From NCBI GenBank assembly GCA_051362555.1, contig CM120644.1, positions 25,070,534 to 25,134,533 on the forward strand: DNA of 64,000 bases, written 5' to 3'. The DNA comes from Lingula anatina (taxonomy: Eukaryota > Animalia > Brachiopoda). The notes under the pieces are model-generated. The model saw only the letters and a list, made by a program, of their open reading frames with translations. It had not been told where the DNA came from and searched no databases. This document shows positions 1-64,000 of the stretch, piece after piece (positions within the stretch are counted from its first letter, which is position 1; the number at the start of each line of letters is the position of its first letter). The position numbers were made by a program, and so were the translations under genes.

Positions 1-254
1 TCCAACGTAATATCATATAAATTCTGTATTTCTCTCATTTTTTAGAAACTTGGGACTCCGATTCTGTTTCTGTCCTCAAAAATCAAGAGACGAAGGCACA
101 GATACTAACAAACGAGATTTAAACGAGAGTAGCAATTAAGCGTAACAGAGATAGGCATCCATTGTTCTCTGGGTTCTATTCATTCCGACCAATGAGAGAC
201 CGTAATACGGGCTCCGCCCCCACGCGTGTAATCTCCTTCTGTTATAACTCCTTG

Positions 255-3036
255 ATCAAAGCAAGCCTTGCAGACTGGTTTTGTTCAAACTGTCGTGCAT
301 CAAGTAAAGCTAAGTAAAGCCTGTTTCTACTTCGCAGTGTTCATCCCAGCCATAAAACTGCATGAAGGATAACAAGACTCCGTAGACCTGTGCTTCAGGT
401 TTCCAGGAGTCCCGTGTAACACAATAATATCGAAGGCCTGAGAGTAATACATATATGAGGCCGTGTATGAAAGATTTAACAAATTAGAAATTCAAGAATT
501 TAAACATGCTAGGTACATGCACATCACTTAATAAGTCATTTCACAAAAATCGCATCTAATTGTTTAGATTAACCTTTACTTTTATCGATCTCATCCCATT
601 GTCTCAACCACCTAAAAGAAATATAGAGAACATGAGGAAAAGTAACACGTTTACATGCAGGCGAAGGAGTTATACTTCAATATTAATCGCGAACAATATC
701 AACAGCGACTAAAGACCGTTGCCTGTCTTTCACACTTTTACACAAACACACGAAGGTTTAATAAAGGGAGTCGCGGCGCGATATCTACAGGTATCTCTTT
801 CATTCGAACAAGCAAAGGGCTGACCCGAAGTAAGCTTTCTATACTAATGTCCTTTTTATTGTGCATTGTAATTACTCTACTTGCTCGCCTCCATTGTCTT
901 GTAAAAGTGACAAAGAATGTGTTGTATTCACACACGAGATGAAAGAACTCCTTTACCTTAAGTTGCATAATGTCTTTCTCAAGGTTATAATCAGTGTGAA
1001 GAGGGTGTCTTGCCTCATTTAAAAAGGGTGTTGTTCTTCATACTGGTTGTTGCTTAACTTATGCTGATCTTAAACTTTTATGTACCAATATGGTTTTAAT
1101 AAATCGCTAAAATTATTAATTTAATGAACATTGTGTATCAAACGTTTTGATACGATTTAAATAAATGGACGAGGAGGATTACGGTATTAGGTTCTATTTA
1201 CCTCTGGCTTTAACTTCGCCCTGCTATATAAATGAACAAATCTTGCAGATCGTAACAAAAAACTTTCTTATAGTGTTTTATGACATATATGATTTACACA
1301 TTTGATAGTGAAACACTCCTCGACTTTAACAAATCACCTGACGTAAACTGTCTACCCGCGCTCCCCGAAAAAAACTGTTTCTTTTAATTTTGAAATGAAT
1401 TGCTTTTAAGGCAAAGAAGTCCATTAAACCCTTTAGTCTCAATATCATTGTACAGTATGTTGTAATCGATATTTAAAAAAGTTAATTTTTGTACTCCGCT
1501 TTCATCGAGGATACCTCAAGTTGAGGTTACAATTACGTCGCTCGCCTATGCTACTGGAATATATATTTAAGGACAAATTAAGCTTTGTAAAGTCCCTATT
1601 GTCACACACCATAGATACTTTATTTTGTCTTGAATGAAAAAATAGCCTCAAATTATCGTTTTGTGCTTAAACCTTTCATTACTTGAACCAAGATCTGTAC
1701 TATAGCTACCAAGACGTACATGCATCAAGTTGGGTCTGCTGGGGGAGGGGAGCATTTAAATGATAAACGAGGAAGTCTACCTGCAAAAGCAGCAGCAGTG
1801 GTTTAAATAATCGCTATCTAGACTCCTTTTTCTTTGACAGCAACATAAAAAGTGTTTAGGGAGAAAGTCACACAAAGACCCGACGTTGTTTTGTCTTCAG
1901 CATTTCCTCTTCTTTGTTATCTGCAATTACTATCGTCAATTAATGAAATCGAGAAAGCAATTAAGTGATGGCACATTGAATATAGTCACTAGGTGCATTT
2001 CGCTGAGTGTTTACAAGATCTAGCGACACATTTTATCGCCACGCGTTCTAGTTTGATTAGTTTAGAAAATTAAACAGTTACTCTGTCGGCTCTCCGTCAT
2101 TGCTATGAATCTGACATCGAATTTAGTCCAAAATATTAGTAAATTCAGAATTATTAGCTAAAACGTAAATTGCCCTAATTTGTCAGATAATCAAAAATGC
2201 CGGTGATCCACGCGGAGGGTACGCTTTCCTGAAGGTAGCGGCGACGAACGGCGACGATATTTTTCTGAATAGTGAACCTTTATTAGTTACGAAAAGCCCC
2301 CTTTTCAACAGGAGCGTTTTATTAATTACTTCATGTCACAAAGTTAATTTATACAGGCAAAACTTTATTTTAAGGAAATAGTTTCACGAAATGAACGAGA
2401 GTAAAATATTAGTCGGCACAAATATAAGGCATATAACAATGAGTCATGTTATGGATCATGTTATGGGCCATGTCGGATTATAATGGCATACCTTGATGCA
2501 AAACAGTCTATCGTTTCTTCCACCGCGAGTCCCTTTATTTAATGTAATGTATTACTCATTACCCGTTTCATTTGACACTCTCTCTTTTTATCTCCCTTCC
2601 CCTTTCTCTTGTTAGGAGGGTACATAATTAAGCACTCAAAATCTGCACCACCAATCTTCAGAAAAACAGAAGTCAACGAACCAGTGGGCTGATCCACAAC
2701 ATCTGACACAGCAGAATGAATCAAATAACAGCTAGCACAAATTTATATGCAGTTAGCTATAGTGTCACTACATACATAATCAGCTGCACGCGCGAAGCTG
2801 TTGAACAAAAGGATAGTTCGCTACGGGAGACCGTTTGTTTACATAAGTACTCTAAGGGGGCGTGGCTACCCAGGCGACCAAGGGATAAGGCTAGTTACTA
2901 TATGCCGTCAACAATCGTTTAGCGACCCTATCATTATACACTCTCTCTATTGTATTTTCCACCGCATTAATCGCAGTGTAATCTTCAAATGGTCCATGGG
3001 GTAAATGTACACATTCTTAATCCGAGTACGGTATAT
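255..3036. repeat. Left arm of a long, near-identical inverted repeat
   Basis: Reverse complement of 4828-7406 (atcaaagcaagccttgcag... at 255 vs ...caaggcttgctttgat at 7406). The ORF track shows mirrored ORFs (738-968/6910-7134, 2539-2724/5140-5337, 2801-3004/4860-5063). Confidence 0.95.
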
Positions 3037-4440
3037 TGCCACCAACCCTAAACTGAATGGGCATAGAAAGAACAAAGTGAGTCTCCCTCCCATTAAAAAT
3101 GAAAAATAAAAATAAATAAATAAAAAACAGATACTATCATTCTTAATACTGAAAAACAATAGCACCTTGCAGCCTTCACTGCCTCACTATTTGCAGACAA
3201 TGTTCTAGTCACTGTAACTGTGTACTTTTGACGAGGCATAGATGTAAGAATAACTCCTTTGAAGTATATTGTGAAGGTCTCTTTTGTCATAAATTTGCCA
3301 CGTATAACCTGAATGTACATATTGCGATTCACACCGCAGCAGCTTGTCTTAGTAAGGACTCAACCAGTTGAAAACTTGAGGCACAGCTTCAGGGACAAGA
3401 TCACACCATCTATCCTTGCTGTGATGATGGATCTACTAGTACATTATCTATGTCTTGTCCTCCTGGTTTCTCTAATACCATTTCCCCTGATCTATGCTCA
3501 CATCAATCTCTACAGCTTTACCAACTGCTACACAGTTTTTACATCTGAAAGTATAATGCAAAATTTGTAATAAAGCACTATCAATTTACTTGTTAGATAT
3601 TGATTTGAGGGCAAGAGAAAAAGGCAGAAACCTCATAATCAAGATAATTGAAAATCAAATAATGCATAATCAAATAGCTTTAATTGTATATACTACTGAT
3701 GATTTAATCTTTTAAAATTCAGCATAAATTTCTCTTGTTAAAGCATAGCCACTTTATTAAAATGTGCTTGAACAAATAATAATGATAATAATAATAAGCA
3801 ACCTGCACACAAGATGGAACATGGATGTCAATTGCCACAAAATAAGTTGATTTGTACTTGGTAGCCTGAGAAATAGTATCAGGTATTAATTTGAGCAGTA
3901 AATTGAGTAATAATACCACAGAGTTAACAATGACACTAGCATATGGTGTTATGTAAAAAAATTCATGCATTACTTGCTGTGGCAGTGTCCTCCTCAACCT
4001 ATCGTGCACCGCAGGTTTTGATTTTCAATGTCATCAAAAAATTTTATTGTTGTTAGTTTGATCTATGTATCTGCTATTCAAATAATATCGTTTGGAAAAT
4101 AACTAACTGATTTAATTTTGCTTTTGCAACATGAAATTATCAATAACTTTGCCGGTTCACGTGTATACAGTACCTTGCTATCAGTGCTGCTCTTTTCTCC
4201 CCAACTCGCCACTGACAGGATAACCACATCGTTTCAAAACAACGTTGGTATTCTCCTTTACTTTTGGTGTTGGCAGTTTCGTCCCGGGGACATCGTTTTC
4301 GGTTAAAAACAACGTATCGTTTTCACCCATCTATGCATTGCTCCTGTACAAAATGGCCGCTTGCTGCCCCCCAAGGGAAAAATCGTAGCACGTGGGTAGT
4401 TACGCAAGACCTGTGACGTATAACGCGCGCATCGTTATTG
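3032..4440 (+). repeat. Dispersed ~1.4-kb repeat, copy 1 (in the inverted-repeat spacer)
   Basis: Colinear, highly similar to 44874-46286. Paired ORFs 3093-3332/44935-45174 and 3719-4009/45569-45853. Confidence 0.9.
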
Positions 4441-4662
4441 TCGCGCTCGCGCTGGACCACAGAAACCGGCGTCATGGGGTTCACTCGTATTAAGTATTGC
4501 GTTATTCCACCTAAGCTATTGTGTTTGTGCGTTCCAATTTTGAAGGGATTTATACGGCCCTCCATTGTTTGTCCGCCCCCTTCTATTCATAAGATAGGGA
4601 TTAAAACATTTCGAACGTTGTAACACCGGTGTACAACGGAAACAAAATTATTCCGACCACTG
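4438..4662 (+). mobile_element. Terminal fragment of a non-autonomous DNA-transposon-like family ending ...CCACTG|TA
   Basis: Same sequence as 8791-9015 and as the reverse of 15481-15705. All three copies stop at CCACTG followed by TA, which resembles a Tc1/mariner end. Confidence 0.65.
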
Positions 4663-4827
4663 TAAATGTAGTGTTACTCAATTAAACACTTTTCCAACTC
4701 CTTTAGATCAACATACCTGTACCTTCATCTGTACTTTTATTCCCTGTTAAAATATGACAAAAGAAAGTTTTTATTTATAAGTGTTAACTACAAAAGTGAA
4801 ATTGTTCTTCCTGTACGAGTATATATT

Positions 4828-7406
4828 ATATACCGTACTCGGATTAAGAATGTGTACATTTACCCCGTGGACCATTTGAAGATTACACTGCGATTAATGC
4901 GGTGGAAAATACAATAGAGAGAGTGTATAATGATAGGGTCGCTAAACGATTGTTGACGGCATATAGTAACTAGCCTAATCCCTTGGTCGCCTGGGTAGCC
5001 ACGCCCCCTTAGAGTACTTATGTAAACAAACGGTCTCCCGTAGCGAACTATCCTTTTGTTCAACAGCTTCGCGCGTGCAGCTGATTATGTATGTAGTGAC
5101 ACTATAGCTAACTGCATATAAATTTGTGCTAGCTGTTATTTGATTCATTCTGCTGTGTCAGATGTTGTGGATCAGCCCACTGGTTCGTTGACTTCTGTTT
5201 TTCTGAAGATTGGTGGTGCAGATTTTGAGTGCTTAATTATGTACCCTCCTTCTAACAAGAGAAAGGGGAAGGGAGATAAAAAGAGAGAGTGTCAAATGAA
5301 ACGGGTAATGAGTAATACATTACATTACATTAAATAAAGGGACTCGCGGTGGAAGAAACGATAGACTGTTTTGCATCAAGGTATGCCATTATAATCCGAC
5401 ATGGTCCATAACATGATCCATAACATGACTCATTGTTGTATGCCTTATATTTGTGTCGACTAATATTTTACTCTCGTTCATTTCGTGAAACTATTTCCTT
5501 AAAATAAAGTTTTGCCTGTATAAATTAACTTTGTGACATGAAGTAATTAATAAAACGCGCCTGTTGAAAAGGGGGCTTTTCGTAACTAATAAAGGTTCAC
5601 TATTCAGAAAAATATCGTCGCCGTTCGTCGCCGCTACCTTCAGGAAAGCGTACCCTCCGCGTGGATCACCGGCATTTTTGATTATCTGACAAATTAGGGC
5701 AATTTACGTTTTAGCTAATAATTCTGAATTTACTAATATTTTGGACTAAATTCGATGTCAGATTCATAGCAATGACGGAGAGCCGACAGAGTAACTGTTT
5801 AATTTTCTAAACTAATCAAACTAGAACGCGTGGCGATAAAATGTGTCGCTAGATCTTGTAAACACTCAGCGAAATGCACCTAGTGACTATATTCAATGTG
5901 CCATCACTTAATTGCTTTCTCGATTTCATTAATTGACGATAGTAATTGCAGATAACAAGGAAGAGGAAATGCTGAAGACAAAACAACGTCGGGTCTTTGT
6001 GTGACTTTCTCCCTAAACACTTTTTATGTTGCTGTCAAAGAAAAAGGAGTCTAGATAGCGATTATTTAAACCACTGCTGCTGCTTTTGCAGGTAGACTTC
6101 CTCGTTTATCATTTAAATGCTCCCCTCCCCCAGCAGACCCAACTTGATGCATGTACATGTACGTCTTGGTAGCTATAGTACAGATCTTGGTTCAAGTAAT
6201 GAAAGGTTTAAGCACAAAACGATAATTTGAGGCTATTTTTTCATTCAAGACAAAATAAAGTATCTATGGTGTGTGACAATAGGGACTTTACAAAGCTTAA
6301 TTTGTCCTTAAATATATATTCCAGTAGCATAGGCGAGCGACGTAATTGTAACCTCAACTTGAGGTATCCTCGATGAAAGCGGAGTACAAAAATTAACTTT
6401 TTTAAATATCGATTACAACATGCTGCGCAATGATATTGAGACTAAAAGGTTTAATGGACTTCTTTGCCTTAAAAGCAATTCATTTCAAAATTAAAAGAAA
6501 CAGTTTTTTTCGGGGAGCGCGGGTAGACAGTTTACGTCAGGTGATTCGTTAAAGTCGAGGAGTGTTTCACTATCAAATGTGTAAATCATATATGTCATAA
6601 AACACTATAAGAAAGTTTTTTGTTACGATCTGCAACATTTGTTCATTTATATAGCAGGGCGAAGTTAAAGCCAGAGGTAAATAGAACCTAATACCGTAAT
6701 CCTCCTCGTCCATTTATTTAAATCGTATCAAAACGTTTGATACACAATGTTCATTAAATTAATAATTTTAGCGATTTATTAAAACCATATTGGTACATAA
6801 AAGTTTAAGATTAGCATAAGTTAAGCAACAACCAGTATGAAGAACAACACCCTTTTTAAATGAGGCAAGACACCCTCTTCACACTGATTATAACCTTGAG
6901 AAAGACATTATGCAACTTAAGGTAAAGGAGTTCTTTCATCTCGTGTGTGAATACAACACATTCTTTGTCACTTTTACAAGACAATGGAGGCGAGCAAGTA
7001 GAGTAATTACAATACACAATAAAAAGGACATTAGTATAGAAAGCTTACTTCGGGTCAGCCCTTTGCTTGTTCGAATGAAAGAGATAGATATCGCGCCGCG
7101 ACTCCCTTTATTAAACCTTCGTGTGTTTGTGTAAAAGTGTGCATGTACCTAGCATGTTTAAATTCTTGAATTTCTAATTTGTTAAATCTTTCATACACGG
7201 CCTCATATATGTATTACTCTCAGGCCTTCGATATTATTGTGTTACACGGGACTCCTGGAAACCTGAAGCACAGGTCTACGGAGTCTTGTTATCCTTCATG
7301 CAGTTTTATGGCTGGGATGAACACTGCGAAGTAGAAACAGGCTTTACTTAGCTTTACTTGATGCACGACAGTTTAAACAAAACCAGTCTGCAAGGCTTGC
7401 TTTGAT
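4828..7406. repeat. Right arm of the long inverted repeat
   Basis: Matches 255-3036 in reverse with scattered SNPs, a 6-bp deletion near 7086 and a ~210-bp deletion at ~7140 (left-arm ~522-733 missing). Confidence 0.95.
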
Positions 7407-8360
7407 TTGGCGTTACCCTTACACTGGTTTAAAAAGAACAAATATAAATATGTTCGATGGATTGGATGCCGGCTTTGTTATATTTTAACATTTGCATTTG
7501 CACAGTTACACAGATAATATTTTTAAGTTGTCTGTCGTTCAGCACGCATTATAGGCGAGTAGCTAAATAGTGACGGTGATCAATCCAAGCTCAATCTTGG
7601 CAAGTATCGTTTACAAAATAGATCATGTTGAATAAACTTAATTACGCTTTAATAAATAATCAACACATGGTTCGGTTATTGTCACTTGAAAGCTTTCGAT
7701 CAAAGACGTTCAATGAAATCACAAATCATTTGACGATTAAAAAATGGACATGTTCAAGGGGCAGTTTTTGTTTCAGATAAAGGGACTTCAGGTTCAGGTA
7801 GAGGGTTCAGTTACGTGTTTCATCGGATGATAGCATCACGCCCTAGGTCTAAGCGAGTTGAATAGAAGCTTTTTATCCAAACATCCTATTCCTAACTACT
7901 GAGTTAGGACAAAGGTCTAGTAACATGCACTGTGCAATTACTATTAATGGATCAGACGCATACTTGATTGTTTTTCCTCTGGTGTCGCACGTATGCATCC
8001 TTTCTTGAGTGATCTAAAACAATTCGCTAGTGTACCATGTTTCTCACTGTAGCAAAATACGTTCGACATGGTGTTTCTGAACGGCAGCCGGAGACACAGT
8101 AATTGTATAGGCATGCTTTAAGCTTGTTCGAGAGACAATAACAGTCGGGTTTAACAATAGATAGCGACCATAGTAAGACCCCCTCCTATTTAACTGATGA
8201 TTTACACTTTTAATTGACCGTACTTTCGTACCGTATTGTATGATCATACAGCCAGACTTCCTCCTGTTGCACGTTGTAGTTGGATTGTCATTGCGCCTAT
8301 GTCAATGCACCTCATTTAATTTCAATATTATAATATAAGCATAATATAAGTAATATGTTA

Positions 8361-9015
8361 TTTCCTTATTCCTCTTTCATTATCATTCATGTTTTATAAA
8401 TACTTGAACGCTTGAATGCAGATATTTCAAATTAAAACGTAAGTACATAAATAAATTATACATTTATAAATTAATGCAATAGGAATTTTTTGAGACAGAT
8501 TGATGCTGACGCTCATGCATTTCAACCAAACAAACAATAATTAGTTCAATTTTTGACTGCGGAAATTTCATATAGGATGAAATACAAATAACAAATTTAA
8601 CTAGCAGTTTGTTAGCAACACTAAAAACCAGCTGCGCGTGCCAAACTAGTGAACAAAAGGACAGTTCGCTTCGCGTGGCACGCCTTAGCATGGGTTTAGC
8701 CTCTTCAAGCTATAATCCTATCGCCGCAACAAACAATAGGGACCTTCTGGCTGATGTATCCTGCTGTTAATTACACCTAGTTACAGCGGATTGTCACGCT
8801 CGCGCTGGGCCACAGAAACCGGCGTCATGGGGTTCACTCGTATTAAGTATTGTGTTATTCCACCTAAGCAATTGTGTTTGTGCGTTCGAATTTTGAAGGG
8901 ATTTATACGGCCCTCCATTGTTTGTCCGCCCCCTTCTATTCACAAGATAGGGATTAAAACATTTCGAACGTGGTTACACCGGTGTACAACGGAAACAAAA
9001 TTATTCCGACCACTG
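8361..9015 (+). mobile_element. Longer copy of the same CCACTG|TA-ended repeat family
   Basis: Aligns by eye with the reverse complement of 15481-16094 over ~650 bp. Confidence 0.7.
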
Positions 9016-9048
9016 TATAATAAAAGAAAAAAAACAGCAGCTATTTTG

Positions 9049-9079
9049 CCCCGACCGGTTTCATTCTTTCTTCAGGGGG
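9049..9079 (-). ncRNA. Second copy of the minimal hammerhead motif (inverted arm)
   Basis: Reverse complement of 11016-11046. Confidence 0.65.
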
Positions 9080-9566
9080 TTTTGTTTATTTGTTACCAGG
9101 TGATGTCATGAAGGTTAAAATGTGACGTCTATAACAATGGGTGTTTATTTGTTGCTTTAACCAATGCTATTATCTATGCAATGTAGGTTTATACTTATTA
9201 ATGAATAGATTTTCTTTCATTTACCTTTCTGTTTGGGTTGTTTCCCTAGTGAATTTATAAAATGGGAATATCGTAAAGTCCTTGTTTTTGTTCATAGAGC
9301 ATTCCCTAATGTGCCCACTCACAGACGTGCATTGATATTTGGGTTGTCTTATTTGTTGTCTGTGAACGGTCATTCTATGTCGGAGAGTGTCTCCAGTTTG
9401 TCCTATATAGTTCTCACCGCATCCACTGCAAGTTAATACATAAATTAAATTTGAGCTAGTGCGGGTGAATGGGTGGTTAATTTTAAATGTAAGTCCATTT
9501 TTAAATGTTAGATGGCTCCTCTCTTTGTCTCTTACTCTTTATAATCTGCATTTCAGTTAGTATCTC

Positions 9567-10925
9567 ATCCCTCGTGATCTGGGCATTAAGGCAATCAGCT
9601 ATTGGATAGAAAGATATCCGTCACATATTCCAAAACATATCCAAAATACCCTCATTACAGAAGGACTTCTTGACAAACAACACTTTTCACTTCAATGGCA
9701 AACATTATCGCCAAAAAATAGGAACTGCAATGGGTGCAAAAGTAGCCCCCACTTATACTACACTTGTCTTAGGATACATCGAAAAAGGCCTGTACAAAAA
9801 GTGCAAAGAACGGTTTGGACTCGAATTTAGGTATCAGTTAGAAAACACATGGAAACGTTTTCTTGATGACTGCTTTATAATTTTGGACAAAACAGAAAAT
9901 GAATTGGAAGACTTCAACCTGATCCTTAACAACCTACATCCTCTTTACAATTTACGATGGATTCAAATTCAACACAAATCCCATTCATCGATGTTATGGA
10001 AATGAGTGTAAAAGGAAAAATTGAGACAGATGTGTATTACAAAACAACAGACACAAAACAATATCTCCCTTTTAACTTATGTCTTCCCAGACACATTAAG
10101 CACAACATATTATACAAGTTAGCTCGAAGACTATGCACAATTGTCTCAAATGAAACCACATTAAAACAAAGTCTCAAAGAACTGGAAGGATTCCTATTAA
10201 GGAGACAATACCCAAGACAACTGATACAAACTGGGATTAAAAAGGCAAAACAGATACCGATGAACGACCTGAGGACCACCAAAGACAAAATTAAAAAGGA
10301 AGCCAAACCGTACATATCAACATATAACCCCAAAAATCCGGAAGTACACAATGTCATAACTGGAAACTTACCTTTGGTAAAACAAGATGACAAAATGAAT
10401 GAGATACTAACTGAAATGCAGATTATAAAGAGTAAGAGACAAAGTCCATCACTTAAGCAAATTTTAATAAAAGCAAAATTTGAAAACAATTCCAGGACAA
10501 ATGTGGAAACCTCAACAATACGAGTACAGAAATGTGAGGTACCCAGGTGCGGCACCTGTCCAATAATTAAAGAGAGGAGCCATCTAACATTTAAAAATGG
10601 ACTTACATTTACAATTAAACACCCATTCACCTGCACTATCTCGAATTCAATTTATGTATTAACTTGCAGTGAATGCGGTGAGAACTATATAGGACAAACT
10701 GGAGACACTCTCCGACATAGAATGACCGTTCACAGACAACAAATAAGACAACCCAAATATCAATGCACGTCTGTGAGTGGTCACATTAGCGAATGCTCTA
10801 TGAACAAAAACAAGGACTTTACGATATTCCCATTTTATAAATTCACTAGGGAAACAACCCAAACAGAAAGGGAAATGAAAGAAAATCTATTCATTAATAA
10901 GTATAAACCTACATTGAATAGATAA
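9567..10925 (+). pseudogene. Penelope-like RT + GIY-YIG endonuclease, frameshifted and truncated
   Basis: ORF 9670-10005 carries the RT core. ORF 9957-10925 carries the thumb (YYKTTDTKQYL), a CxxxxCxxC motif and IYVLTC..YIGQT..R..H..E..LN. The two ORFs are in different frames. Confidence 0.9.
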
Positions 10926-11015
10926 TAGCATTGGTTAAAGCAACAATGAAACACCCATTGTTACAGACGTCACATTTTAACCTTTATGACATCACCTGGT
11001 AACAAATAAACAAAA

Positions 11016-11046
11016 CCCCCTGAAGAAAGAATGAAACCGGTCGGGG
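11016..11046 (+). ncRNA. Minimal hammerhead ribozyme motif in the Penelope-like 3' UTR
   Basis: cccc-CTGAAGA-aagaat-GAAA-CCGG-TC-gggg: conserved CUGANGA/GAAA core, GUC cleavage triplet, palindromic ACCGGT stem III and a CCCC/GGGG stem I. Stem II is only one A-U pair. Confidence 0.7.
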
Positions 11047-11070
11047 CAAAATAGCTGCTGTTTTTTTTTT

Positions 11071-11153
<83 letters not shown>

Positions 11154-11203
11154 AGCTCTTTCAGTAGGGATATGTTCAGGGTTAGGGAAATATATCGACT
11201 TAC

Positions 11204-11258
11204 CCGAATCAGACATTTTCCGTTTGGGATCATTCGGATCGTCCGGATTGCCTGTCAT
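11204..11258 (-). CDS. Orphan start-codon exon (MTGNPDDPNDPKRKMSDS+1 nt), paralogous to 17122-17176
   Basis: Same length (55 nt), same phase-1 GTAAG donor, similar upstream UTR (gtcaa..ggaa..tgagaagggg..ATG) and shared NDPxxKM peptide. No downstream death-domain exon was found in the window. Confidence 0.6.
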
Positions 11259-11948
11259 TTCCCCCTTCTCAACTTCCGTTGACTGAGGACTTTGACCGAG
11301 AACAAATAAGAAGATAAATGAAGTGGCTGCAAATGTGTATCATAGTTATTATATTGCAACCGTGAACTACGGAAGACGACAATGTATGTACATGTACATG
11401 GATGGGATTAAAAAGTCATTTTCAGTCTGATACTGGTGCTATGGGTTTTGTATATTGTCCTCTTTAAATCTCTAAGGCATGATTTTTTGCATTTTTATTT
11501 TTTGCCAACTTTAGGGGTTAGTGGGACATTCGTTTTTAAATATCGTCATGGAGCATAGTTCTTTTTAATCGTTTTGTATATTTGATTTTTTTATCTGTAT
11601 GCAGTTTGTCCTAAAATCTGATTTCATTATCTTGGTTATTTGTTTCTGTAAGTTGTGTTTTAACACATTTATTAGTTTATGAGAATCATATAATCGTCTA
11701 TTCATATGAAGATGGAAGTACATGTAGTATATAAACGACGGCAGACTTACTAAAAAGGATATGACCCTGATAGGGCCCGCTAACTATGCACTTTATTTCT
11801 TGCAATATGCGTTTTAATATATATTTTACTACATTAAAAAGAAAAAAATGTTTTTTTTTTAGTTGGCATAACAAGTGTATATACACAAGATTCAAAAGAT
11901 AGGTGTTTATTTGAATACATTGAAAAGTGTTTTTATTGAACTAAGGTG

Positions 11949-13248
11949 ATACCCCCGTCACATTAGAGGCAGAGTGAGCAAGAATGCCGTCGGAAAGACA
12001 ATTATTTGTGCATCACTGGACATTCAAAGAGCATTCTAAAAATTTCAAGTGCGTTTTAAATATTTTTATCCATTCTTGTGGTCAGCCCGAGTGTTAAAAA
12101 CTTTCGAAGTGCATTCCAAGTGAAAAATTATTGAATCGCATTTGAATAGTATTCTAATTACACTATGACTGCATTTTAATATTCTCACGGCATTCTGGCA
12201 ACATTCGAAACATTCTGCTCACATTCGAGGGATATTCGAACTGGCATGTGACTTAAGGCCCCCGTCACACTTATTCAGAACCAGCAGAAATCAAGCAGAT
12301 CCAGCCAGAATGAATTAATTAATTGAAAAGTTTGTGTCATAATCAGGAGGGGATTTCAAATTGCAGTCAGAATATTCTGAATGAAATTCAAATGCCGTAC
12401 GAGTGTGGTTTGACTGCTGGCCAAATACAGACTAAAATAGGTCTCGAACGATATAAGAAGCGAATACAAATGCAGTCAAAATGCTCCCGGTATGGCTGCC
12501 AATGATGGTTTGAAATATAAAGAATTCAAAGAGAATCCAGCTAAAATACCTAAAACAGTTGAAGTTACTTTCCAACATGTTTAGAATGTAACACGTTGCC
12601 CAGAGTGTATAAATAACGCCATTGGAATGGTAACTGATCAGAATGTTTCGAATGATGTCGGAATGCCTGAGAACATTTAGAATGCAGCCATATTGCAGTT
12701 AGGCTGCATTCAGAAAACCAGACTAACTAGTCCTCGGGCCAAATATGGTGACCGACTAAAAAGCTTACCGTGTAATCCACTTACAGACACTTAACAGATT
12801 CCTCGTGGGGAAGTACTCAAGTGGGTCGGCCATATTTGACCCTTGGACTAGTTAGTCCACTGTTCTGAATACGGTTTTAGAATACTGTTCAAATGCCATT
12901 CGATAATTTTCCACTCGGAATGCACTTCGAAAGTTTTTGACCTGAGCAAAACATTCGAGCCGGCCACAAGAATGGGTAAAAATATTTGGAATGCACTCAT
13001 AATTTTTAGAATGCTCTTCAAATATCCTGGAATTCACAAAGAATTGTATTTCAGACGTCATTCTTAATCATTCTGCCTGTAGTGTGACGAGGGTATAAAA
13101 TCCCGCCAGAATGTTTCGAATGTGTCTTGGATGAGCTGAAAGATCAATTTGAACTTTTTTCCCGAATGTGGTGCGAATTTAAAAAAATCTTTGTTCAGGC
13201 TCATTCTTCTTGATTCCTGCTAATTCCGAATAAGTGTGACTGGAGTAT
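11949..13248. mobile_element. Nested/overlapping non-autonomous TIR elements (CCCCGTCACA...TGTGAC termini; PIF/Harbinger-like)
   Basis: Inverted pairs 11949-~12240 vs ~12858-13096 and 12257-12315 vs 13200-13248. No coding capacity. The superfamily is inferred from terminus style only. Confidence 0.55.
12721..12857. mobile_element. Small hairpin MITE nested in the previous cluster
   Basis: gactaactagtcctcgggccaaatatgg... vs ...ccatatttgacccttggactagttagtc. Confidence 0.65.
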
Positions 13249-14252
13249 GAGATGGCATTGTACGCTATTAAACAGGGGTCCGCTAACAGTCCGGTGAGAC
13301 TCTTGTAATTCTCGTAAAGAGAGGTATACAAACCAAATACTTGGAATATTGTGATAGTGAGTGGTTCGCAAACATATATATATATATATAATTTTTTTTT
13401 GTTTAAAGTTATGGTATTTCGACGGTTTAAGGGGGCATCGAAAGAAGAAATGTCGTAGAACTTCCGTCTATCTACATAGACAGTTTAGGGTGTTTAATGA
13501 TAGCCAATTGTGCTTATGAAGTTAAGATTTGAATAACAGTCTTTAAGAGCCCGATTTAGATACATTTATCGTATCCTAGCTAGATGTAAAGTGATAGTAA
13601 ATAGGATCCAGCAAAAAGTTCAGTTTTGAGAGAATGATGCAGGGTGTTCTTCTGTTCTAAATTAAGACTGTTCCATGAAGACCTAAGGAATTGTTCCGGG
13701 CCTTAATAAGTTAATTTGGTAGGGATTATGTAGTCTCTAACAGATGACTGTCTAGCTTGTGAAGCAGATGGGTTACAAAAGATAAGAGATATTCAGTAAG
13801 GTACAGATTATGATGAATTGAGAACATTATTTTTTGGCATGCATTATCTTTATATTGTTGCCCAGTTCAGTTGGATATATCAGAAACAGGTAAAGCACCC
13901 AGGACCAGTAAACCCACTTGGAAGTGAATCGAAGAGAGTTTTGAGTTTTTTTATTCTCGCTGGAGGATAGGGGAATCTCTGAATTTCACCGCCAGGTATG
14001 TGGATATTTGGTTGTTATTGCCTCCATGCAAAAATGCTCAAACACCGACAAGGTAAAAGAAGAGATAGATCTCCTTCTTTGCTGTTTAATGTCTAAGTAG
14101 AGAGAAATTACGGTTAACTCCTATACCAGAAGTAAAATTTACAGACCATGACAGACAGCGCCCCATCTCTTAAGTATCAGAAAACCCTCTGCCAAGGTTG
14201 TGACTGCCGAAGTTGAATATGTGAATGTTAAAACTCATACCTCTTAAAATGA

Positions 14253-14626
14253 TGTAGCCGTATTAATGTCTAGTCTTCACTTGCGTTCGTCTTTTGTTTT
14301 GTCACGTGAGCGTCATATTACTTTCTCATTCCCATTTGTCATCTTTCCCGCCTTTTGTCGTATATAAATATCGTCGCCGCCCTTTTCTGTCATTCTTATT
14401 TGCTCATCGCTCTGTATATCTTTGCAAGTACGTGGTCAATAGTTTTGTTAATCATTTTATTAATATTATCATTATTATTATAGTTATCATATAGTAAGAT
14501 TATAGTTATGAATAATATCATTATGATGATGATTCTTAATTGCTCATCGCTCTGTATATATCTGCAGCACAATGGTCTTAAATAAACGAGAATAAGAACA
14601 AGTGTTCTTTGTCTTGAACCGTTACA
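14253..14626 (+). mobile_element. Solo LTR related to the Gypsy element at 23267-25331
   Basis: TG...CA ends, 374 bp, 4-bp TSD ATGA on both sides, colinear but diverged from the 373-bp LTRs. Confidence 0.9.
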
Positions 14627-14778
14627 ATGATAAGTGTCAAATAAGTATAAAAAGGACACTATTCATATACACGTGTAATTTTATGTAACATGTTGTATTG
14701 TGTTTTATTTTTTGCAGGTTTGTAGTTAGAGGGCCTATAAATGACAAAGCATTATTAGTTACAATTATTCCAATAAAA

Positions 14779-14866
<88 letters not shown>

Positions 14867-14921
14867 GGCACACATTGAACGTTTTGTAACAAAGCACACA
14901 CGATTAATCGTTATTTCAGTA

Positions 14922-15196
14922 TTACCCTAGCTTAAGGCTGTCCGCTAAGGCGCTATGTCTAGCCCTTGTCAACGCTCTTATCAGTTTGTCTCGACGCTCC
15001 TCATTGCTGCTAACCCCCATTCCTTCTCTCCACTGAAACAGCATTCTGCGAATCTGACCAAGTGTGTTACTGGGGAAGTTGAGTTTGAGCTGATCTATCT
15101 GAGGTCTATTCACTCCAAGACAGGCAGCTACTTCCTCCCACTCAACTCCAATATTCTTTGATAGGTCACACACCAATTCATCAGGTGGATAGAGAG
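14922..15196 (-). CDS. Terminal exon of a small death-domain protein
   Basis: LSKNIGVEWEEVAACLGV..IDQLK..P..GQIRRMLFQWRE..LIRAL....LAD matches the six-helix death-domain pattern. TAG acceptor at 15197-15199, phase 1, TAA stop at 14922. Confidence 0.85.
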
Positions 15197-15480
15197 CTAT
15201 GGAAATAAATCAATAGAAATCGTACCACTCAGTCAACATAAAGTTGGTCGTATCAGGACACCAATTTCAGGTTATCGTTTTTTCATGTAACAAGTAACAT
15301 TCCAACTGAAATGGTGAATATTATCTACAAAATTAGTTTCCTAACATACTCAAATAAACTTGTTCACTTTTTATTTAGGTTTAATGCTTGCTTTTTGCTT
15401 TTCATCTGGTTCAAACATGCCCCAAGTATTGCTTCTTTAAACAATGTCCCTCTATAATTATGACTCTAACTTCACTTGTA

Positions 15481-16094
15481 CAGTGGTACTCGTAATTATG
15501 TTTCCGTTGTATACTGGTTTAGAAACGTGTGAAATATTTCAATCCCTATCATGTGAATAGAAGGGGGTGGGCAAACAATGGACAGTCGTATAAATCCCTT
15601 CAAAATTCAAACGCAAAAACACAATAGCTTCGGTGGAATAACACAATACTTAATACGAGTAAACCCCATGACGCCGGTATCTGTGGTCCAGCGCGAGCGC
15701 GACAATCCGCTGTAACTAAGTATAATTAGCAGCAGAATACATCAGCCGGAAGGTCCCGCTGTTTGTTGTGGCGATAGGATTATGACGTTAAGAGGCTAGA
15801 ACCCACGCTACCGCGTGCCACTAAACCGGATCCATGAACTAACTGTCCTTTTGCTCACTAGCTTGGCACGCGCAGCTGATTATGTTTTTAGTGCTGCTTA
15901 CAAACTGCTAGTTTAATGTGGCATCAGTTATTTCATTCAGTATGAAGCTATCCGTAGTCAAAAATTGGACTAAGTATTGTTTGTTTGATTGACATGCATG
16001 AGTATCAGCGTGATCAACAATTAATCCTGTCTCAAAATCCTATTGCAAATAGTATTTATAATTATGAATGATAATGAATGAGGAATAAGGAAAA
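15481..16094 (-). mobile_element. Third copy of the TA|CAGTGG-ended repeat family (in the death-domain gene intron)
   Basis: Reverse complement similar to 8361-9015. Confidence 0.7.
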
Positions 16095-17121
16095 GGCAGC
16101 AAATAGCATTTTCAAAAAGAAACAGTTTATGACGAAAACTTCTGAAGTTTAAATTTGCATCATCGCGACTTGTGTTAAAAAATAAAGATTAAAAGTAGCA
16201 AAGAAAGCAACATGATTTTTTTAAAAATTATTTACAGAACAAGCTGATGTGTAGTCTTAATTACTACATTAAGTAACATTTTATATAAAATAAAAGTGAA
16301 TCCGTAATTATAATTTAATAATGATAATTTAAACAGTAATAAATACTAATAAATAAATAATGATTTCAATATAAATGAATGATGATTTTATAATAAAATG
16401 AATAAATTGCTGCAAATAAATAAATTGCTATAAAAATATGAACAAAAAAATAACTTTTTTCAAAAACCAAAAGCTTTTTTCTCTCTTTCTATGACCACCG
16501 GCATCACTTTAAAAACGTTGTCTCTAGTGAATGTCTGTCAAAAACTCTGAATCGCCCTTCGTTTCCGGTGTAACAGTTATCTAAGTCCCCCAGGAACCGA
16601 GGTCCTTTGGATCTTACTAAAGGGATGTTTTTAGCTTGTTTGCGAAATGATAACAATGGCGTTTATCAATAGATTGCGAGCTATAGAAAGACCACCCTCC
16701 TCTTTTAGCGTTGTCCCAATTAACAGTACTATAGTGTAAAGGCGCCAAGTGATCAAATTGTCAGGCTTTCCCCTGTCGCACGTTGGTCTTCGATTGTCAT
16801 TTCACCACTGCCAGGTATTAGCTTTTATTGCAATGTTTATAAAAAAATTACAGGGTATTTATTTTCAATATTTTTACCACAATGGTCTTGGTGTGTTATG
16901 GGAAATGGATGATTTTTTAAAAAGAAATGGGGGGAGGCTACCACATCAAAAGGATTTTTAAAAGAAATTGCCTAATATGTTGTTTGTATTATTTGAACCA
17001 AAAAGAAAGACCAAATTAAAAATTTATGCCTATTCCACAAAACAGTGCATATTGATACAACAACAATGAGTCTGCGTTTAATGTAATCCCTCCTTGGTGA
17101 AAACAAAATCAAAACGCTTAC

Positions 17122-17176
17122 CAGGAACGTCCATTTTTCCTTCGGGATCATTCTGAGCATATGGAGCTTCAGCCAT
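17122..17176 (-). CDS. Probable start exon of the death-domain gene (MAEAPYAQNDPEGKMDVP); joined product ~109 aa
   Basis: gatATGG context with an in-frame upstream stop, phase-1 GTAAG donor compatible with 15196, CAG acceptor at 17218-17220, and a paralogous exon at 11204-11258. Confidence 0.65.
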
Positions 17177-20100
17177 ATCCCCTTCTCAGGTTCCTTTGAC
17201 TTAGAATTTGACTGAACCTGAATGAGAGAAAGATTGGGTTGGTCGAACATGTATGTCTAACATATTATGATATTAATGATATGTGTTAGAAGATGGAAGA
17301 ACAACGAATTTGTATTTTCATGCAGAATGACGCCATTAAGAAGTCAAAAATTGATGTTACAAAAATGCTAAAATTTTGAAACACTGACCTTTTTTCTTCG
17401 ATACTAAAATGCCTGAAATAAATACAAAAATATAATGAAGAATCACAAATTAAGAATACAGATAAAAATCATATTTATATAAGAATAAAAATAATTGAAA
17501 ATGATAACTACAGCCACGGTCACAACCGGACGCACGGATTTTAAGATCGTACGTCCCCTGCGATTTTTGCGTGCAGTAGAAGCCGTGGAGGTCGTAGAGG
17601 TAGACGAAAGTCTGCCTTGCGAGTTGCAAGGGCCAAATGAGATGTCCTTTCAAGCAGGAACGCTAATTGCAATGTGCAGGGGCCGTGGAAATTGTAATCA
17701 TTTCTTGAATTTGTCTTGCTACCTGCGTACGTGGCACACACTCACCACTAAAGCCTAGGTCCCAACTACGTTTTGGACGCACGGTTTTTAGGTTCCTTGG
17801 ACGTAGCTAGACCGCAGGGAAGGAATCAAGTAAAGCCTAGGTCCCAACCGAACATACGGGTTATTACGTGTTGTCTACGGCCAAAAAATGGAGAAAACGT
17901 AAAGTGATTTTTCTCTTAGGAATAAGGTTTTGAAAAGGAGAGAGAGGGAGAGAAAATAAGAATTTCGACGCAACACACAAAAGGTACACCCCAGAAGAAA
18001 AGGACATGAAATAGTATGCACTGTACATATACCTCAAAGGATGAAAATAAGGGATGCCTTTGGATGGTGCCTTATTTTGTTAAAAAAATATCGGGCAAAC
18101 CAGGCTCATACATATTGTGCAATGAGGGAGGAGTATGCCAAAAATATGCGTTAACACGTCAAAAATTGAGATTACTAGATGAAAAATACACATAAAATAA
18201 ATAAATTGTTTTTGTTTCTTCATTAATATGCATGTAAACTGCCTAACGGAAAACATTGTAAAATATAAATATTAAATGTCATATAAATAGAATAAAGCAA
18301 ACGTTTATTATATCTTTAAAACTTGTATGTCTCTATATCTATTTATTCATGTCATTTCTTGGTGTAAACTATATAGGCCATGCGTTACTAAAATGTTATG
18401 AACGCACGTCCCATTAGGACGTGCATTACTACACGTAGGACTTGCATTACTTGTCAGTCTTCGTCCTACGGACATTGAATCCTAGTAACGTATGCCCTAG
18501 GACTTCCATTCCTAGCAATGCAAGCCCTTGGACTTGCATTCCCAAGACTAAGTGTCCGGGCGGACTTGGGTTACTAGGACGTGTACTCCTGCCACACCGG
18601 AATGGCGCGAAAAACAGACATTGCCAGACAGATGATTGTGTCAAACGGAATGGTCTGCACAGTTTTATAGAGTTATGCCCAGACTGATACACCTACACAG
18701 ACAACATGCCAAATGTATCGACATCTTACCACCACTGTCCTGCTATATATGCTGCTGCAATTAAACCAAAATCAACCAGTCCGTTTTGAATGAGGGGCAA
18801 ATTGTCACCAAATCGCGTTTTAAGGCTCTTAGCGAACACCAAAAGGGTTTCAGTAGGTTAGGATATGATTCATAAGTTGTCAAGTGGATGTTTCACAGCT
18901 TTATTTCAGTAATTTAAATGTCACTCAATGTTTAATATATCGGGTGTGGAATGGTGTACCGTTAGATTCAATTATAATTCAATTAACACTGAACCCTCCC
19001 CCCCCCCCCCAGCAGTCGATAGCACATTCTGACACCCCCCCCCCCCCCCGCCCCCCGGCCGAATTCTAGCTTAAGTTATTCGACTAGACCCTAAGTATTT
19101 CCATTGTATTAAGACAAATTATGTCAATGGGCATGTCCTTTCCTCGTCATTCCACAACAGACAGCGAAACCACAATCATAGACATAATTTTTGAAAACCT
19201 AACTGAAACTTAGTTATAACAATGGTCAACGGTCAAAACATAAAAAACGGTGCTTACCTAACTTGCAAACATCCGCCGAGCTGAAGGGTAAATATTGTTT
19301 TTCATTTTGTGAAGATCTCGCCATTTAATTCATATATGAGGTAACTATTAATAATGTGTTTTACAAGCTTAAGGTTGTGCTATAATGAGGCTGCCAATCT
19401 TTGGGAATATAAAGGCTGTCTTTTGAGACCAGTGGCCGCCAATATGACCGCTGGGGAAAGCCTTGTTTGTACCTCTACTACACAGAAAAGGGGACGTGTT
19501 ATATTTCATCAAATGTAAACACTTAGAATCCAGCCACACCAGTTGTGTCATCAGGCGAATATATTTTTTCCGTATCAGAATAATTCCGCACTAAGGTGAA
19601 AAACAAGATGGCGGGTGGCTTAAACTGAAGCTTTCAAATGTCCCACTTAGTTAGGTCACCATGTTATTCCTACATGTAACATAGCATGTGAACGAACGCT
19701 TGATTACTTTGATAATATTAGACTGGTTTAAAACGTAAGAAACCTCATACTATGACGTAAGATTACATTTTTTTGCTAAATCGGTTTACAATCCAGACTT
19801 CTACGCAGTAGGTACTTTAAGCGACTGCCATTGCTCAAGAGTAAATAAAATGCCTTCTTTTCGTGTCCTATGTTCCATTATGTGCCTTAAGGCTACACTG
19901 TGTCAACGGCTTCTTTTGGTATTATAATTTCTGTGTGAATACTTTGTGTTGATATTGATTTTCGATTCAAGACACAATGCGTTCTGTATTTTTGCTATGG
20001 AAATAAGCTGACACGGATAAAATACACCCCTTACGTTAGTGATGAAAGGAAACTCAAAGGACATGTGTCATACCGTCGGAATGGCCTGAACAGAGCATAT

Positions 20101-20817
20101 TCTTCAGAAAACATGACCAACCAACGATATCTTTATCTAAATACAAGAAGTGAAAGCTCATTATGTAAATTTTGGACTCTAAAAACGTCCTTTTTGCTTG
20201 ACCTGCGAGTAAATGAGCTACGTGGTCACGTGGTCTGATGACGACAATCGTGCCACCGGCGGAGCTGTCAAACTCAGCTGCATTGTCTACCTGTAAGATT
20301 ACTCTTCTGGCTTCTGAGATAAGTTTATACTCATTCAAATCTCTTACCCGAGGGGTCTAAATCCTCGTGAAGCTGTGATTTGAATGACTTGAGGGTACTG
20401 TTGATTATTCCATATGAGCTCTATGTTCTTTGTGAAATTCAATTTATTTCATTAAACCGCTTACAGTACCACCTGACCCAGATCTGTTGCTTCAATTATG
20501 CATATTGAGGTGAGGTTTACTAAACCGCTCTTTTTTCTACTAATATATTGTTTTTATAATTTTTAAATGGCGGGGTTCGATTAAAACATACCTCTATTGT
20601 ATAGATTGAGTGCTGAATCTTCAGAATTCGAGAAATGGATTTTTATGTGTCTATTGTCCTTTAAGAATGATAAAAAGTATTCACAATACATGTGATTGCT
20701 GTAACGCAGGTATTAATAAGTAGTTAATGAAAAGTCAATCAACTTTAATTTCTGTATGTTGTGATAAAGTAGTGTATTTAGCTTACGTTATTCTAACAGA
20801 ACAGCCTTCTTGAACTA

Positions 20818-22205
20818 CACACACTGGACAAAAGAAGTGTCACCCCGTAACTCAGAGTAATAAAAGTAGGCCGATCTTGGGTACTTATAATGTCTGGTCT
20901 ACTTATAATGTGACTAATGAGTATAAAACCGCTATACCATGGAATTGTATTGTTGGTCTTGTACATGTACAGCAAATGTTATTCCTGTCTTCCTCCAATA
21001 TGACAAGATACAGGCAATTATATAACGGTTATAGGTGCAAGTTATTAACCTGAAGAGGCGGAATATAAGCAATGTCAGAATATCGATACAATTGAATTGT
21101 TCAGTCAGAACCGTGCAGAGGGTCTGATCTCGGTATAGAAACACTGGATCAAGAGACAAATTGCCTCTGATGGGTCGTCCAAGAAAAAATACTGGCCGTG
21201 AAGACCGACGACTGATTTTGATGTCCAGGTTGTCAAAGTTCGACACTGCTTGTCAGTTGACAACACAGTGGAACAATTTCACACATAAGAATGTGTCTGT
21301 GAAAATTGCTAGGCGTCGGTTACATGCTCAGAGAGTGTGCAGCAGGGTAGCAAGACTGAAACCTCTTATATCGTTACAAAACAGGCAACGTAGAGTAAAC
21401 TAGGGTCAACAGGATCTGGAACTGGACAGTTCATGACAATTAGTCCTATATATTTTTTTCTGATGAGTGTCGCTTTGGTCTGACCTCTGATGACAGACGG
21501 GTACTATGCTGGCAAAGTGCTGGTAAAGCATTTGAACCACATGCACTTAATTTTCGAACCCGGAGCAGCATATTCGTCATGGTGTGGGGCTGCATCAGCA
21601 TCCATGGCTTGGGCGAATTGATAGTGGTTGATGGAAACATGAATCACTAGAAATATATCGATGTTTTGGAGTCAGGCTTGCTACCATCTATTACTAACAT
21701 GTTTGGTGACAGGAATTATCCATTTGTTCACCAGGATGACAATGCTCCTTGTCACAGGCCCAGATCAGTTGATGATTGGTTTGACCAACAGGACATTCGC
21801 AGGGTGATGTGGCCTGCCCAGAGTCCGGATGCAAACATAATAGAAAATGTGTGGAATGATATGTCAGAACTTTTTACAAATGCCCGTCTAACCAGCAGAG
21901 AAACTCTGTTATATTCAGTGTTTCATGCTTGGGCCAGCATTAGCCCTGAACGCATCAGACAATTATATGAAACCTTGCTTCGTAGACTGGCACCTATTAT
22001 TAGGTCACGTGGCTATGCCACTAAGTACTAATTTTGGACTTGAAACTGCATATTTTGGTAGAATGTATATTTTGTTCTCATTTTGTGATTTTTTTGTGAA
22101 ATTTGATGTTAATAAAATGATACCAGGAGCATATCATTCCGCAGTCATTTATCTCCCCCATAGTATTGGCTCAGTAGGGGTGACACTTCTTTTGTCCAGT
22201 GTGTG
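20818..22205 (+). mobile_element. Tc1-family DNA transposon, full length, inactive
   Basis: 29-bp TIR cacacactggacaaaagaagtgtcacccc at both ends, TA TSD, 1388 bp. Confidence 0.95.
21000..22031 (+). pseudogene. Tc1 DD34E transposase pseudogene
   Basis: GRPRK, FSDECRF, MVWGCI, QDDNAPCH...SPDANIIENVW (34 residues between D and E) and C-terminal GYATKY. Several stops and frameshifts. Confidence 0.92.
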
Positions 22206-22435
22206 TATTTGTGTAGTGTATGTGTGTACAGTTACCTGTGCGACTGACAGCCATGTTTGTTCTTCGTGTGTACCTCTATTCAAATACTGTTATAATGAAC
22301 TGAATCTCAATTCAACGTCACGATAATATTTAGAAAGTTTTATAGCGGAGGCGATGAGTTCGTAGATGTAATGCCGTTCCACAGTGATGAAAAAAGACTG
22401 AACAGCATCCGTTATCGCTTCTGTTAACCCCGCTT

Positions 22436-22472
<37 letters not shown>

Positions 22473-23266
22473 CCACCCTCCATATACACCTTCCCACACA
22501 GATACGTCGTCCCTACAGCCACACACTCACAGGTTGTCGTAACTTAAAATTAGTTGCGTGCTTCTGTATTATATAGATGTATATAGTAATCTCAGTTAAT
22601 AACGGTCCTCAACATAACAAAGGAACTGTGCAGTTTCCGGTCCCTTTAACGCCCCGCTGCACACACCCCTCCCCGACCAAACACTCATTCTTCCACACAC
22701 ATTTTTCCCACACACACCCTGATCCCCCCATGCACACACAAACACGCCGTCGTGATTTGGAATTAGTCGCGTGTTTCAATATCACTTACATAAATATAGC
22801 ACTCCCAGCTGCTTGACCAGCTAGCGGACTACCCGTTATAAAGCCAATGTACGGTTTGTGAGGTTGAAATTTTCCAGGTTATCAATATGTATGAAGACAG
22901 TTGTATTTTTAACAAAGGTGAAAGGACAACAGAAAGTTACCAATGCATAATTCATATATTTCATTGTAAAATGAATTTCTTTGACAGTAATAGGGGAAAA
23001 GGAGGATAAAATGAAATTTACTTAAGAAACTGAATTTAATTTTTTTTCAGTGCCCCAGAAAGCGTCGTTGACTGGCGACTGTGTGAACAGATCTATAGAT
23101 ATTATGATGATATATCAAATTAATTTATAAAAGTAAATATATATTATCAATCACAACCAACATTTTGTTGCTCTCATGCTTCGATACATCTTGCTTCAAT
23201 ATCCCTGGCACAATCTGCACCCCCCCCCCCCAAAAAAATAATAATAATAATAAATAAATAAATAAA

Positions 23267-25331
23267 TGTAGCCGTATGAATGTATTTTCTTCACTCGTGT
23301 TCGTCTTTTGTTTTGTCACGTGGGCGTCATCTTACTCTCTCATTCCCATTGGTCATCTTTCCCGCCTTTCGTCGCTTATAAATATCGTCGCCGCCCTTTT
23401 TCTGTCATTGTTCTTTGCTCATCGCTCTTTATATATTTACAGGTACGTGTCAATAGTTTAATTCTTTTATGAATATTATCATTATTATTATTATACTTAT
23501 TATATATTAAGATTATAGCTATTAATAACATTATTATGATGATCGCACATTGTTCTTTGCTCATCGCTCTTTATATATTTACAGATGGTATGGAATAAAT
23601 AAGAACAAAGAGAAATAGACTTTGTTGTGAACCGTTGCATATGGCGCTGCGAGCAGTTTCTGATTTACATACCGAAGCATCGGCGGAATGAAGCTATAAA
23701 GATGTGTCATGATGATATGGCGCATGTTGGTAGAGACAGAACGATAGAGTTGATCAGAGATCGATTTTTTTGGAATAAAATGTATTCCGATGTTGCAAAT
23801 TATGTGGCTACTTGTGACAGATGTGTACAAAGAAAATCAATTTCAGATAAGGCACCCTTAGTCAGTATGAGTTCATCACAGCCAATGGAAATGTTATGTA
23901 TTGACTATTTGACCGTAGAAGATAATAAAGGTGGTATTGCCAATGTGTTAGTTGTGACAGACCATTTTTCCAGGTATGCATTGGCATATCCTGCTAAAAA
24001 TCAGACTGCGTACACTACGGCAAAGTTGTTGTATGAAAATGTGATTGTTCATTATGGTTTTCCGGCAAAAATACATAGCGATCAAGGAAGAAATTTTGAG
24101 AGTAGCACAATTAAACATTTGTGCGAAATAGGAGGAGTGACTAAAACTAGAACCACGCCTTACCGGCCCCAGGGTAATGGTACGTGTGAACGATTTAATC
24201 GAACATTGCTAAATATGATTGGTACTTTAGGTCAAGATAAAAAATCGGACTGGAAAAAGTACATTCAAAGTTTAGTTCACGCGTACAATTGTACAAAGAA
24301 TGATGCAACCGGATATTCTCCGTATTTTCTAATGTTTGGTAGAAACCCTAGACTGCCTGTAGATTTGACTTTTGGTCTAGATGAACAGAGTGGGAATACA
24401 GAGCACTCAGATTACATTAGAAAATTAAAAAGACGATTGCAATATGCTTATGAATTAGCTTTTAAGAATTCCGTAGATCTTAAAAGGAATAACAAAGAAC
24501 GGTTTGATAGAATGACGAGAGGAGCTGTCGTCCAGCAAGGAGATAGAGTATTGATCAGAAACTTGGGGTTAAAAGGAAAGAATAAGTTGGCTGATAGATG
24601 GAAACCTGAAGTATATGTGGTTGTAGAACAACCAAATAAAGATATACCGGTATACAAAATTAAAGAAGAAGGAGTCAAAAGTGGAACATTGAAAGTTGTT
24701 CACAGAAATCACTTACTTCCTTTACCTGTCGGAGGATTGAGGAAGAGTAGTGAGAAAAAAGTGCAAGTTGAAGATCCCTCCATTCCAAGGAGGTCTAAAA
24801 GGGAGAAGAGGATTCCAGAAAAATATCAAGGCTAACTTAAAGCTTTGATTAATTTAGTGTCATATTTTAATAAAAACTAGATCATTGTTGTATAGTGTTA
24901 TTATTATTTGTGGAGTGAATGAAATGTGCGGAGACATTTCTTTGAGAAGGGGGGTGAATGTAGCCGTATGAATGTATTTTCTTCACTCGTGTTCGTCTTT
25001 TGTTTTGTCACGTGGGCGTCATCTTACTCTCTCATTCCCATTGGTCATCTTTCCCGCCTTTCGTCGCTTATAAATATCGTCGCCGCCCTTTTTCTGTCAT
25101 TGTTCTTTGCTCATCGCTCTTTATATATTTACAGGTACGTGTCAATAGTTTAATTCTTTTATGAATATTATCATTATTATTATTATACTTATTATATATT
25201 AAGATTATAGCTATTAATAACATTATTATGATGATCGCACATTGTTCTTTGCTCATCGCTCTTTATATATTTACAGATGGTATGGAATAAATAAGAACAA
25301 AGAGAAATAGACTTTGTTGTGAACCGTTGCA
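23267..25331 (+). mobile_element. Ty3/Gypsy LTR retrotransposon, internally deleted (integrase only)
   Basis: LTRs 23267-23639 and 24959-25331 (373 bp, TG..CA, no difference seen by eye), TSD TAAA, PBS TGGCGCTGCGAGCAG (tRNA-Ser-like) at 23642, PPT at 24944-24958. Confidence 0.95.
23702..24835 (+). CDS. Gypsy integrase, intact ORF (377 aa from first ATG)
   Basis: HHCC finger (CHDDMAH...CDRC), catalytic D (CIDYL), D (HSDQG) and E 35 residues later (TCERFN), and a GPY/F-like C-terminal region. Confidence 0.9.
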   Translation: MCHDDMAHVGRDRTIELIRDRFFWNKMYSDVANYVATCDRCVQRKSISDKAPLVSMSSSQPMEMLCIDYLTVEDNKGGIANVLVVTDHFSRYALAYPAKNQTAYTTAKLLYENVIVHYGFPAKIHSDQGRNFESSTIKHLCEIGGVTKTRTTPYRPQGNGTCERFNRTLLNMIGTLGQDKKSDWKKYIQSLVHAYNCTKNDATGYSPYFLMFGRNPRLPVDLTFGLDEQSGNTEHSDYIRKLKRRLQYAYELAFKNSVDLKRNNKERFDRMTRGAVVQQGDRVLIRNLGLKGKNKLADRWKPEVYVVVEQPNKDIPVYKIKEEGVKSGTLKVVHRNHLLPLPVGGLRKSSEKKVQVEDPSIPRRSKREKRIPEKYQG

Positions 25332-25349
25332 TAAAAATACTATCTTAGG

Positions 25350-26667
25350 TTTTTGGACTGTACCCTTACCTCGGTAATTTAATTGCATTAAAGCTATATA
25401 ATTATTTCAGTGGACCTGATCTCTACTCTCATTCCTCAACAGATTGCAAAATCATAGTAATAGACAAACGTTCTGAAGACTTAACGTAAACATAGTTATA
25501 ACAACGGTCCATATGAAAAAGTACTTGCCTTATTTTTACAAAGGGACATGCAGACACTTGCAAACACCCTCAATCTGAAGGATAAAAATATATTGCTTTA
25601 TCTGAGAAGTTCTCGTCATGTAGTTTGAATATACGGTGAATATCAATGTTGTAATATTAAATTTTTATGCCGTGCTATAGTGTAGCCTACTGCCATCTAT
25701 GGGAATAGAGGTCGTCTTTTGAGACCAATGGCCGCCCACATGACAGCTGGTGAAAGCCTTACTCGTACCTCTACTACACAGTAAAGGGAACGTTTGCGAA
25801 TTAATTTTCATCAAATGTAAACAATTAGAATCCAGCAACACCAGATGTGTCATCAGGCGTATATTTTATCCTTATGAGACTAATTCAAAATTAGAAAACA
25901 TAATGTATACATAGTTGGTCTAATAGATATGGCACTACTGCGCAGTAGGGAGGGGAACAAGATGGCGGAGGGCAACTTAAGCTGCTGCTTTCAAAAGTCC
26001 CACTTAGGTCACCATGTAACACAATCCATTCTTATGAGTTCTTAACGATTTACTTTGGATCGTTATAAAACCTCTTTTTATCACGTAAATTTACCTTTTT
26101 TAGCTGAATCTGTCCAAAACCCAGACTTTTACGCAGTAAGTACTTCATACGACCGCCATTGCTCAAGGGTAAATAAAAAAAGACCCCCTGTTCGCGTGCT
26201 CGGCTCTATTGTTCTGGGCACAATGGCTAGCAGTTTGTGTTTCCATCATAGTTCCCTGGTTAATAATCAGTTGCTGTTGTGATTTACATTGACCATTGAA
26301 ACCATTGTTTTTTATAGTATTGAATTTGACTGGAGCGTTTCGATGAAGTGAAGAAACTGTTAAGTATGATAGAAAATATGAACAATAAAGTTAGTGAGTG
26401 TACCTAAATGTAAATTAGCCGTATTACACAGAGTTGTTGGTGCAGTGTGTTGTGTGTGTAGGTACCTGTGTAGCTGCTCCTCAGCCTTGTTTGTTCTTCG
26501 TTTATTCTATTCAAATACTGTAATAATGTTCTGAATCCCAATTCAATGTTACTTTTATTTACAAACTCTTACAGCTGTTGCCCTGACTTTGTAGATGTAA
26601 ATACCGGTGTGTGGTGATAAAAAAAGACATCTTTCAGTCTTCGTTATCGTTTCCCTTTAACCCCCCC

Positions 26668-26712
<45 letters not shown>

Positions 26713-27289
26713 GCCGTAACACACACACGTATGACACACCGCCTCCCAACAGTTTGTGTACAAAAGAAAAAAAGAAAGGAAAATCATTAATAATTTTTCA
26801 AAATTAAGAATTAATTCTGACGTGCACAACTGAAATAGACGTTTTAAATAACCACAATCCTGCAACTGTAAATGAGTTATCGACTTTAATGTAAAAAATA
26901 CTAAATTAAAAAAAGTTTTAAAAAACATCCATGATTAAGACCAAGAAATCGTAGGACATCAAACCATATCTACATCTACTAATCACGAGAAGTGCACATT
27001 GTTGTCGGTAATGTTATTTGCGTTTAGTTTTCTACTCAAACATTGTTATAACGCACTGAATCCGAATTCCACGCCACGTTTATTTGCAAAGCCTTATAGC
27101 TGATGCGATGAATTCGTAAATGTAAATACCAGTGCGCAGTCTCCGTTATAGCTTTCTTTTACCCCCCCCCCCATATACATGTACATACAAACCGCCCACA
27201 TACACACACACACACACACACATCGTCCTCACAAACACGCTTCCCCCAGCCACACACACACACACACACACACACACATCCCACTCACA

Positions 27290-27327
<38 letters not shown>

Positions 27328-27450
27328 CACATCTCGTTGATGCGTGTTCCACCTCATTTAAATGTAAATAGTACCTCCCAGCTGCAGTGCCAGCTAGCGG
27401 GCTACCCGGAGAAATACTCAAATTGTCAGGTCGGGTTTTTCCGCTGGATG
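25350..27450. repeat. Old segmental duplication, unit 2
   Basis: See unit 1. Paired ORFs 19369-19551 and 25665-25853. Confidence 0.75.
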
Positions 27451-28753
27451 AAGTTCCCTAACAGCCCTCTACCCCTCCCCCCCCCCCCTCTCTCTCGCTC
27501 TAACACTGGAAAGCGACCCTTGTGCGACCATGAAACTAGCCAGGTCGCCGTTGGTGGCTCAAATAATGCGCGGTGATCGTACACAAAATCTTTACGCGTC
27601 GCCGTCGCCAGAATCGCCATAAAATTCTGTGCATGTTACAACAAACACACACATGACGCGGTGGAGGTTGGTCGCTGCTTGGTGGTTCACGACAAGCAGG
27701 AGGTGGCCTTAGTATCGATGCGATTGTATTGTCTCAGTTTTCATTATTGTGATTCTTTTATTTCTGTAGCTGTCCTTATTTATTTTTTACTTAACTATAC
27801 AGTCGGCCAATAAAATAATCCTCTCGCCATCCTGAGTCAGTTGTTTAACAGGTGTACCTAAGGGTGAAACATATTTTTTCCTCTGAGTCCAAAACATCAA
27901 TGGAAAAAATACGAAGACAAACTGATGATTCGAAGTAAAATAAGCATTTTTGGTGACGAAACAAGAACATGTATTAATTAAGATCAGTGATAATGTTGAT
28001 GTCATAGCCGTCACACATTGTGGCCACAATGCTGGAGGAAGCATCACATCTATATGATAATATATAATGAGCATCACATCTATGTGATAATATAGAATGA
28101 TGATGTTACCCCCCAAACTACAGTGCAATCAAATATGAAGGAAAACATGGCCAAATAACAGGGAAAATAATATCAATTTATTTTAGCATCATATTAATAA
28201 TAACATTTTAACAGAAGTGAAATTCACATACATTATCCCTAGAGTTAAAAACCAAGCATATGAGCCATTTAGAAACATGGCTTTCAATCAGCTGTCACTG
28301 CTGCACCTGAAGCAAGTGGCAAAAAATAAACACACATCGTAAATGATACAGTCTGATTTTCCTCAAAAGTGCCATCACAGATAAAACAAACAAATCGTAC
28401 AGCGGGTCTTCTCTTATTTCCATGTATAAATCATGCATTACAAACCAATTTACTGTGATATGAAGCCCAATAAATCGACCTTTCTCCATTTATACTCGGG
28501 AACCTTATAGCATATCCCAGCGTATACTATGTGATCAGCCCATGGACCTAATTCAAACATTGCACCACCACAATTGCACATTCTGTGGAAAAGTTTAAAA
28601 TTTAAAGTTTCCACAGCAATGATATTGTAAATTCTTGTTATTCATTATAAACATCTTATCAATTCTGGTTCTCTCCATCCATCTCTAAAATAAACATTTA
28701 ACAAAGTAATTACCTACATAATTAATTTCTCTATAAATTCATACTTCAGCACT

Positions 28754-29023
28754 GAGTATGTGACCATCCTGAGCCCCAGGGACAGATAAACACTTCACTG
28801 CCTCACACACACCTCACTTATTACTACTAATATAATCTATATTTCAACACAGAGTATGTGACCATCCTGAGCCCCAGGGACAGATAAACACTTCACTGCC
28901 TCACACACACCTCACTTATTACTACTAATATAATCTATATTTCAACACAGAGTATGTGACCATCCTGAGCCCCAGGGACAGATAAACACTTCACTGCCTC
29001 AAATACAACTCACTTATTACTAC
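28754..29023. repeat. 98-bp tandem repeat, ~2.8 copies
   Basis: Unit gagtatgtgaccatcctgagccccagggacag... starts at 28754, 28852 and 28950. Confidence 0.9.
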
Positions 29024-29655
29024 CAATAACTTCATGATTATTATTGCAACATCTTAAAGGGAGACATTAAAACTGAACAGGCTTTTTTTTTCTCAAGGTG
29101 ATCTGACAATTTATTTTGGTTCCTGCGTGATCTTATGTATCTAAAAACTGTGGAAAACTGGCTTATAAAGCACCGTTATACTTGAACTAATGCAGACTTT
29201 TATCAACAAACACGGTGCAATCGCATTTAAGAAAAATATAGACTGAAAACTTGCAACAGTTAATTACAGTGAATATCGATTTATGCATGCAATTTCACTA
29301 CACATTGCAGTTTTAAAAGCAGTAAGCGTCCGCTTTTAAACACCTACTAAACAATCATTCACAAAAACAAATTACATAGTTTTAGTCATTATTATAAAAT
29401 TAATGGAAATAAAGATAATGGCAAAAATACTGTTAAAGGCAAACTGAAAACGTTTGTATACAGCAGACTCCTCAGCCCACTAGGCATGCTTCAATAACAA
29501 TGTCAGAAATTGAACTTTGATCTTGAACATGTCCTTGCCTTAACCTAAATAAACGCATCATCCCAGAATCAAAACACATGCTTTACATAAACTCCAGACT
29601 TAACATAAAGACCAAAGTCTACCATTTTTGTGATACGATTATCGTAGCCCCCACA

Positions 29656-29795
29656 CTAGGCCATTTTGGTCATGATCTTCAGATACTGCAATGCATTGTG
29701 GGCTGCGTTGGCATGGCATTCGCCAGAGGTGGGTCCGCTGCCGTGACACACAGCAACTGGCATGGTGGACAGCTGCACCAAACACTGACGATGGC
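29656..29795 (-). CDS. TARBP2: TARBP2-like last exon (C-terminal half of dsRBD3)
   Basis: ttccag acceptor; GHRQCLVQLSTMPVAVCHGSGPTSGECHANAAHNALQYLKIMTKMA*. Not represented in the ORF track. Confidence 0.92.
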
Positions 29796-32700
29796 CTGGA
29801 AAGAGGCAAAATTACCTTGACAGAGAGAAGATACTGAGAGAGAGAATTATTCGACCAGAATCTAAGAATAAACACAGACAAATGGGAGAGAAAATGGAAC
29901 TGCCTCCAGATCACATTCTAAAGGAATTTACTCTAAATATTATTCTGCCCGTATCTTCATCATGAAGTGCCATGCTGAGAGAAGTCGGCGACCACGAGGT
30001 GCCATTTCTTCTCTGCCTGTAATAATTTTAGGGTTTCGTCGGCTGTTTTTGTTCCGAACCAGACTGCTACGCCATCTATTGTTTTATCTTTTTGTCTTCC
30101 TCTGCTTCTTTTGACCAAAATGTTTAATGTAGTTATTATGGCTTCCAGGCCGCTTTTTCTTATGCAGTGTCCGATAAAAGTACATTGTCTCTTTCTTACT
30201 GTATTTCTGTGATTTCTGCAAGATGGTATTTTAAGTGTTTGTCTGCAGCACCACATTTCAACTGCATTAATTTTATTTTTTTCGTGGAATTACTTATGGT
30301 CCATGCCACGCAGCCGTAAGCCATGATACGCCATATGCATGTATAGGTTAATTTTAAGTACTCTGCTTTCTTCCTATTGGCAATTTTGCGGTTAGTAAGT
30401 ACTGATCACATATCTTTTATGCTTTTTTTGCTTGTCAAATTCTGGTCTTTATATCATATGGAAAATTATATTAAACAATTCAACGCATTGAGAGTTATTC
30501 GGCTACTAAATGCGACCTACATTTATTACTGAGATCCCGCAAGTCATCATATGTGACCTCAATCAAAGCACTGTTCCACAGTTTAAGAAAGTGACCTACC
30601 TTTATAACTGAGCTCCTGCAGGTCAACATAGGTGACCTACCTATATAACTGAGCTCCTGCAGGTCAACATAAAGTGACCTACCTTTATAACTGAGCTCCT
30701 GCAGGTCCACATAGGTGACCTACCTTTATAACTGAGCTACTGCAGGACAACATAGGTGACCTACCTTTATAACTGAGCTCCTGCAGGTCAACATAGGTGA
30801 CCTCAAAGCACTGTTCCTCTGCTATCTCCTGGAGTAGTTGACAGAAGTTACTGCCTCGTGTGTTCAAAGAGGTGGTGTGCAGCCTGTTCAGCTTCTTTCC
30901 TGGACAGAAAATACAATTTCTCAAGTGCAAAGTTTATTAAAAGCCTTGCATGACTATTTAATCATAACATAGACCAATTTCTAATCACAATCGCGACTTG
31001 TGGCCTAAATATACTATACTGGCCAAACAAAGAAAGCAAGGTTTTCTTTTTACCACTGTGCTTCAAATAAACCAAAAATGCATGGATAGCGGTGTGTCAG
31101 ACAGCAGGTCAACATGTGACCTCAGAGCAGTAGACCAGACCAGCAGGTCAACATGTGACCTCAGAGCAGTAGACCAGACCAGCAGGTCAACATGTGACCT
31201 CAGAGCAGTAGACCAGACCAGCAGGTCAACACGTGACCTCAGAGCAGTAGACCAGACCAGCAGGTCAACATGTGCCTCAGAGCAGTGCACCAGACCAGCA
31301 GATCAACATGTGACCTCACAGCAGTGGACCTAATCAGCAGGTCAACATGTGACCTCAGAGCAGTGGACCAGACGAGCAGGTCAACATGTGACCTCAGAGT
31401 AGTGGACCAAACCAGGAGTATTTACCTGAGGCATTTTTGAGCTGAGTGTAGAATGAACTGATCTTTCTGCTGACAAAGGGAGTCAGGGAGGGTATTTTCT
31501 TCCCTTTCTTCAAGTCAGCATAGGCAGACTTACTGGAGTCCATCTGAAACAAAGGAGTGAAGTTTTATCAAAAGACGGATGCTGCAGACTTACAGGAATT
31601 CATCTGAAACACTGAAGCAAAGTATTATTAATAGACAAAATACCTCCTTCCAAACTGAAACAGATCTATCGACGTCAGTTTAGGGTAGAGTAGGAATGAA
31701 TGGAGGAATAGTAACTCATTAATTCAGGTCAGGTGGACAAAGTAATTTACCTGCCGATACAAAATGAAACCATGTCTTACCAGAGCATCATCATCCTCTT
31801 CCTCCCAGGGACAATCTAGATCTTCTTGCGACAGAGACGTCACGTCCACGGCCTGCATCATTTTCATGGCAGCATTGCACTTGGCTTTCTTCTTAGATTT
31901 CCCAGTGCCTGCATGGCAAACACTGAGCAGTTTAGAATTGTAATTCAGTGAATTCTTCGGTTGTCACGCCTTGTTCACACTTCAGACTAAAGTTGTATTA
32001 ATGGATTTAACAGACAATCAGGCAACATACAGTAGTTCAAAGCCAAAGTAACTTTGTACTCCCTGATTTTAATGGCTCTGTATTTCTGTATCATAAAACA
32101 TAGAAGCCACGTTGTGCTATTTACTATTTAACCTATTACACAGAGGAATTAGTTCAATAACCTATCCGTCACACCTATTTCACAATATACCAAATATAAT
32201 GTGCAACCTTTTAGATATGCATAAAATTCAAGTCACAAAATTCAAACATTATCTTCCAACTACCTTCCATTGCGACATAATGGATAACACAATCATTATG
32301 CCCATACACAACTCGGATGAGAATCAATGGCATTTCTGAGGAAGACTTCATTAAAATTGTGAACACATCGGGCATTTTAAACTTTGAATGATAAACTTAT
32401 TAATTCACCTCTTTTTGTAATCCTCCCCAGTTTCACATTGCACACAAACTCTCTATCGTGGGGAGGTCCCCTCACACTGGTTATCTCGTACTGCGGGGGA
32501 CTCAGTAGACGTTTCTGCGCTAACTCCTGCAGTTCTCCAACAGGGTTGTCTCCAGTGCCATCTACAGTACTGGTGGGAGCAGCCACTTCTCTGTAGCTAC
32601 TCTGTCCTATCATCCGGTTCAACACTGTCCTGGAACCATTGTGTTTTGCTCTCTCCTCGCTGGAGTCTTAAAGATGCACACAAAGTCAAATTTTTGTCAC

Positions 32701-35696
32701 AAAAACCAACCAAATGCCAGCATATAGTTTCAAGTAGTATAACTAAGAGAATTACCAAAAGGCATTGTTTAATTTTACCAAAAAATGATGTTTTAACGGA
32801 TTTTCTGCTGGCATTCTAAGCTGTATGTCAATGGGGCAGGAAAGTAGGTCATGAAAGTAGGTTAAATTTACAACCAAAAACTTAAAGAAAGGAGCAGTCT
32901 AAAGGTCTTTTATGGCTGATCAAGTGATCTATTCAGTTTATCCCTTGGCATGTCGAATTTATTTGAGTCATATAAGAATCTAGTAGAAGTGGTTTACATG
33001 TGTTACTGGGAATCCACGCTCCACCGATGCTCGGTTCGTATGTACCTTTAATTCACCACTCAGGGAGCTTTTGGAAGAGAATGGCATTTCTTAGGAAGAC
33101 TTCAGTAAAATTGTGAACACATCGGACAGTTTAAACTTTGAATGATAAACTTATTAATTCACCTCTTTTTGTAATCCTCCCCAGTTTCACATTGCACACA
33201 AACTCTCTATCGTGTGGAGGTCCCCTCACACTGGTAATCTCGTACTGCGGGGGTCTCAGTTGACGTCTCTGCGTTAACTCCTGCAGTTCTCCAACAGGGT
33301 TGTCTGCAGCGCCATCTACAGTAGTGGTGGGAGCGGCCACTTCTCTGTAGCTACTCTGTCCTATCATCCGATTCAACACTGCCCTGGAACCATTGTGTTT
33401 GGCTCTCTCCTCGCTGGAGTCTTAAAGATGCATACAAAGTCAATTTTTTGTCAAAAAAACCAACCAAATGCCGGCATATAGTTGTAAGTAGTATAACTAA
33501 GAGAATTGCCAAAAGGCATTGTTCAATTTTACCCGAAAATGATGTTTGAACGAATTTTTCTGCTGGCATTCTAAGCTGTATGTCAATGGGGCAGGAAAGT
33601 AGGTCACAAAAGTAGGTTAAATTTACAACCAAAAATTTTAAGAAAGGAGCAGTCTAAAGGTCTTTTATGGCTGATCGAGTGATCTTTTCAGTTTATCCCT
33701 TGGCATGTCGAATTTATTTGAGTCATATAAGAATCTAGTAGAAGTGGTTTACATGTGTTACTGGGAATCCACGCTCCACCGATGCTCGGTTCGTATGTAC
33801 CTTTAAGGTAAAAGGTTAATATTACGAAACAACATTCATCGCCTTTTACCCTCTTTGTTGATTGAAACATTTTCTACCAAAAAAAGTATGCTAAAGAAAA
33901 CACAGAATCTTTAAAAATCACATTATTATCATCCTTGAACATCAAGGTTTTAACTATTACATGATTTTTCATTAAAGTTGGAAAATTTAGTCTGAAAAAT
34001 GCAGAGTCAGACCACTTCAGGAGATCCAGTGTAAGTGCTCACCTTCATCGTCGCTGTGAACCCAAGCGGAATATTTAAAATCTAAAGAAAATTGAGATGT
34101 GTTATTAAGACAATGCAAGCTCTCCAACAAGATTTGGAATTAAATGCCTTACATATCAAAGATGTTGTTACTTGTGTAAGTCTAAATGTAAACATGCAAT
34201 TTGTATGAATAAAATGATCTGCCTAGCAATGTATAACAAAATCGGAAAAAAATTAAAGCACCCAAGTTCAATTTATTGCTAGCTGTACCTTAAGGGTGTG
34301 GCTCTTTGGGTGTGTCTGCTGGGCACTATACCCACCACTTAAATTGTCTGTCGTTGGTCATTCAACTTCCCTGGGACTCTAAGGAACATTTTACAGTTAT
34401 TTTTAGATTAACTTTTGGTGCATGCTAGCCGGATTTCCACCCCCTATAAATCAGGGTCTGCCGGCCACACCCCACCACTCAATTTGTCTGTCAGTATCTA
34501 TTTAATATACCTGAGACCATGCTAAAAGAACCCCAATAGGTTTATAAGGGTTCCCCTAAAAAGTCTAGCTAGCTGGATTTGAGGGTCTTTGTTTTGAACT
34601 CCCCACCCCGACCACACCCACCACTGTAAATACGGCAGACTGACATTTTCATATAAAGGTAAGCATGTAGGTCACTGCCAGGTACAAAAAAATTGGTAAT
34701 CTTTCGGGCATACGCAACCCTCTTGAATCCTTCTCTACTATACTTACACTCTTGATCTGAAAGAAAAGATATTGTAGATGAATAAAGATTATTAACTTTA
34801 AAAAATGTGAGCACCCTCCTACTTTTATTGAGATATAAGGTTTTTAAATATCTTTTAAAATATCCTTAAAATATTAAAATATCTTTAAACATCTGGGGAG
34901 TATTTGCCAATGTAAAAATCTTAATGAAAATTGGAAGTTGAAATTGGATAAACTGTTTCCAATTTGCCATGTTAACCAAAAGTGCACACAAATTATTATT
35001 GAAACACTGCAGTTTAATGTTCATAATTTAAAGGTTGACATGGGTACGTTTTGTCATTTCTTGATTTCTTCAATACTTACATTCTCTGACTGAAAAAAAA
35101 ACATGTTGCAAATGTAGATTGATGGATATAAAATGGTGAAAAGTCTACTTACTGTAAGATTTCGTCCTGGCATTTACATGTACAAGTCTTATGTATAACT
35201 TTACCGTTTGGATAAAATGGCTCCCGAATCACAAGGTTTACCAAAAATCTACACAATTATTTAAACAAGCAATACAAATCTATTTTACCTGTTATAAGGG
35301 CTGGCAAATATATCTGTAAATGTGTTCTAATTTCATCAATACTTACCACCAAAATCCCCTGGAAAAAATGTATTGTGGATGAAGATAAATGTTATATGAA
35401 TAAAAAATTCCAACTCTTGTAAGTTTTTCTCTAATTGAGATATCAGTTTAATATCATTAAACATCTAGAATCTAGTTACTTTTGTAAGTCTTTATAAAAT
35501 AATGCAAAAATTATTTCCAATGATCTCCCAAAATCGTACAAAATTATGTAATCAAACTACCCCATTCCTATTTTCTTTTTTTTTAAGTTGACTGAAATAT
35601 ATATAATTGATCCTGGCATTTTTCATACTTACGTGTTGTTCTCCTGACTGAAAGAAAAAAAATATATATATATATATAAATATATATATAAATATT

Positions 35697-35753
<57 letters not shown>

Positions 35754-35904
35754 CAAGCGTGAATGTGGAACAGAGTGCTCAACAGTACGGAGCATTTGTA
35801 CACAATTAAAATTAATAAATAAATAAATAAACAAAAGACATGCATGTCTTTTGTTTATTTATTTATTTATTTTAATTGTGTGTGTGTGTATATATATTTA
35901 TATA

Positions 35905-35963
<59 letters not shown>

Positions 35964-37969
35964 AGATTTCACATATTGTAAATTCTCTTCCTATCCTTAT
36001 CGAGGTATGAAGTTAAATATGTCGTAGGGTTTCCAAAATGTAATTGCTTGTGTAAAAAAAATCTTTTTGAAATTATGCAACTATAGCATTCTGCTAAAAT
36101 AACTGCCAAATCACAATCTTCACAGAAAGCTTACAAAACAATTTTAACATTGGTAAAACATAGTTCATCTTCCCTTTTTATTGATATAAATGTGTTTTAA
36201 TTTTCCTTGTTTCCTCAATACTTACGCCTTGTCACTGAAAGAAAACAATATTGTAGATGAATATAAATGTAACATTAATGAAGGTTTCACTTAAAACATT
36301 CACAAGCCTAGAATTTAGTTGCCTCTGTAAGTCTTAATGATTATATGCAATTTTATAAATTATATGAATACAGTGGTTTCTGCTTTACAATGTGCAAAAA
36401 AACATACAAAGTTATGTTATCAAAGCATTCCAGTTTCATTTTCCTTTTTAAAGTTATCAAGACCAAATTTCATTGTTCCTGTTTTGTACATACTTACATG
36501 TTCTTGACGTTACTGAAAGAAAAAATATCCAGATGAATATAGATTTATATTGAATTTTTAAATTATGAATGCATTATGAATTTTAAAATCCCACATATTG
36601 TAAGCTCTCATACCACCTATATCCGGGTTTGGAGTTTAATACCTTCCATATCTTATAAAATGCAGTTGCTCTTGTAAGTCTTAATGTAAATATGCAATCT
36701 GTATGAATAGAATGGTTTCTGCGTAGCAATGTACAACAAAATCGTACAAAGTTATGTCATCAAAGCATTCCACCTTTATTTTTTTTTTTTTAAGTTAACA
36801 AGAATATTATCCATTGTTTCTGCTTTGTACATACTTACATGTTCTTGATGTTACAAAGAAAAAAATATTGCAGATGAATATGGATTTATGATGAATGAAA
36901 TTCCATTCATTGTGAGCTCTCCTCTTACGTATACCCTTATCGAGTTATGAGGTTTAATATATTCAGATAACTAAGATGTACTTGATTAGGTAAAATTATA
37001 AATGAAATTATCCATATCGGAGTTTGGATAAAATGACTATCAGGTCACGATGTTTCACCCTGAGCTTCAGAGATATTAGTAAGCCTCTTCACTATAGCCT
37101 ATCTTCATCGTGTCAAGTTACCTCTGACCACATTCGATTGCCCGCACCGCCCGCCAATCAAATTTAAAGCCCGCCCTCAATGACTCATTGAACGATCTAG
37201 CCAATGAACGCGAACGAGTCAAAGCGCACTTTGTTCAAATCCGGACCAATCAAAGATAATGCTGAATATCAGGGACTTGCCGTAACCTGTGGACAGTACG
37301 CAAAATACGTCATCCCTCATCATCCCTCAGTAGATAATGATGCAGGGCCTCAAACTGCTCTGGTTTCAATTCCGATATACTCATATTTTGCAAAGAATCA
37401 AGAGATAACTTAACACATTCTTTTACGTAGTCACTGGTAGGAGACGCCATGCTTTTTTTTTTGTGTGTGTGTACGGTTATGCACTCGGAACTACTCGGAT
37501 GTCTTCGCACTCGACAATAACATCGTTGTTAGTATGGAGCTTGCGGAATCAGCCGAGGAGTGCCGATTGACGGTAATGCGGACGCAACGAAATACAATTT
37601 TCTCGTTGGACATAATTCTGGACTTTCAACCAATCAGCGTTTCAACAAATTTTGGTGAAAATGTTTGAAACATGGATTCGATTGGCTTATATAAACTAGG
37701 TCAAACTATTTTCGTCAGAAGTAACTTGACACGATGAAGATAAGCTATTGTGAAGAGGTCAGTGTCAAGTTATCTCTGAAGCTCAGGGTGCCATGTTTGC
37801 AAAAAAGAGTACACAACTATGTTTTCAAAGCACTGCAGCTCGGTTTATATTGTGACAGGATGTCAAATTTATCTTTTACTGTTATTTATTTACTTAATGC
37901 TTACCCTTTCGTTGGATCTCAGAAATGCTCTATGAGAAGGTAGAATTAATGCTTACCCTCTCTTTCCAT
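29656..37969 (-). CDS. TARBP2: TARBP2/PACT/Loquacious-like dsRNA-binding protein with a remodelled N-terminus. Exons: 37957-37969, 36498-36512, 36226-36234, 35633-35647, 35347-35358, 35081-35089, 34748-34756, 34043-34081, 33163-33420, 32409-32666, 31781-31908, 31426-31543, 30765-30899, 29656-29795 (385 aa if all included)
   Basis: dsRBD2 (NPVGELQE..PPQYE...GPPHDREF...GTGKSKKKAK), Loqs-like linker (IPSLTP..ISSFYTQLKNASGKKL) and dsRBD3 (LLQEIAEEQCFEVTYVD...QCLVQLSTMPVAVCHGSG...AAHNALQYLKIMTK). All junctions are GT-AG and phase-compatible. The 3' exons are secure; the 5' micro-exons are inferred. Confidence 0.85.
29955..30450 (-). mobile_element. RTE-clade LINE 3' remnant in the last intron
   Basis: KINAVEMWCCRQTLKIP...KRQCTFIGHCIRK...KRSRGRQK resembles the RTE ORF C-terminus; degenerate. 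Confidence 0.75.
30591..30803. repeat. 41-bp minisatellite (5 copies) made of the exon 3' end plus splice donor
   Basis: Unit ctacctttataactgagctcctgcaggtcaacataggtgac at 30596, 30637, 30679, 30720 and 30761. Confidence 0.92.
30765..30899 (-). CDS. TARBP2: TARBP2-like exon (N-terminal half of dsRBD3)
   Basis: GKKLNRLHTTSLNTRGSNFCQLLQEIAEEQCFEVTYVDLQELSYK; phase 1-1. Confidence 0.9.
31103..31413. repeat. 39-bp minisatellite, 8 copies
   Basis: Unit agcaggtcaacatgtgacctcagagcagtagaccagacc. Confidence 0.92.
31426..31543 (-). CDS. TARBP2: TARBP2-like linker exon
   Basis: MDSSKSAYADLKKGKKIPSLTPFVSRKISSFYTQLKNAS; phase 0-1. Confidence 0.88.
31781..31908 (-). CDS. TARBP2: TARBP2-like exon (dsRBD2 helix 2 + acidic linker)
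   Basis: GTGKSKKKAKCNAAMKMMQAV...EEEDDDAL; phase 1-0. Confidence 0.9.
32409..32666 (-). CDS. TARBP2: dsRBD exon, copy B (258 nt, phase 1-1)
   Basis: SSEERAKHNGSRTVLNRMIG...NPVGELQELAQKRLLSPPQYE...VKLGRITKR; intact splice sites. Confidence 0.85.
33163..33420 (-). CDS. TARBP2: dsRBD exon, copy A (258 nt, phase 1-1)
   Basis: Tandem duplicate 754 bp away; open frame, intact splice sites, several amino-acid differences (TQRRQLR vs AQKRLLS). Confidence 0.8.
34043..36853 (-). other. Micro-exon array (15, 9, 15, 12, 9, 9 nt, then a 39-nt exon) in ~270-340-bp homologous intron units, plus one dead copy at 36839-36853
   Basis: Each micro-exon is bounded by a T-rich ...cag acceptor and a gtaagta donor. 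Every length is a multiple of 3. The intervening introns share sequence. Confidence 0.75.
37056..37790. mobile_element. Non-autonomous TIR element with 8-bp TSD (hAT- or P-like)
   Basis: caccctgagcttcagagata...tatctctgaagctcagggtg with ~70-bp imperfect TIRs; flanks cgatgttt / ccatgttt. It splits one of the micro-exon intron units. Confidence 0.85.
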
Positions 37970-39099
37970 TTTCACCTGTCAGCCTCCTCTCACGTAGAAC
38001 TTGACTGAATGTTAATAAGATGAGAAATGGGTTCGACGTCTGTCTGACTTCACAATGTGGGTACTACTGGACGAGAAGACCTAAGAACAACGAAAGTGCA
38101 TTAAAATGTCGAATTATATCATTAAGAAATCAGTGTTAATTTTATGAAAAGTGGTTGAATTGTGATTTACATGTGGAATTATGCCATTAAGAAGTTAGTG
38201 TTTATGTCATAAAAGTGGTTAAATGGTGATTTTAAATTACTTCTAATCTTATTAAAAGCATTTCCAGAGTATATCAGCCAAAAAAGAAACGCAAGTTTTT
38301 CACCCTTTTTTTGGTTTTAATACGCGTTTTCATACATGTATAAGAATAGTGCATAAATGGTAGTGTATTGTTCAGGAACACGTGTGCCCTCCTCTGGCTG
38401 CTGTAATACAGCCTAGTACCATCCTCATGGACCACCAAAAAAGCTAAAGTCAGTTCCTTAGTTGACTAGGATTTCCTTCAGGGTGTTGTTATGTCACTGA
38501 ATACAGTGATCATTACTTGACTAGCATGTGCAGTTTTCGGTTATTTTGAATCACAATGTCAAAACAAAAACTTTCGTTTCTTTTTCTTTTTTTTTTTTTT
38601 TGGGGGGGGGGGGAGCAGTATGTAATAATATTACCTAATGAACTAAACCGTTAACAAAAAGAGTTATAATCAAAAATAATAAAATGATAACATACTAATA
38701 TAACATACTAAAGTCCAGATTCATAAATAAATATGAAATAAAAAATACATAAATAACTACTGTAGGTTAATTGAAAAGGCAGATAATGTGAAAGGTGTGT
38801 TGATAATACTGTTGCTTACAATGGTTTACATCATACTGTACATTTAACAGAATCCATGTATTTTGTTACAGATGGCAATTTTTCTTCAGGTTCTTTGCAT
38901 TAATCATATACCTTTCTTGAGATTCTTTGGGGCATTAATATAACAGTACTCAAATCAAAACATTAGGTAACCAAGTTTTTTATAGCACGTTCTTAACAGG
39001 CAGTAACCCATCCTTAGACAGGACTAACACGAACTGGGAGATAAGAAACGGGGCCTTGCTTGGAAAAAAGACGTGATCTCTGATTTACACTGCACCTTA

Positions 39100-39580
39100 C
39101 TCAAGAAGCCGACCTGCAAACATTTCAGTTTAAGATATATCATGTTATCTATTTTACTATCGGCTGGAGGCTCACTGAGTCACGGTTATGTACCTTTTGC
39201 CAAATTGAGACCGAAAAATCCATACATTTATTATTGGAATGCGTTCACGTACAGAACATATGGGCATTCTTGAAAACGATGAATTACAGCTCCAGTGGAA
39301 ACTACAACGGTTGGAGTTAGGTGTCACTGATAACAGGCTACCGGTGTAACGTGACAGAGAGTTCCCCATAACAGAGAGTCCGCTTCCCATTTATTTGCAC
39401 ATGTGAGCCTGGTGAGCCTAGATTTTGACCAACTTAGGTCAGACTAACCCTAACCATTATAACTATAAGGAGGGCGGACTTTCTGTTACACGGACCCTCA
39501 GTTACCTTACACCGGGTCTTCATACCGTTATATTACTCATTAAAAATTTTATAATGATGTGTAGAGCTAGAACTGAGATA
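39100..39580 (+). mobile_element. L1/Tx1-clade LINE ORF2 C-terminal remnant
   Basis: FQFKIYH...LCTFCQIETEKSIHLLLECVHVQNIW (CX2CX7HX4C) at ~39123-39263, resuming as VILLIKNFIMMCR after an insertion. Confidence 0.7.
39345..39511. mobile_element. Ginger1-like non-autonomous element
   Basis: TGTAA...TTACA termini, imperfect TIRs, CCGG on both sides (the reported Ginger1 target preference). Confidence 0.65.
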
Positions 39581-39648
39581 CCTAATGCATTAATATTGGA
39601 ATAATGCCACCGCACATATTAAGACTTATCGCAACATTGACCTGTGCT

Positions 39649-39682
<34 letters not shown>

Positions 39683-40602
39683 AGACTGATAAAAGAGCGC
39701 AAATTATCAATAACTGGAACAGCGTCACAATGTTGACATAAACCCCTCTTAACTGATAACTCTCTATAACTGACAATATGTTTAGTGTATTTTTATCTAC
39801 CTATTTCTTTACTAACGCATCAAATGCTGTGGTGCTTATGTATGCCCAGTGTCCCTGTATGTACCGAGCTATGTAGATAATATTTATAACAAGAAAGGGA
39901 AAGTATGTGGAGTTATAATGTATATATACAGTATGTACGTTCAATCTCAATGGATTATCTTTTCAATGAGGATCGTATGTTTGTTATATCATACGCTGTA
40001 TGATGGTATATGTCCCTAGGTCTGTATAATGGATATGAAGCTTTGTACGGTATTGAGATATGCTCACTTGAGAACTACCATGATTATAGACATCATTTTG
40101 CAGAAGTAAAAACGTAGTTAAACGTTAAAAGGTAATAAATCTGCATCTTTCTGAAAACCAGTCAAGTTTTCAGTCTATTCATTAGACCATAGTCACGACG
40201 ATGTCCGCTTGGTGGCACTGCGGTGACTGGTGGGTCACGTGAAGGTCTGACAGAGGGATTTGCATTTTTTAACTCAGATTTTTGTCAGAAAAAAAGGGCG
40301 ACGAGGTCCTTAGCCCTTCGAACATCATCTGAGTGAACATGACTCTTATATATTGTGTTGAGAAAGATACATTTTACTTTAATAATGTATGTGTTAAGTT
40401 ATAACACATATATAAAAGATTGACCCCCTATTGGAGTACGGTTTTCTTGGTAAAGGATAGAGATAAGGAGTAAATGTACATTAATGTTGACTCTACATAA
40501 TGCATAATATATTTAAATATATGGCCTATGAAAATGCCAAAACCTTCCTCACATTTGGCAAACTTTTTTAATCTAAATTTATCTTCATGGAAACAAACTT
40601 AC

Positions 40603-40770
40603 CTGTTGCAATTAGCAGATATATGGGAGAACGGGTCAAATGTAGCGTATATTTGGAGCTTTGGTCCTGGACTAATGTCGACAGTGAGTCTTCCTGGTCT
40701 CAAAGTGCGGTGGTCACATGACATGTGATCACGTAACAGTGATAAGGTGGACTCGCGTCTGATTATATAT
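40603..40770 (-). promoter_or_regulatory. Candidate non-coding first exon/promoter of the TARBP2-like gene
   Basis: Strong CAG|GTAAGT donor at 40603, an Ets-like CAGGAAG and an E-box cluster GTCACATGAC/CATGTGATCACGT at ~40713-40734. It could splice to the acceptor at 38081. Confidence 0.3.
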
Positions 40771-40813
40771 ATATTTTTTTCCTTGAGTCACAAAAAATAA
40801 TAAGGTTTAAATT

Positions 40814-41098
40814 CAGTGGCGGATTTAAAGGGGGGGATCAGAGGGGTCCTGACCCCCCCCCCCCCCCCCCCCCCCATTGATTTCTGAAAAAAAATCAAAC
40901 CAATGGCCCCCTCTTGAAATTAGAATTTTGACTTGCTGAATCATAGTTATAAACCGTACCAAGTCGTTCTCTACAGTACAAAGAATTTTCGGGGCCCATT
41001 AGCGGTCTCCGAGCCCCGGGCCCCACGCCAAGGAGGGGGGGGGGGGATTCTGCGGACCCCCCCCCCCCCCTTTCAAATAATCCTGGACCCCGCCCCTG
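40814..41098. mobile_element. hAT-like MITE with 5-bp TSD
   Basis: CAGTGGCGGATT...GACCCCGCCCCTG with AAATT on both sides. Confidence 0.75.
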
Positions 41099-41374
41099 AA
41101 ATTGTTTGTAATCTTTTAAAGGTAAAATAAAATACTACAATGTGTAAACCGTTTGTTTTATCTACAACACTTATTTTATGTGGGAAATTTAAAATACTTA
41201 ATTAAATACTAAAATGCCAACTGAATAATACAACAACCTTAAAGAACATAACCAGTTTGTTATGTGGCGTCACTTTATTTCGTGTCGATTATCTCCGCGC
41301 CGTTCTCTATGGTGTAACTGCAATGACAATGTCGTCTGCTGCGGTGTCAATGTTTTAGAGAAGTCAATTGCTAA

Positions 41375-41595
41375 AGCCCCCTCTACACTGGACAGCGTCC
41401 ATTCTGCGTCCCGTTGTACGGCCCCGTTTTGAGAGTAAAAAATAGAATGCTTTTACGTGCCGACGCCTGGCGGATAAATGGGCATTCTTTCTGCAACCAA
41501 AGCGATGCTTGTGCCTCCTTTCTACGACCACAGCGATGCCAGTTTTATGGTCGCACAAAGGACGCAGAAGGACGCCATCCAGTGTAAAGGGGATT
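41375..41595. mobile_element. PIF/Harbinger-like MITE
   Basis: TIR agccccctctacactggac../..tccagtgtaaaggggatt, TAA TSD; second copy at 63157-63369. Confidence 0.8.
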
Positions 41596-41736
41596 TAAGG
41601 TGTATAATGTAGTCACTGTCATAGTCATAGAGATGTCTCATCTCAAGGCTCCGTATCTCGAAAGCATCGCGAATAAGGTCGCGCGTCAAGGTTATTTTCA
41701 GTTGCACCCTGGATTACGCACGCTTGCTCCGCAAGG

Positions 41737-43734
41737 CATGGGCGTAACTAGGCATACGCACGGATGCACTGTGCGTACAATTTTTTTGAGCCAATCACGA
41801 TATTATTCTCTATAAATTTAGTGTATTTTCACGAAAAATCCTCTTCGATTGCAAGTAAGAGTCACCTGAATGTACAAATCTTCTGTATGAATCGTATACG
41901 CACCATTGTTCTGACGCCCCCCGTCTCGTTTGCTTTCACAGAACTAAGGTAAATAAACAATACTAGCTACCTCCAGAAGTCCTATCTTAATCATCCATCT
42001 AGCTGGAACTTCCTTTACCTCTTAATTGGAAGTTTGAATGCCCTTCAACTCTCAGGTAGCCTTTGTCTTAAGTGTGTCGAATGCACACTCGATGGCGATA
42101 TTTATCTCAGATAAAAATCTACCTGTGTTATTTTCAAACAGCAGCTCCAGCAGACCTGAGGACACTAGATAAAATCTGGACAACGGGCTTTATAAGGAGC
42201 CAGAGAAACAAAAAAAAATATATTTCCTGCAAAACTGTAAAGAATTTTGACACGGACTTGACCCAGCTTAACCCTCTAAACTAACAGGGTGATATGGGCA
42301 ATTTTCACAAACAAACAGAGCTTTATCCTGTAATATAATTGGTTGATTTTGGATGATACCATATATAAGTTCAACTTTTAGAAGATTCATCTTTAAGCTG
42401 ACCATGGACATGACGAATAATATAGCAAGAAGGTGTAAGAATCCTTCAACGATCAACTGTTCTTAAGATTATTTTCTGACAACTAGGGATAACCGCAACA
42501 AACCACATCGAACAAAGGTGCCTCACCGTTATTTAGAATTTAGCTTGATACAAGCGGGCATAATTTGCATATGTTTTCATAGTTTGTGTCAGTAAGCCCC
42601 TAGTTCAATAAATATACCATTCTAAGCAAGGCTTTTTTCAGCGAGTCCTCCAGCTGCCAATTGGACGGCAGCTGATTAAAAAAGTCTTAACTTGTCGGGG
42701 CAGCTGTGGACGTCGTATGAAAATCCATTGCAGTAATTTGACGTATGAATATTAAACTTCTTTCTAGTGCACGGTGTTTTTCAGTCACGACGTAACTACT
42801 ACCTAAAGCTTACAAAACACAATAAAATGTTTCCATTAACTTTAAAATACATAATGCAGAAGTGACAAGAATGATCTACATTCGGTACAAAACACGTGTA
42901 GGCCCTAAATGAAATATGACCTAACTTGCCGCCAAATTATGAAAGGGGACACCTTTCGGATCTTTATACGTATGGCATCTGACAAAGCTAATACATAAGA
43001 AAGGCAATTTTTATATCTTCGGCGAGAGATTCTTCGCAATCCGAAACAGACTAGAAGGCAATTTTCATATTTGTTCAAGAGACTTCGTTAACCGAGGATC
43101 GGGAACAAGAGATAGTTACCGACCGCAGCGAGACAAGAAGCCAATTTTCGTATCTTCAGCGGGAGATCGAGCGTGATCTGAGCGAACAGAGAAAGCGATT
43201 TTCACATTCGTTCAATGGACTTCGTTCGCAGAAGGTTGTCAGCCAGAGATCGTTCGCGATCCGAGCGAGACGAGAAGGCAATTTTTATATTCATACAAGG
43301 GCGGTCTTTCGTGGAAGAGCGTGACGGGAGATCGGTATCAATTATTTTTAACCCTCTTTCCCAATGAAATTTATTATTAAAAAAAGACTCCATTAATTTG
43401 TACCCCACCCCCACCCCCGCTCACGGCTTTTGGAAAAGTTTGAGGCCCTGAAATTTTGAAGTAAGATACAGATGGCAATTATGGACGGCCTGCACCCCAA
43501 TGCCGGAAAAAGCGTTGGTTCTGGGTGAAATAATTTACTGGAACTTAATTATACTGTGGGAATATTTTAAACTTTAAGTAATGATTTTATAAACGGTGAA
43601 AACTAAGCTATTATATTTGGCACATATAATTTAAACTGCCCTTCATCTTTTGCGTAAGTCGATCTACATTTAGCTATACCTGGGAATTTTGAAATTCTGT
43701 GCGTACAATTTTAAAAGGTCTGGTTACGCCCCTG
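41737..43734. mobile_element. 2-kb non-autonomous hAT-like element with 5-bp TSD
   Basis: CATGGGCGTAACTAG...CTGGTTACGCCCCTG with CAAGG on both sides; internal degenerate repeats at 42990-43340. Confidence 0.75.
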
Positions 43735-44873
43735 CAAGGTGTCGCCTGTGGTGGGGGGGGGGGGGGGGCATCACAGCCCATATGGTTACTGTGGCGAAGG
43801 TGACAGGTACTTCCAAACATTTTTTCATAACTGTCATTTTTCCTTATTCTATTCATGAATTTGATATTTACGGCAATTGAAAATGTGGCACCGGCAAAAG
43901 TGAATCTAGGTGCGTTGACAGGCCGCACAGGTGTCCCCAATTAACCGCCGCCAGAGAAGAGACCCCAAGCATTAAACAACACAACCTGTAGATATTGGAA
44001 ATTTGGAGAAAGTTAAGCAACTGAGGCTTTATTAGATTTGGACAGAAATCGGGGGTAATGCCCAGTGACATGCCAAACCCCTAAGTTCAAGTCTTGGCCC
44101 TTGACACCTGTAACGCACCCCTTAGTCAAGAATCTGAACAAATCAATGTTGGGCAGGTACAGGGTATACTTTATTTTTGTGATTTTATCAACTTGATTGT
44201 CAAGTGCCAGACTTTTTGTTCTCAGGTACTAGTAGCAAACTTTATCAGATAACAATCTGACACTAACCAAGCTGCACTAACAGCGCTGTAAACCCAGTTA
44301 TCAATGCTGTCATCTTTACCTGCATCTTTACCGGTATTATGCCAGTGGTACGTTTGATACATTTGAGTAAGGAAATATGCTTTTATGCTTACATTCATTT
44401 GTAATACGTTAGCATTAACCTGTTAATAAAAACTTGGAAACTTTCAATGTTATTACACAATAACACTATAATGATGGGAGATGTTATGATTAAATGCTTA
44501 CAAGAATAATAAAAACAAATTATGTGAAATATAAATGAATTGATTTTATTTGGGTTATTTATTTATTTATTTCAAACCAATTAATTATCAAACATGAAGC
44601 TTATTTTAAGAAACATTCACAGATATATGAAATATAACCCTGCTGGTACACAGATCTACAGTTCTAAAATGCAAATACCAAGTACCTTTCACACACCACT
44701 CATGAGATGTGAATAATCATATGTATAAAGTAGTAAAAATATCACAAAATGTGTGTAAGCAAGATATTTCTACAAGTAACCTCATTAATCAGTCAGGAAA
44801 CTTCATAATGCACCCAATAAATGTAGAAATTTGAGCCAGAGAAATTCTACATACAGGCATGACAGATTTACCA

Positions 44874-46286
44874 TATATTGCCATCAACCCTTAACTGAAT
44901 GGGCATAGAAAGAACAAAGTGAGTCTCCCTCCCATTAAAAATGAAAAATAAAAATAAATAAATAAATAACAGATACTGTCATTCTTAATACTGAAAAACA
45001 ATGGCACCTTGCAGCCTTCACTGCCTCACTATTTGCAGACAATGTTCTAGTCACTGTAACTGTGTAGTTCTGATGAGGCATAGATGCAAGAATAACTTCT
45101 TTGAAGTATATTGTGAAGGTCTCTTTTGTCATAAATCTGCCACATATAACCTGAATGTACATATTGCGATTCACACCACAGCAGCTTGTCTTAGTAAGGA
45201 CTCAACCAGTTTGAAAACTTGTGGCATAGCTTCAGGACAAGATCACACCATCTATCCTTGCTGTGATGATGGATCTACTAGTACATTATCTATGTCTTGT
45301 CCTCCTAGTTTCTCTAATACCATTTCCCCTGATCTATGCTCACATCAATCTCTACAGCTTTACCAACTGCTACACAGTTTTTACATCTGAAAGTATAAAG
45401 CAAAAATTGTAATAAAGCACTATCAATTTACTTGTTAGATATTGATTCGAGGGCAAGAGAAAAATGCAGAAACCTCATATCATAATCAAGATAATTGAAA
45501 ATCAAATATGCATAATCAAATTAATAGCTTTAATTGTACATACTACTGATGATTTAATCTTTTAAACTTCAGCATAAATTTCTCTTGTTAAAGCATAGAC
45601 ACTTTATTAAAATGTGCTTGAACAAATAATAATAATAATAAACAACCTGCACACAAGATGGAATATGGAGGTCAATTGCCACAAAATAAGTTGATTTGTA
45701 CTTGGTAGCCTGAGAAATAGTATCAGGTATTAATTTGAGCAGTAAATTGAGTAATAATACCAAAGAGTTAACAATGACACAAGCATATGGTGCTGTGTAA
45801 CAAAATTCATGCATTACTTGCTGTGGCAGTGTCCTCCTCAACCTATCGTGCACCGCAGGTTTTGATTTTCAATGTCATCAAAAATGTTTATTGTTGTTAG
45901 TTTGATTTACGTATCTTCTATTCAAATAATATCGTTTGGAAAATAACTAACTGATTTAATTATGCTTTTGCAACATGAAATCATCATTAACTTTGCCGGT
46001 TCGCGTGTATACAGTACCTTGCTATCAGTGCTGCTCTTTTCTCCCTAACTCGTCACTGACAGGCTAACCACATCGTTTCAAAACAACGTTGGTATGCTCC
46101 TTTACTTTTGGTGTTGGCAGTTTCGCCCCGGGGACATCGTTTTTGGTTAAAAACAACGTATCGTTTTCACCCATCTATACATTGCTCCTGTACAAAATGG
46201 CCGCTTGCTGCCCCCCCAAGGGGAAAAATCGTAGCACGTGGGTAGTTACGCAAGACCTGTGACGTATAACGCGCGCAAGGTTATTG
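44874..46286 (+). repeat. Dispersed ~1.4-kb repeat, copy 2
   Basis: Matches 3032-4440. Confidence 0.9.
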
Positions 46287-46428
46287 CGACCGAGCGCAAC
46301 CGTCTCTATTCCATAACTTGGGGTTTACACTCCCCATATAATAGCGATATCACATAGAGGCTACAATGTATTATATGGGACGAGTATAGGCGAGTTATGG
46401 AATCGAGGCGCTTGCGCTCGGTCGCAAT
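46283..46428. repeat. Hairpin/MITE-like inverted repeat
   Basis: attgcgaccgagcgcaa...attccataact vs agttatggaat...ttgcgctcggtcgcaat. Confidence 0.75.
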
Positions 46429-47494
46429 GCGCGATGCTTTCGAGATACGGAACCCTGGTCTGTCTGTGGGTTGAGGTGTGGTAGATGCGACGACGCCACC
46501 ACAACAATTGAGAAACAACCCTCAAGGCGATCGTATTGGCTTTTCTTCTGTTTGAAAGGGATATTTAGCAATCGAGGCAAGGCTACATACTGCGTGGAAT
46601 ACTGACTGTCGTGGAGCTTCTCTCCGTGCTCAGAGGAAAGGGAGATCATTTCTAAATTTAATTGTGTGCTTTGGTAATATAGTAAAAACAGGAACATAAG
46701 AAGTGTTTTATTGAATTGGAGAAAGACGAAGACGATTAAAACAAGAACGTTAAATGTCGATGCGATACCAAAAAATGTCAAATTTCAGCGATAACTCCGA
46801 GTCCGTGATAGAGTCTCAATCTTTTCCGCATCCTCAGCATCTCTGACGTAGAGTGGCCGATTAATGTATTTGTTGTTCAGGAATATATTTACTCTTTATA
46901 ATTATTATTATTTATTGAGCACTAAAATCTGAACAACTTACATTTTACAGGCCTATATCAAATCCTAGAACATATATCTTAATTTTTACTTATTCCTGAT
47001 TCTTATTCAGACAGAAGACCAGAAATATTTACTTGCCAATATTTGTCATTATATTATCCCACTGAGACACTGGGGTTGACAATAGCGGTACATATACCGA
47101 CCAGGGTTGACTGAGTTCTACACAGTCACTCAGCACAGTTGCAACCGGTCATGTAACAATACAATCACAATCACGTCACTCTCAGGGGCACACATGTTTG
47201 TTGTTTCTATGCTTTTAGTCTAACAAATAATTGTTACACGCTTACATTGTTTCTCAAACAAGTTTTCAATGTTTTCTTTCAATTTTGCGTCAACTTTGGA
47301 CCCAACATAGGCTTCTATTGAAGAACGCCTTAGACGCTATTATATCATGTTTAATGAAGCCGCGGTTCGCCAAACAGTCAACATGTAAATGTTTCCGCCA
47401 CATAAATGCACTGCTTTGGTGGAAAATAAAAGAATTGCAGCGTTCTTTGGCTGAACGACGTGATTACTGCTGGTGAAATCAATGGAGACAAATG

Positions 47495-47767
47495 GAGGCG
47501 GGCGGAGAAGCAGGCGGATCTTCCTTGTGACGTCATACGTGATCGTACGCGTTACCATGGCTACCTTAACGCAGTAGAAGGGCATTAAACTCATATCCAG
47601 TTGAATTTAAATTTATAAATGGATTTATAATATGGATTGATAAATGACTAAGCATAAGAAGCATTGTCGCCCTTCATCCATATTAGCGACAAACCTTGGT
47701 ACATACGGTCTTACATTGCTTATGGGTTATTATTCGTTACTTAAGTTTTCAGCAATTTGCAATTACC

Positions 47768-47828
<61 letters not shown>

Positions 47829-47880
47829 CCGCCCCGTTATGCCGTGGAGATAGATTTCATCCTCGTGACGTCACAGGTTT
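47495..47880. promoter_or_regulatory. Promoter-like cluster: GC boxes, two CRE palindromes, one X-box
   Basis: GGGCGG near 47500, TGACGTCA at 47528-47535 and 47866-47873, GTTACCATGGCTAC at 47551-47564 (RFX X-box with one mismatch). Confidence 0.4.
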
Positions 47881-48771
47881 CCCCGCCTGAGCGGTTTTCT
47901 CAAGGGGGGCTGGGCTGCCGTGTTGCTAGCTCTGACCAGCGTTGATCATCTGAAACCGAGTCTAAACGCAAGAAGATGTCACAACGGAAGACGCCAGCTC
48001 TAAGACAGACGCCAAGGTGACCAGTTGACCATACGGTGGGTACATTACAGGTGTGTGTGCGCGTGGGGGGGGGGGGGGGGGGGGGGTAATACAGCACTCT
48101 AGTTTTTCTCTGACGTTACCTATAGTGAAACTTCTCTTCATGCGCAGCAACGTTTTTCATTACAAATCAAAATAATTGTAAAACAGTTTGTTGTTTACAA
48201 AATATACATTGGAAAAAGTAATGAAGGCAATGGCACGTTCAGTAAAACACTTGTGAGGCAGGAAACATTTTATGTTATTCATTTATGTAAAACGTGCAAA
48301 AGCATGTGTTTCTAGTAAGTTTTCTTGAATATTTTAAACTTATCTGATGCGAACGTACTTAAGACAGTCGTGAGTTTTCAGCGTAATATAAATTTAAAGA
48401 TTTACAGTGGGAAATGATATTTTCAAATCCACAATTAAAAACCGAAGACTTTGTCTCATTTCAGACAAAAAAAGCTATCAATGTCAGTTTGTCTTGTAGA
48501 GTAATAGGCCCGTTCAATTTGCTTGAACCAGTGGCTTAATTTATTCTCCAAAGATGAAGTTGATTTATAAATATTCTGAGCAAAGCGATCAATGCGTCAC
48601 CAACCATGTCTGCTCTGCTATTGTAGATAAAATATCGATCCTCAGTGAAGTGACGTGTTTGTTCTAAATCACGGACTGGAGATAATCGCATGTATCCGTC
48701 ACGTTGTCATAGTCTGGATCGATTACATTGGGATGACGTTTTTATAGATGTAAAATTGTTGTGGATACTAA

Positions 48772-48808
<37 letters not shown>

Positions 48809-48948
48809 AGTCTTTAATTATTATTGAGTGATTTCAATCACATGCTTTTGTGCTGTAATATCTCTTTCATAAAGTGATATGTATAAATGATGTATGATTG
48901 ATCTTCAACTGCACTTGAAACATATACTAAATGTGTGTGTGTGTTTGC

Positions 48949-48990
<42 letters not shown>

Positions 48991-49767
48991 TCACGCGCGT
49001 GCATGTCATCTGTACCATCATCTATCACACCTTGGGGTCGACCTCGCATCTTGCTAAAGACACACATGTTATACTGATATACTCATTCAAAATTGGAGTT
49101 TTGACAATATTTAATAGTTTTTGATAGTTTTAAAATGAACTTCAAACACTACAGCCTTTTCTTCTGTTACATACGTTGTAATTTTAGCATATTCTTTAAC
49201 CCGCACTGGTAAATACAGACAAGTATTCCTGTAGAACACGAGACGGCTGACGAGAAGAAAACATAATTGATGTAGCTAGTAAAGAAGAAAGAATCCGCCG
49301 CTCAAGGTCTCTCTTCCATTGTAAATAAAAACGGGGAAAAAACGCCTCACCAACAGCTGGGGGTAAAGTGTTTTCCAGACAATTACGACATCATAAAAAT
49401 TAAACTAGGTCTATAGTGTACGAGGTGGTCTTAAATTACCTCCTGGCATCAACGCGGGGGTATCGTGCTCGTGTTTGGTGTTATCTGCGTAAATAAGAAC
49501 AAACGAGGTAGTGATCTGTTCCCCATGTCTGCTCCTTGTAGTGCCTTTATTGATCATTTATCCCTGTATGTAATGTTCTGCACGCTAGATATTTATTATG
49601 TAATCATACGCATACAGTGGTGATAATAAACTACTACCACTACTACTACTAGTGTGTGGGGCTGAGGCAGGTACTCTGTGAATGTAGTCAGTCTAGACAC
49701 GACACGTGGTGAAAGGCAACCGTACGGCGTGTTATTTCAGCGGACTATTATCTGCCCTGTGGTGCGC

Positions 49768-49799
<32 letters not shown>

Positions 49800-50080
49800 G
49801 ACAGTTATCTGCGGTGTGGTGACAATGTACTGAGATCAGGTGTGATAATAGACCCGGCAGGTCCCGTGTGACAGCTGACTGTGCTGGAAGAGGTTGGTAA
49901 AGGAAGTTTATCTCGGGGTGGATTTGACGGGGAGAGGACTGGAGGGGAGGGGGGGCAGGGGAGAGGAGTGGGGTCCTCGCGCTCGTGCAGGGACAAGTCC
50001 TTAGGAACCCGTGTACTTTTTACTCAGAGGTGATTTTCAAGCTGAAAACAAAAGCTTGTAAATACACAGGTGCGTGCACT

Positions 50081-50217
50081 CACACACACACACACGTAAA
50101 CACTCACACGTAAACACACACACACACAAACACACACACGCACACACGTAAACACTCACACGTAAACACTCACACACACAAACACACACAAACACACACG
50201 TAAACACTCACACGTAA

Positions 50218-50250
<33 letters not shown>

Positions 50251-50323
50251 CACGTAAACACTCACACGTAAACACTCACACACACAAACACACACAAACA
50301 CACACGTAAACACTCACACGTAA

Positions 50324-50354
<31 letters not shown>

Positions 50355-50359
50355 CGTAA

Positions 50360-50390
<31 letters not shown>

Positions 50391-50410
50391 CACGTAAACA
50401 CTCACACGTA

Positions 50411-50446
<36 letters not shown>

Positions 50447-50490
50447 CGTAAACACTCACACGTAAACACTCACACACACACACACACACT
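50081..50490. repeat. Compound (CA)n minisatellite with 15 copies of CACGTAAACA
   Basis: Counted directly from the sequence. Confidence 0.9.
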
Positions 50491-52959
50491 ACGCAACTGG
50501 CAGAGCATCATCACGTTAAAATATAAACAGAAAAGCTATGCTCATGTAATATCAAAAGTCCATCCCAGCAGACGATACAAGCTTCGAGATACAACATTAA
50601 TCATTTTGTTGATACAACACTCTACTGATACGTGTATATCTGCACCCGAAACGATAACATTCCTCCACAAAACAATATTTCACTGGCAACCGTATCAAGT
50701 ATACTTAGCATACGTTTTAAAGTCAACATTTTTTTATTTCCTGTACTTTTGATCGACAAAGGTAAAAATAACATTGATCTTAAAAAGCAAATACGAGCGC
50801 GCCGTTAAGAACAAGTTTACATTTGCAGGGAAGTAAACAGAAAGCGATGGCCGGCAAAATGCAGGTTTTCATAAAACCTTTTGATGCATAGTAAATGCGT
50901 GTAAAATACGGTCATGATAGAGGTAACTATCAACATTTTCACCATGGAAGTACCATGCATAAAAGGCAAATTGAATTAATAATGGAAACACAGTGTAAAA
51001 AGCACAAAGTGTGTTCAATCAATAGCCGACTTTGCCTTCAGCCTGAAGTCTGTTTTTCTAGCGTCTGATAGTTCTACCTGACCACCTGTGCTGGAAAAGA
51101 ATATCGATGTTACATAAAATGACTGCCAGATGTTTTTTTGTAAGGAAACTAAAAAGTAACACCAATTTTGTTAGAAAAAACATGGCAAAATAACACAAAA
51201 AAGACTGTGTTATATTTCATTTGGCGAATATCTAAAAGTTTGGCGAATGTTTGTGTGCGTGCATGTGTGTGTGTGTGTGTGTGCGTTTTCGTGTGTGATG
51301 GGAGGTGAAAAAGGAGGATACCGTGCCTGTTAATACCTCTCTTCTTCCTTAACAATATAACGTTCTTATCTAACTTAAGAAAATTCATATTTTACCCTCT
51401 TCCACGCGAAAGGACACTAAAAAGTTACACCAGTCGCTAGTAGGCCTGGATGTAGCAAATAGAACTGAATTCGAAATATTTCATTTGGCGAGTTTCACCC
51501 GCGCTTGTGTGTGTGTGTGTTTGTGTGTGTATGTGTGTGTGTGTGAGTGGGATGTATGTTTTTTATATATTTTTCTCTTCACAAATGTATGCTCTTGTCT
51601 GAATATTAAAACAAAAGCTTCACGTTTACCTATCTTCCACGCGAGCATTCAATAATCCCCTGGCCCGCCCTGACTCCACGACGTAGGGTGAGGTTAAAAA
51701 AACATTCAATAAATCTATAAAGTACTAAAACATTGAACTTTTCATTCATGTTAAAGAATATATCTTGATTAGCAAACGTGTGAAATGATGGAGTGAGAGT
51801 CGATAGCAGCCATTACTCAGATACCTCGGGAATAAAAGAGAAAAAGAACTTGTCGATATTGTAGTTTTTGACGACTTAGGAAATAGATCGGTATTTTGTT
51901 GTACTGAATAACATCATTATTTGACAGAAATCATTTGTTCAGAGCAACTCATACCATTTCACTCGCTTCTCTCGCCTGATGTTAATTATGCGTGGCAGAA
52001 AAGGACAAAAATGTTATTTATATTAAAACGTTTGTGTCTTTTCTTCCTCGGAGACCGGGTGACATTGCTACACTCCAGACCAAAGACACGTGACGCGAGC
52101 CGGCTCTGCCTGAGACAGTTTTTGTCCCACATTAGAAATAAAAGCAATTCAAAATCCGATAATTGAAAGCATAACTTTGTACAAATTGAACACGCTCTGT
52201 TGACGTAGGTTCCTGAGTACTCGTGAACTTAGTAAACAAATCATTGTTGTGATTGAAAGAAATTGCTAATCAGATTTCAAAATCGATTTCGTTAAATCTC
52301 CCGTCACAAACTCTGACTTAATTGACCTAGGTGCCAGACTTAACATTGTCAGTACCTCCAAAATGTTTTATTTTAATTTTCAAATCCGGCTCGACCCTGT
52401 GTTGTCGATATCAAGTGACCTCGGTTGACAATCAGGTTTTAATTTTCTTATCGAATTCGTCCATTGATCGCGGCGTGAAAGGTTCTCTATCTGAAGAATA
52501 ATATCAGAGGTAGCAAGGTCTTGTCGACCCAGCGCACCTGTTTTCATATTTAAACTGTGACAACAATGTCCCTAGTTCACGTGGTTCAGAATTAACTTCA
52601 GATCTGCTCAAAACTGAGTGGATTTATATCGCACGGTGCTCGGAGAGTTGACTGCATTCAAGACGCGGTGGACACAGCAGGTGTCAGCTATGTGTGTGAG
52701 AGTTGATTGAAATCAAGTTGATTATTCGACCACATGCTGCAGACTACCCCCATCTTACAGTAGCATGACAAGACGCGCCGCGCCATAAAGTCAGTAGCCG
52801 TGATAGGCAACATCCATGCGTTTTACTTGACAGGGATTTTATATATCGGATATTATAGGCACATTTTCCACAGTTCACAACTGGAAGATTGACCATATCT
52901 TTCAATGTAACAGTGACTCTACTACATGTACTAAACAGAAAAATTATCACTTCCTGCTT

Positions 52960-53038
<79 letters not shown>

Positions 53039-53553
53039 ACGGGGGTGGCGGGTGGAGGCAATACCGATTTAGAGCCTGCTGTGTTGCTTTGGTGTGAACG
53101 CTGGTGCTGAACAAGGGTATTATTGCAGTGACGAGGTCCAAGGGGGGCATGTGAACACATGAGAACACAACAGTCGGTGTTCTTTATGAAGTCAGTAAAC
53201 TAAACACCTTGTATCATATATCAACAAACAGAAGTCAGTGGCGGGGTCAAAGGGTGAAATAATAATAAACCTGAAGGACTTGTGAATACAGGAACTCGCG
53301 CTGGAGATGCTGTAACGGGCTGTAATCCGCATGGTAGGGGTGCTGCTACTTGGTAGGTGTGCTGCTACATGTACCTGGGCGGGTATACTACCTGGGAGAG
53401 GGGGGGGGTGCTACCTAGGACAGGGTACATGCACTGGAATTTAGCATTATCGAGTGACCCAGGTGCCGTTGATATTCAAGGTGAGGTTGGTTGACAAGTA
53501 ATGCGTTGTTTTGCAGTTGAAATTCATTACAAAATATTACATAACAGAAAAAA

Positions 53554-53669
53554 CTGTTTGCTGCGGTCTGCTGTGGGGCTGTTTGCTGCGGTCTGCTGTG
53601 GGGGCTGTTTGCTGCGGTCTGCTGTGGGGGCTGTTTGCTGCGGTCTGCTGTGGGGGCTGTTTGCAGCGG
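53554..53669. repeat. ~25-bp GC-rich tandem repeat, ~4.5 copies
   Basis: Unit ctgtttgctgcggtctgctgtgggg(g). Confidence 0.9.
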
Positions 53670-54287
53670 AGAGATCTTGCAGAATATTGAAAGACTTGTC
53701 TAAATGTATCTCTCTCGCTCTCTCTCACTTTAATCAAAAAGGAAAACATTAGCTAGGAGGTGTGTAAGGGACTGGTAGACGTGCCCCCCATGGGATGTCT
53801 GCAGGGGGGGGGGGGGGGGGTAGCGTGTTTGTCCGAGCAATGTAACATGAGTAGAATAACATATCGATGATGAAATATAAACGTGCGGTCGACTTTCTTG
53901 TCTTTTGGTTTAGGTAATCAGCCACTGCTTCAGTGTTATGATTTCACCCTTATGATTTCCACAAATATGCACTTGTTGTCCATTCACTGGAAAATATACC
54001 AGATTATTTGATTTCATTCACGAAGAGTGCTACGTACTTTCTTACAGAACTTGGCCTGATGCTGGGGTATTTGGTAAAAACTCAACATCGCTGAGTTTAT
54101 TTCTCCAAAAATTACTTGACGTCGACAACATTGCATAAAATTATTGTATTTGACTAAATCTTCTTGTAAATCTTTTCAGAAACTTGATCCATGGCCAGAG
54201 GCGACAGTTAAGCACGATGCAGACAGACGCTACCTGGTGACGTAAAACACAGAACGCAGGCGTAAAAACTAAATATCGAAAATAAAA

Positions 54288-56471
54288 ATGACACCAGCTA
54301 CCGCAACCTTACAATTTTCAAGAAAATCTCAAACGTTGGAGGAGCTCGACAAGGAGAGGCCGAAATCTCTCGAAGCAGTCCGCGAGATTCTAAGAGAGGC
54401 GACGACAGACGTGGAAACCAAGCTAAGTCTCATTGAAGTCAGCCTCATTGGACGCGGAGTAACGTACGCTGACTTCATCCGACCTTACGTGGCGCCCATC
54501 GTCTCTTTAATGAAATCCCTGGAAATTTATGAAATTTACAACAAAAAACAAATCGAGGAGATCATCCACCAGGGTATTGAGACCGGAGAGGCGGTGAAGG
54601 AGAGTGACCTCCCGGGCTATCACATGCTCAAGGAATGCTATCACAAAATCAAGGAGTATCTTCCGGGAGCCTTCACTGCCATTTTCCTGGAGATAGAAAA
54701 GATTTTAGAAAACTTGGACAAATATTGCCGCAGCTTCAGCAAAGCGGAGGAGCGGGAATTCATGGACACGCCGTCACATTATGAGATGAAACGCCAGGAG
54801 CTCTGGAAACTTATCCGTGTTAACCTTGATGACATCAAGGACATGATTGGCAGGTATCAGGAAGATGGCGTTGACATTAAGATGTTTGGGATACACGCGC
54901 GAGATATCGGACGCGGCTGCGAATGCGAGCGTCTCCCTTTTCTGCTCATGTTCCCGCAAACATGCGTTAACGTCAGGAACGCTTGCAAAGGAATACGACA
55001 ATGGTTGAAGGCAGACGAGGAATATCCGTCCTATATTAAAGATGACATTATTGATATGGAGAAGAAAATTGAGCATAAGACGCGCGAGGAGAGAGAGAGT
55101 CAGATGCGGAGTAGTCAGCTGGAGTATAAAATGAGGCACGTGCAGCAGGAGTGCTCTGTACTGGAATCAGAACTGAAGAAACTGATAGCGCGCGAAATGG
55201 CGTTCAACCAAGACGCTCGTAAACTTGAAAGAGAGATTAATAAACTTGAGTTGGAAATTGGGACGCTGGAGCAAGAGAAAGTCATGTCAAGTAAAGGACT
55301 TATTAAAAGTTCACAGCCACCGGAGGCGCTCTCCCGTAAAATCCACGATTTAAAGGAAAAGCACCATGGCCTAGCAACAAAACATTCCCACGTTCAGGCA
55401 AAAATAATGCTGGTCGAGAAAAAACGAGAAATGCTCCGAGAGTCCAACGCCAACGCAAGCGCCTTGAGGAGCGCCTCTAGGAAAGCAAGAACGGACCACA
55501 CAAACGTGGAACACGAGTTGCATACCATGAATGAGAGGCTAGAGGAATTGAAACAAATATACCTCTACAAGACGAGTCATGAAACACCAAAGAAGATATT
55601 TTATGGTCTTCCACTAGCTCCTAAAACGACTGTCAAAACTACAGGCAAGAAAAACCACGGTATGCTACAATGTTCTTATTATTTGCTTGAAGATTCATCA
55701 TTATCACTATGTTGATCTTGTTAAGATATAAGAAAAAAAAACATCAATTTAGATCAACTATGATTGGTCTCTTCATATCAATAATAGTTGACCTAAATAG
55801 GTGCATTTTAGTTTTATTAGTCTTTTTCTTACTGTTTGTTATATCGTACATTGGTCAGCTAGTAAAAAAATAAATATCATTTATCTAACGATAAGAAAAA
55901 GGAAGACTGTTCGCGAAAGTTAACTTCCCAATTTTTCCCAATTTTTCATAAAGGGTGTAAGTTTTTTCAACCGCCGTCGGCTAATGGACAGTATTCTTCT
56001 AATTGTATCAAGGGATTGTCTGTAATCATACTGATGGGTGTCCTTTCTTCATTTACAGATCCACTAAACAGGGCGGTGAAGATAGTCGCCCACTACATCG
56101 AAAAAGACTGGATGAAGCTGTACCGCAAACTTCCTTTCCACCCCGTGCGCGGCACAGAAATGTTAGAACAGGATCTGGACGACATCTTCCAGAAATCCGC
56201 GCGAAACACCGTCAAGGAGCTGTCCCATGAGGCTTTAGCAAAATGGCGCCGGCTCCACACGCGTGCCACGCTGGAGGAGTTGAAAGGGGCGCTGGTTGAA
56301 CTCAAAAGAAAGGACGTGCTGGAGCATTTAGAGAAAGCCCATGGCGGCAGCGGAGGTGCAGCGTCTTCCAGGCGGAACAAGCCAACCATATTTAAGCCAG
56401 CGAGAGTGGCGGTGTCTCTTCCTAAGATTAAAATATCTGGCGACAAGAGCATGGTGGTGCAGAGCATCTGA
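54288..56471 (+). CDS. Coiled-coil protein with C-terminal death domain; exons 54288-55659 and 56059-56471 (~594 aa)
   Basis: Long ORF with heptad-rich E/K/L central region. Phase-1 junction CAC G|gtatgc...ttacag|AT. Exon 2 (VAHYIEKDWMKLYRKL...EALAKWRRLHTRATLEELKGALVELKRKDVLEHL) fits a death fold. AATAAA overlaps the stop; an acceptor at 54179 implies a 5' UTR intron. Confidence 0.88.
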
Positions 56472-58959
56472 ATAAAAGACTGCATCATCACGTACGGCAA
56501 TTACTGGATCTTTTCAGTGGCGGAAATTGTGCATTTTATAGATGCTGTGATTTTTAAGTCATAATTTCTGAAAATTAGAACGTTCCTTTTGAGTGGTAGC
56601 AACAAAATTAAAAAGCAGGGCACTCAATAGTGCTGTTTTATGTAGTAAAAGCTCCACAGATGCTAAACAGAAATATGATTTTTGTGAATACAAAATTATG
56701 TAAAGTTTGGTAATTTTTGACAACTGAAAAGATCCAGTCACTACCGAAGTATACCAGTAGCTAAAGGCAACACCATATAAAATACCATTTTTGCTTTTGA
56801 AAAAAGTTAAAATATAGCATTATAGCCGCGGCGCGTGCTTGTAACCGTCTCAGTAATACGCGATACTTAATGTTAACATTCAATTCTGCTTCATCAATTT
56901 CCGTCCAAGTTACGGCGAGTAAAGGCATTCATAGATGAGGTCTTGGAAAGCGGCAATTGTTACAAGGATTTCAATTTATTATGAAGTTATATTATATGAA
57001 TAAAGCGCGTCAAGACGGTGTGGAGCCGCCTAGAATTAACAAAGAAGCAATTGCAAATTTTAAAGGTCCCTCAAATATGTTTTAAAAATATTTTTCATTG
57101 AGTGTTTTAATTTATTGTGACTTTACATAACAGTTGCTCACCTAATCGTTATGTTTAGAGTGCATTGATTATAAGGATTGTTGATTACATTGTGAACTGC
57201 GCCTATTTAATACAGCCAAGATCTTTACTAATAACAACTAACGTGAAATATAAACTTTTGTACGCAATATATAAATTTACAAGACCTGAAGCGTTGTTAC
57301 GAATGTATTTAAGTTTTAAAGTGCAATAAACTAATTCTAACTGTTACCCGTCTTTTTTTTATTCGCGAAACTGGTCTCCCAACTTTAAAATTTACAGGAA
57401 ATATCCCAAATTATTGTGTCGTATGTGCGATGGTCAACCACATGCGACCTTATTACGCCAGGTATAAAACAACTTCGTCAGCTGCAACAGAGCAGACCAA
57501 GATGGTCAAGGAGGGCCCCGGGTGGGGGATTGCATGAAAATAGGAGGGGGTAACTTTGGACGGGTACCACAGGGACTAACGTTAAAAATGCACCTGGATA
57601 ATGTTTAAGGTGAATGTGTGTGTGTGTGTGTGTGTGTGTGGAGGGGGGGATAACATTAAATGTAAAGCTGCCCAGGCAGGCAAGTATCGTATAAGAAATC
57701 CGCAGAACGCCGTCACCCGTATACAGTCATTTCAAATACAGAAACAAATGAGTAATAAAAAATTTATTTATTCAACTTCATATATCAAAGTAAAAAAGAA
57801 AAATAATAATGTGTTAAGTTCTTTAACATGAAAGTGTAAAACAAACATCGTTCTTGAACATGAATTGTCCCAGCAGTAGACAGCCAAACACTGTGGACAG
57901 GGGACTGGTGAGGAAATGGCCAGTTTTCAAATCACAATGTTTTATACAATGCTCAATTTTGGGGATTGAAACCTTACAAACATCTAGCCTTCCTGGCTGT
58001 CTGATGAAAACGCATGCATGTATGAAGTTCTAAAAATGGGTAGTTTAAGTGCTTTACCAAAAACCACTCAAGCACAGTTTTCTCATTCATCAGCTATGTA
58101 TATGTAGCAACTGAAGCCCGTCTGGGCGACTTATCTCCCTAGCTGGTTTGTACACTGGATTTATAGTATATCTGAACGTAAAAAGTGACTTAGATAAAAC
58201 TTAGAGAAGATCGTCCCTGCAGTGCTGACGCCTGGCGGGAAAGACCTTAAGTATGGACTACATTGTACTAGCAACTGTCAGCTAAACCCCCTCCACGTGT
58301 AACTACATATGGCAACATATTGGCACTATTTCCCAGAACACAATAAGGTGGTAAACTGCCCATGTTAACGTCCTGAAATACGTGTTCAGCAGCTGCAGAA
58401 CGAGGAATATGGCGGCTCACAGAGGCCACTGCTATCACAGGACTAGCGTGTGTATTAACACTTACACAATGATAGATGTCCATTAGTACAGAATGTTATG
58501 TGAAAGGAAATTTACAGCCTTCACTATTCATCTGAACAAAGGTCTTACCACAAAATGCTACGATAATTACTTTACCAACTGTTTCATTGTTACACTGGCT
58601 AGAATAAGAATACCGCTAGTTCCTGGCAAGCAGCAATAGATGCCCCCCCCCCCCCCCCCATACAGCCCCTGCACAGTGCAGGCAGAAATCACTTTACTTT
58701 GTTTACTAAACTTTATTTTGTCAGGAGAAATTATCACAATATTTATACTTAATGTCTTCATACTATTCACTAAAACATTACTACATAAACTAAGAATAAC
58801 TAACTTCTCATGGTCATGTACAAACTATGGACACATCTATTGCATATACATTTTGATTGACAGCATTATATTAATTCACTGAAATTTTTGATTTATGGCA
58901 TTTCTTTTCCCCCAGCAAATATTCTATTCTTTTGCAAAGGCACACACGCATTTGCCTGA

Positions 58960-59280
58960 ACACACACACATATACATATACACACAATTATACACACACA
59001 CACGCACGCACACACACACACAAGGCACCTCTCTATATATGGCAGTGTAAAGCTGGTTAACACATTTTTTCTTGCTAAAACACATTTCATGCACTCAGGT
59101 TCAAACACACACACACACACACACCCCAACACACACACACACACACCCCAACACACACATACACACACCAACACACACATACACACACCCCAACACACAC
59201 ACACACACACTCACCAACACACACATACACACACATACACACACCAACACACACCCCAACACACACCAACACACACATAC
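58960..59280. repeat. Degenerate (CA)n microsatellite block
   Basis: Direct reading; explains the spurious HT/CV ORFs. Confidence 0.9.
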
Positions 59281-60229
59281 TTGTCTATGTGTACCAACCG
59301 AGGACATCAGCACAACACCATACAACCGAGGACATCTTATTCCTTGGTTAAATCAAAATAAAAACATTCAATTTAGGGTAAAATCTATTCGAGTATGAAT
59401 GTTATAAATTAATTTTTTATAAAAACTAATTTTTTGCTGACAAGAATTTTACATTCTAACCGAGGACACACAGGGACACACACACGGACAGACACTACAC
59501 ATTACAACCGAGGACATGCATGCATCTACATGTAATAATGATTGTACTTTTAATGCAAAGCAAATTTTATATAGCGTTACTTTGCAGCAATTCACATTTT
59601 TATGAAATTCTTTCATATTTAAGGTAAATTCCAAAATAACACCAGAGGTGATGATTAAATGAACAGTTATACAATATTTAATGCTGGGCTTTGCCACTTT
59701 TTTAGAATTGAAGATTATGAGATAAAACATCAATTAATTTAGGAAAAGAAAGGATACTGATGAAATAAAATAAAAGACCAAAGAAATTCGTTTTCAAACA
59801 TTTTATTTTCATAATGCTTATTTTCTATTTAGCACTCTTTTATTATCATGAATTTTATATTTTGATAACACAAAGTGTCGTCCATTGGATACAGACTTGC
59901 ACAGTACACAATTTTACAATTGAGGACATCATGCCAGCAGCACCCAAAATTGTGCTTTCTTCCAATTTGATGCAATATTATATAATGCTTAACAGCATAA
60001 TGATCATCAATTTTTTATAATAAAATATTAGTATCATGAATATTCAGAAAATGTGACTAGCAAAGGTTTTCAGGTTCATGGAACTCCAAAGTCATACTTT
60101 GAAAATGCTAAATGTATACAAGACAGCACTGTACTGAAATGGATTCTTTCCATTTTTAACTTTTTTACATAAAATAATACAGTTTACTGCCATTTCACAT
60201 GATCAACTAAGAAAATTGTTGAGATGGCA

Positions 60230-61425
60230 AAAATATCAATATAACAAGTTTAAATGTCCAATTTCCTCCATTCCGAACATTGTGAATGATTGAATCTGAC
60301 AAACTACAATGATACGAGTTCATTTCCATTTTGGCACTTTTTTTACACAATACAAGATAACAGGTTTACCACCATTTTTATATAATCAACTAGCAATATT
60401 GTCAAGACGCAGAAATTGTCAAACAACCCATTTTACATATCTAGTAAATTCAATAATGAGACTTGTTACATGCCTGACAATCAAATCTGAGGAAAACCAC
60501 TTATATACAAATAAAAGCTGAAGTCCCTGAAAACTCAACCAATCAATCTTATTTTTAAATTTGATTTGTATATAGATAACATTGATCACTCTTGTGAGTT
60601 TAATGACAACAGGCCTATCGGTTCTCCCTGAAATGTGCTTACAGTGTTACTAATATGCTTTTACTAATAATCATCAGTTCTGTGAGTTTCATGAAAACAG
60701 GCTTTAAGTTATTAGTTCTCCCTGAAATGTGCTTACAGTGTTACATATATGTTGAAAAAAAAAAAAAAAAAACAGCATAAAATTTGAAAGAAAAGGGCCT
60801 GGTCTTGCTGATTTTCAATCTTGACCATTCTTTTACTAATAATCATCAGTTCTGTGAGTTTCATGAAAACAGGCTTATTGGTTCTCCTTGAAATATGTTA
60901 ACAGTGTTGCATGTACACTGAAAAAAGGAGAAAAAAATGCAAAACTTTTGAAAATAATCACCCCATTTCCTCCATTTTGAGACACTGTATTACACAGTAC
61001 ATGATAACATGTTTACCGTCATATTTATATAATCAACTAGCAATGTTGTAAAGATGCAGACAATTTCAGAGAAACACTAACATATTTACATATCTAGTTA
61101 ATTCAATAGTGGACTGTTTACATGCCTGACAATCAAATCTGAGGAAAACCACTTATATACAAATAAAAGCTGAAGTCCCTCAAACCTCAACCAATCAATC
61201 TTATTTTTAAATTTGATTTGTATATAGATAACATTGATCACTCTTGTGAGTTTAATGACAACAGGCCTATCGGTTCTCCCTGAAATGTGCTTACAGTGTT
61301 ACTAATATGCTTTTACTAATAATCATCAGTTCTGTGAGTTTCATGAAAACAGGCTTTAAGTCATTGGTTCTCCCTGAAATGTGCTTACAGTGTTACATAT
61401 ATGCTGAAAACAAAACAAAACAAAA

Positions 61426-61456
<31 letters not shown>

Positions 61457-62715
61457 AAAAAAAACAGCATAAAATTTGAAAGAAAAGGGCCTGGTCATGC
61501 GGATTTTCAATCTTGACCATTCTTTTACTAATAATCATCAGTTCTGTGAGTTTCATGAAAACAGGCTTATTGGTTCTCCTTGAAATGTGCTTACAGTGTT
61601 ACATATATGCTGAAAAAAAACCAGCATAACATTTGAAAGAAAAGGGCCTGGTCATGCTGATTTTCAATCTTGATAATTCTTTTTAATTTACTAATAATCA
61701 TCAGTTCTCTGAGTTTCATGAAAACAGGCTTATTAGTTCTCCCTGAAATGTGCTTACAGTGTTACTTATATGCTAAAAAAAAAAAAAAACAGCATAACAT
61801 TTGAAAGAAAAGGGCCTGGTCATGCTGATTTTCAATCTTGACCATTCTTTTACTTATAATCATCAGTTCTGTGAGTTTTATGAAAAGGGGGCTATTGGTT
61901 CTCCTTGAAATGTGTTAACAGTGTTGCATGTACAATGAAAAGAGGAGAAAAAATGCAAAACTTTTGAAAATAATCACCCAATTGCCTCCATTTTGAGACA
62001 CTGTATTACACAGTACATGATAACATGTTTACCGTCATATTTATATAATCAACTAGCAATGTTGTTAAGATGCAGAAAATTTCAGACAAACACTAACATA
62101 TTTACATATCTAGTTAGTTCAATAACCAAACTGTCAACATGCCTGACAATCAAATCTGAGGAAAACCACTTATATATATCAAAACAAGGCACAACTTCCA
62201 CAAAACTCAACCAATCAATCCTATTTTCAAACTTGATTTGTATATTGGTAACATTGATCACTCCTGTGAGTTTAATGACAACAGGCCTATCGGTTCTCCC
62301 TGAAATGTGCTTACAGTGTTACTTATATGCTGAAAATGGCAGAAAAAAAACAGCATAACTTTTGACAAAAAATGGCCCGGATATGCCGATTTTTGATCTT
62401 GACAACCCTTTTACTAATAATCATCAGTTCTGTGAGTTTCATGACAATAGACCTATTGCTTCTCCTTGAACTGTGTTTACAGTGTTGCATGTATGCTGAA
62501 AAAAGCAAAAACAACAGCAAATTTTCTGAAAAAAAAAGCAGCCCATTATGAAGATTTTCAAACTTGACCTGCGTTTAACTAATATTCATCAGTTCTGTGA
62601 GTTTCATGAAAATAGACCTATCGGTTCTCTTTAAAATGTTGCATCGCATATAATATTATGCTGAGAAAAGGGAAAAACAGCAACTTTGTAAAATTGGCCA
62701 GATCACACTGATTAC
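60230..62715. repeat. Complex satellite: ~150-200-bp monomers nested in ~3 higher-order units
   Basis: Recurrent tactaataatcatcagttctgtgagtttcatgaaaacaggc...tgaaatgtgcttacagtgttac. Higher-order marker tgcctgacaatcaaatctgaggaaaaccac at ~60471, 61123 and 62140. Confidence 0.88.
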
Positions 62716-63156
62716 GTTGATTGCAATTTATATAGCATTCCTTCTGGGAGAGATCGATCCGTAGTTAGTACGATAGGATCTGGGAACGGTCCCTTAATCG
62801 TTTTTGCCGTGTGCATATCCGAACTGTAGGCCTATATATCAGGACGCGTAATTGTCGGGGCGTCTTTTTTTTTTTCTTTTTTTATTTCACAAAGCGGTTC
62901 TTGCAAATGCGGTGTTTATGAATATGTGTGCTCTATGTTAGCGACATGGACCGACAGGGGCCCATTCAAAATATAATTTCACTTCAGTTGTTAGATTTAG
63001 TATTTATTCTAGCAGCCAGGTGTATAACAAACAGGTCAGATCTACAGGTGAAAAGAAGTGACTGTAGTTCGCAGAGCCATTATGTAATAATAAATGTTTC
63101 ATAATGTCATAGCCTTCTTCAAACTGTCAGGGGTAGATTAATTCATAGTTAGCTAA

Positions 63157-63369
63157 GGGGCCCTTTACACTGGACGGCGTCCTTTCTGCGTCCTGTAGTA
63201 CGGATCCATTTGAGAGTACAAAATTATAATACTTAACTTTCTGACAACTGGCCAATCACCAAATATTCATTTTTTTCAACCAAAGCAATGCTTGTACCTC
63301 CTTTCTACGACCACAGTGATGCCAGTTTCTTGGTCGCACAAAGGACGCCGCCCCAGTGTAAAGGGGGTT
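63157..63369. mobile_element. PIF/Harbinger-like MITE, copy 2
   Basis: Similar to 41375-41595. Confidence 0.75.
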
Positions 63370-63412
63370 TACGGACGATCCATTTACCCTTTTCATTTAC
63401 TCTGAAGTATCG

Positions 63413-63560
63413 AATAAAAGAACTGATGGAATAAAAGTACTGGGTGGAAAAAATCTCAAAATTTAATAAAAGTACTGATGGAATAAAAGTACTGGGTGTA
63501 AAAAATCTCGAAATTTAATAAAAGTACTAGATGGAATAAAAGTACTGGGTGGAAAAAACC
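63413..63560. repeat. ~52-bp tandem repeat with AATAAAAGTACT subunits
   Basis: Direct reading, ~3 copies. Confidence 0.8.
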
Positions 63561-64000
63561 TTTGCACCACACCCCCCCCCCAAAAAAAAAAAAAATGAAA
63601 TAAATAATTATAAATAAAAGTAAAGAAGAAGAAGAGAAAGAAAAAAGCTAGCTATTGATCATTGTAAAAAAAAAAAATTCACCAGGTAAAATTCACTCAG
63701 TATTATAATTTATCTTCAGTCATTCTTTGCTAGTGGTGCACTGCAGGGGGGCCATAACAAGAATGTTATTTAAATTTAGATAGCCAACCAAATTCTCATG
63801 ACATCGTTGTGTATGTTTCAATAACAAATCAAAGAAGCTGCATGAGCAAGGAGGATGTTGTTATAAAAGCAAAAAAATAGAAAAAGCAGAAAATATATCG
63901 AAATAACCCTCAAAATGGCGTCCTTTTTTGTGGAATTTTGACCCTACCTCTATTTAAGAACAGTTTGTTTAGGGTTTGAATGGATTATTGAAGCAGGAAA

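Follow-up and report, generated by a model that had tools for sequence, protein, structure and literature searches.

Background

TRBP/TARBP2, PACT and Loquacious-PB are Dicer cofactors with three dsRBDs. In the fly protein Loquacious (Loqs), dsRBD3 and the linker preceding it were reported to bind Dicer and to mediate dimerisation (PMC4748816). Aedes Loqs2 was described as a lineage-specific Loqs/TRBP paralog with changed domain content and faster evolution, derived from two dsRBD1 duplications and expressed mostly in reproductive tissues (PMC10809485). In schistosome micro-exon genes (MEGs), runs of symmetric exons no longer than 36 nt were described, which can be skipped in frame, together with exon duplication beside transposable elements (PMC8293314). 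Their coding sequence consists mainly of micro-exons, exon skipping varies their proteins, and their products carry a signal peptide or are secreted or membrane proteins. The brachiopod phylum was listed with one TARBP2 in a survey restricted to proteins having every diagnostic domain (PMC4793324, Table 1). Neither Lingula micro-exons nor the locus described here were found in the literature by title or start of abstract, and subscription papers or supplements may describe the locus.

The window, a stretch of 64,000 nt of contig CM120644.1 of Lingula anatina, contains a TRBP copy with the dsRBD2-linker-dsRBD3 order of TRBP, PACT and Loquacious (Table 1). It differs from these proteins by a foreign head of 41 residues (7 Arg, 5 Thr), a tandem dsRBD2 exon and fast dsRBD2 evolution, and of dsRBD1 it retains only a charge-reversed last helix. 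The copy resembles Aedes Loqs2 in its lineage-specific origin, altered domain content and faster evolution, but it lost dsRBD1 and kept dsRBD2 and dsRBD3, and the abstract on Loqs2 mentions neither a foreign leader nor micro-exons (PMC10809485). As in MEGs, the six micro-exons (9 to 15 nt) are symmetric and skippable in frame, and an exon is duplicated beside transposable elements (PMC8293314). Unlike in MEGs, micro-exons account for only 8% of the coding sequence of the 299-residue product (12% including the 39-nt exon), and a hydropathy check, not a dedicated signal predictor, detected no hydrophobic segment in the head (highest nine-residue Kyte-Doolittle mean -0.01) and pointed to neither a signal peptide nor a secreted or membrane protein. 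We regard the locus, at about even odds (probability roughly 0.5), as a young exon-shuffled TRBP paralog standing behind the leader of an unrelated gene and an older micro-exon array, predicted to dock on Dicer or TRBP through dsRBD3 and to contact RNA through one remodelled domain.

Table 1. Features of the locus and of related modules in the window (positions in the window).
Feature	Position	Strand	Remarks
Leader exon	37957..38080	-	5' UTR; ATG 37969-37967 (sole ATG of the exon); phase-1 donor
Degenerate seventh micro-exon unit	36839..36853	-	Acceptor AG gone, donor intact; 14/15 letters as in the next exon
Micro-exon 1	36498..36512	-	15 nt, phase 1
Micro-exon 2	36226..36234	-	9 nt, phase 1
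Micro-exon 3	35633..35647	-	15 nt, phase 1
Micro-exon 4	35347..35358	-	12 nt, phase 1; missed by the pyrimidine cut-off of the strict scan
Micro-exon 5	35081..35089	-	9 nt, phase 1
Micro-exon 6	34748..34756	-	9 nt, phase 1
39-nt exon	34043..34081	-	Phase 1; peptide also in deposited P0075 (XP_013403518.1)
TTAA element	33422..33806	.	385 bp, inverted termini, TTAA at both ends; sits in the acceptor of exon 33163..33420
TRBP exon, copy D1	33163..33420	-	258 nt, phase 1-1; EERAK-bearing remnant of dsRBD1 helix 2, shortened linker, dsRBD2 to strand 3
TTAA element, second copy	32668..33051	.	Left end is the breakpoint of a 727-bp tandem duplication
TRBP exon, copy D2	32409..32666	-	Clusters with deposited P0001 (XP_013392191.1) and P0075
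TRBP exon	31781..31908	-	dsRBD2 helix 2 with KKxAK intact, acidic linker
TRBP linker exon	31426..31543	-	Splice joint to the following exon visible in canonical-gene reads
TRBP exon	30765..30899	-	End of linker and start of dsRBD3
Final TRBP exon	29656..29795	-	Remainder of dsRBD3 and stop; first downstream AATAAA/ATTAAA at 29115
Related leader exon	17122..17217	-	Phase 1; shares its frame with the Death-domain exon
Death-domain exon	14922..15196	-	Phase 1; 71-81% identity to the final domain of ROC-COR-Death proteins from Lingula
Third related leader exon	11204..11290	-	Phase 1 (approximate 5' end); a GIY-YIG retroelement follows

TRBP-derived exons and their deposited relatives

The copy descends from the TRBP lineage, as it grouped with Lingula TRBP at 100/99 in a tree of 19 TRBP-type rows, with no other families. 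P0001, P0075, D1 and D2 formed one clade (100/99), sister to the canonical-type P0003 (XP_013380589.1), and the stem of this derived clade reached 0.28 against 0.041 changes per column. Named top matches were TARBP2, Loquacious or PACT-like, and when P0001 was searched against 1.84 billion representatives, P0075 and P0100 (XP_013418700.1) were again among the best six of the matches listed. The derived type was deposited twice, in models having neither the six micro-exons nor the ATG exon of the window. A nine-residue linker deletion was common to P0001, P0075, D1 and D2, and EERAK to P0075, D1 and D2.

The exon described in the initial annotation as a dsRBD exon is indeed TRBP-type, but it holds just the last helix of dsRBD1, changed from KKKAK to EERAK, and most of dsRBD2. 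Neither a six-frame HMM of 107 full-length homologs (whole list) nor the tblastn matches listed for 10 protein queries revealed an exon in the window that encodes dsRBD1 from helix 1 to strand 3. A three-domain-type N-terminus with full dsRBD1 exists in public L. anatina proteins (P0003 and P0100). The dsRBD2 motifs, i.e., helix-1 glutamate, GPxH loop and KKxAK (taken from PMC4748816 and PMC5852647), were all present, with flanking conserved residues altered (E65V, R97C). The dsRBD3 exons were intact, and the domain family PF16482 is precomputed on P0001. The TRBP part reads as a 259-codon frame free of stops and frameshifts with all splice sites intact, and the phase-1 frame is open from the leader ATG through to the stop.

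The dsRBD2-bearing exon is duplicated in tandem, and the acceptors of D1 and D2 both carry an inserted element. The end of the element next to D1 now provides the pyrimidine tract of the exon (14 of 20 pyrimidines). Judged by read depth on both strands, this TTAA element is multi-copy.

Divergence was concentrated in dsRBD2. P0001 differed from the canonical protein at 14/66 residues in dsRBD2 and 3/90 in dsRBD3 with its adjacent linker (Fisher p 0.0005), and the window copy at 14/66 and, compared with P0100, 7/90 (p 0.018); such a contrast was absent in 40 of the 107 outgroup proteins (0.31 vs 0.33). Compared with canonical reads, the dsRBD3 exons had a synonymous distance of 0.10-0.11. Rough omega values for dsRBD3, based on 30 coding sites from 40 of 754 rows (reads less than 90% alike excluded), were 0.13-0.15 when shared changes were counted and 0.30-0.35 once the private changes of the window were added, populations being mixed. 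These comparisons indicate that the copy has remodelled its RNA-binding half and kept dsRBD3. At position 30771, the letter of the window occurred in 21/132 reads (19 of them from one run), so that shared alleles or gene conversion, and not selection, may explain some of the similarity in the 3' part.

RNA reads and possible decay

Reads from four of nine listed RNA runs, drawn from three studies, were analyzed, covering 6-25% of each run and about 6,450 million letters in total; the sampled animals may not carry the window copy. Depth over the leader bin (37816-38112) was zero in 4/4 runs, and no leader or array reads were obtained, exons of 9-15 nt being probably too short to anchor reads alone. 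As the ATG exon was without reads, neither skipping nor inclusion of micro-exons was observed. Reads over the TRBP exons were canonical at the derived-type marker sites (59/59 at 33210, 60/60 at 33192, 84/84 at 31879).

Such a pattern would also be expected of a fusion that is real in DNA but now silent or dying. Its splice signals would then be a legacy of the donor gene, and its frame would still be open because the copy is young; we consider this possible, though less probable than the paralog proposed above. Consistent with decay, near-invariant residues were changed (G1D, K4E, K5E, A11G, A12S, E65V and R97C, outgroup frequency 0.93-1.0), the 3' exons carried six residue changes absent from P0001, some at half-conserved sites, and the codon differences between D1 and D2 comprised 8 replacements and 5 silent changes. 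One of the seven array units without acceptor, the element lying in an acceptor and the duplicated exon point the same way. Decay does not readily account for the 259 open codons, for dsRBD2 having changed far more than dsRBD3, or for 17 replacement to 13 silent differences against a neutral 3.4:1 (p 0.015; partial list, both lineages mixed), and the derived type recurs in two further deposited proteins. Taken together, the locus is a genuine TRBP paralog, lineage-specific and exon-shuffled, that was probably functional at one time and may be decaying.

The micro-exon array

The six micro-exons and the 39-nt exon were recovered at the coordinates given in the initial annotation, on the minus strand, with YAG and GTRAG at every one. 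All lengths are divisible by three, phase 1 is the sole open phase through the joined exons, and none of the 128 skipping combinations (39-nt exon counted) contains a stop, as had been proposed. A strict micro-exon scan of 34-37 kb gave 8 hits, corresponding to 6 distinct exons and 2 internal alternative acceptors, whereas 1000 block shuffles yielded 0.04 hits on average and never more than 2; the array is not a product of chance. A further scan hit of 25 nt (37905-37929) was discarded, since the preceding intron would be 27 nt long and use of its donor by the leader leads to a stop. The head belongs to no recognisable family in an Atlas search with residues 1-40 of P0075 (best score 0.76).

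Array units are arranged in tandem and share an identical 8-nt donor, GTAAGTAT, in 7/7 units. Their introns were pairwise 48-71% alike, with 35 of 168 ungapped intron-body columns invariant, a longest invariant run of 4, and only 21% of 177 gap lengths divisible by three (pairwise alignments, pairs being non-independent). The intron preceding the 39-nt exon matched the array units (z 3.3-27, 5/5), while the intron following it did not (z -0.9 to 1.7, 0/5). Because this preceding intron is homologous to those of the array, the 39-nt exon was counted in the borrowed part. Its interpretation as a relic of dsRBD1 strands 2-3 was ruled out, as 37% of 2000 shuffles scored equally and the upstream intron is array-type. 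Kinship between the two micro-exon arrays of the window was likewise ruled out (10/10 comparisons, z -1.0 to 1.1).

Given intron units 48-71% alike against a synonymous distance of about 0.1, the array appears older than the TRBP copy. It would then have been inherited from the donor gene and not made for TRBP, and selection on its splice sites could not be credited to the fusion. This weighs on the initial annotation, in which combinatorial skipping yields a TRBP-like family with varied Arg/Thr-rich heads tuning partner or RNA choice, a model that we find improbable. Every exon being symmetric and in phase 1, the absence of stops in all combinations and splice sites preserved across old units agree with it. 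Frame retention on skipping is nevertheless a near-automatic consequence of symmetric exons: among 5000 exon-letter shuffles phase 1 was open in 6.9% and all combinations in 4.2%, i.e., in about 60% of the open shuffles, so that skip-safety carries little further information when the complete string already reads open. Donors were uniformly strong consensus, pyrimidine tracts held 14-16 of 20 pyrimidines, and no exon stood out as weak. With the ATG exon uncovered in 4/4 runs, inclusion or skipping seen in no read, a head without recognisable family and an array predating the TRBP duplicate, the splice-diversifiable, combinatorial head was not borne out.

The leader exon and its relatives

Among 3194 windows searched on both strands, the best non-self matches of the leader were the exons at 17.2 kb (score 66) and 11.3 kb (score 40), against a mean of 18 and a best other score of 35. 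The three leader exons each end in phase 1, 13 nt past an ATG. By this resemblance, the ATG exon of the TRBP copy is assigned to another gene family. With no dsRBD1 core exon in the window, the canonical N-terminus encoded elsewhere and a foreign ATG exon, the chimeric nature of the paralog claimed at the outset is upheld.

Within 25 kb, a single leader family precedes two modules that are unrelated to each other, namely a TRBP tail and a Death domain of ROCO type. Neither a ROC nor a COR exon was found in the window, and a scan with relaxed settings recovered no micro-exons in the interval from the 17.2-kb leader to the Death-domain exon.

In another reading, which we find doubtful, the leader and array still belong to a gene of their own and splice to a different phase-1 exon, e.g., that of the Death domain (15196), while the TRBP fragment is an insertion read, if at all, from an internal ATG. 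The frame shared by the 17.2-kb leader and the Death-domain exon, likewise of phase 1, and the annotation of P0001 from an internal Met fit such a split. Against it, the Death-domain exon is preceded by a separate leader, and the gene model P0075 joins the peptide of the 39-nt exon to the TRBP exon. The TRBP exons, moreover, lie on the same strand, their acceptors are intact, and they end in a stop with an AATAAA further downstream, so that they would capture the leader transcript.

Proposed origin and significance

Phase-1 exon shuffling and tandem duplication of an exon plus intron are known mechanisms, and they account for array and fusion. For the young TRBP paralog favored here, we infer that an unrelated gene contributed the leader exon and the older micro-exon array, and that the 3' part of a TRBP duplicate landed downstream of them, with a breakpoint within the intron 33807-34042. 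Translation would have lasted long enough for selection to hold dsRBD3. The predicted product would dock on Dicer or canonical TRBP through the kept dsRBD3 and, contacting RNA through one remodelled domain only, would hold it less well. Present at low level or restricted to certain tissues, it may compete with or modulate the Dicer-TRBP complex. The micro-exons would represent an inherited, hydrophilic, frame-keeping spacer and not a selected combinatorial device.

A bolder extension, to which we give little credence, would make leader and array a portable phase-1 cassette placed on immune or silencing modules. On TRBP it would produce splice-varied Dicer-docking decoys whose RNA-binding half was positively selected (e.g., against viral suppressors or germ-line transposons), the optional duplicated dsRBD2 exon acting as a switch between 299 and 385 residues.

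The locus is a record of exon shuffling in which both donors are identifiable and datable, although the donor gene of the array itself was not found, and it shows that current Lingula gene models overlook micro-exon heads. If silent, it would be a clear but ordinary young chimeric duplicate. If expressed, it would be a candidate RNA-silencing regulator and a natural TRBP with the Dicer/dimer interface kept and RNA binding dropped or remodelled, that is, a built-in test of the contribution of dsRBD1.

Micro-exon array and selection

The six micro-exons and the 39-nt exon described in the initial annotation were found at their reported positions with canonical splice sites, and its reading of phase 1 as the sole open frame, with no stop in any skipping combination (0 of 128), was confirmed. 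A strict micro-exon scan gave 8 hits in 34-37 kb, against a mean of 0.04 in 1000 block shuffles. Every micro-exon lay within a homologous intron unit, and these units were 48-71% alike (56% on average), 35 of 168 alignment columns being invariant. The 8-nt donor was identical in all seven units and the acceptor was kept in six of seven. Exon lengths were all multiples of three; among 177 gaps in the intron alignments (non-independent cases), 21% were. Because donors, acceptors and exon lengths were kept while the introns diverged, we conclude that selection acted for a long time on an array that was spliced and translated. The absence of stops on skipping added weak evidence, as with shuffled exons the full string was open in 6.9% of cases and all combinations in 4.2%. 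The head encoded by the leader and the micro-exons spans 41 residues and holds no hydrophobic segment.

Coordinates of features in the window (blank where not given)
Feature	Position	Strand	Remarks
Inverted duplication, 2.3 kb	255-7406		98.5% identity
GIY-YIG retroelement	8400-11080		nested, partly inverted; downstream of third leader; presumably Penelope-like
Third leader exon (11.3 kb)	11204-11290	minus	partner exon not found
Death-domain exon	14922-15196	minus	
Leader exon (17.2 kb)	17122-17217	minus	with Death-domain exon, predicted Death-domain-only gene (two coding exons, 109 residues)
Tc1-like element	20813-22210		label by eye
LTR element	23265-25333		identical 377-bp LTRs flanking integrase ORF
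TRBP exons	29656-33420	minus	
Intronic minisatellite	30514-30803		copies of 3' end and donor of dsRBD3 exon 30765-30899
Intronic minisatellite	31098-31418		
TRBP exon copy D2	32409-32666	minus	
TRBP exon copy D1	33163-33420	minus	
39-nt exon	34043-34081	minus	
Six micro-exons	34748-36512	minus	
Inverted-repeat element	37050-37790		first intron; multi-copy, deeply covered by reads from other loci; holds decayed coding fragments resembling helicase (by eye)
Duplicate of leader's donor region	37905-37929		short, 52 nt downstream; using it would close the frame
Leader (ATG) exon	37957-38080	minus	
Gene with coiled-coil and Death-like ORFs	54273-56471	plus	480-residue helical or coiled-coil ORF, then Death-like domain ORF (Pfam Death E 4.5e-6); SPAM match under curated cut-off
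Second micro-exon array	60643-62495	minus	ten 15-nt micro-exon-like units; host gene not identified

The second array was unrelated to the first and younger, three compared units being 89-94% alike. Pyrimidine tract, AG and GTAAG were intact in four of its ten units, a site being lost in the remainder, and phase 0 was the only open frame for the intact units.

A TRBP copy with a truncated first domain

Of dsRBD1, the first TRBP exon covers little more than the last helix, in which EERAK replaces KKKAK and five near-invariant positions are altered; the exon then runs through a linker nine residues shorter into dsRBD2. Four further exons encode the rest of dsRBD2, the linker and dsRBD3. The TRBP frame was intact over 259 codons, as was every splice site. 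Copies D1 and D2 form a 727-bp tandem duplication (95% identical), with a 385-bp element bearing inverted termini and TTAA ends in the acceptor of each. A product of 299 residues is predicted, rising to 385 if both D exons are included; the hybrid domain of the longer form, aligned by inspection, is two residues short, ends in EERAK and would be unlikely to bind RNA.

The only longer match to the dsRBD exon was L. anatina XP_013392191.1 (P0001; 93% identity), and with P0001 as the query, the best 120 of 505 matches included four L. anatina proteins. Two of them, XP_013380589.1 (P0003) and XP_013418700.1 (P0100), contain a complete dsRBD1, so that the canonical three-dsRBD copy which the initial annotation proposed to look for does exist among deposited Lingula proteins. 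The derived features of the window copy were common to P0001 and XP_013403518.1 (P0075), and the derived type is therefore recorded outside the window. P0075 starts with the 39-nt exon peptide joined to the TRBP exon, and an Atlas search assigned no family to its residues 1-40. Tree building on the D-exon region placed the derived rows together in one clade (100/99) whose sister was P0003; the derived stem measured 0.28 versus 0.041.

Leader exon, fusion point and relative age

The best non-self matches of the ATG exon among 3194 both-strand windows were the 17.2-kb and 11.3-kb exons, and in all three leaders an ATG is followed 13 nt later by a phase-1 end. The Death-domain exon, with which the 17.2-kb leader shares a reading frame, has 71-81% identity to the final domain of ROC-COR-Death proteins from Lingula and is predicted to be a ROCO-derived last exon; no ROC or COR exon was found in the 64-kb window. 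With the leader matching other exons, canonical TRBP present elsewhere and helix 1 to strand 3 of dsRBD1 missing from the tblastn matches listed for the 64-kb window, the suggestion of a chimeric TRBP paralog was supported.

Because the intron before the 39-nt exon resembled the array units in 5 of 5 comparisons (z 3.3-27) whereas the intron after it did so in 0 of 5, the fusion point likely lies in 33807-34042. Most RNA reads were 90-95% alike to the TRBP part, and the silent distance of the dsRBD3 exons was 0.10-0.11, which makes the TRBP part young as judged from sequence. Set against that distance, array duplications ranging from 78-80% alike (youngest) to near 50% (oldest) indicate that the array is older than the TRBP copy, unless the rate of change in its introns is several times that of silent sites. 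An older array would place the signature of selection on the micro-exons in a putative donor gene.

Selection on the TRBP part

Compared with canonical proteins, dsRBD2 differed at 14 of 66 residues in both P0001 and the window copy, whereas dsRBD3 with its adjacent linker differed at 3 of 90 in P0001 (p 0.0005) and at 7 of 90 in the window copy (p 0.018). The contrast was absent from outgroup proteins (0.31 for dsRBD2, 0.33 for dsRBD3; first 40 of 107). Such an asymmetry would not be expected of a copy dead from birth. Rough omega for dsRBD3 was 0.13-0.15 for shared changes and 0.30-0.35 when the private changes of the window copy were added, with silent sites drawn from 30 coding places in 40 of 754 rows, populations mixed and reads below 90% identity left out. 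Six 3'-exon changes of the window copy were absent from P0001, which suggests its recent relaxation. A decaying duplicate, which such relaxation would favour and the asymmetry counts against, is a less likely alternative. At position 30771, the window's letter occurred in 21 of 132 reads (19 of them from run X4), which makes allele sharing or conversion possible at the 3' end.

Expression

Four of nine listed RNA runs, drawn from three studies and labelled as the same species, were aligned to 29500-38400. TRBP exons were covered and spliced, and reads at three derived-type marker sites carried the canonical residues (59/59, 60/60 and 84/84). Depth was 0 over 35143-36627 in the four runs, and the bin with the 39-nt exon, which adjoins a repeat, reached 0.35 in one run. 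A rare 34043-33420 joint may occur among 12 joints and 270 loose ends beyond those listed. The four runs count against broad expression of the window copy; its expression may be tissue-restricted, and the sampled animals may be without the copy. The proposal that splicing diversifies the head in combinations was not borne out, the leader bin having depth 0 in all four runs; stop-free skipping notwithstanding, true combinatorial splicing of the micro-exons appears improbable. Equally doubtful is a division of leader and array from the TRBP part as separate units, which the P0075 N-terminus counts against.

In run X7, eight reads joined 29792 to 30597. Canonical-gene reads of this run diverged from the window at 29606, 50 nt past the stop, into an AATAAA; the window copy has none there and its next AATAAA is at 29115.

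Comparison with known systems and proposed role

The window gene descended from TRBP, yet it does not retain three full domains. It has the exon form of schistosome micro-exon genes (MEGs), whereas the make-up and signal peptide of MEGs (PMC8293314) are absent. The nearest functional parallel is Aedes Loqs2 (PMC10809485), with the opposite domain choice. A bivalve survey gives one TARBP2 for Lingula (PMC4793324). Literature searches, with subscription papers and supplements outside their scope, found no paper on the locus.

In fly Loqs, dsRBD1 and dsRBD2 bind RNA, and dsRBD3 with its preceding linker binds Dicer and dimerises (PMC4748816). Human TRBP engages siRNA through the KKxAK motif in each of its two N-terminal domains (PMC5852647); the KK motif and RNA affinity are treated in PMC5435087. 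The dsRBD2 of the window copy is remodelled yet keeps GPxH and KKxAK, and its dsRBD3 is conserved. Because dsRBD1 is lost, dsRBD2 remodelled and dsRBD3 conserved, we favour, at a probability of about one half, a competitor or modulator present at low level or in restricted tissues, in which the micro-exons would be an inherited hydrophilic spacer. Without dsRBD1 and with a remodelled dsRBD2, such a protein would likely hold its RNA substrate more weakly, and through the conserved dsRBD3 it would likely occupy Dicer or pair with canonical TRBP.

Follow-up and report, generated by a model that had tools for sequence, protein, structure and literature searches.

The minus strand of the 64-kb window (the whole stretch of Lingula anatina DNA that was analysed) carries an array of eight homologous intron units around seven candidate micro-exons, which are 9–15 nt long, multiples of three (3n) in length and in phase 1, and this array continues in frame into a 5′-truncated TARBP2/Loquacious paralog that lacks the first dsRNA-binding domain (dsRBD1). 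The array was built by repeated tandem duplication of a cassette made up of 3′ intron, exon and 5′ intron. We favour, with modest confidence, the explanation that the micro-exons stem from an older gene, that the array was later fused to a truncated TARBP2 copy, and that the fusion is now under relaxed selection; the locus is probably a young chimeric gene under such selection. The earlier note on this DNA did not name the host gene, and the array that heads the truncated TARBP2 paralog is far older than that paralog. The array consists of the following parts.

36854..37904, minus strand: unit 1 intron, split by a TIR element
36839..36853, minus strand: micro-exon, 15 nt, the "dead" copy
36513..36838, minus strand: unit 2 intron, 326 nt
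36498..36512, minus strand: micro-exon m1, 15 nt
36235..36497, minus strand: unit 3 intron, 263 nt
36226..36234, minus strand: micro-exon m2, 9 nt
35648..36225, minus strand: unit 4 intron, with a (TA)n-flanked insertion at about 35662-35958
35633..35647, minus strand: micro-exon m3, 15 nt; use of internal non-3n alternative AGs would leave 11 or 8 nt
35359..35632, minus strand: unit 5 intron, 274 nt
35347..35358, minus strand: micro-exon m4, 12 nt, the most diverged core
35090..35346, minus strand: unit 6 intron, 257 nt
35081..35089, minus strand: micro-exon m5, 9 nt; use of an alternative AG would leave 5 nt
34757..35080, minus strand: unit 7 intron, 324 nt
34748..34756, minus strand: micro-exon m6, 9 nt
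34082..34747, minus strand: unit 8 intron, carrying a repeat insertion at about 34290-34727

An intron unit of about 270–340 bp common to the array, as the earlier note had claimed, was recovered by alignment: the mean pairwise identity of the eight introns along their length was 0.60 (range, 0.55–0.73), against 0.43 ± 0.008 (maximum, 0.44) in 10 sets of shuffled controls. With insertions removed, seven of the eight were 257–326 nt long, and the eighth was shorter (229 nt as trimmed by the analyst); the longest invariant run inside the unit introns was 3 nt. A profile made from the eight units matched those eight alone in the 64 kb (nine pieces, E ≤ 6e-19), and its next-best match had E = 2.1. 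The alignment and the profile search agree in supporting the proposed birth by tandem duplication of an intron-plus-exon cassette. Because the tree of the units contained no well-supported fork, the order of the duplications is readable for the pair of the dead copy and m1 alone.

Two inserted repeats lie in or beside the array.

37056..37790, no strand assigned: TIR element, high-copy and non-autonomous, which splits unit 1 (from sequence and contig depth)
33422..33806, no strand assigned: high-copy repeat with TTAA at each end, within the acceptor of the 33163..33420 exon, the acceptor being unbroken

The TIR element has 20-nt perfect terminal repeats located inside unit 1, in agreement with the earlier statement that it splits a unit, and its flanks resemble an 8-bp target site duplication (7/8 match); contigs spanned its left junction in run X1 and both junctions in run X3, from two other animals. 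We take this element to be hAT/P-like and the repeat at 33422..33806 to be Kolobok-like. The summed contig depth in these two animals, at ≥85% likeness, was 64–166 on the units versus about 1e5 on the neighbouring TIR element. Two other animals have few copies of the unit, which is therefore neither a satellite nor a transposon; many copies elsewhere were not seen in the 64-kb window or in this contig depth. The earlier note had set against its own reading the case of a widespread satellite or transposable element, and the unit proved not to be dispersed. That the units might be a decayed satellite or transposon, with splice-like motifs and 3n spacing arising by chance, is thus very improbable and already largely refuted at ≥85% likeness: the AT-rich repeats, the lack of RNA support and the rate at which freedom from stops arises by chance (14–19% of shuffles) would fit it, but the depth is low, the window holds no other copy, conservation is concentrated at the donors, and an ATG is linked in frame to TARBP2 exons.

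The lengths of all seven candidate micro-exons are 3n, as first noted, and all seven are in phase 1; each of the 128 in-order subsets of micro-exons is free of stops. The donor GTAAGTAT is present in 7/7 micro-exons, while the introns have drifted by about 40%; from intron-interior rates, with GT excluded, seven identical donor 8-mers have P of about 1e-4, which supports the view that selection acted on the splice sites. A strict micro-exon signal occurred at six donors in the 3.9 kb of the array versus one in the other 60 kb, the lone one marking where an ordinary TARBP2 exon begins. A 10-nt "micro-exon" signal at 31534-31543 was rejected, since a normal exon starts there. Only 19% of 179 short intron gaps were 3n, and two or three independent 3n length changes in the exons would thus have P of about 0.04–0.007, a test that rests on a guess at the number of events and on gaps that are not independent. 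Within that limit, the result supports the selection on frame suggested earlier. Reading the array in phase 0 was ruled out by stops; in phase 2 the micro-exons are open, but exon A has no ATG and the 39-nt exon described below contains stops. The data did not demonstrate that the exon cores diverge faster than the introns: gapped identity of the cores averages 0.73, a value that is unreliable at such short lengths. None of the 18 variants listed (of 20) fell in exon or splice zones, a depletion that is not significant (P = 0.12). Alternative non-3n AGs are present within m1, m3 and m5, and the insertion in unit 4 took the place of a TTCAT branch-like motif that five other units have at −22 to −24. 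TGC near the acceptor is, we assume, a mark of SRRM3/4-type neural micro-exons; this label was dropped, TGC being present in 2/7 units. From the sequence, we infer splicing of the micro-exons.

The near-identity of the dead copy (36839-36853) to 36498-36512 was confirmed, since 14 of 15 nt are the same and the single difference is synonymous in the phase-1 frame. The 2-bp deletion at its acceptor is likewise real (TTTG versus TTTCAG at m1). It was found in the window and in run X1, whereas run X3 has an intact TAG; the acceptor is intact in one of two other animals, and therefore its loss is not fixed. The description of this copy as a preserved fossil did not hold, given that the deletion is a variant, although the X3 contig differs from the window by about 4% and may be not an allele but a second locus.

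Upstream and downstream of the micro-exons, the gene model comprises the following segments.

37957..38080, minus strand: exon A, the predicted 5′ exon, with a phase-1 donor at 37956
37905..37956, minus strand: 39-nt insert flanked on each side by a copy of a 13-nt direct repeat, the repeat duplicating the exon A donor (from sequence)
34043..34081, minus strand: 39-nt exon with a unit-type acceptor, the predicted fusion point; present in RefSeq XP_013403518.1
33163..33420, minus strand: copy 1 of a 258-nt phase-1/1 TARBP2 exon, covering helix 2 of dsRBD1 and most of dsRBD2
32409..32666, minus strand: the same 258-nt exon, copy 2, from a 754-bp tandem duplication, 95% identical
31781..31908, minus strand: TARBP2 exon with helix 2 of dsRBD2, KKxAK kept
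31426..31543, minus strand: TARBP2 linker exon
30765..30899, minus strand: TARBP2 exon, start of dsRBD3
29656..29795, minus strand: last coding exon, end of dsRBD3 (Staufen_C-type) and stop

The ATG of exon A (37969-37967) has a strong context and an in-frame stop shortly upstream; use of the second exon A donor (37904) would yield a stop. The whole model is open to a normal stop and predicts a protein of 299 aa, to which six micro-exons contribute 69 of 900 coding nt. Its first 27 residues are Arg/Thr/Glu-rich (7 R, 5 T, 4 E), with no hydrophobic run. The host exons match RefSeq TARBP2-like proteins of L. anatina. In the remnant of dsRBD1, the helix 2 motif KKxAK is changed to EERAK, while 109 of 119 homologues keep two KKxAK-type motifs. 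By the motif definition of PMC11309768, as given in the text available, dsRBD2 has E, GPxH and KKxAK. The C-terminal Dicer-binding domain is present and differs from the canonical protein at 7 of 89 residues; the last exon alone scores below the Pfam cut-off for Staufen_C, and XP_013392191.1 scores above it. No dsRBD1 exon was found upstream in the window, no host-gene remnant was recognised downstream, and Rfam gave no match in 28000-48000.

The 39-nt exon resembles a frameshifted tail of the canonical dsRBD1 exon, as judged by a match to the back-translated end of that exon, with a score reached by 2/1000 shuffles and 0/271 other 15-mers. XP_013403518.1 begins with three residues that map to 34520, in the repeat of unit 8 and outside the array, so that this RefSeq model backs the 39-nt exon only. 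A deletion from the unit 8 acceptor into the dsRBD1 exon would produce the same 39-nt exon, as expected if the array were the old 5′ region of TARBP2 itself, an inherited alternative first-exon path from which a later deletion removed most of the dsRBD1 exon. The contigs that cover the array in X1 and X3, 4–8% off the window, could likewise be a second locus. We regard this origin as improbable, because the canonical models begin with an unrelated Pro-rich N-terminus, because in two RNA runs exon A attracted no clear reads at a likeness of 85% (none in X16, a depth of 0.34 in one bin of X20) while sister runs show the canonical gene, and because XP_013403518.1 alone among 266 proteins has more than a single 5-mer in common with the modelled head, over the 39-nt exon only. 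A search for proteins with this head retrieved two RefSeq models alone, and the 120 matches listed included no Lingula transcript-derived protein, a weak negative. No parental gene of the array was found, the canonical locus DNA standing outside the comparison.

The paralog is about 10% from the canonical gene, and the units are 55–73% identical; the array is several times older than the paralog and therefore likely came from an older gene. At least 17 fixed differences between paralog and canonical transcripts are listed in about 160 nt, and among those listed 14 are non-synonymous and 3 synonymous, synonymous sites making up 23%. The two copies of the 258-nt exon differ at 13/258 positions versus 22/468 in their flanks. 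Judging from these comparisons, from the acceptor loss in the window and X1 but not X3, and from the RNA reads at a diagnostic site given below, constraint on the gene has probably relaxed. Residue differences number 7/89 in dsRBD3 versus 31/122 in dsRBD1/2 (P = 0.001), and the intact ORF together with the better-kept dsRBD3 argues against simple decay.

These last features are among those expected of a chimeric gene active in a restricted tissue or stage, like loqs2 in Aedes, where it would act as a Dicer partner with a head varied by exon skipping. The intact 299-aa ORF, an in-frame 27-nt deletion, the motifs retained by dsRBD2 and the existence of RefSeq models of the same gene type all fit such a role, as does the published expression of loqs2, which is almost confined to reproductive tissues. 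In four RNA runs from three studies, however, 0/130 reads carried the window letter at a diagnostic site, while the canonical gene was seen in all four when compared with a dsRBD exon; in all, six runs, with 6–30% of each read and tissue of origin not given, contained no clear read of the paralog. Not one read spliced across a micro-exon was observed, by a read placement that probably cannot seed on 9–15 nt. The 14:3 ratio of listed differences fits neutrality, the similarity in dsRBD3 could stem from gene conversion, the loss of one acceptor is under way, and a branch-like motif has been displaced. Restricted activity is therefore unlikely in our view, though it is the foremost of the alternatives. 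The earlier suggestion that the array is or was functional stands in its past tense, in view of selection on splice sites and frame, and its present tense found no support in RNA.

As a whole, we propose that a micro-exon array from an older gene was placed onto a TARBP2 copy in four steps. Repeated tandem duplication of the cassette first generated the array, as the alignments show. Selection then very probably held donors, acceptors and 3n lengths while the introns drifted; the exons would accordingly have been spliced in phase 1, and skipping any subset of them would have left the frame intact. Subsequently, and rather probably, the acceptor of the last unit was joined to a partial TARBP2 duplicate whose 5′ end lay close to the end of the dsRBD1 exon, and a small compensating deletion retained the frame; the predicted protein, made up of the 27-residue head, a dead dsRBD1 helix, dsRBD2 and the Dicer-binding dsRBD3, would then work in the manner of a TRBP/Loqs with one RNA-binding domain. 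Finally, with similar probability, constraint has weakened, micro-exons are being lost, one still varying between animals, and the gene is silent or nearly so in the sampled RNA. It is doubtful, but conceivable, that the chimeric gene is instead a living one: the skippable array, taken from an older gene, would then stand where TRBP/Loquacious has its first dsRNA-binding domain and would supply an Arg-rich head tunable by splicing, with an exon number that still varies between animals; if so, Lingula would gain a Dicer partner with such a head.

The origins of micro-exons are usually hidden because their introns can no longer be aligned. Here eight intron copies still align, so that exon births, length changes and one animal-variable loss are readable at one locus. 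If expressed, the gene would be an example of a micro-exon module that was transferred to a cofactor of RNA silencing and there took the place of an RNA-binding domain; if silent, it would be a well-preserved record of a known process, of modest interest. We found no literature naming both "Lingula anatina" and "microexon", none on this locus by title or abstract opening, and no TARBP2 term in PMC13121700 and its three supplements.

As far as the available texts of the cited sources describe them, several known systems resemble parts of this locus. Tandem exon duplication likewise yields homologous exons side by side, which share their phase and have copied splice sites (PMC9741552; PMC12992808), and the duplicated exons are substituted in a mutually exclusive fashion (PMC9741552), whereas the candidate Lingula exons are only 9–15 nt, would add up or be skipped, and lie between introns alignable over their whole length in eight copies. 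Schistosome MEGs also have runs of very small, mostly 3n exons, which allow few-residue variants, and transposons nearby (PMC4350168; 10.1101/2023.06.21.545858); most of their coding sequence is in micro-exons, however, and they are secreted with a signal peptide, while the Lingula head has no hydrophobic signal (by composition only) and its host is an intracellular dsRNA-binding protein. Small, same-phase, alternatively spliced 5′ exons vary the N-terminal region of troponin T, but those exons are old, conserved and expressed, and intron homology is not described in the part of PMC2447309 available. The TARBP2/PACT/Loquacious family and the Aedes paralog loqs2 are a further comparison (PMC2685382; PMC11309768; 10.1101/2021.12.21.473503). 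TARBP2, PACT and Loquacious have a dsRBD2 with three RNA-binding motifs and a C-terminal Dicer-binding domain, as does the Lingula paralog, which departs from their three-dsRBD pattern with an intact dsRBD1. Aedes loqs2 is likewise a young, fast-evolving, lineage-specific paralog, but it derives from two dsRBD1 copies and its function is demonstrated, whereas the Lingula paralog retains dsRBD3, is without dsRBD1 and has acquired a micro-exon head, with a function that is predicted only. The composite genes of "tinkering loci" arise similarly, by duplication of a fragment into a transposon-rich region and its joining to unrelated exons (10.64898/2026.08.09.743762), a process from which the Lingula locus differs in displaying only one fragment.

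Eight homologous introns (units) lie on the minus strand in the region 34082–37950 of the window and flank candidate micro-exons. When aligned with three insertions taken out, the units showed a mean identity of 0.60 (range, 0.55–0.73), compared with 0.43 in shuffles, and a profile of the units matched these eight alone within the window (next match, E=2.1). These data confirm the earlier note's proposal of a shared intron unit and show that tandem cassette duplication built the array.

34082–37950, minus strand: seven segments of 15, 15, 9, 15, 12, 9 and 9 nt between the unit introns
37056–37790: TIR element interrupting unit 1; its 20-nt terminal repeats are perfect, and its 8-bp flanks agree at 7 of 8 positions

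All seven segments have 3n lengths (9–15 nt), as had been claimed. A pyrimidine tract and CAG precede six of them, the exception being 36839–36853, and the donor is GTAAGTAT in all seven micro-exons. In the intron interiors, 20% of ungapped columns were invariant and the longest invariant run was 3; given base-specific rates, the shared donor would arise by chance at ~1e-4, GT left out. Among 179 short pairwise intron gaps, 19% were 3n, and the probability that independent length changes are all 3n by chance is ~0.04 for two such changes and ~0.007 for three, values that assume a guessed number of events and treat non-independent gaps as independent; to that extent they support the suggested selection on frame. 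Every in-order micro-exon subset (128/128) lacked a stop, a property also found in 14–19% of shuffles, and alternative non-3n AGs occur inside three micro-exons. It is very probable that the micro-exons were once spliced under selection.

The unit might instead have been a widespread satellite or transposon, as the earlier note had considered. In two DNA runs from different studies, summed contig depth was 64–166 over the units and ~1e5 over the TIR element; such depth does not equal copy number, and weight was put solely on the thousandfold contrast, which, for copies with a likeness of at least 85%, largely rules out both identities and shows a low copy number of the units. The TIR element, correctly described as splitting a unit, had its junctions in X1 and X3 alike (DNA runs from two other animals). 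Elsewhere, the window carries a 2.3-kb inverted duplication (731–3036 and 4828–7141, 98.5%), a 1.4-kb repeat common to 3032–4440 and 44874–46286 (95%), a tandem array at 60325–62713 (units of ~163–166 bp, with higher-order duplications) and, at 23265–25333, an integrase-like frame (23603–24835) flanked by two identical 377-bp direct repeats, which we take to be a recent, internally deleted LTR element. A plus-strand gene at 54273–56471 has a 480-residue frame rich in coiled coils, together with a Death domain (Pfam PF00531, E=4.5e-6).

The segment 36839–36853 was identical to its neighbor at 14 of 15 nt, and its acceptor reads TTTG, compared with TTTCAG in the neighbor. X1 agreed with the window at this acceptor, and in X3 a TA added behind 36854 gives an intact TAG (in the sole X3 contig among those listed over the site). 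The acceptor therefore varies between runs: the near-identity and the lost acceptor were borne out, and the idea of a preserved dead copy was not. Overall, the observation of the earlier note stands and its interpretation stands in part. The X3 contig differed from the window by 19 letters in ~489, which exceeds the 1.6% heterozygosity given in the available part of PMC4595640, and it may thus be an allele that has diverged or come from a second locus. In one X1 contig with 20 differences, the 18 that were listed all lay outside the exon and splice zones, which total 64 nt (P=0.12). At 35970–39000, two contigs covering one place often had a depth ratio of about 2:1 in X1 and X3; three copies of the locus or a pool of animals may account for it.

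Downstream, the exon 33163–33420 shared 93% identity with XP_013392191.1 (tarbp2-like, Lingula anatina), and four more exons plus a second copy of this exon complete dsRBD2 and dsRBD3. The reading frame that opens at the 37969 ATG continues across six micro-exons and a 39-nt exon until the normal stop without interruption; it predicts a protein of 299 aa (385 aa if both exon copies are included). Of the dsRBD1 of the canonical gene (XP_013380589.1), the paralog has the last helix only, and no dsRBD1 exon was found upstream of it within the window; the array is thus linked in frame to a TARBP2 paralog without dsRBD1. KKxAK, one of three RNA-binding regions in the text available from PMC11309768, is EERAK in the paralog, and two KKxAK-type motifs are kept in 109 of 119 homologues. 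Charge is lost or shifted through several paralog-specific changes in the dsRBD1 helix (33345–33420): K to E twice, K to R and Q to R. In human TRBP, Dicer is bound by the C-terminal domain, according to the accessible portion of PMC2685382. The predicted product would bind Dicer, have a single RNA-binding domain and begin with a short, Arg-rich head variable by skipping. A minus-strand candidate upstream exon, 40603–40720, ends at a strong donor near 40602, has E-box-like motifs and is a possible first exon for the array's gene. Four more tandem duplications span exon borders of the paralog (30514–33806):

32326–33051 and 33080–33806: 754 bp
31524 and 31584: 60 bp, at an acceptor
31098–31415: 39 bp x 8, just 3' of a donor
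30591–30803: 41 bp x 5, across a donor, offering several alternative donors

The 39-nt exon, the predicted fusion point, has an acceptor of the unit type at its start and is followed by a non-unit intron. The exon's sequence fits the end of the canonical dsRBD1 exon after back-translation of the latter. In a test designed after this fit had been seen, 2 shuffles per 1000 under either of two schemes, and 0 of 271 other 15-mers, did as well. The units diverge by ~40% from one another, compared with at least 17 fixed differences in ~160 nt between paralog and canonical transcripts, and the array is therefore older than the paralog. The simplest reading is that an older host gene supplied the array; a search for that gene found none, and we moderately favor a fusion from it.

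In four RNA runs (three studies), reads over the dsRBD exon carried canonical letters and junctions. The window's letter at 33295 occurred in 0 of 130 reads (upper 95% bound, 2.8%), and the predicted 5' exon (37957–38080, minus strand) had no reads in RNA run X16 and a depth of 0.34, in one bin, in X20, with 6–30% of each run covered by the analysis. The 35 nt at 38457–38491 draw ~100 reads in every RNA run, show identical loose ends on either side and have elevated DNA depth; they are a fragment of an expressed repeat. The fixed differences listed were 14 non-synonymous and 3 synonymous, approximately what neutrality predicts when 23% of sites are synonymous; the two sites varying among canonical reads were both synonymous. 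The copies of exon 33163–33420 diverge as much as their flanks (13/258 and 22/468), with 8 non-synonymous and 5 synonymous changes. Plain decay of the paralog is opposed by its whole ORF and by the better preservation of dsRBD3 (7/89 residues changed, compared with 31/122 in dsRBD1/2; P=0.001), although gene conversion could also have kept dsRBD3 divergence low. On balance, selection on the paralog seems rather to be relaxed at present.

A literature search found no paper on the array or paralog locus. RefSeq models lack the micro-exons, which fits the frequent omission of 9-nt micro-exons by annotation noted in the available part of PMC8831610. As far as the portions available of PMC9741552 and PMC12992808 describe it, tandem exon duplication works as in the array. 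The schistosome MEGs, in what is accessible of PMC4350168 and 10.1101/2023.06.21.545858, are alike in exon design, but the array fails their defining features. The array's host resembles loqs2 in being a young paralog, with an opposite domain history.
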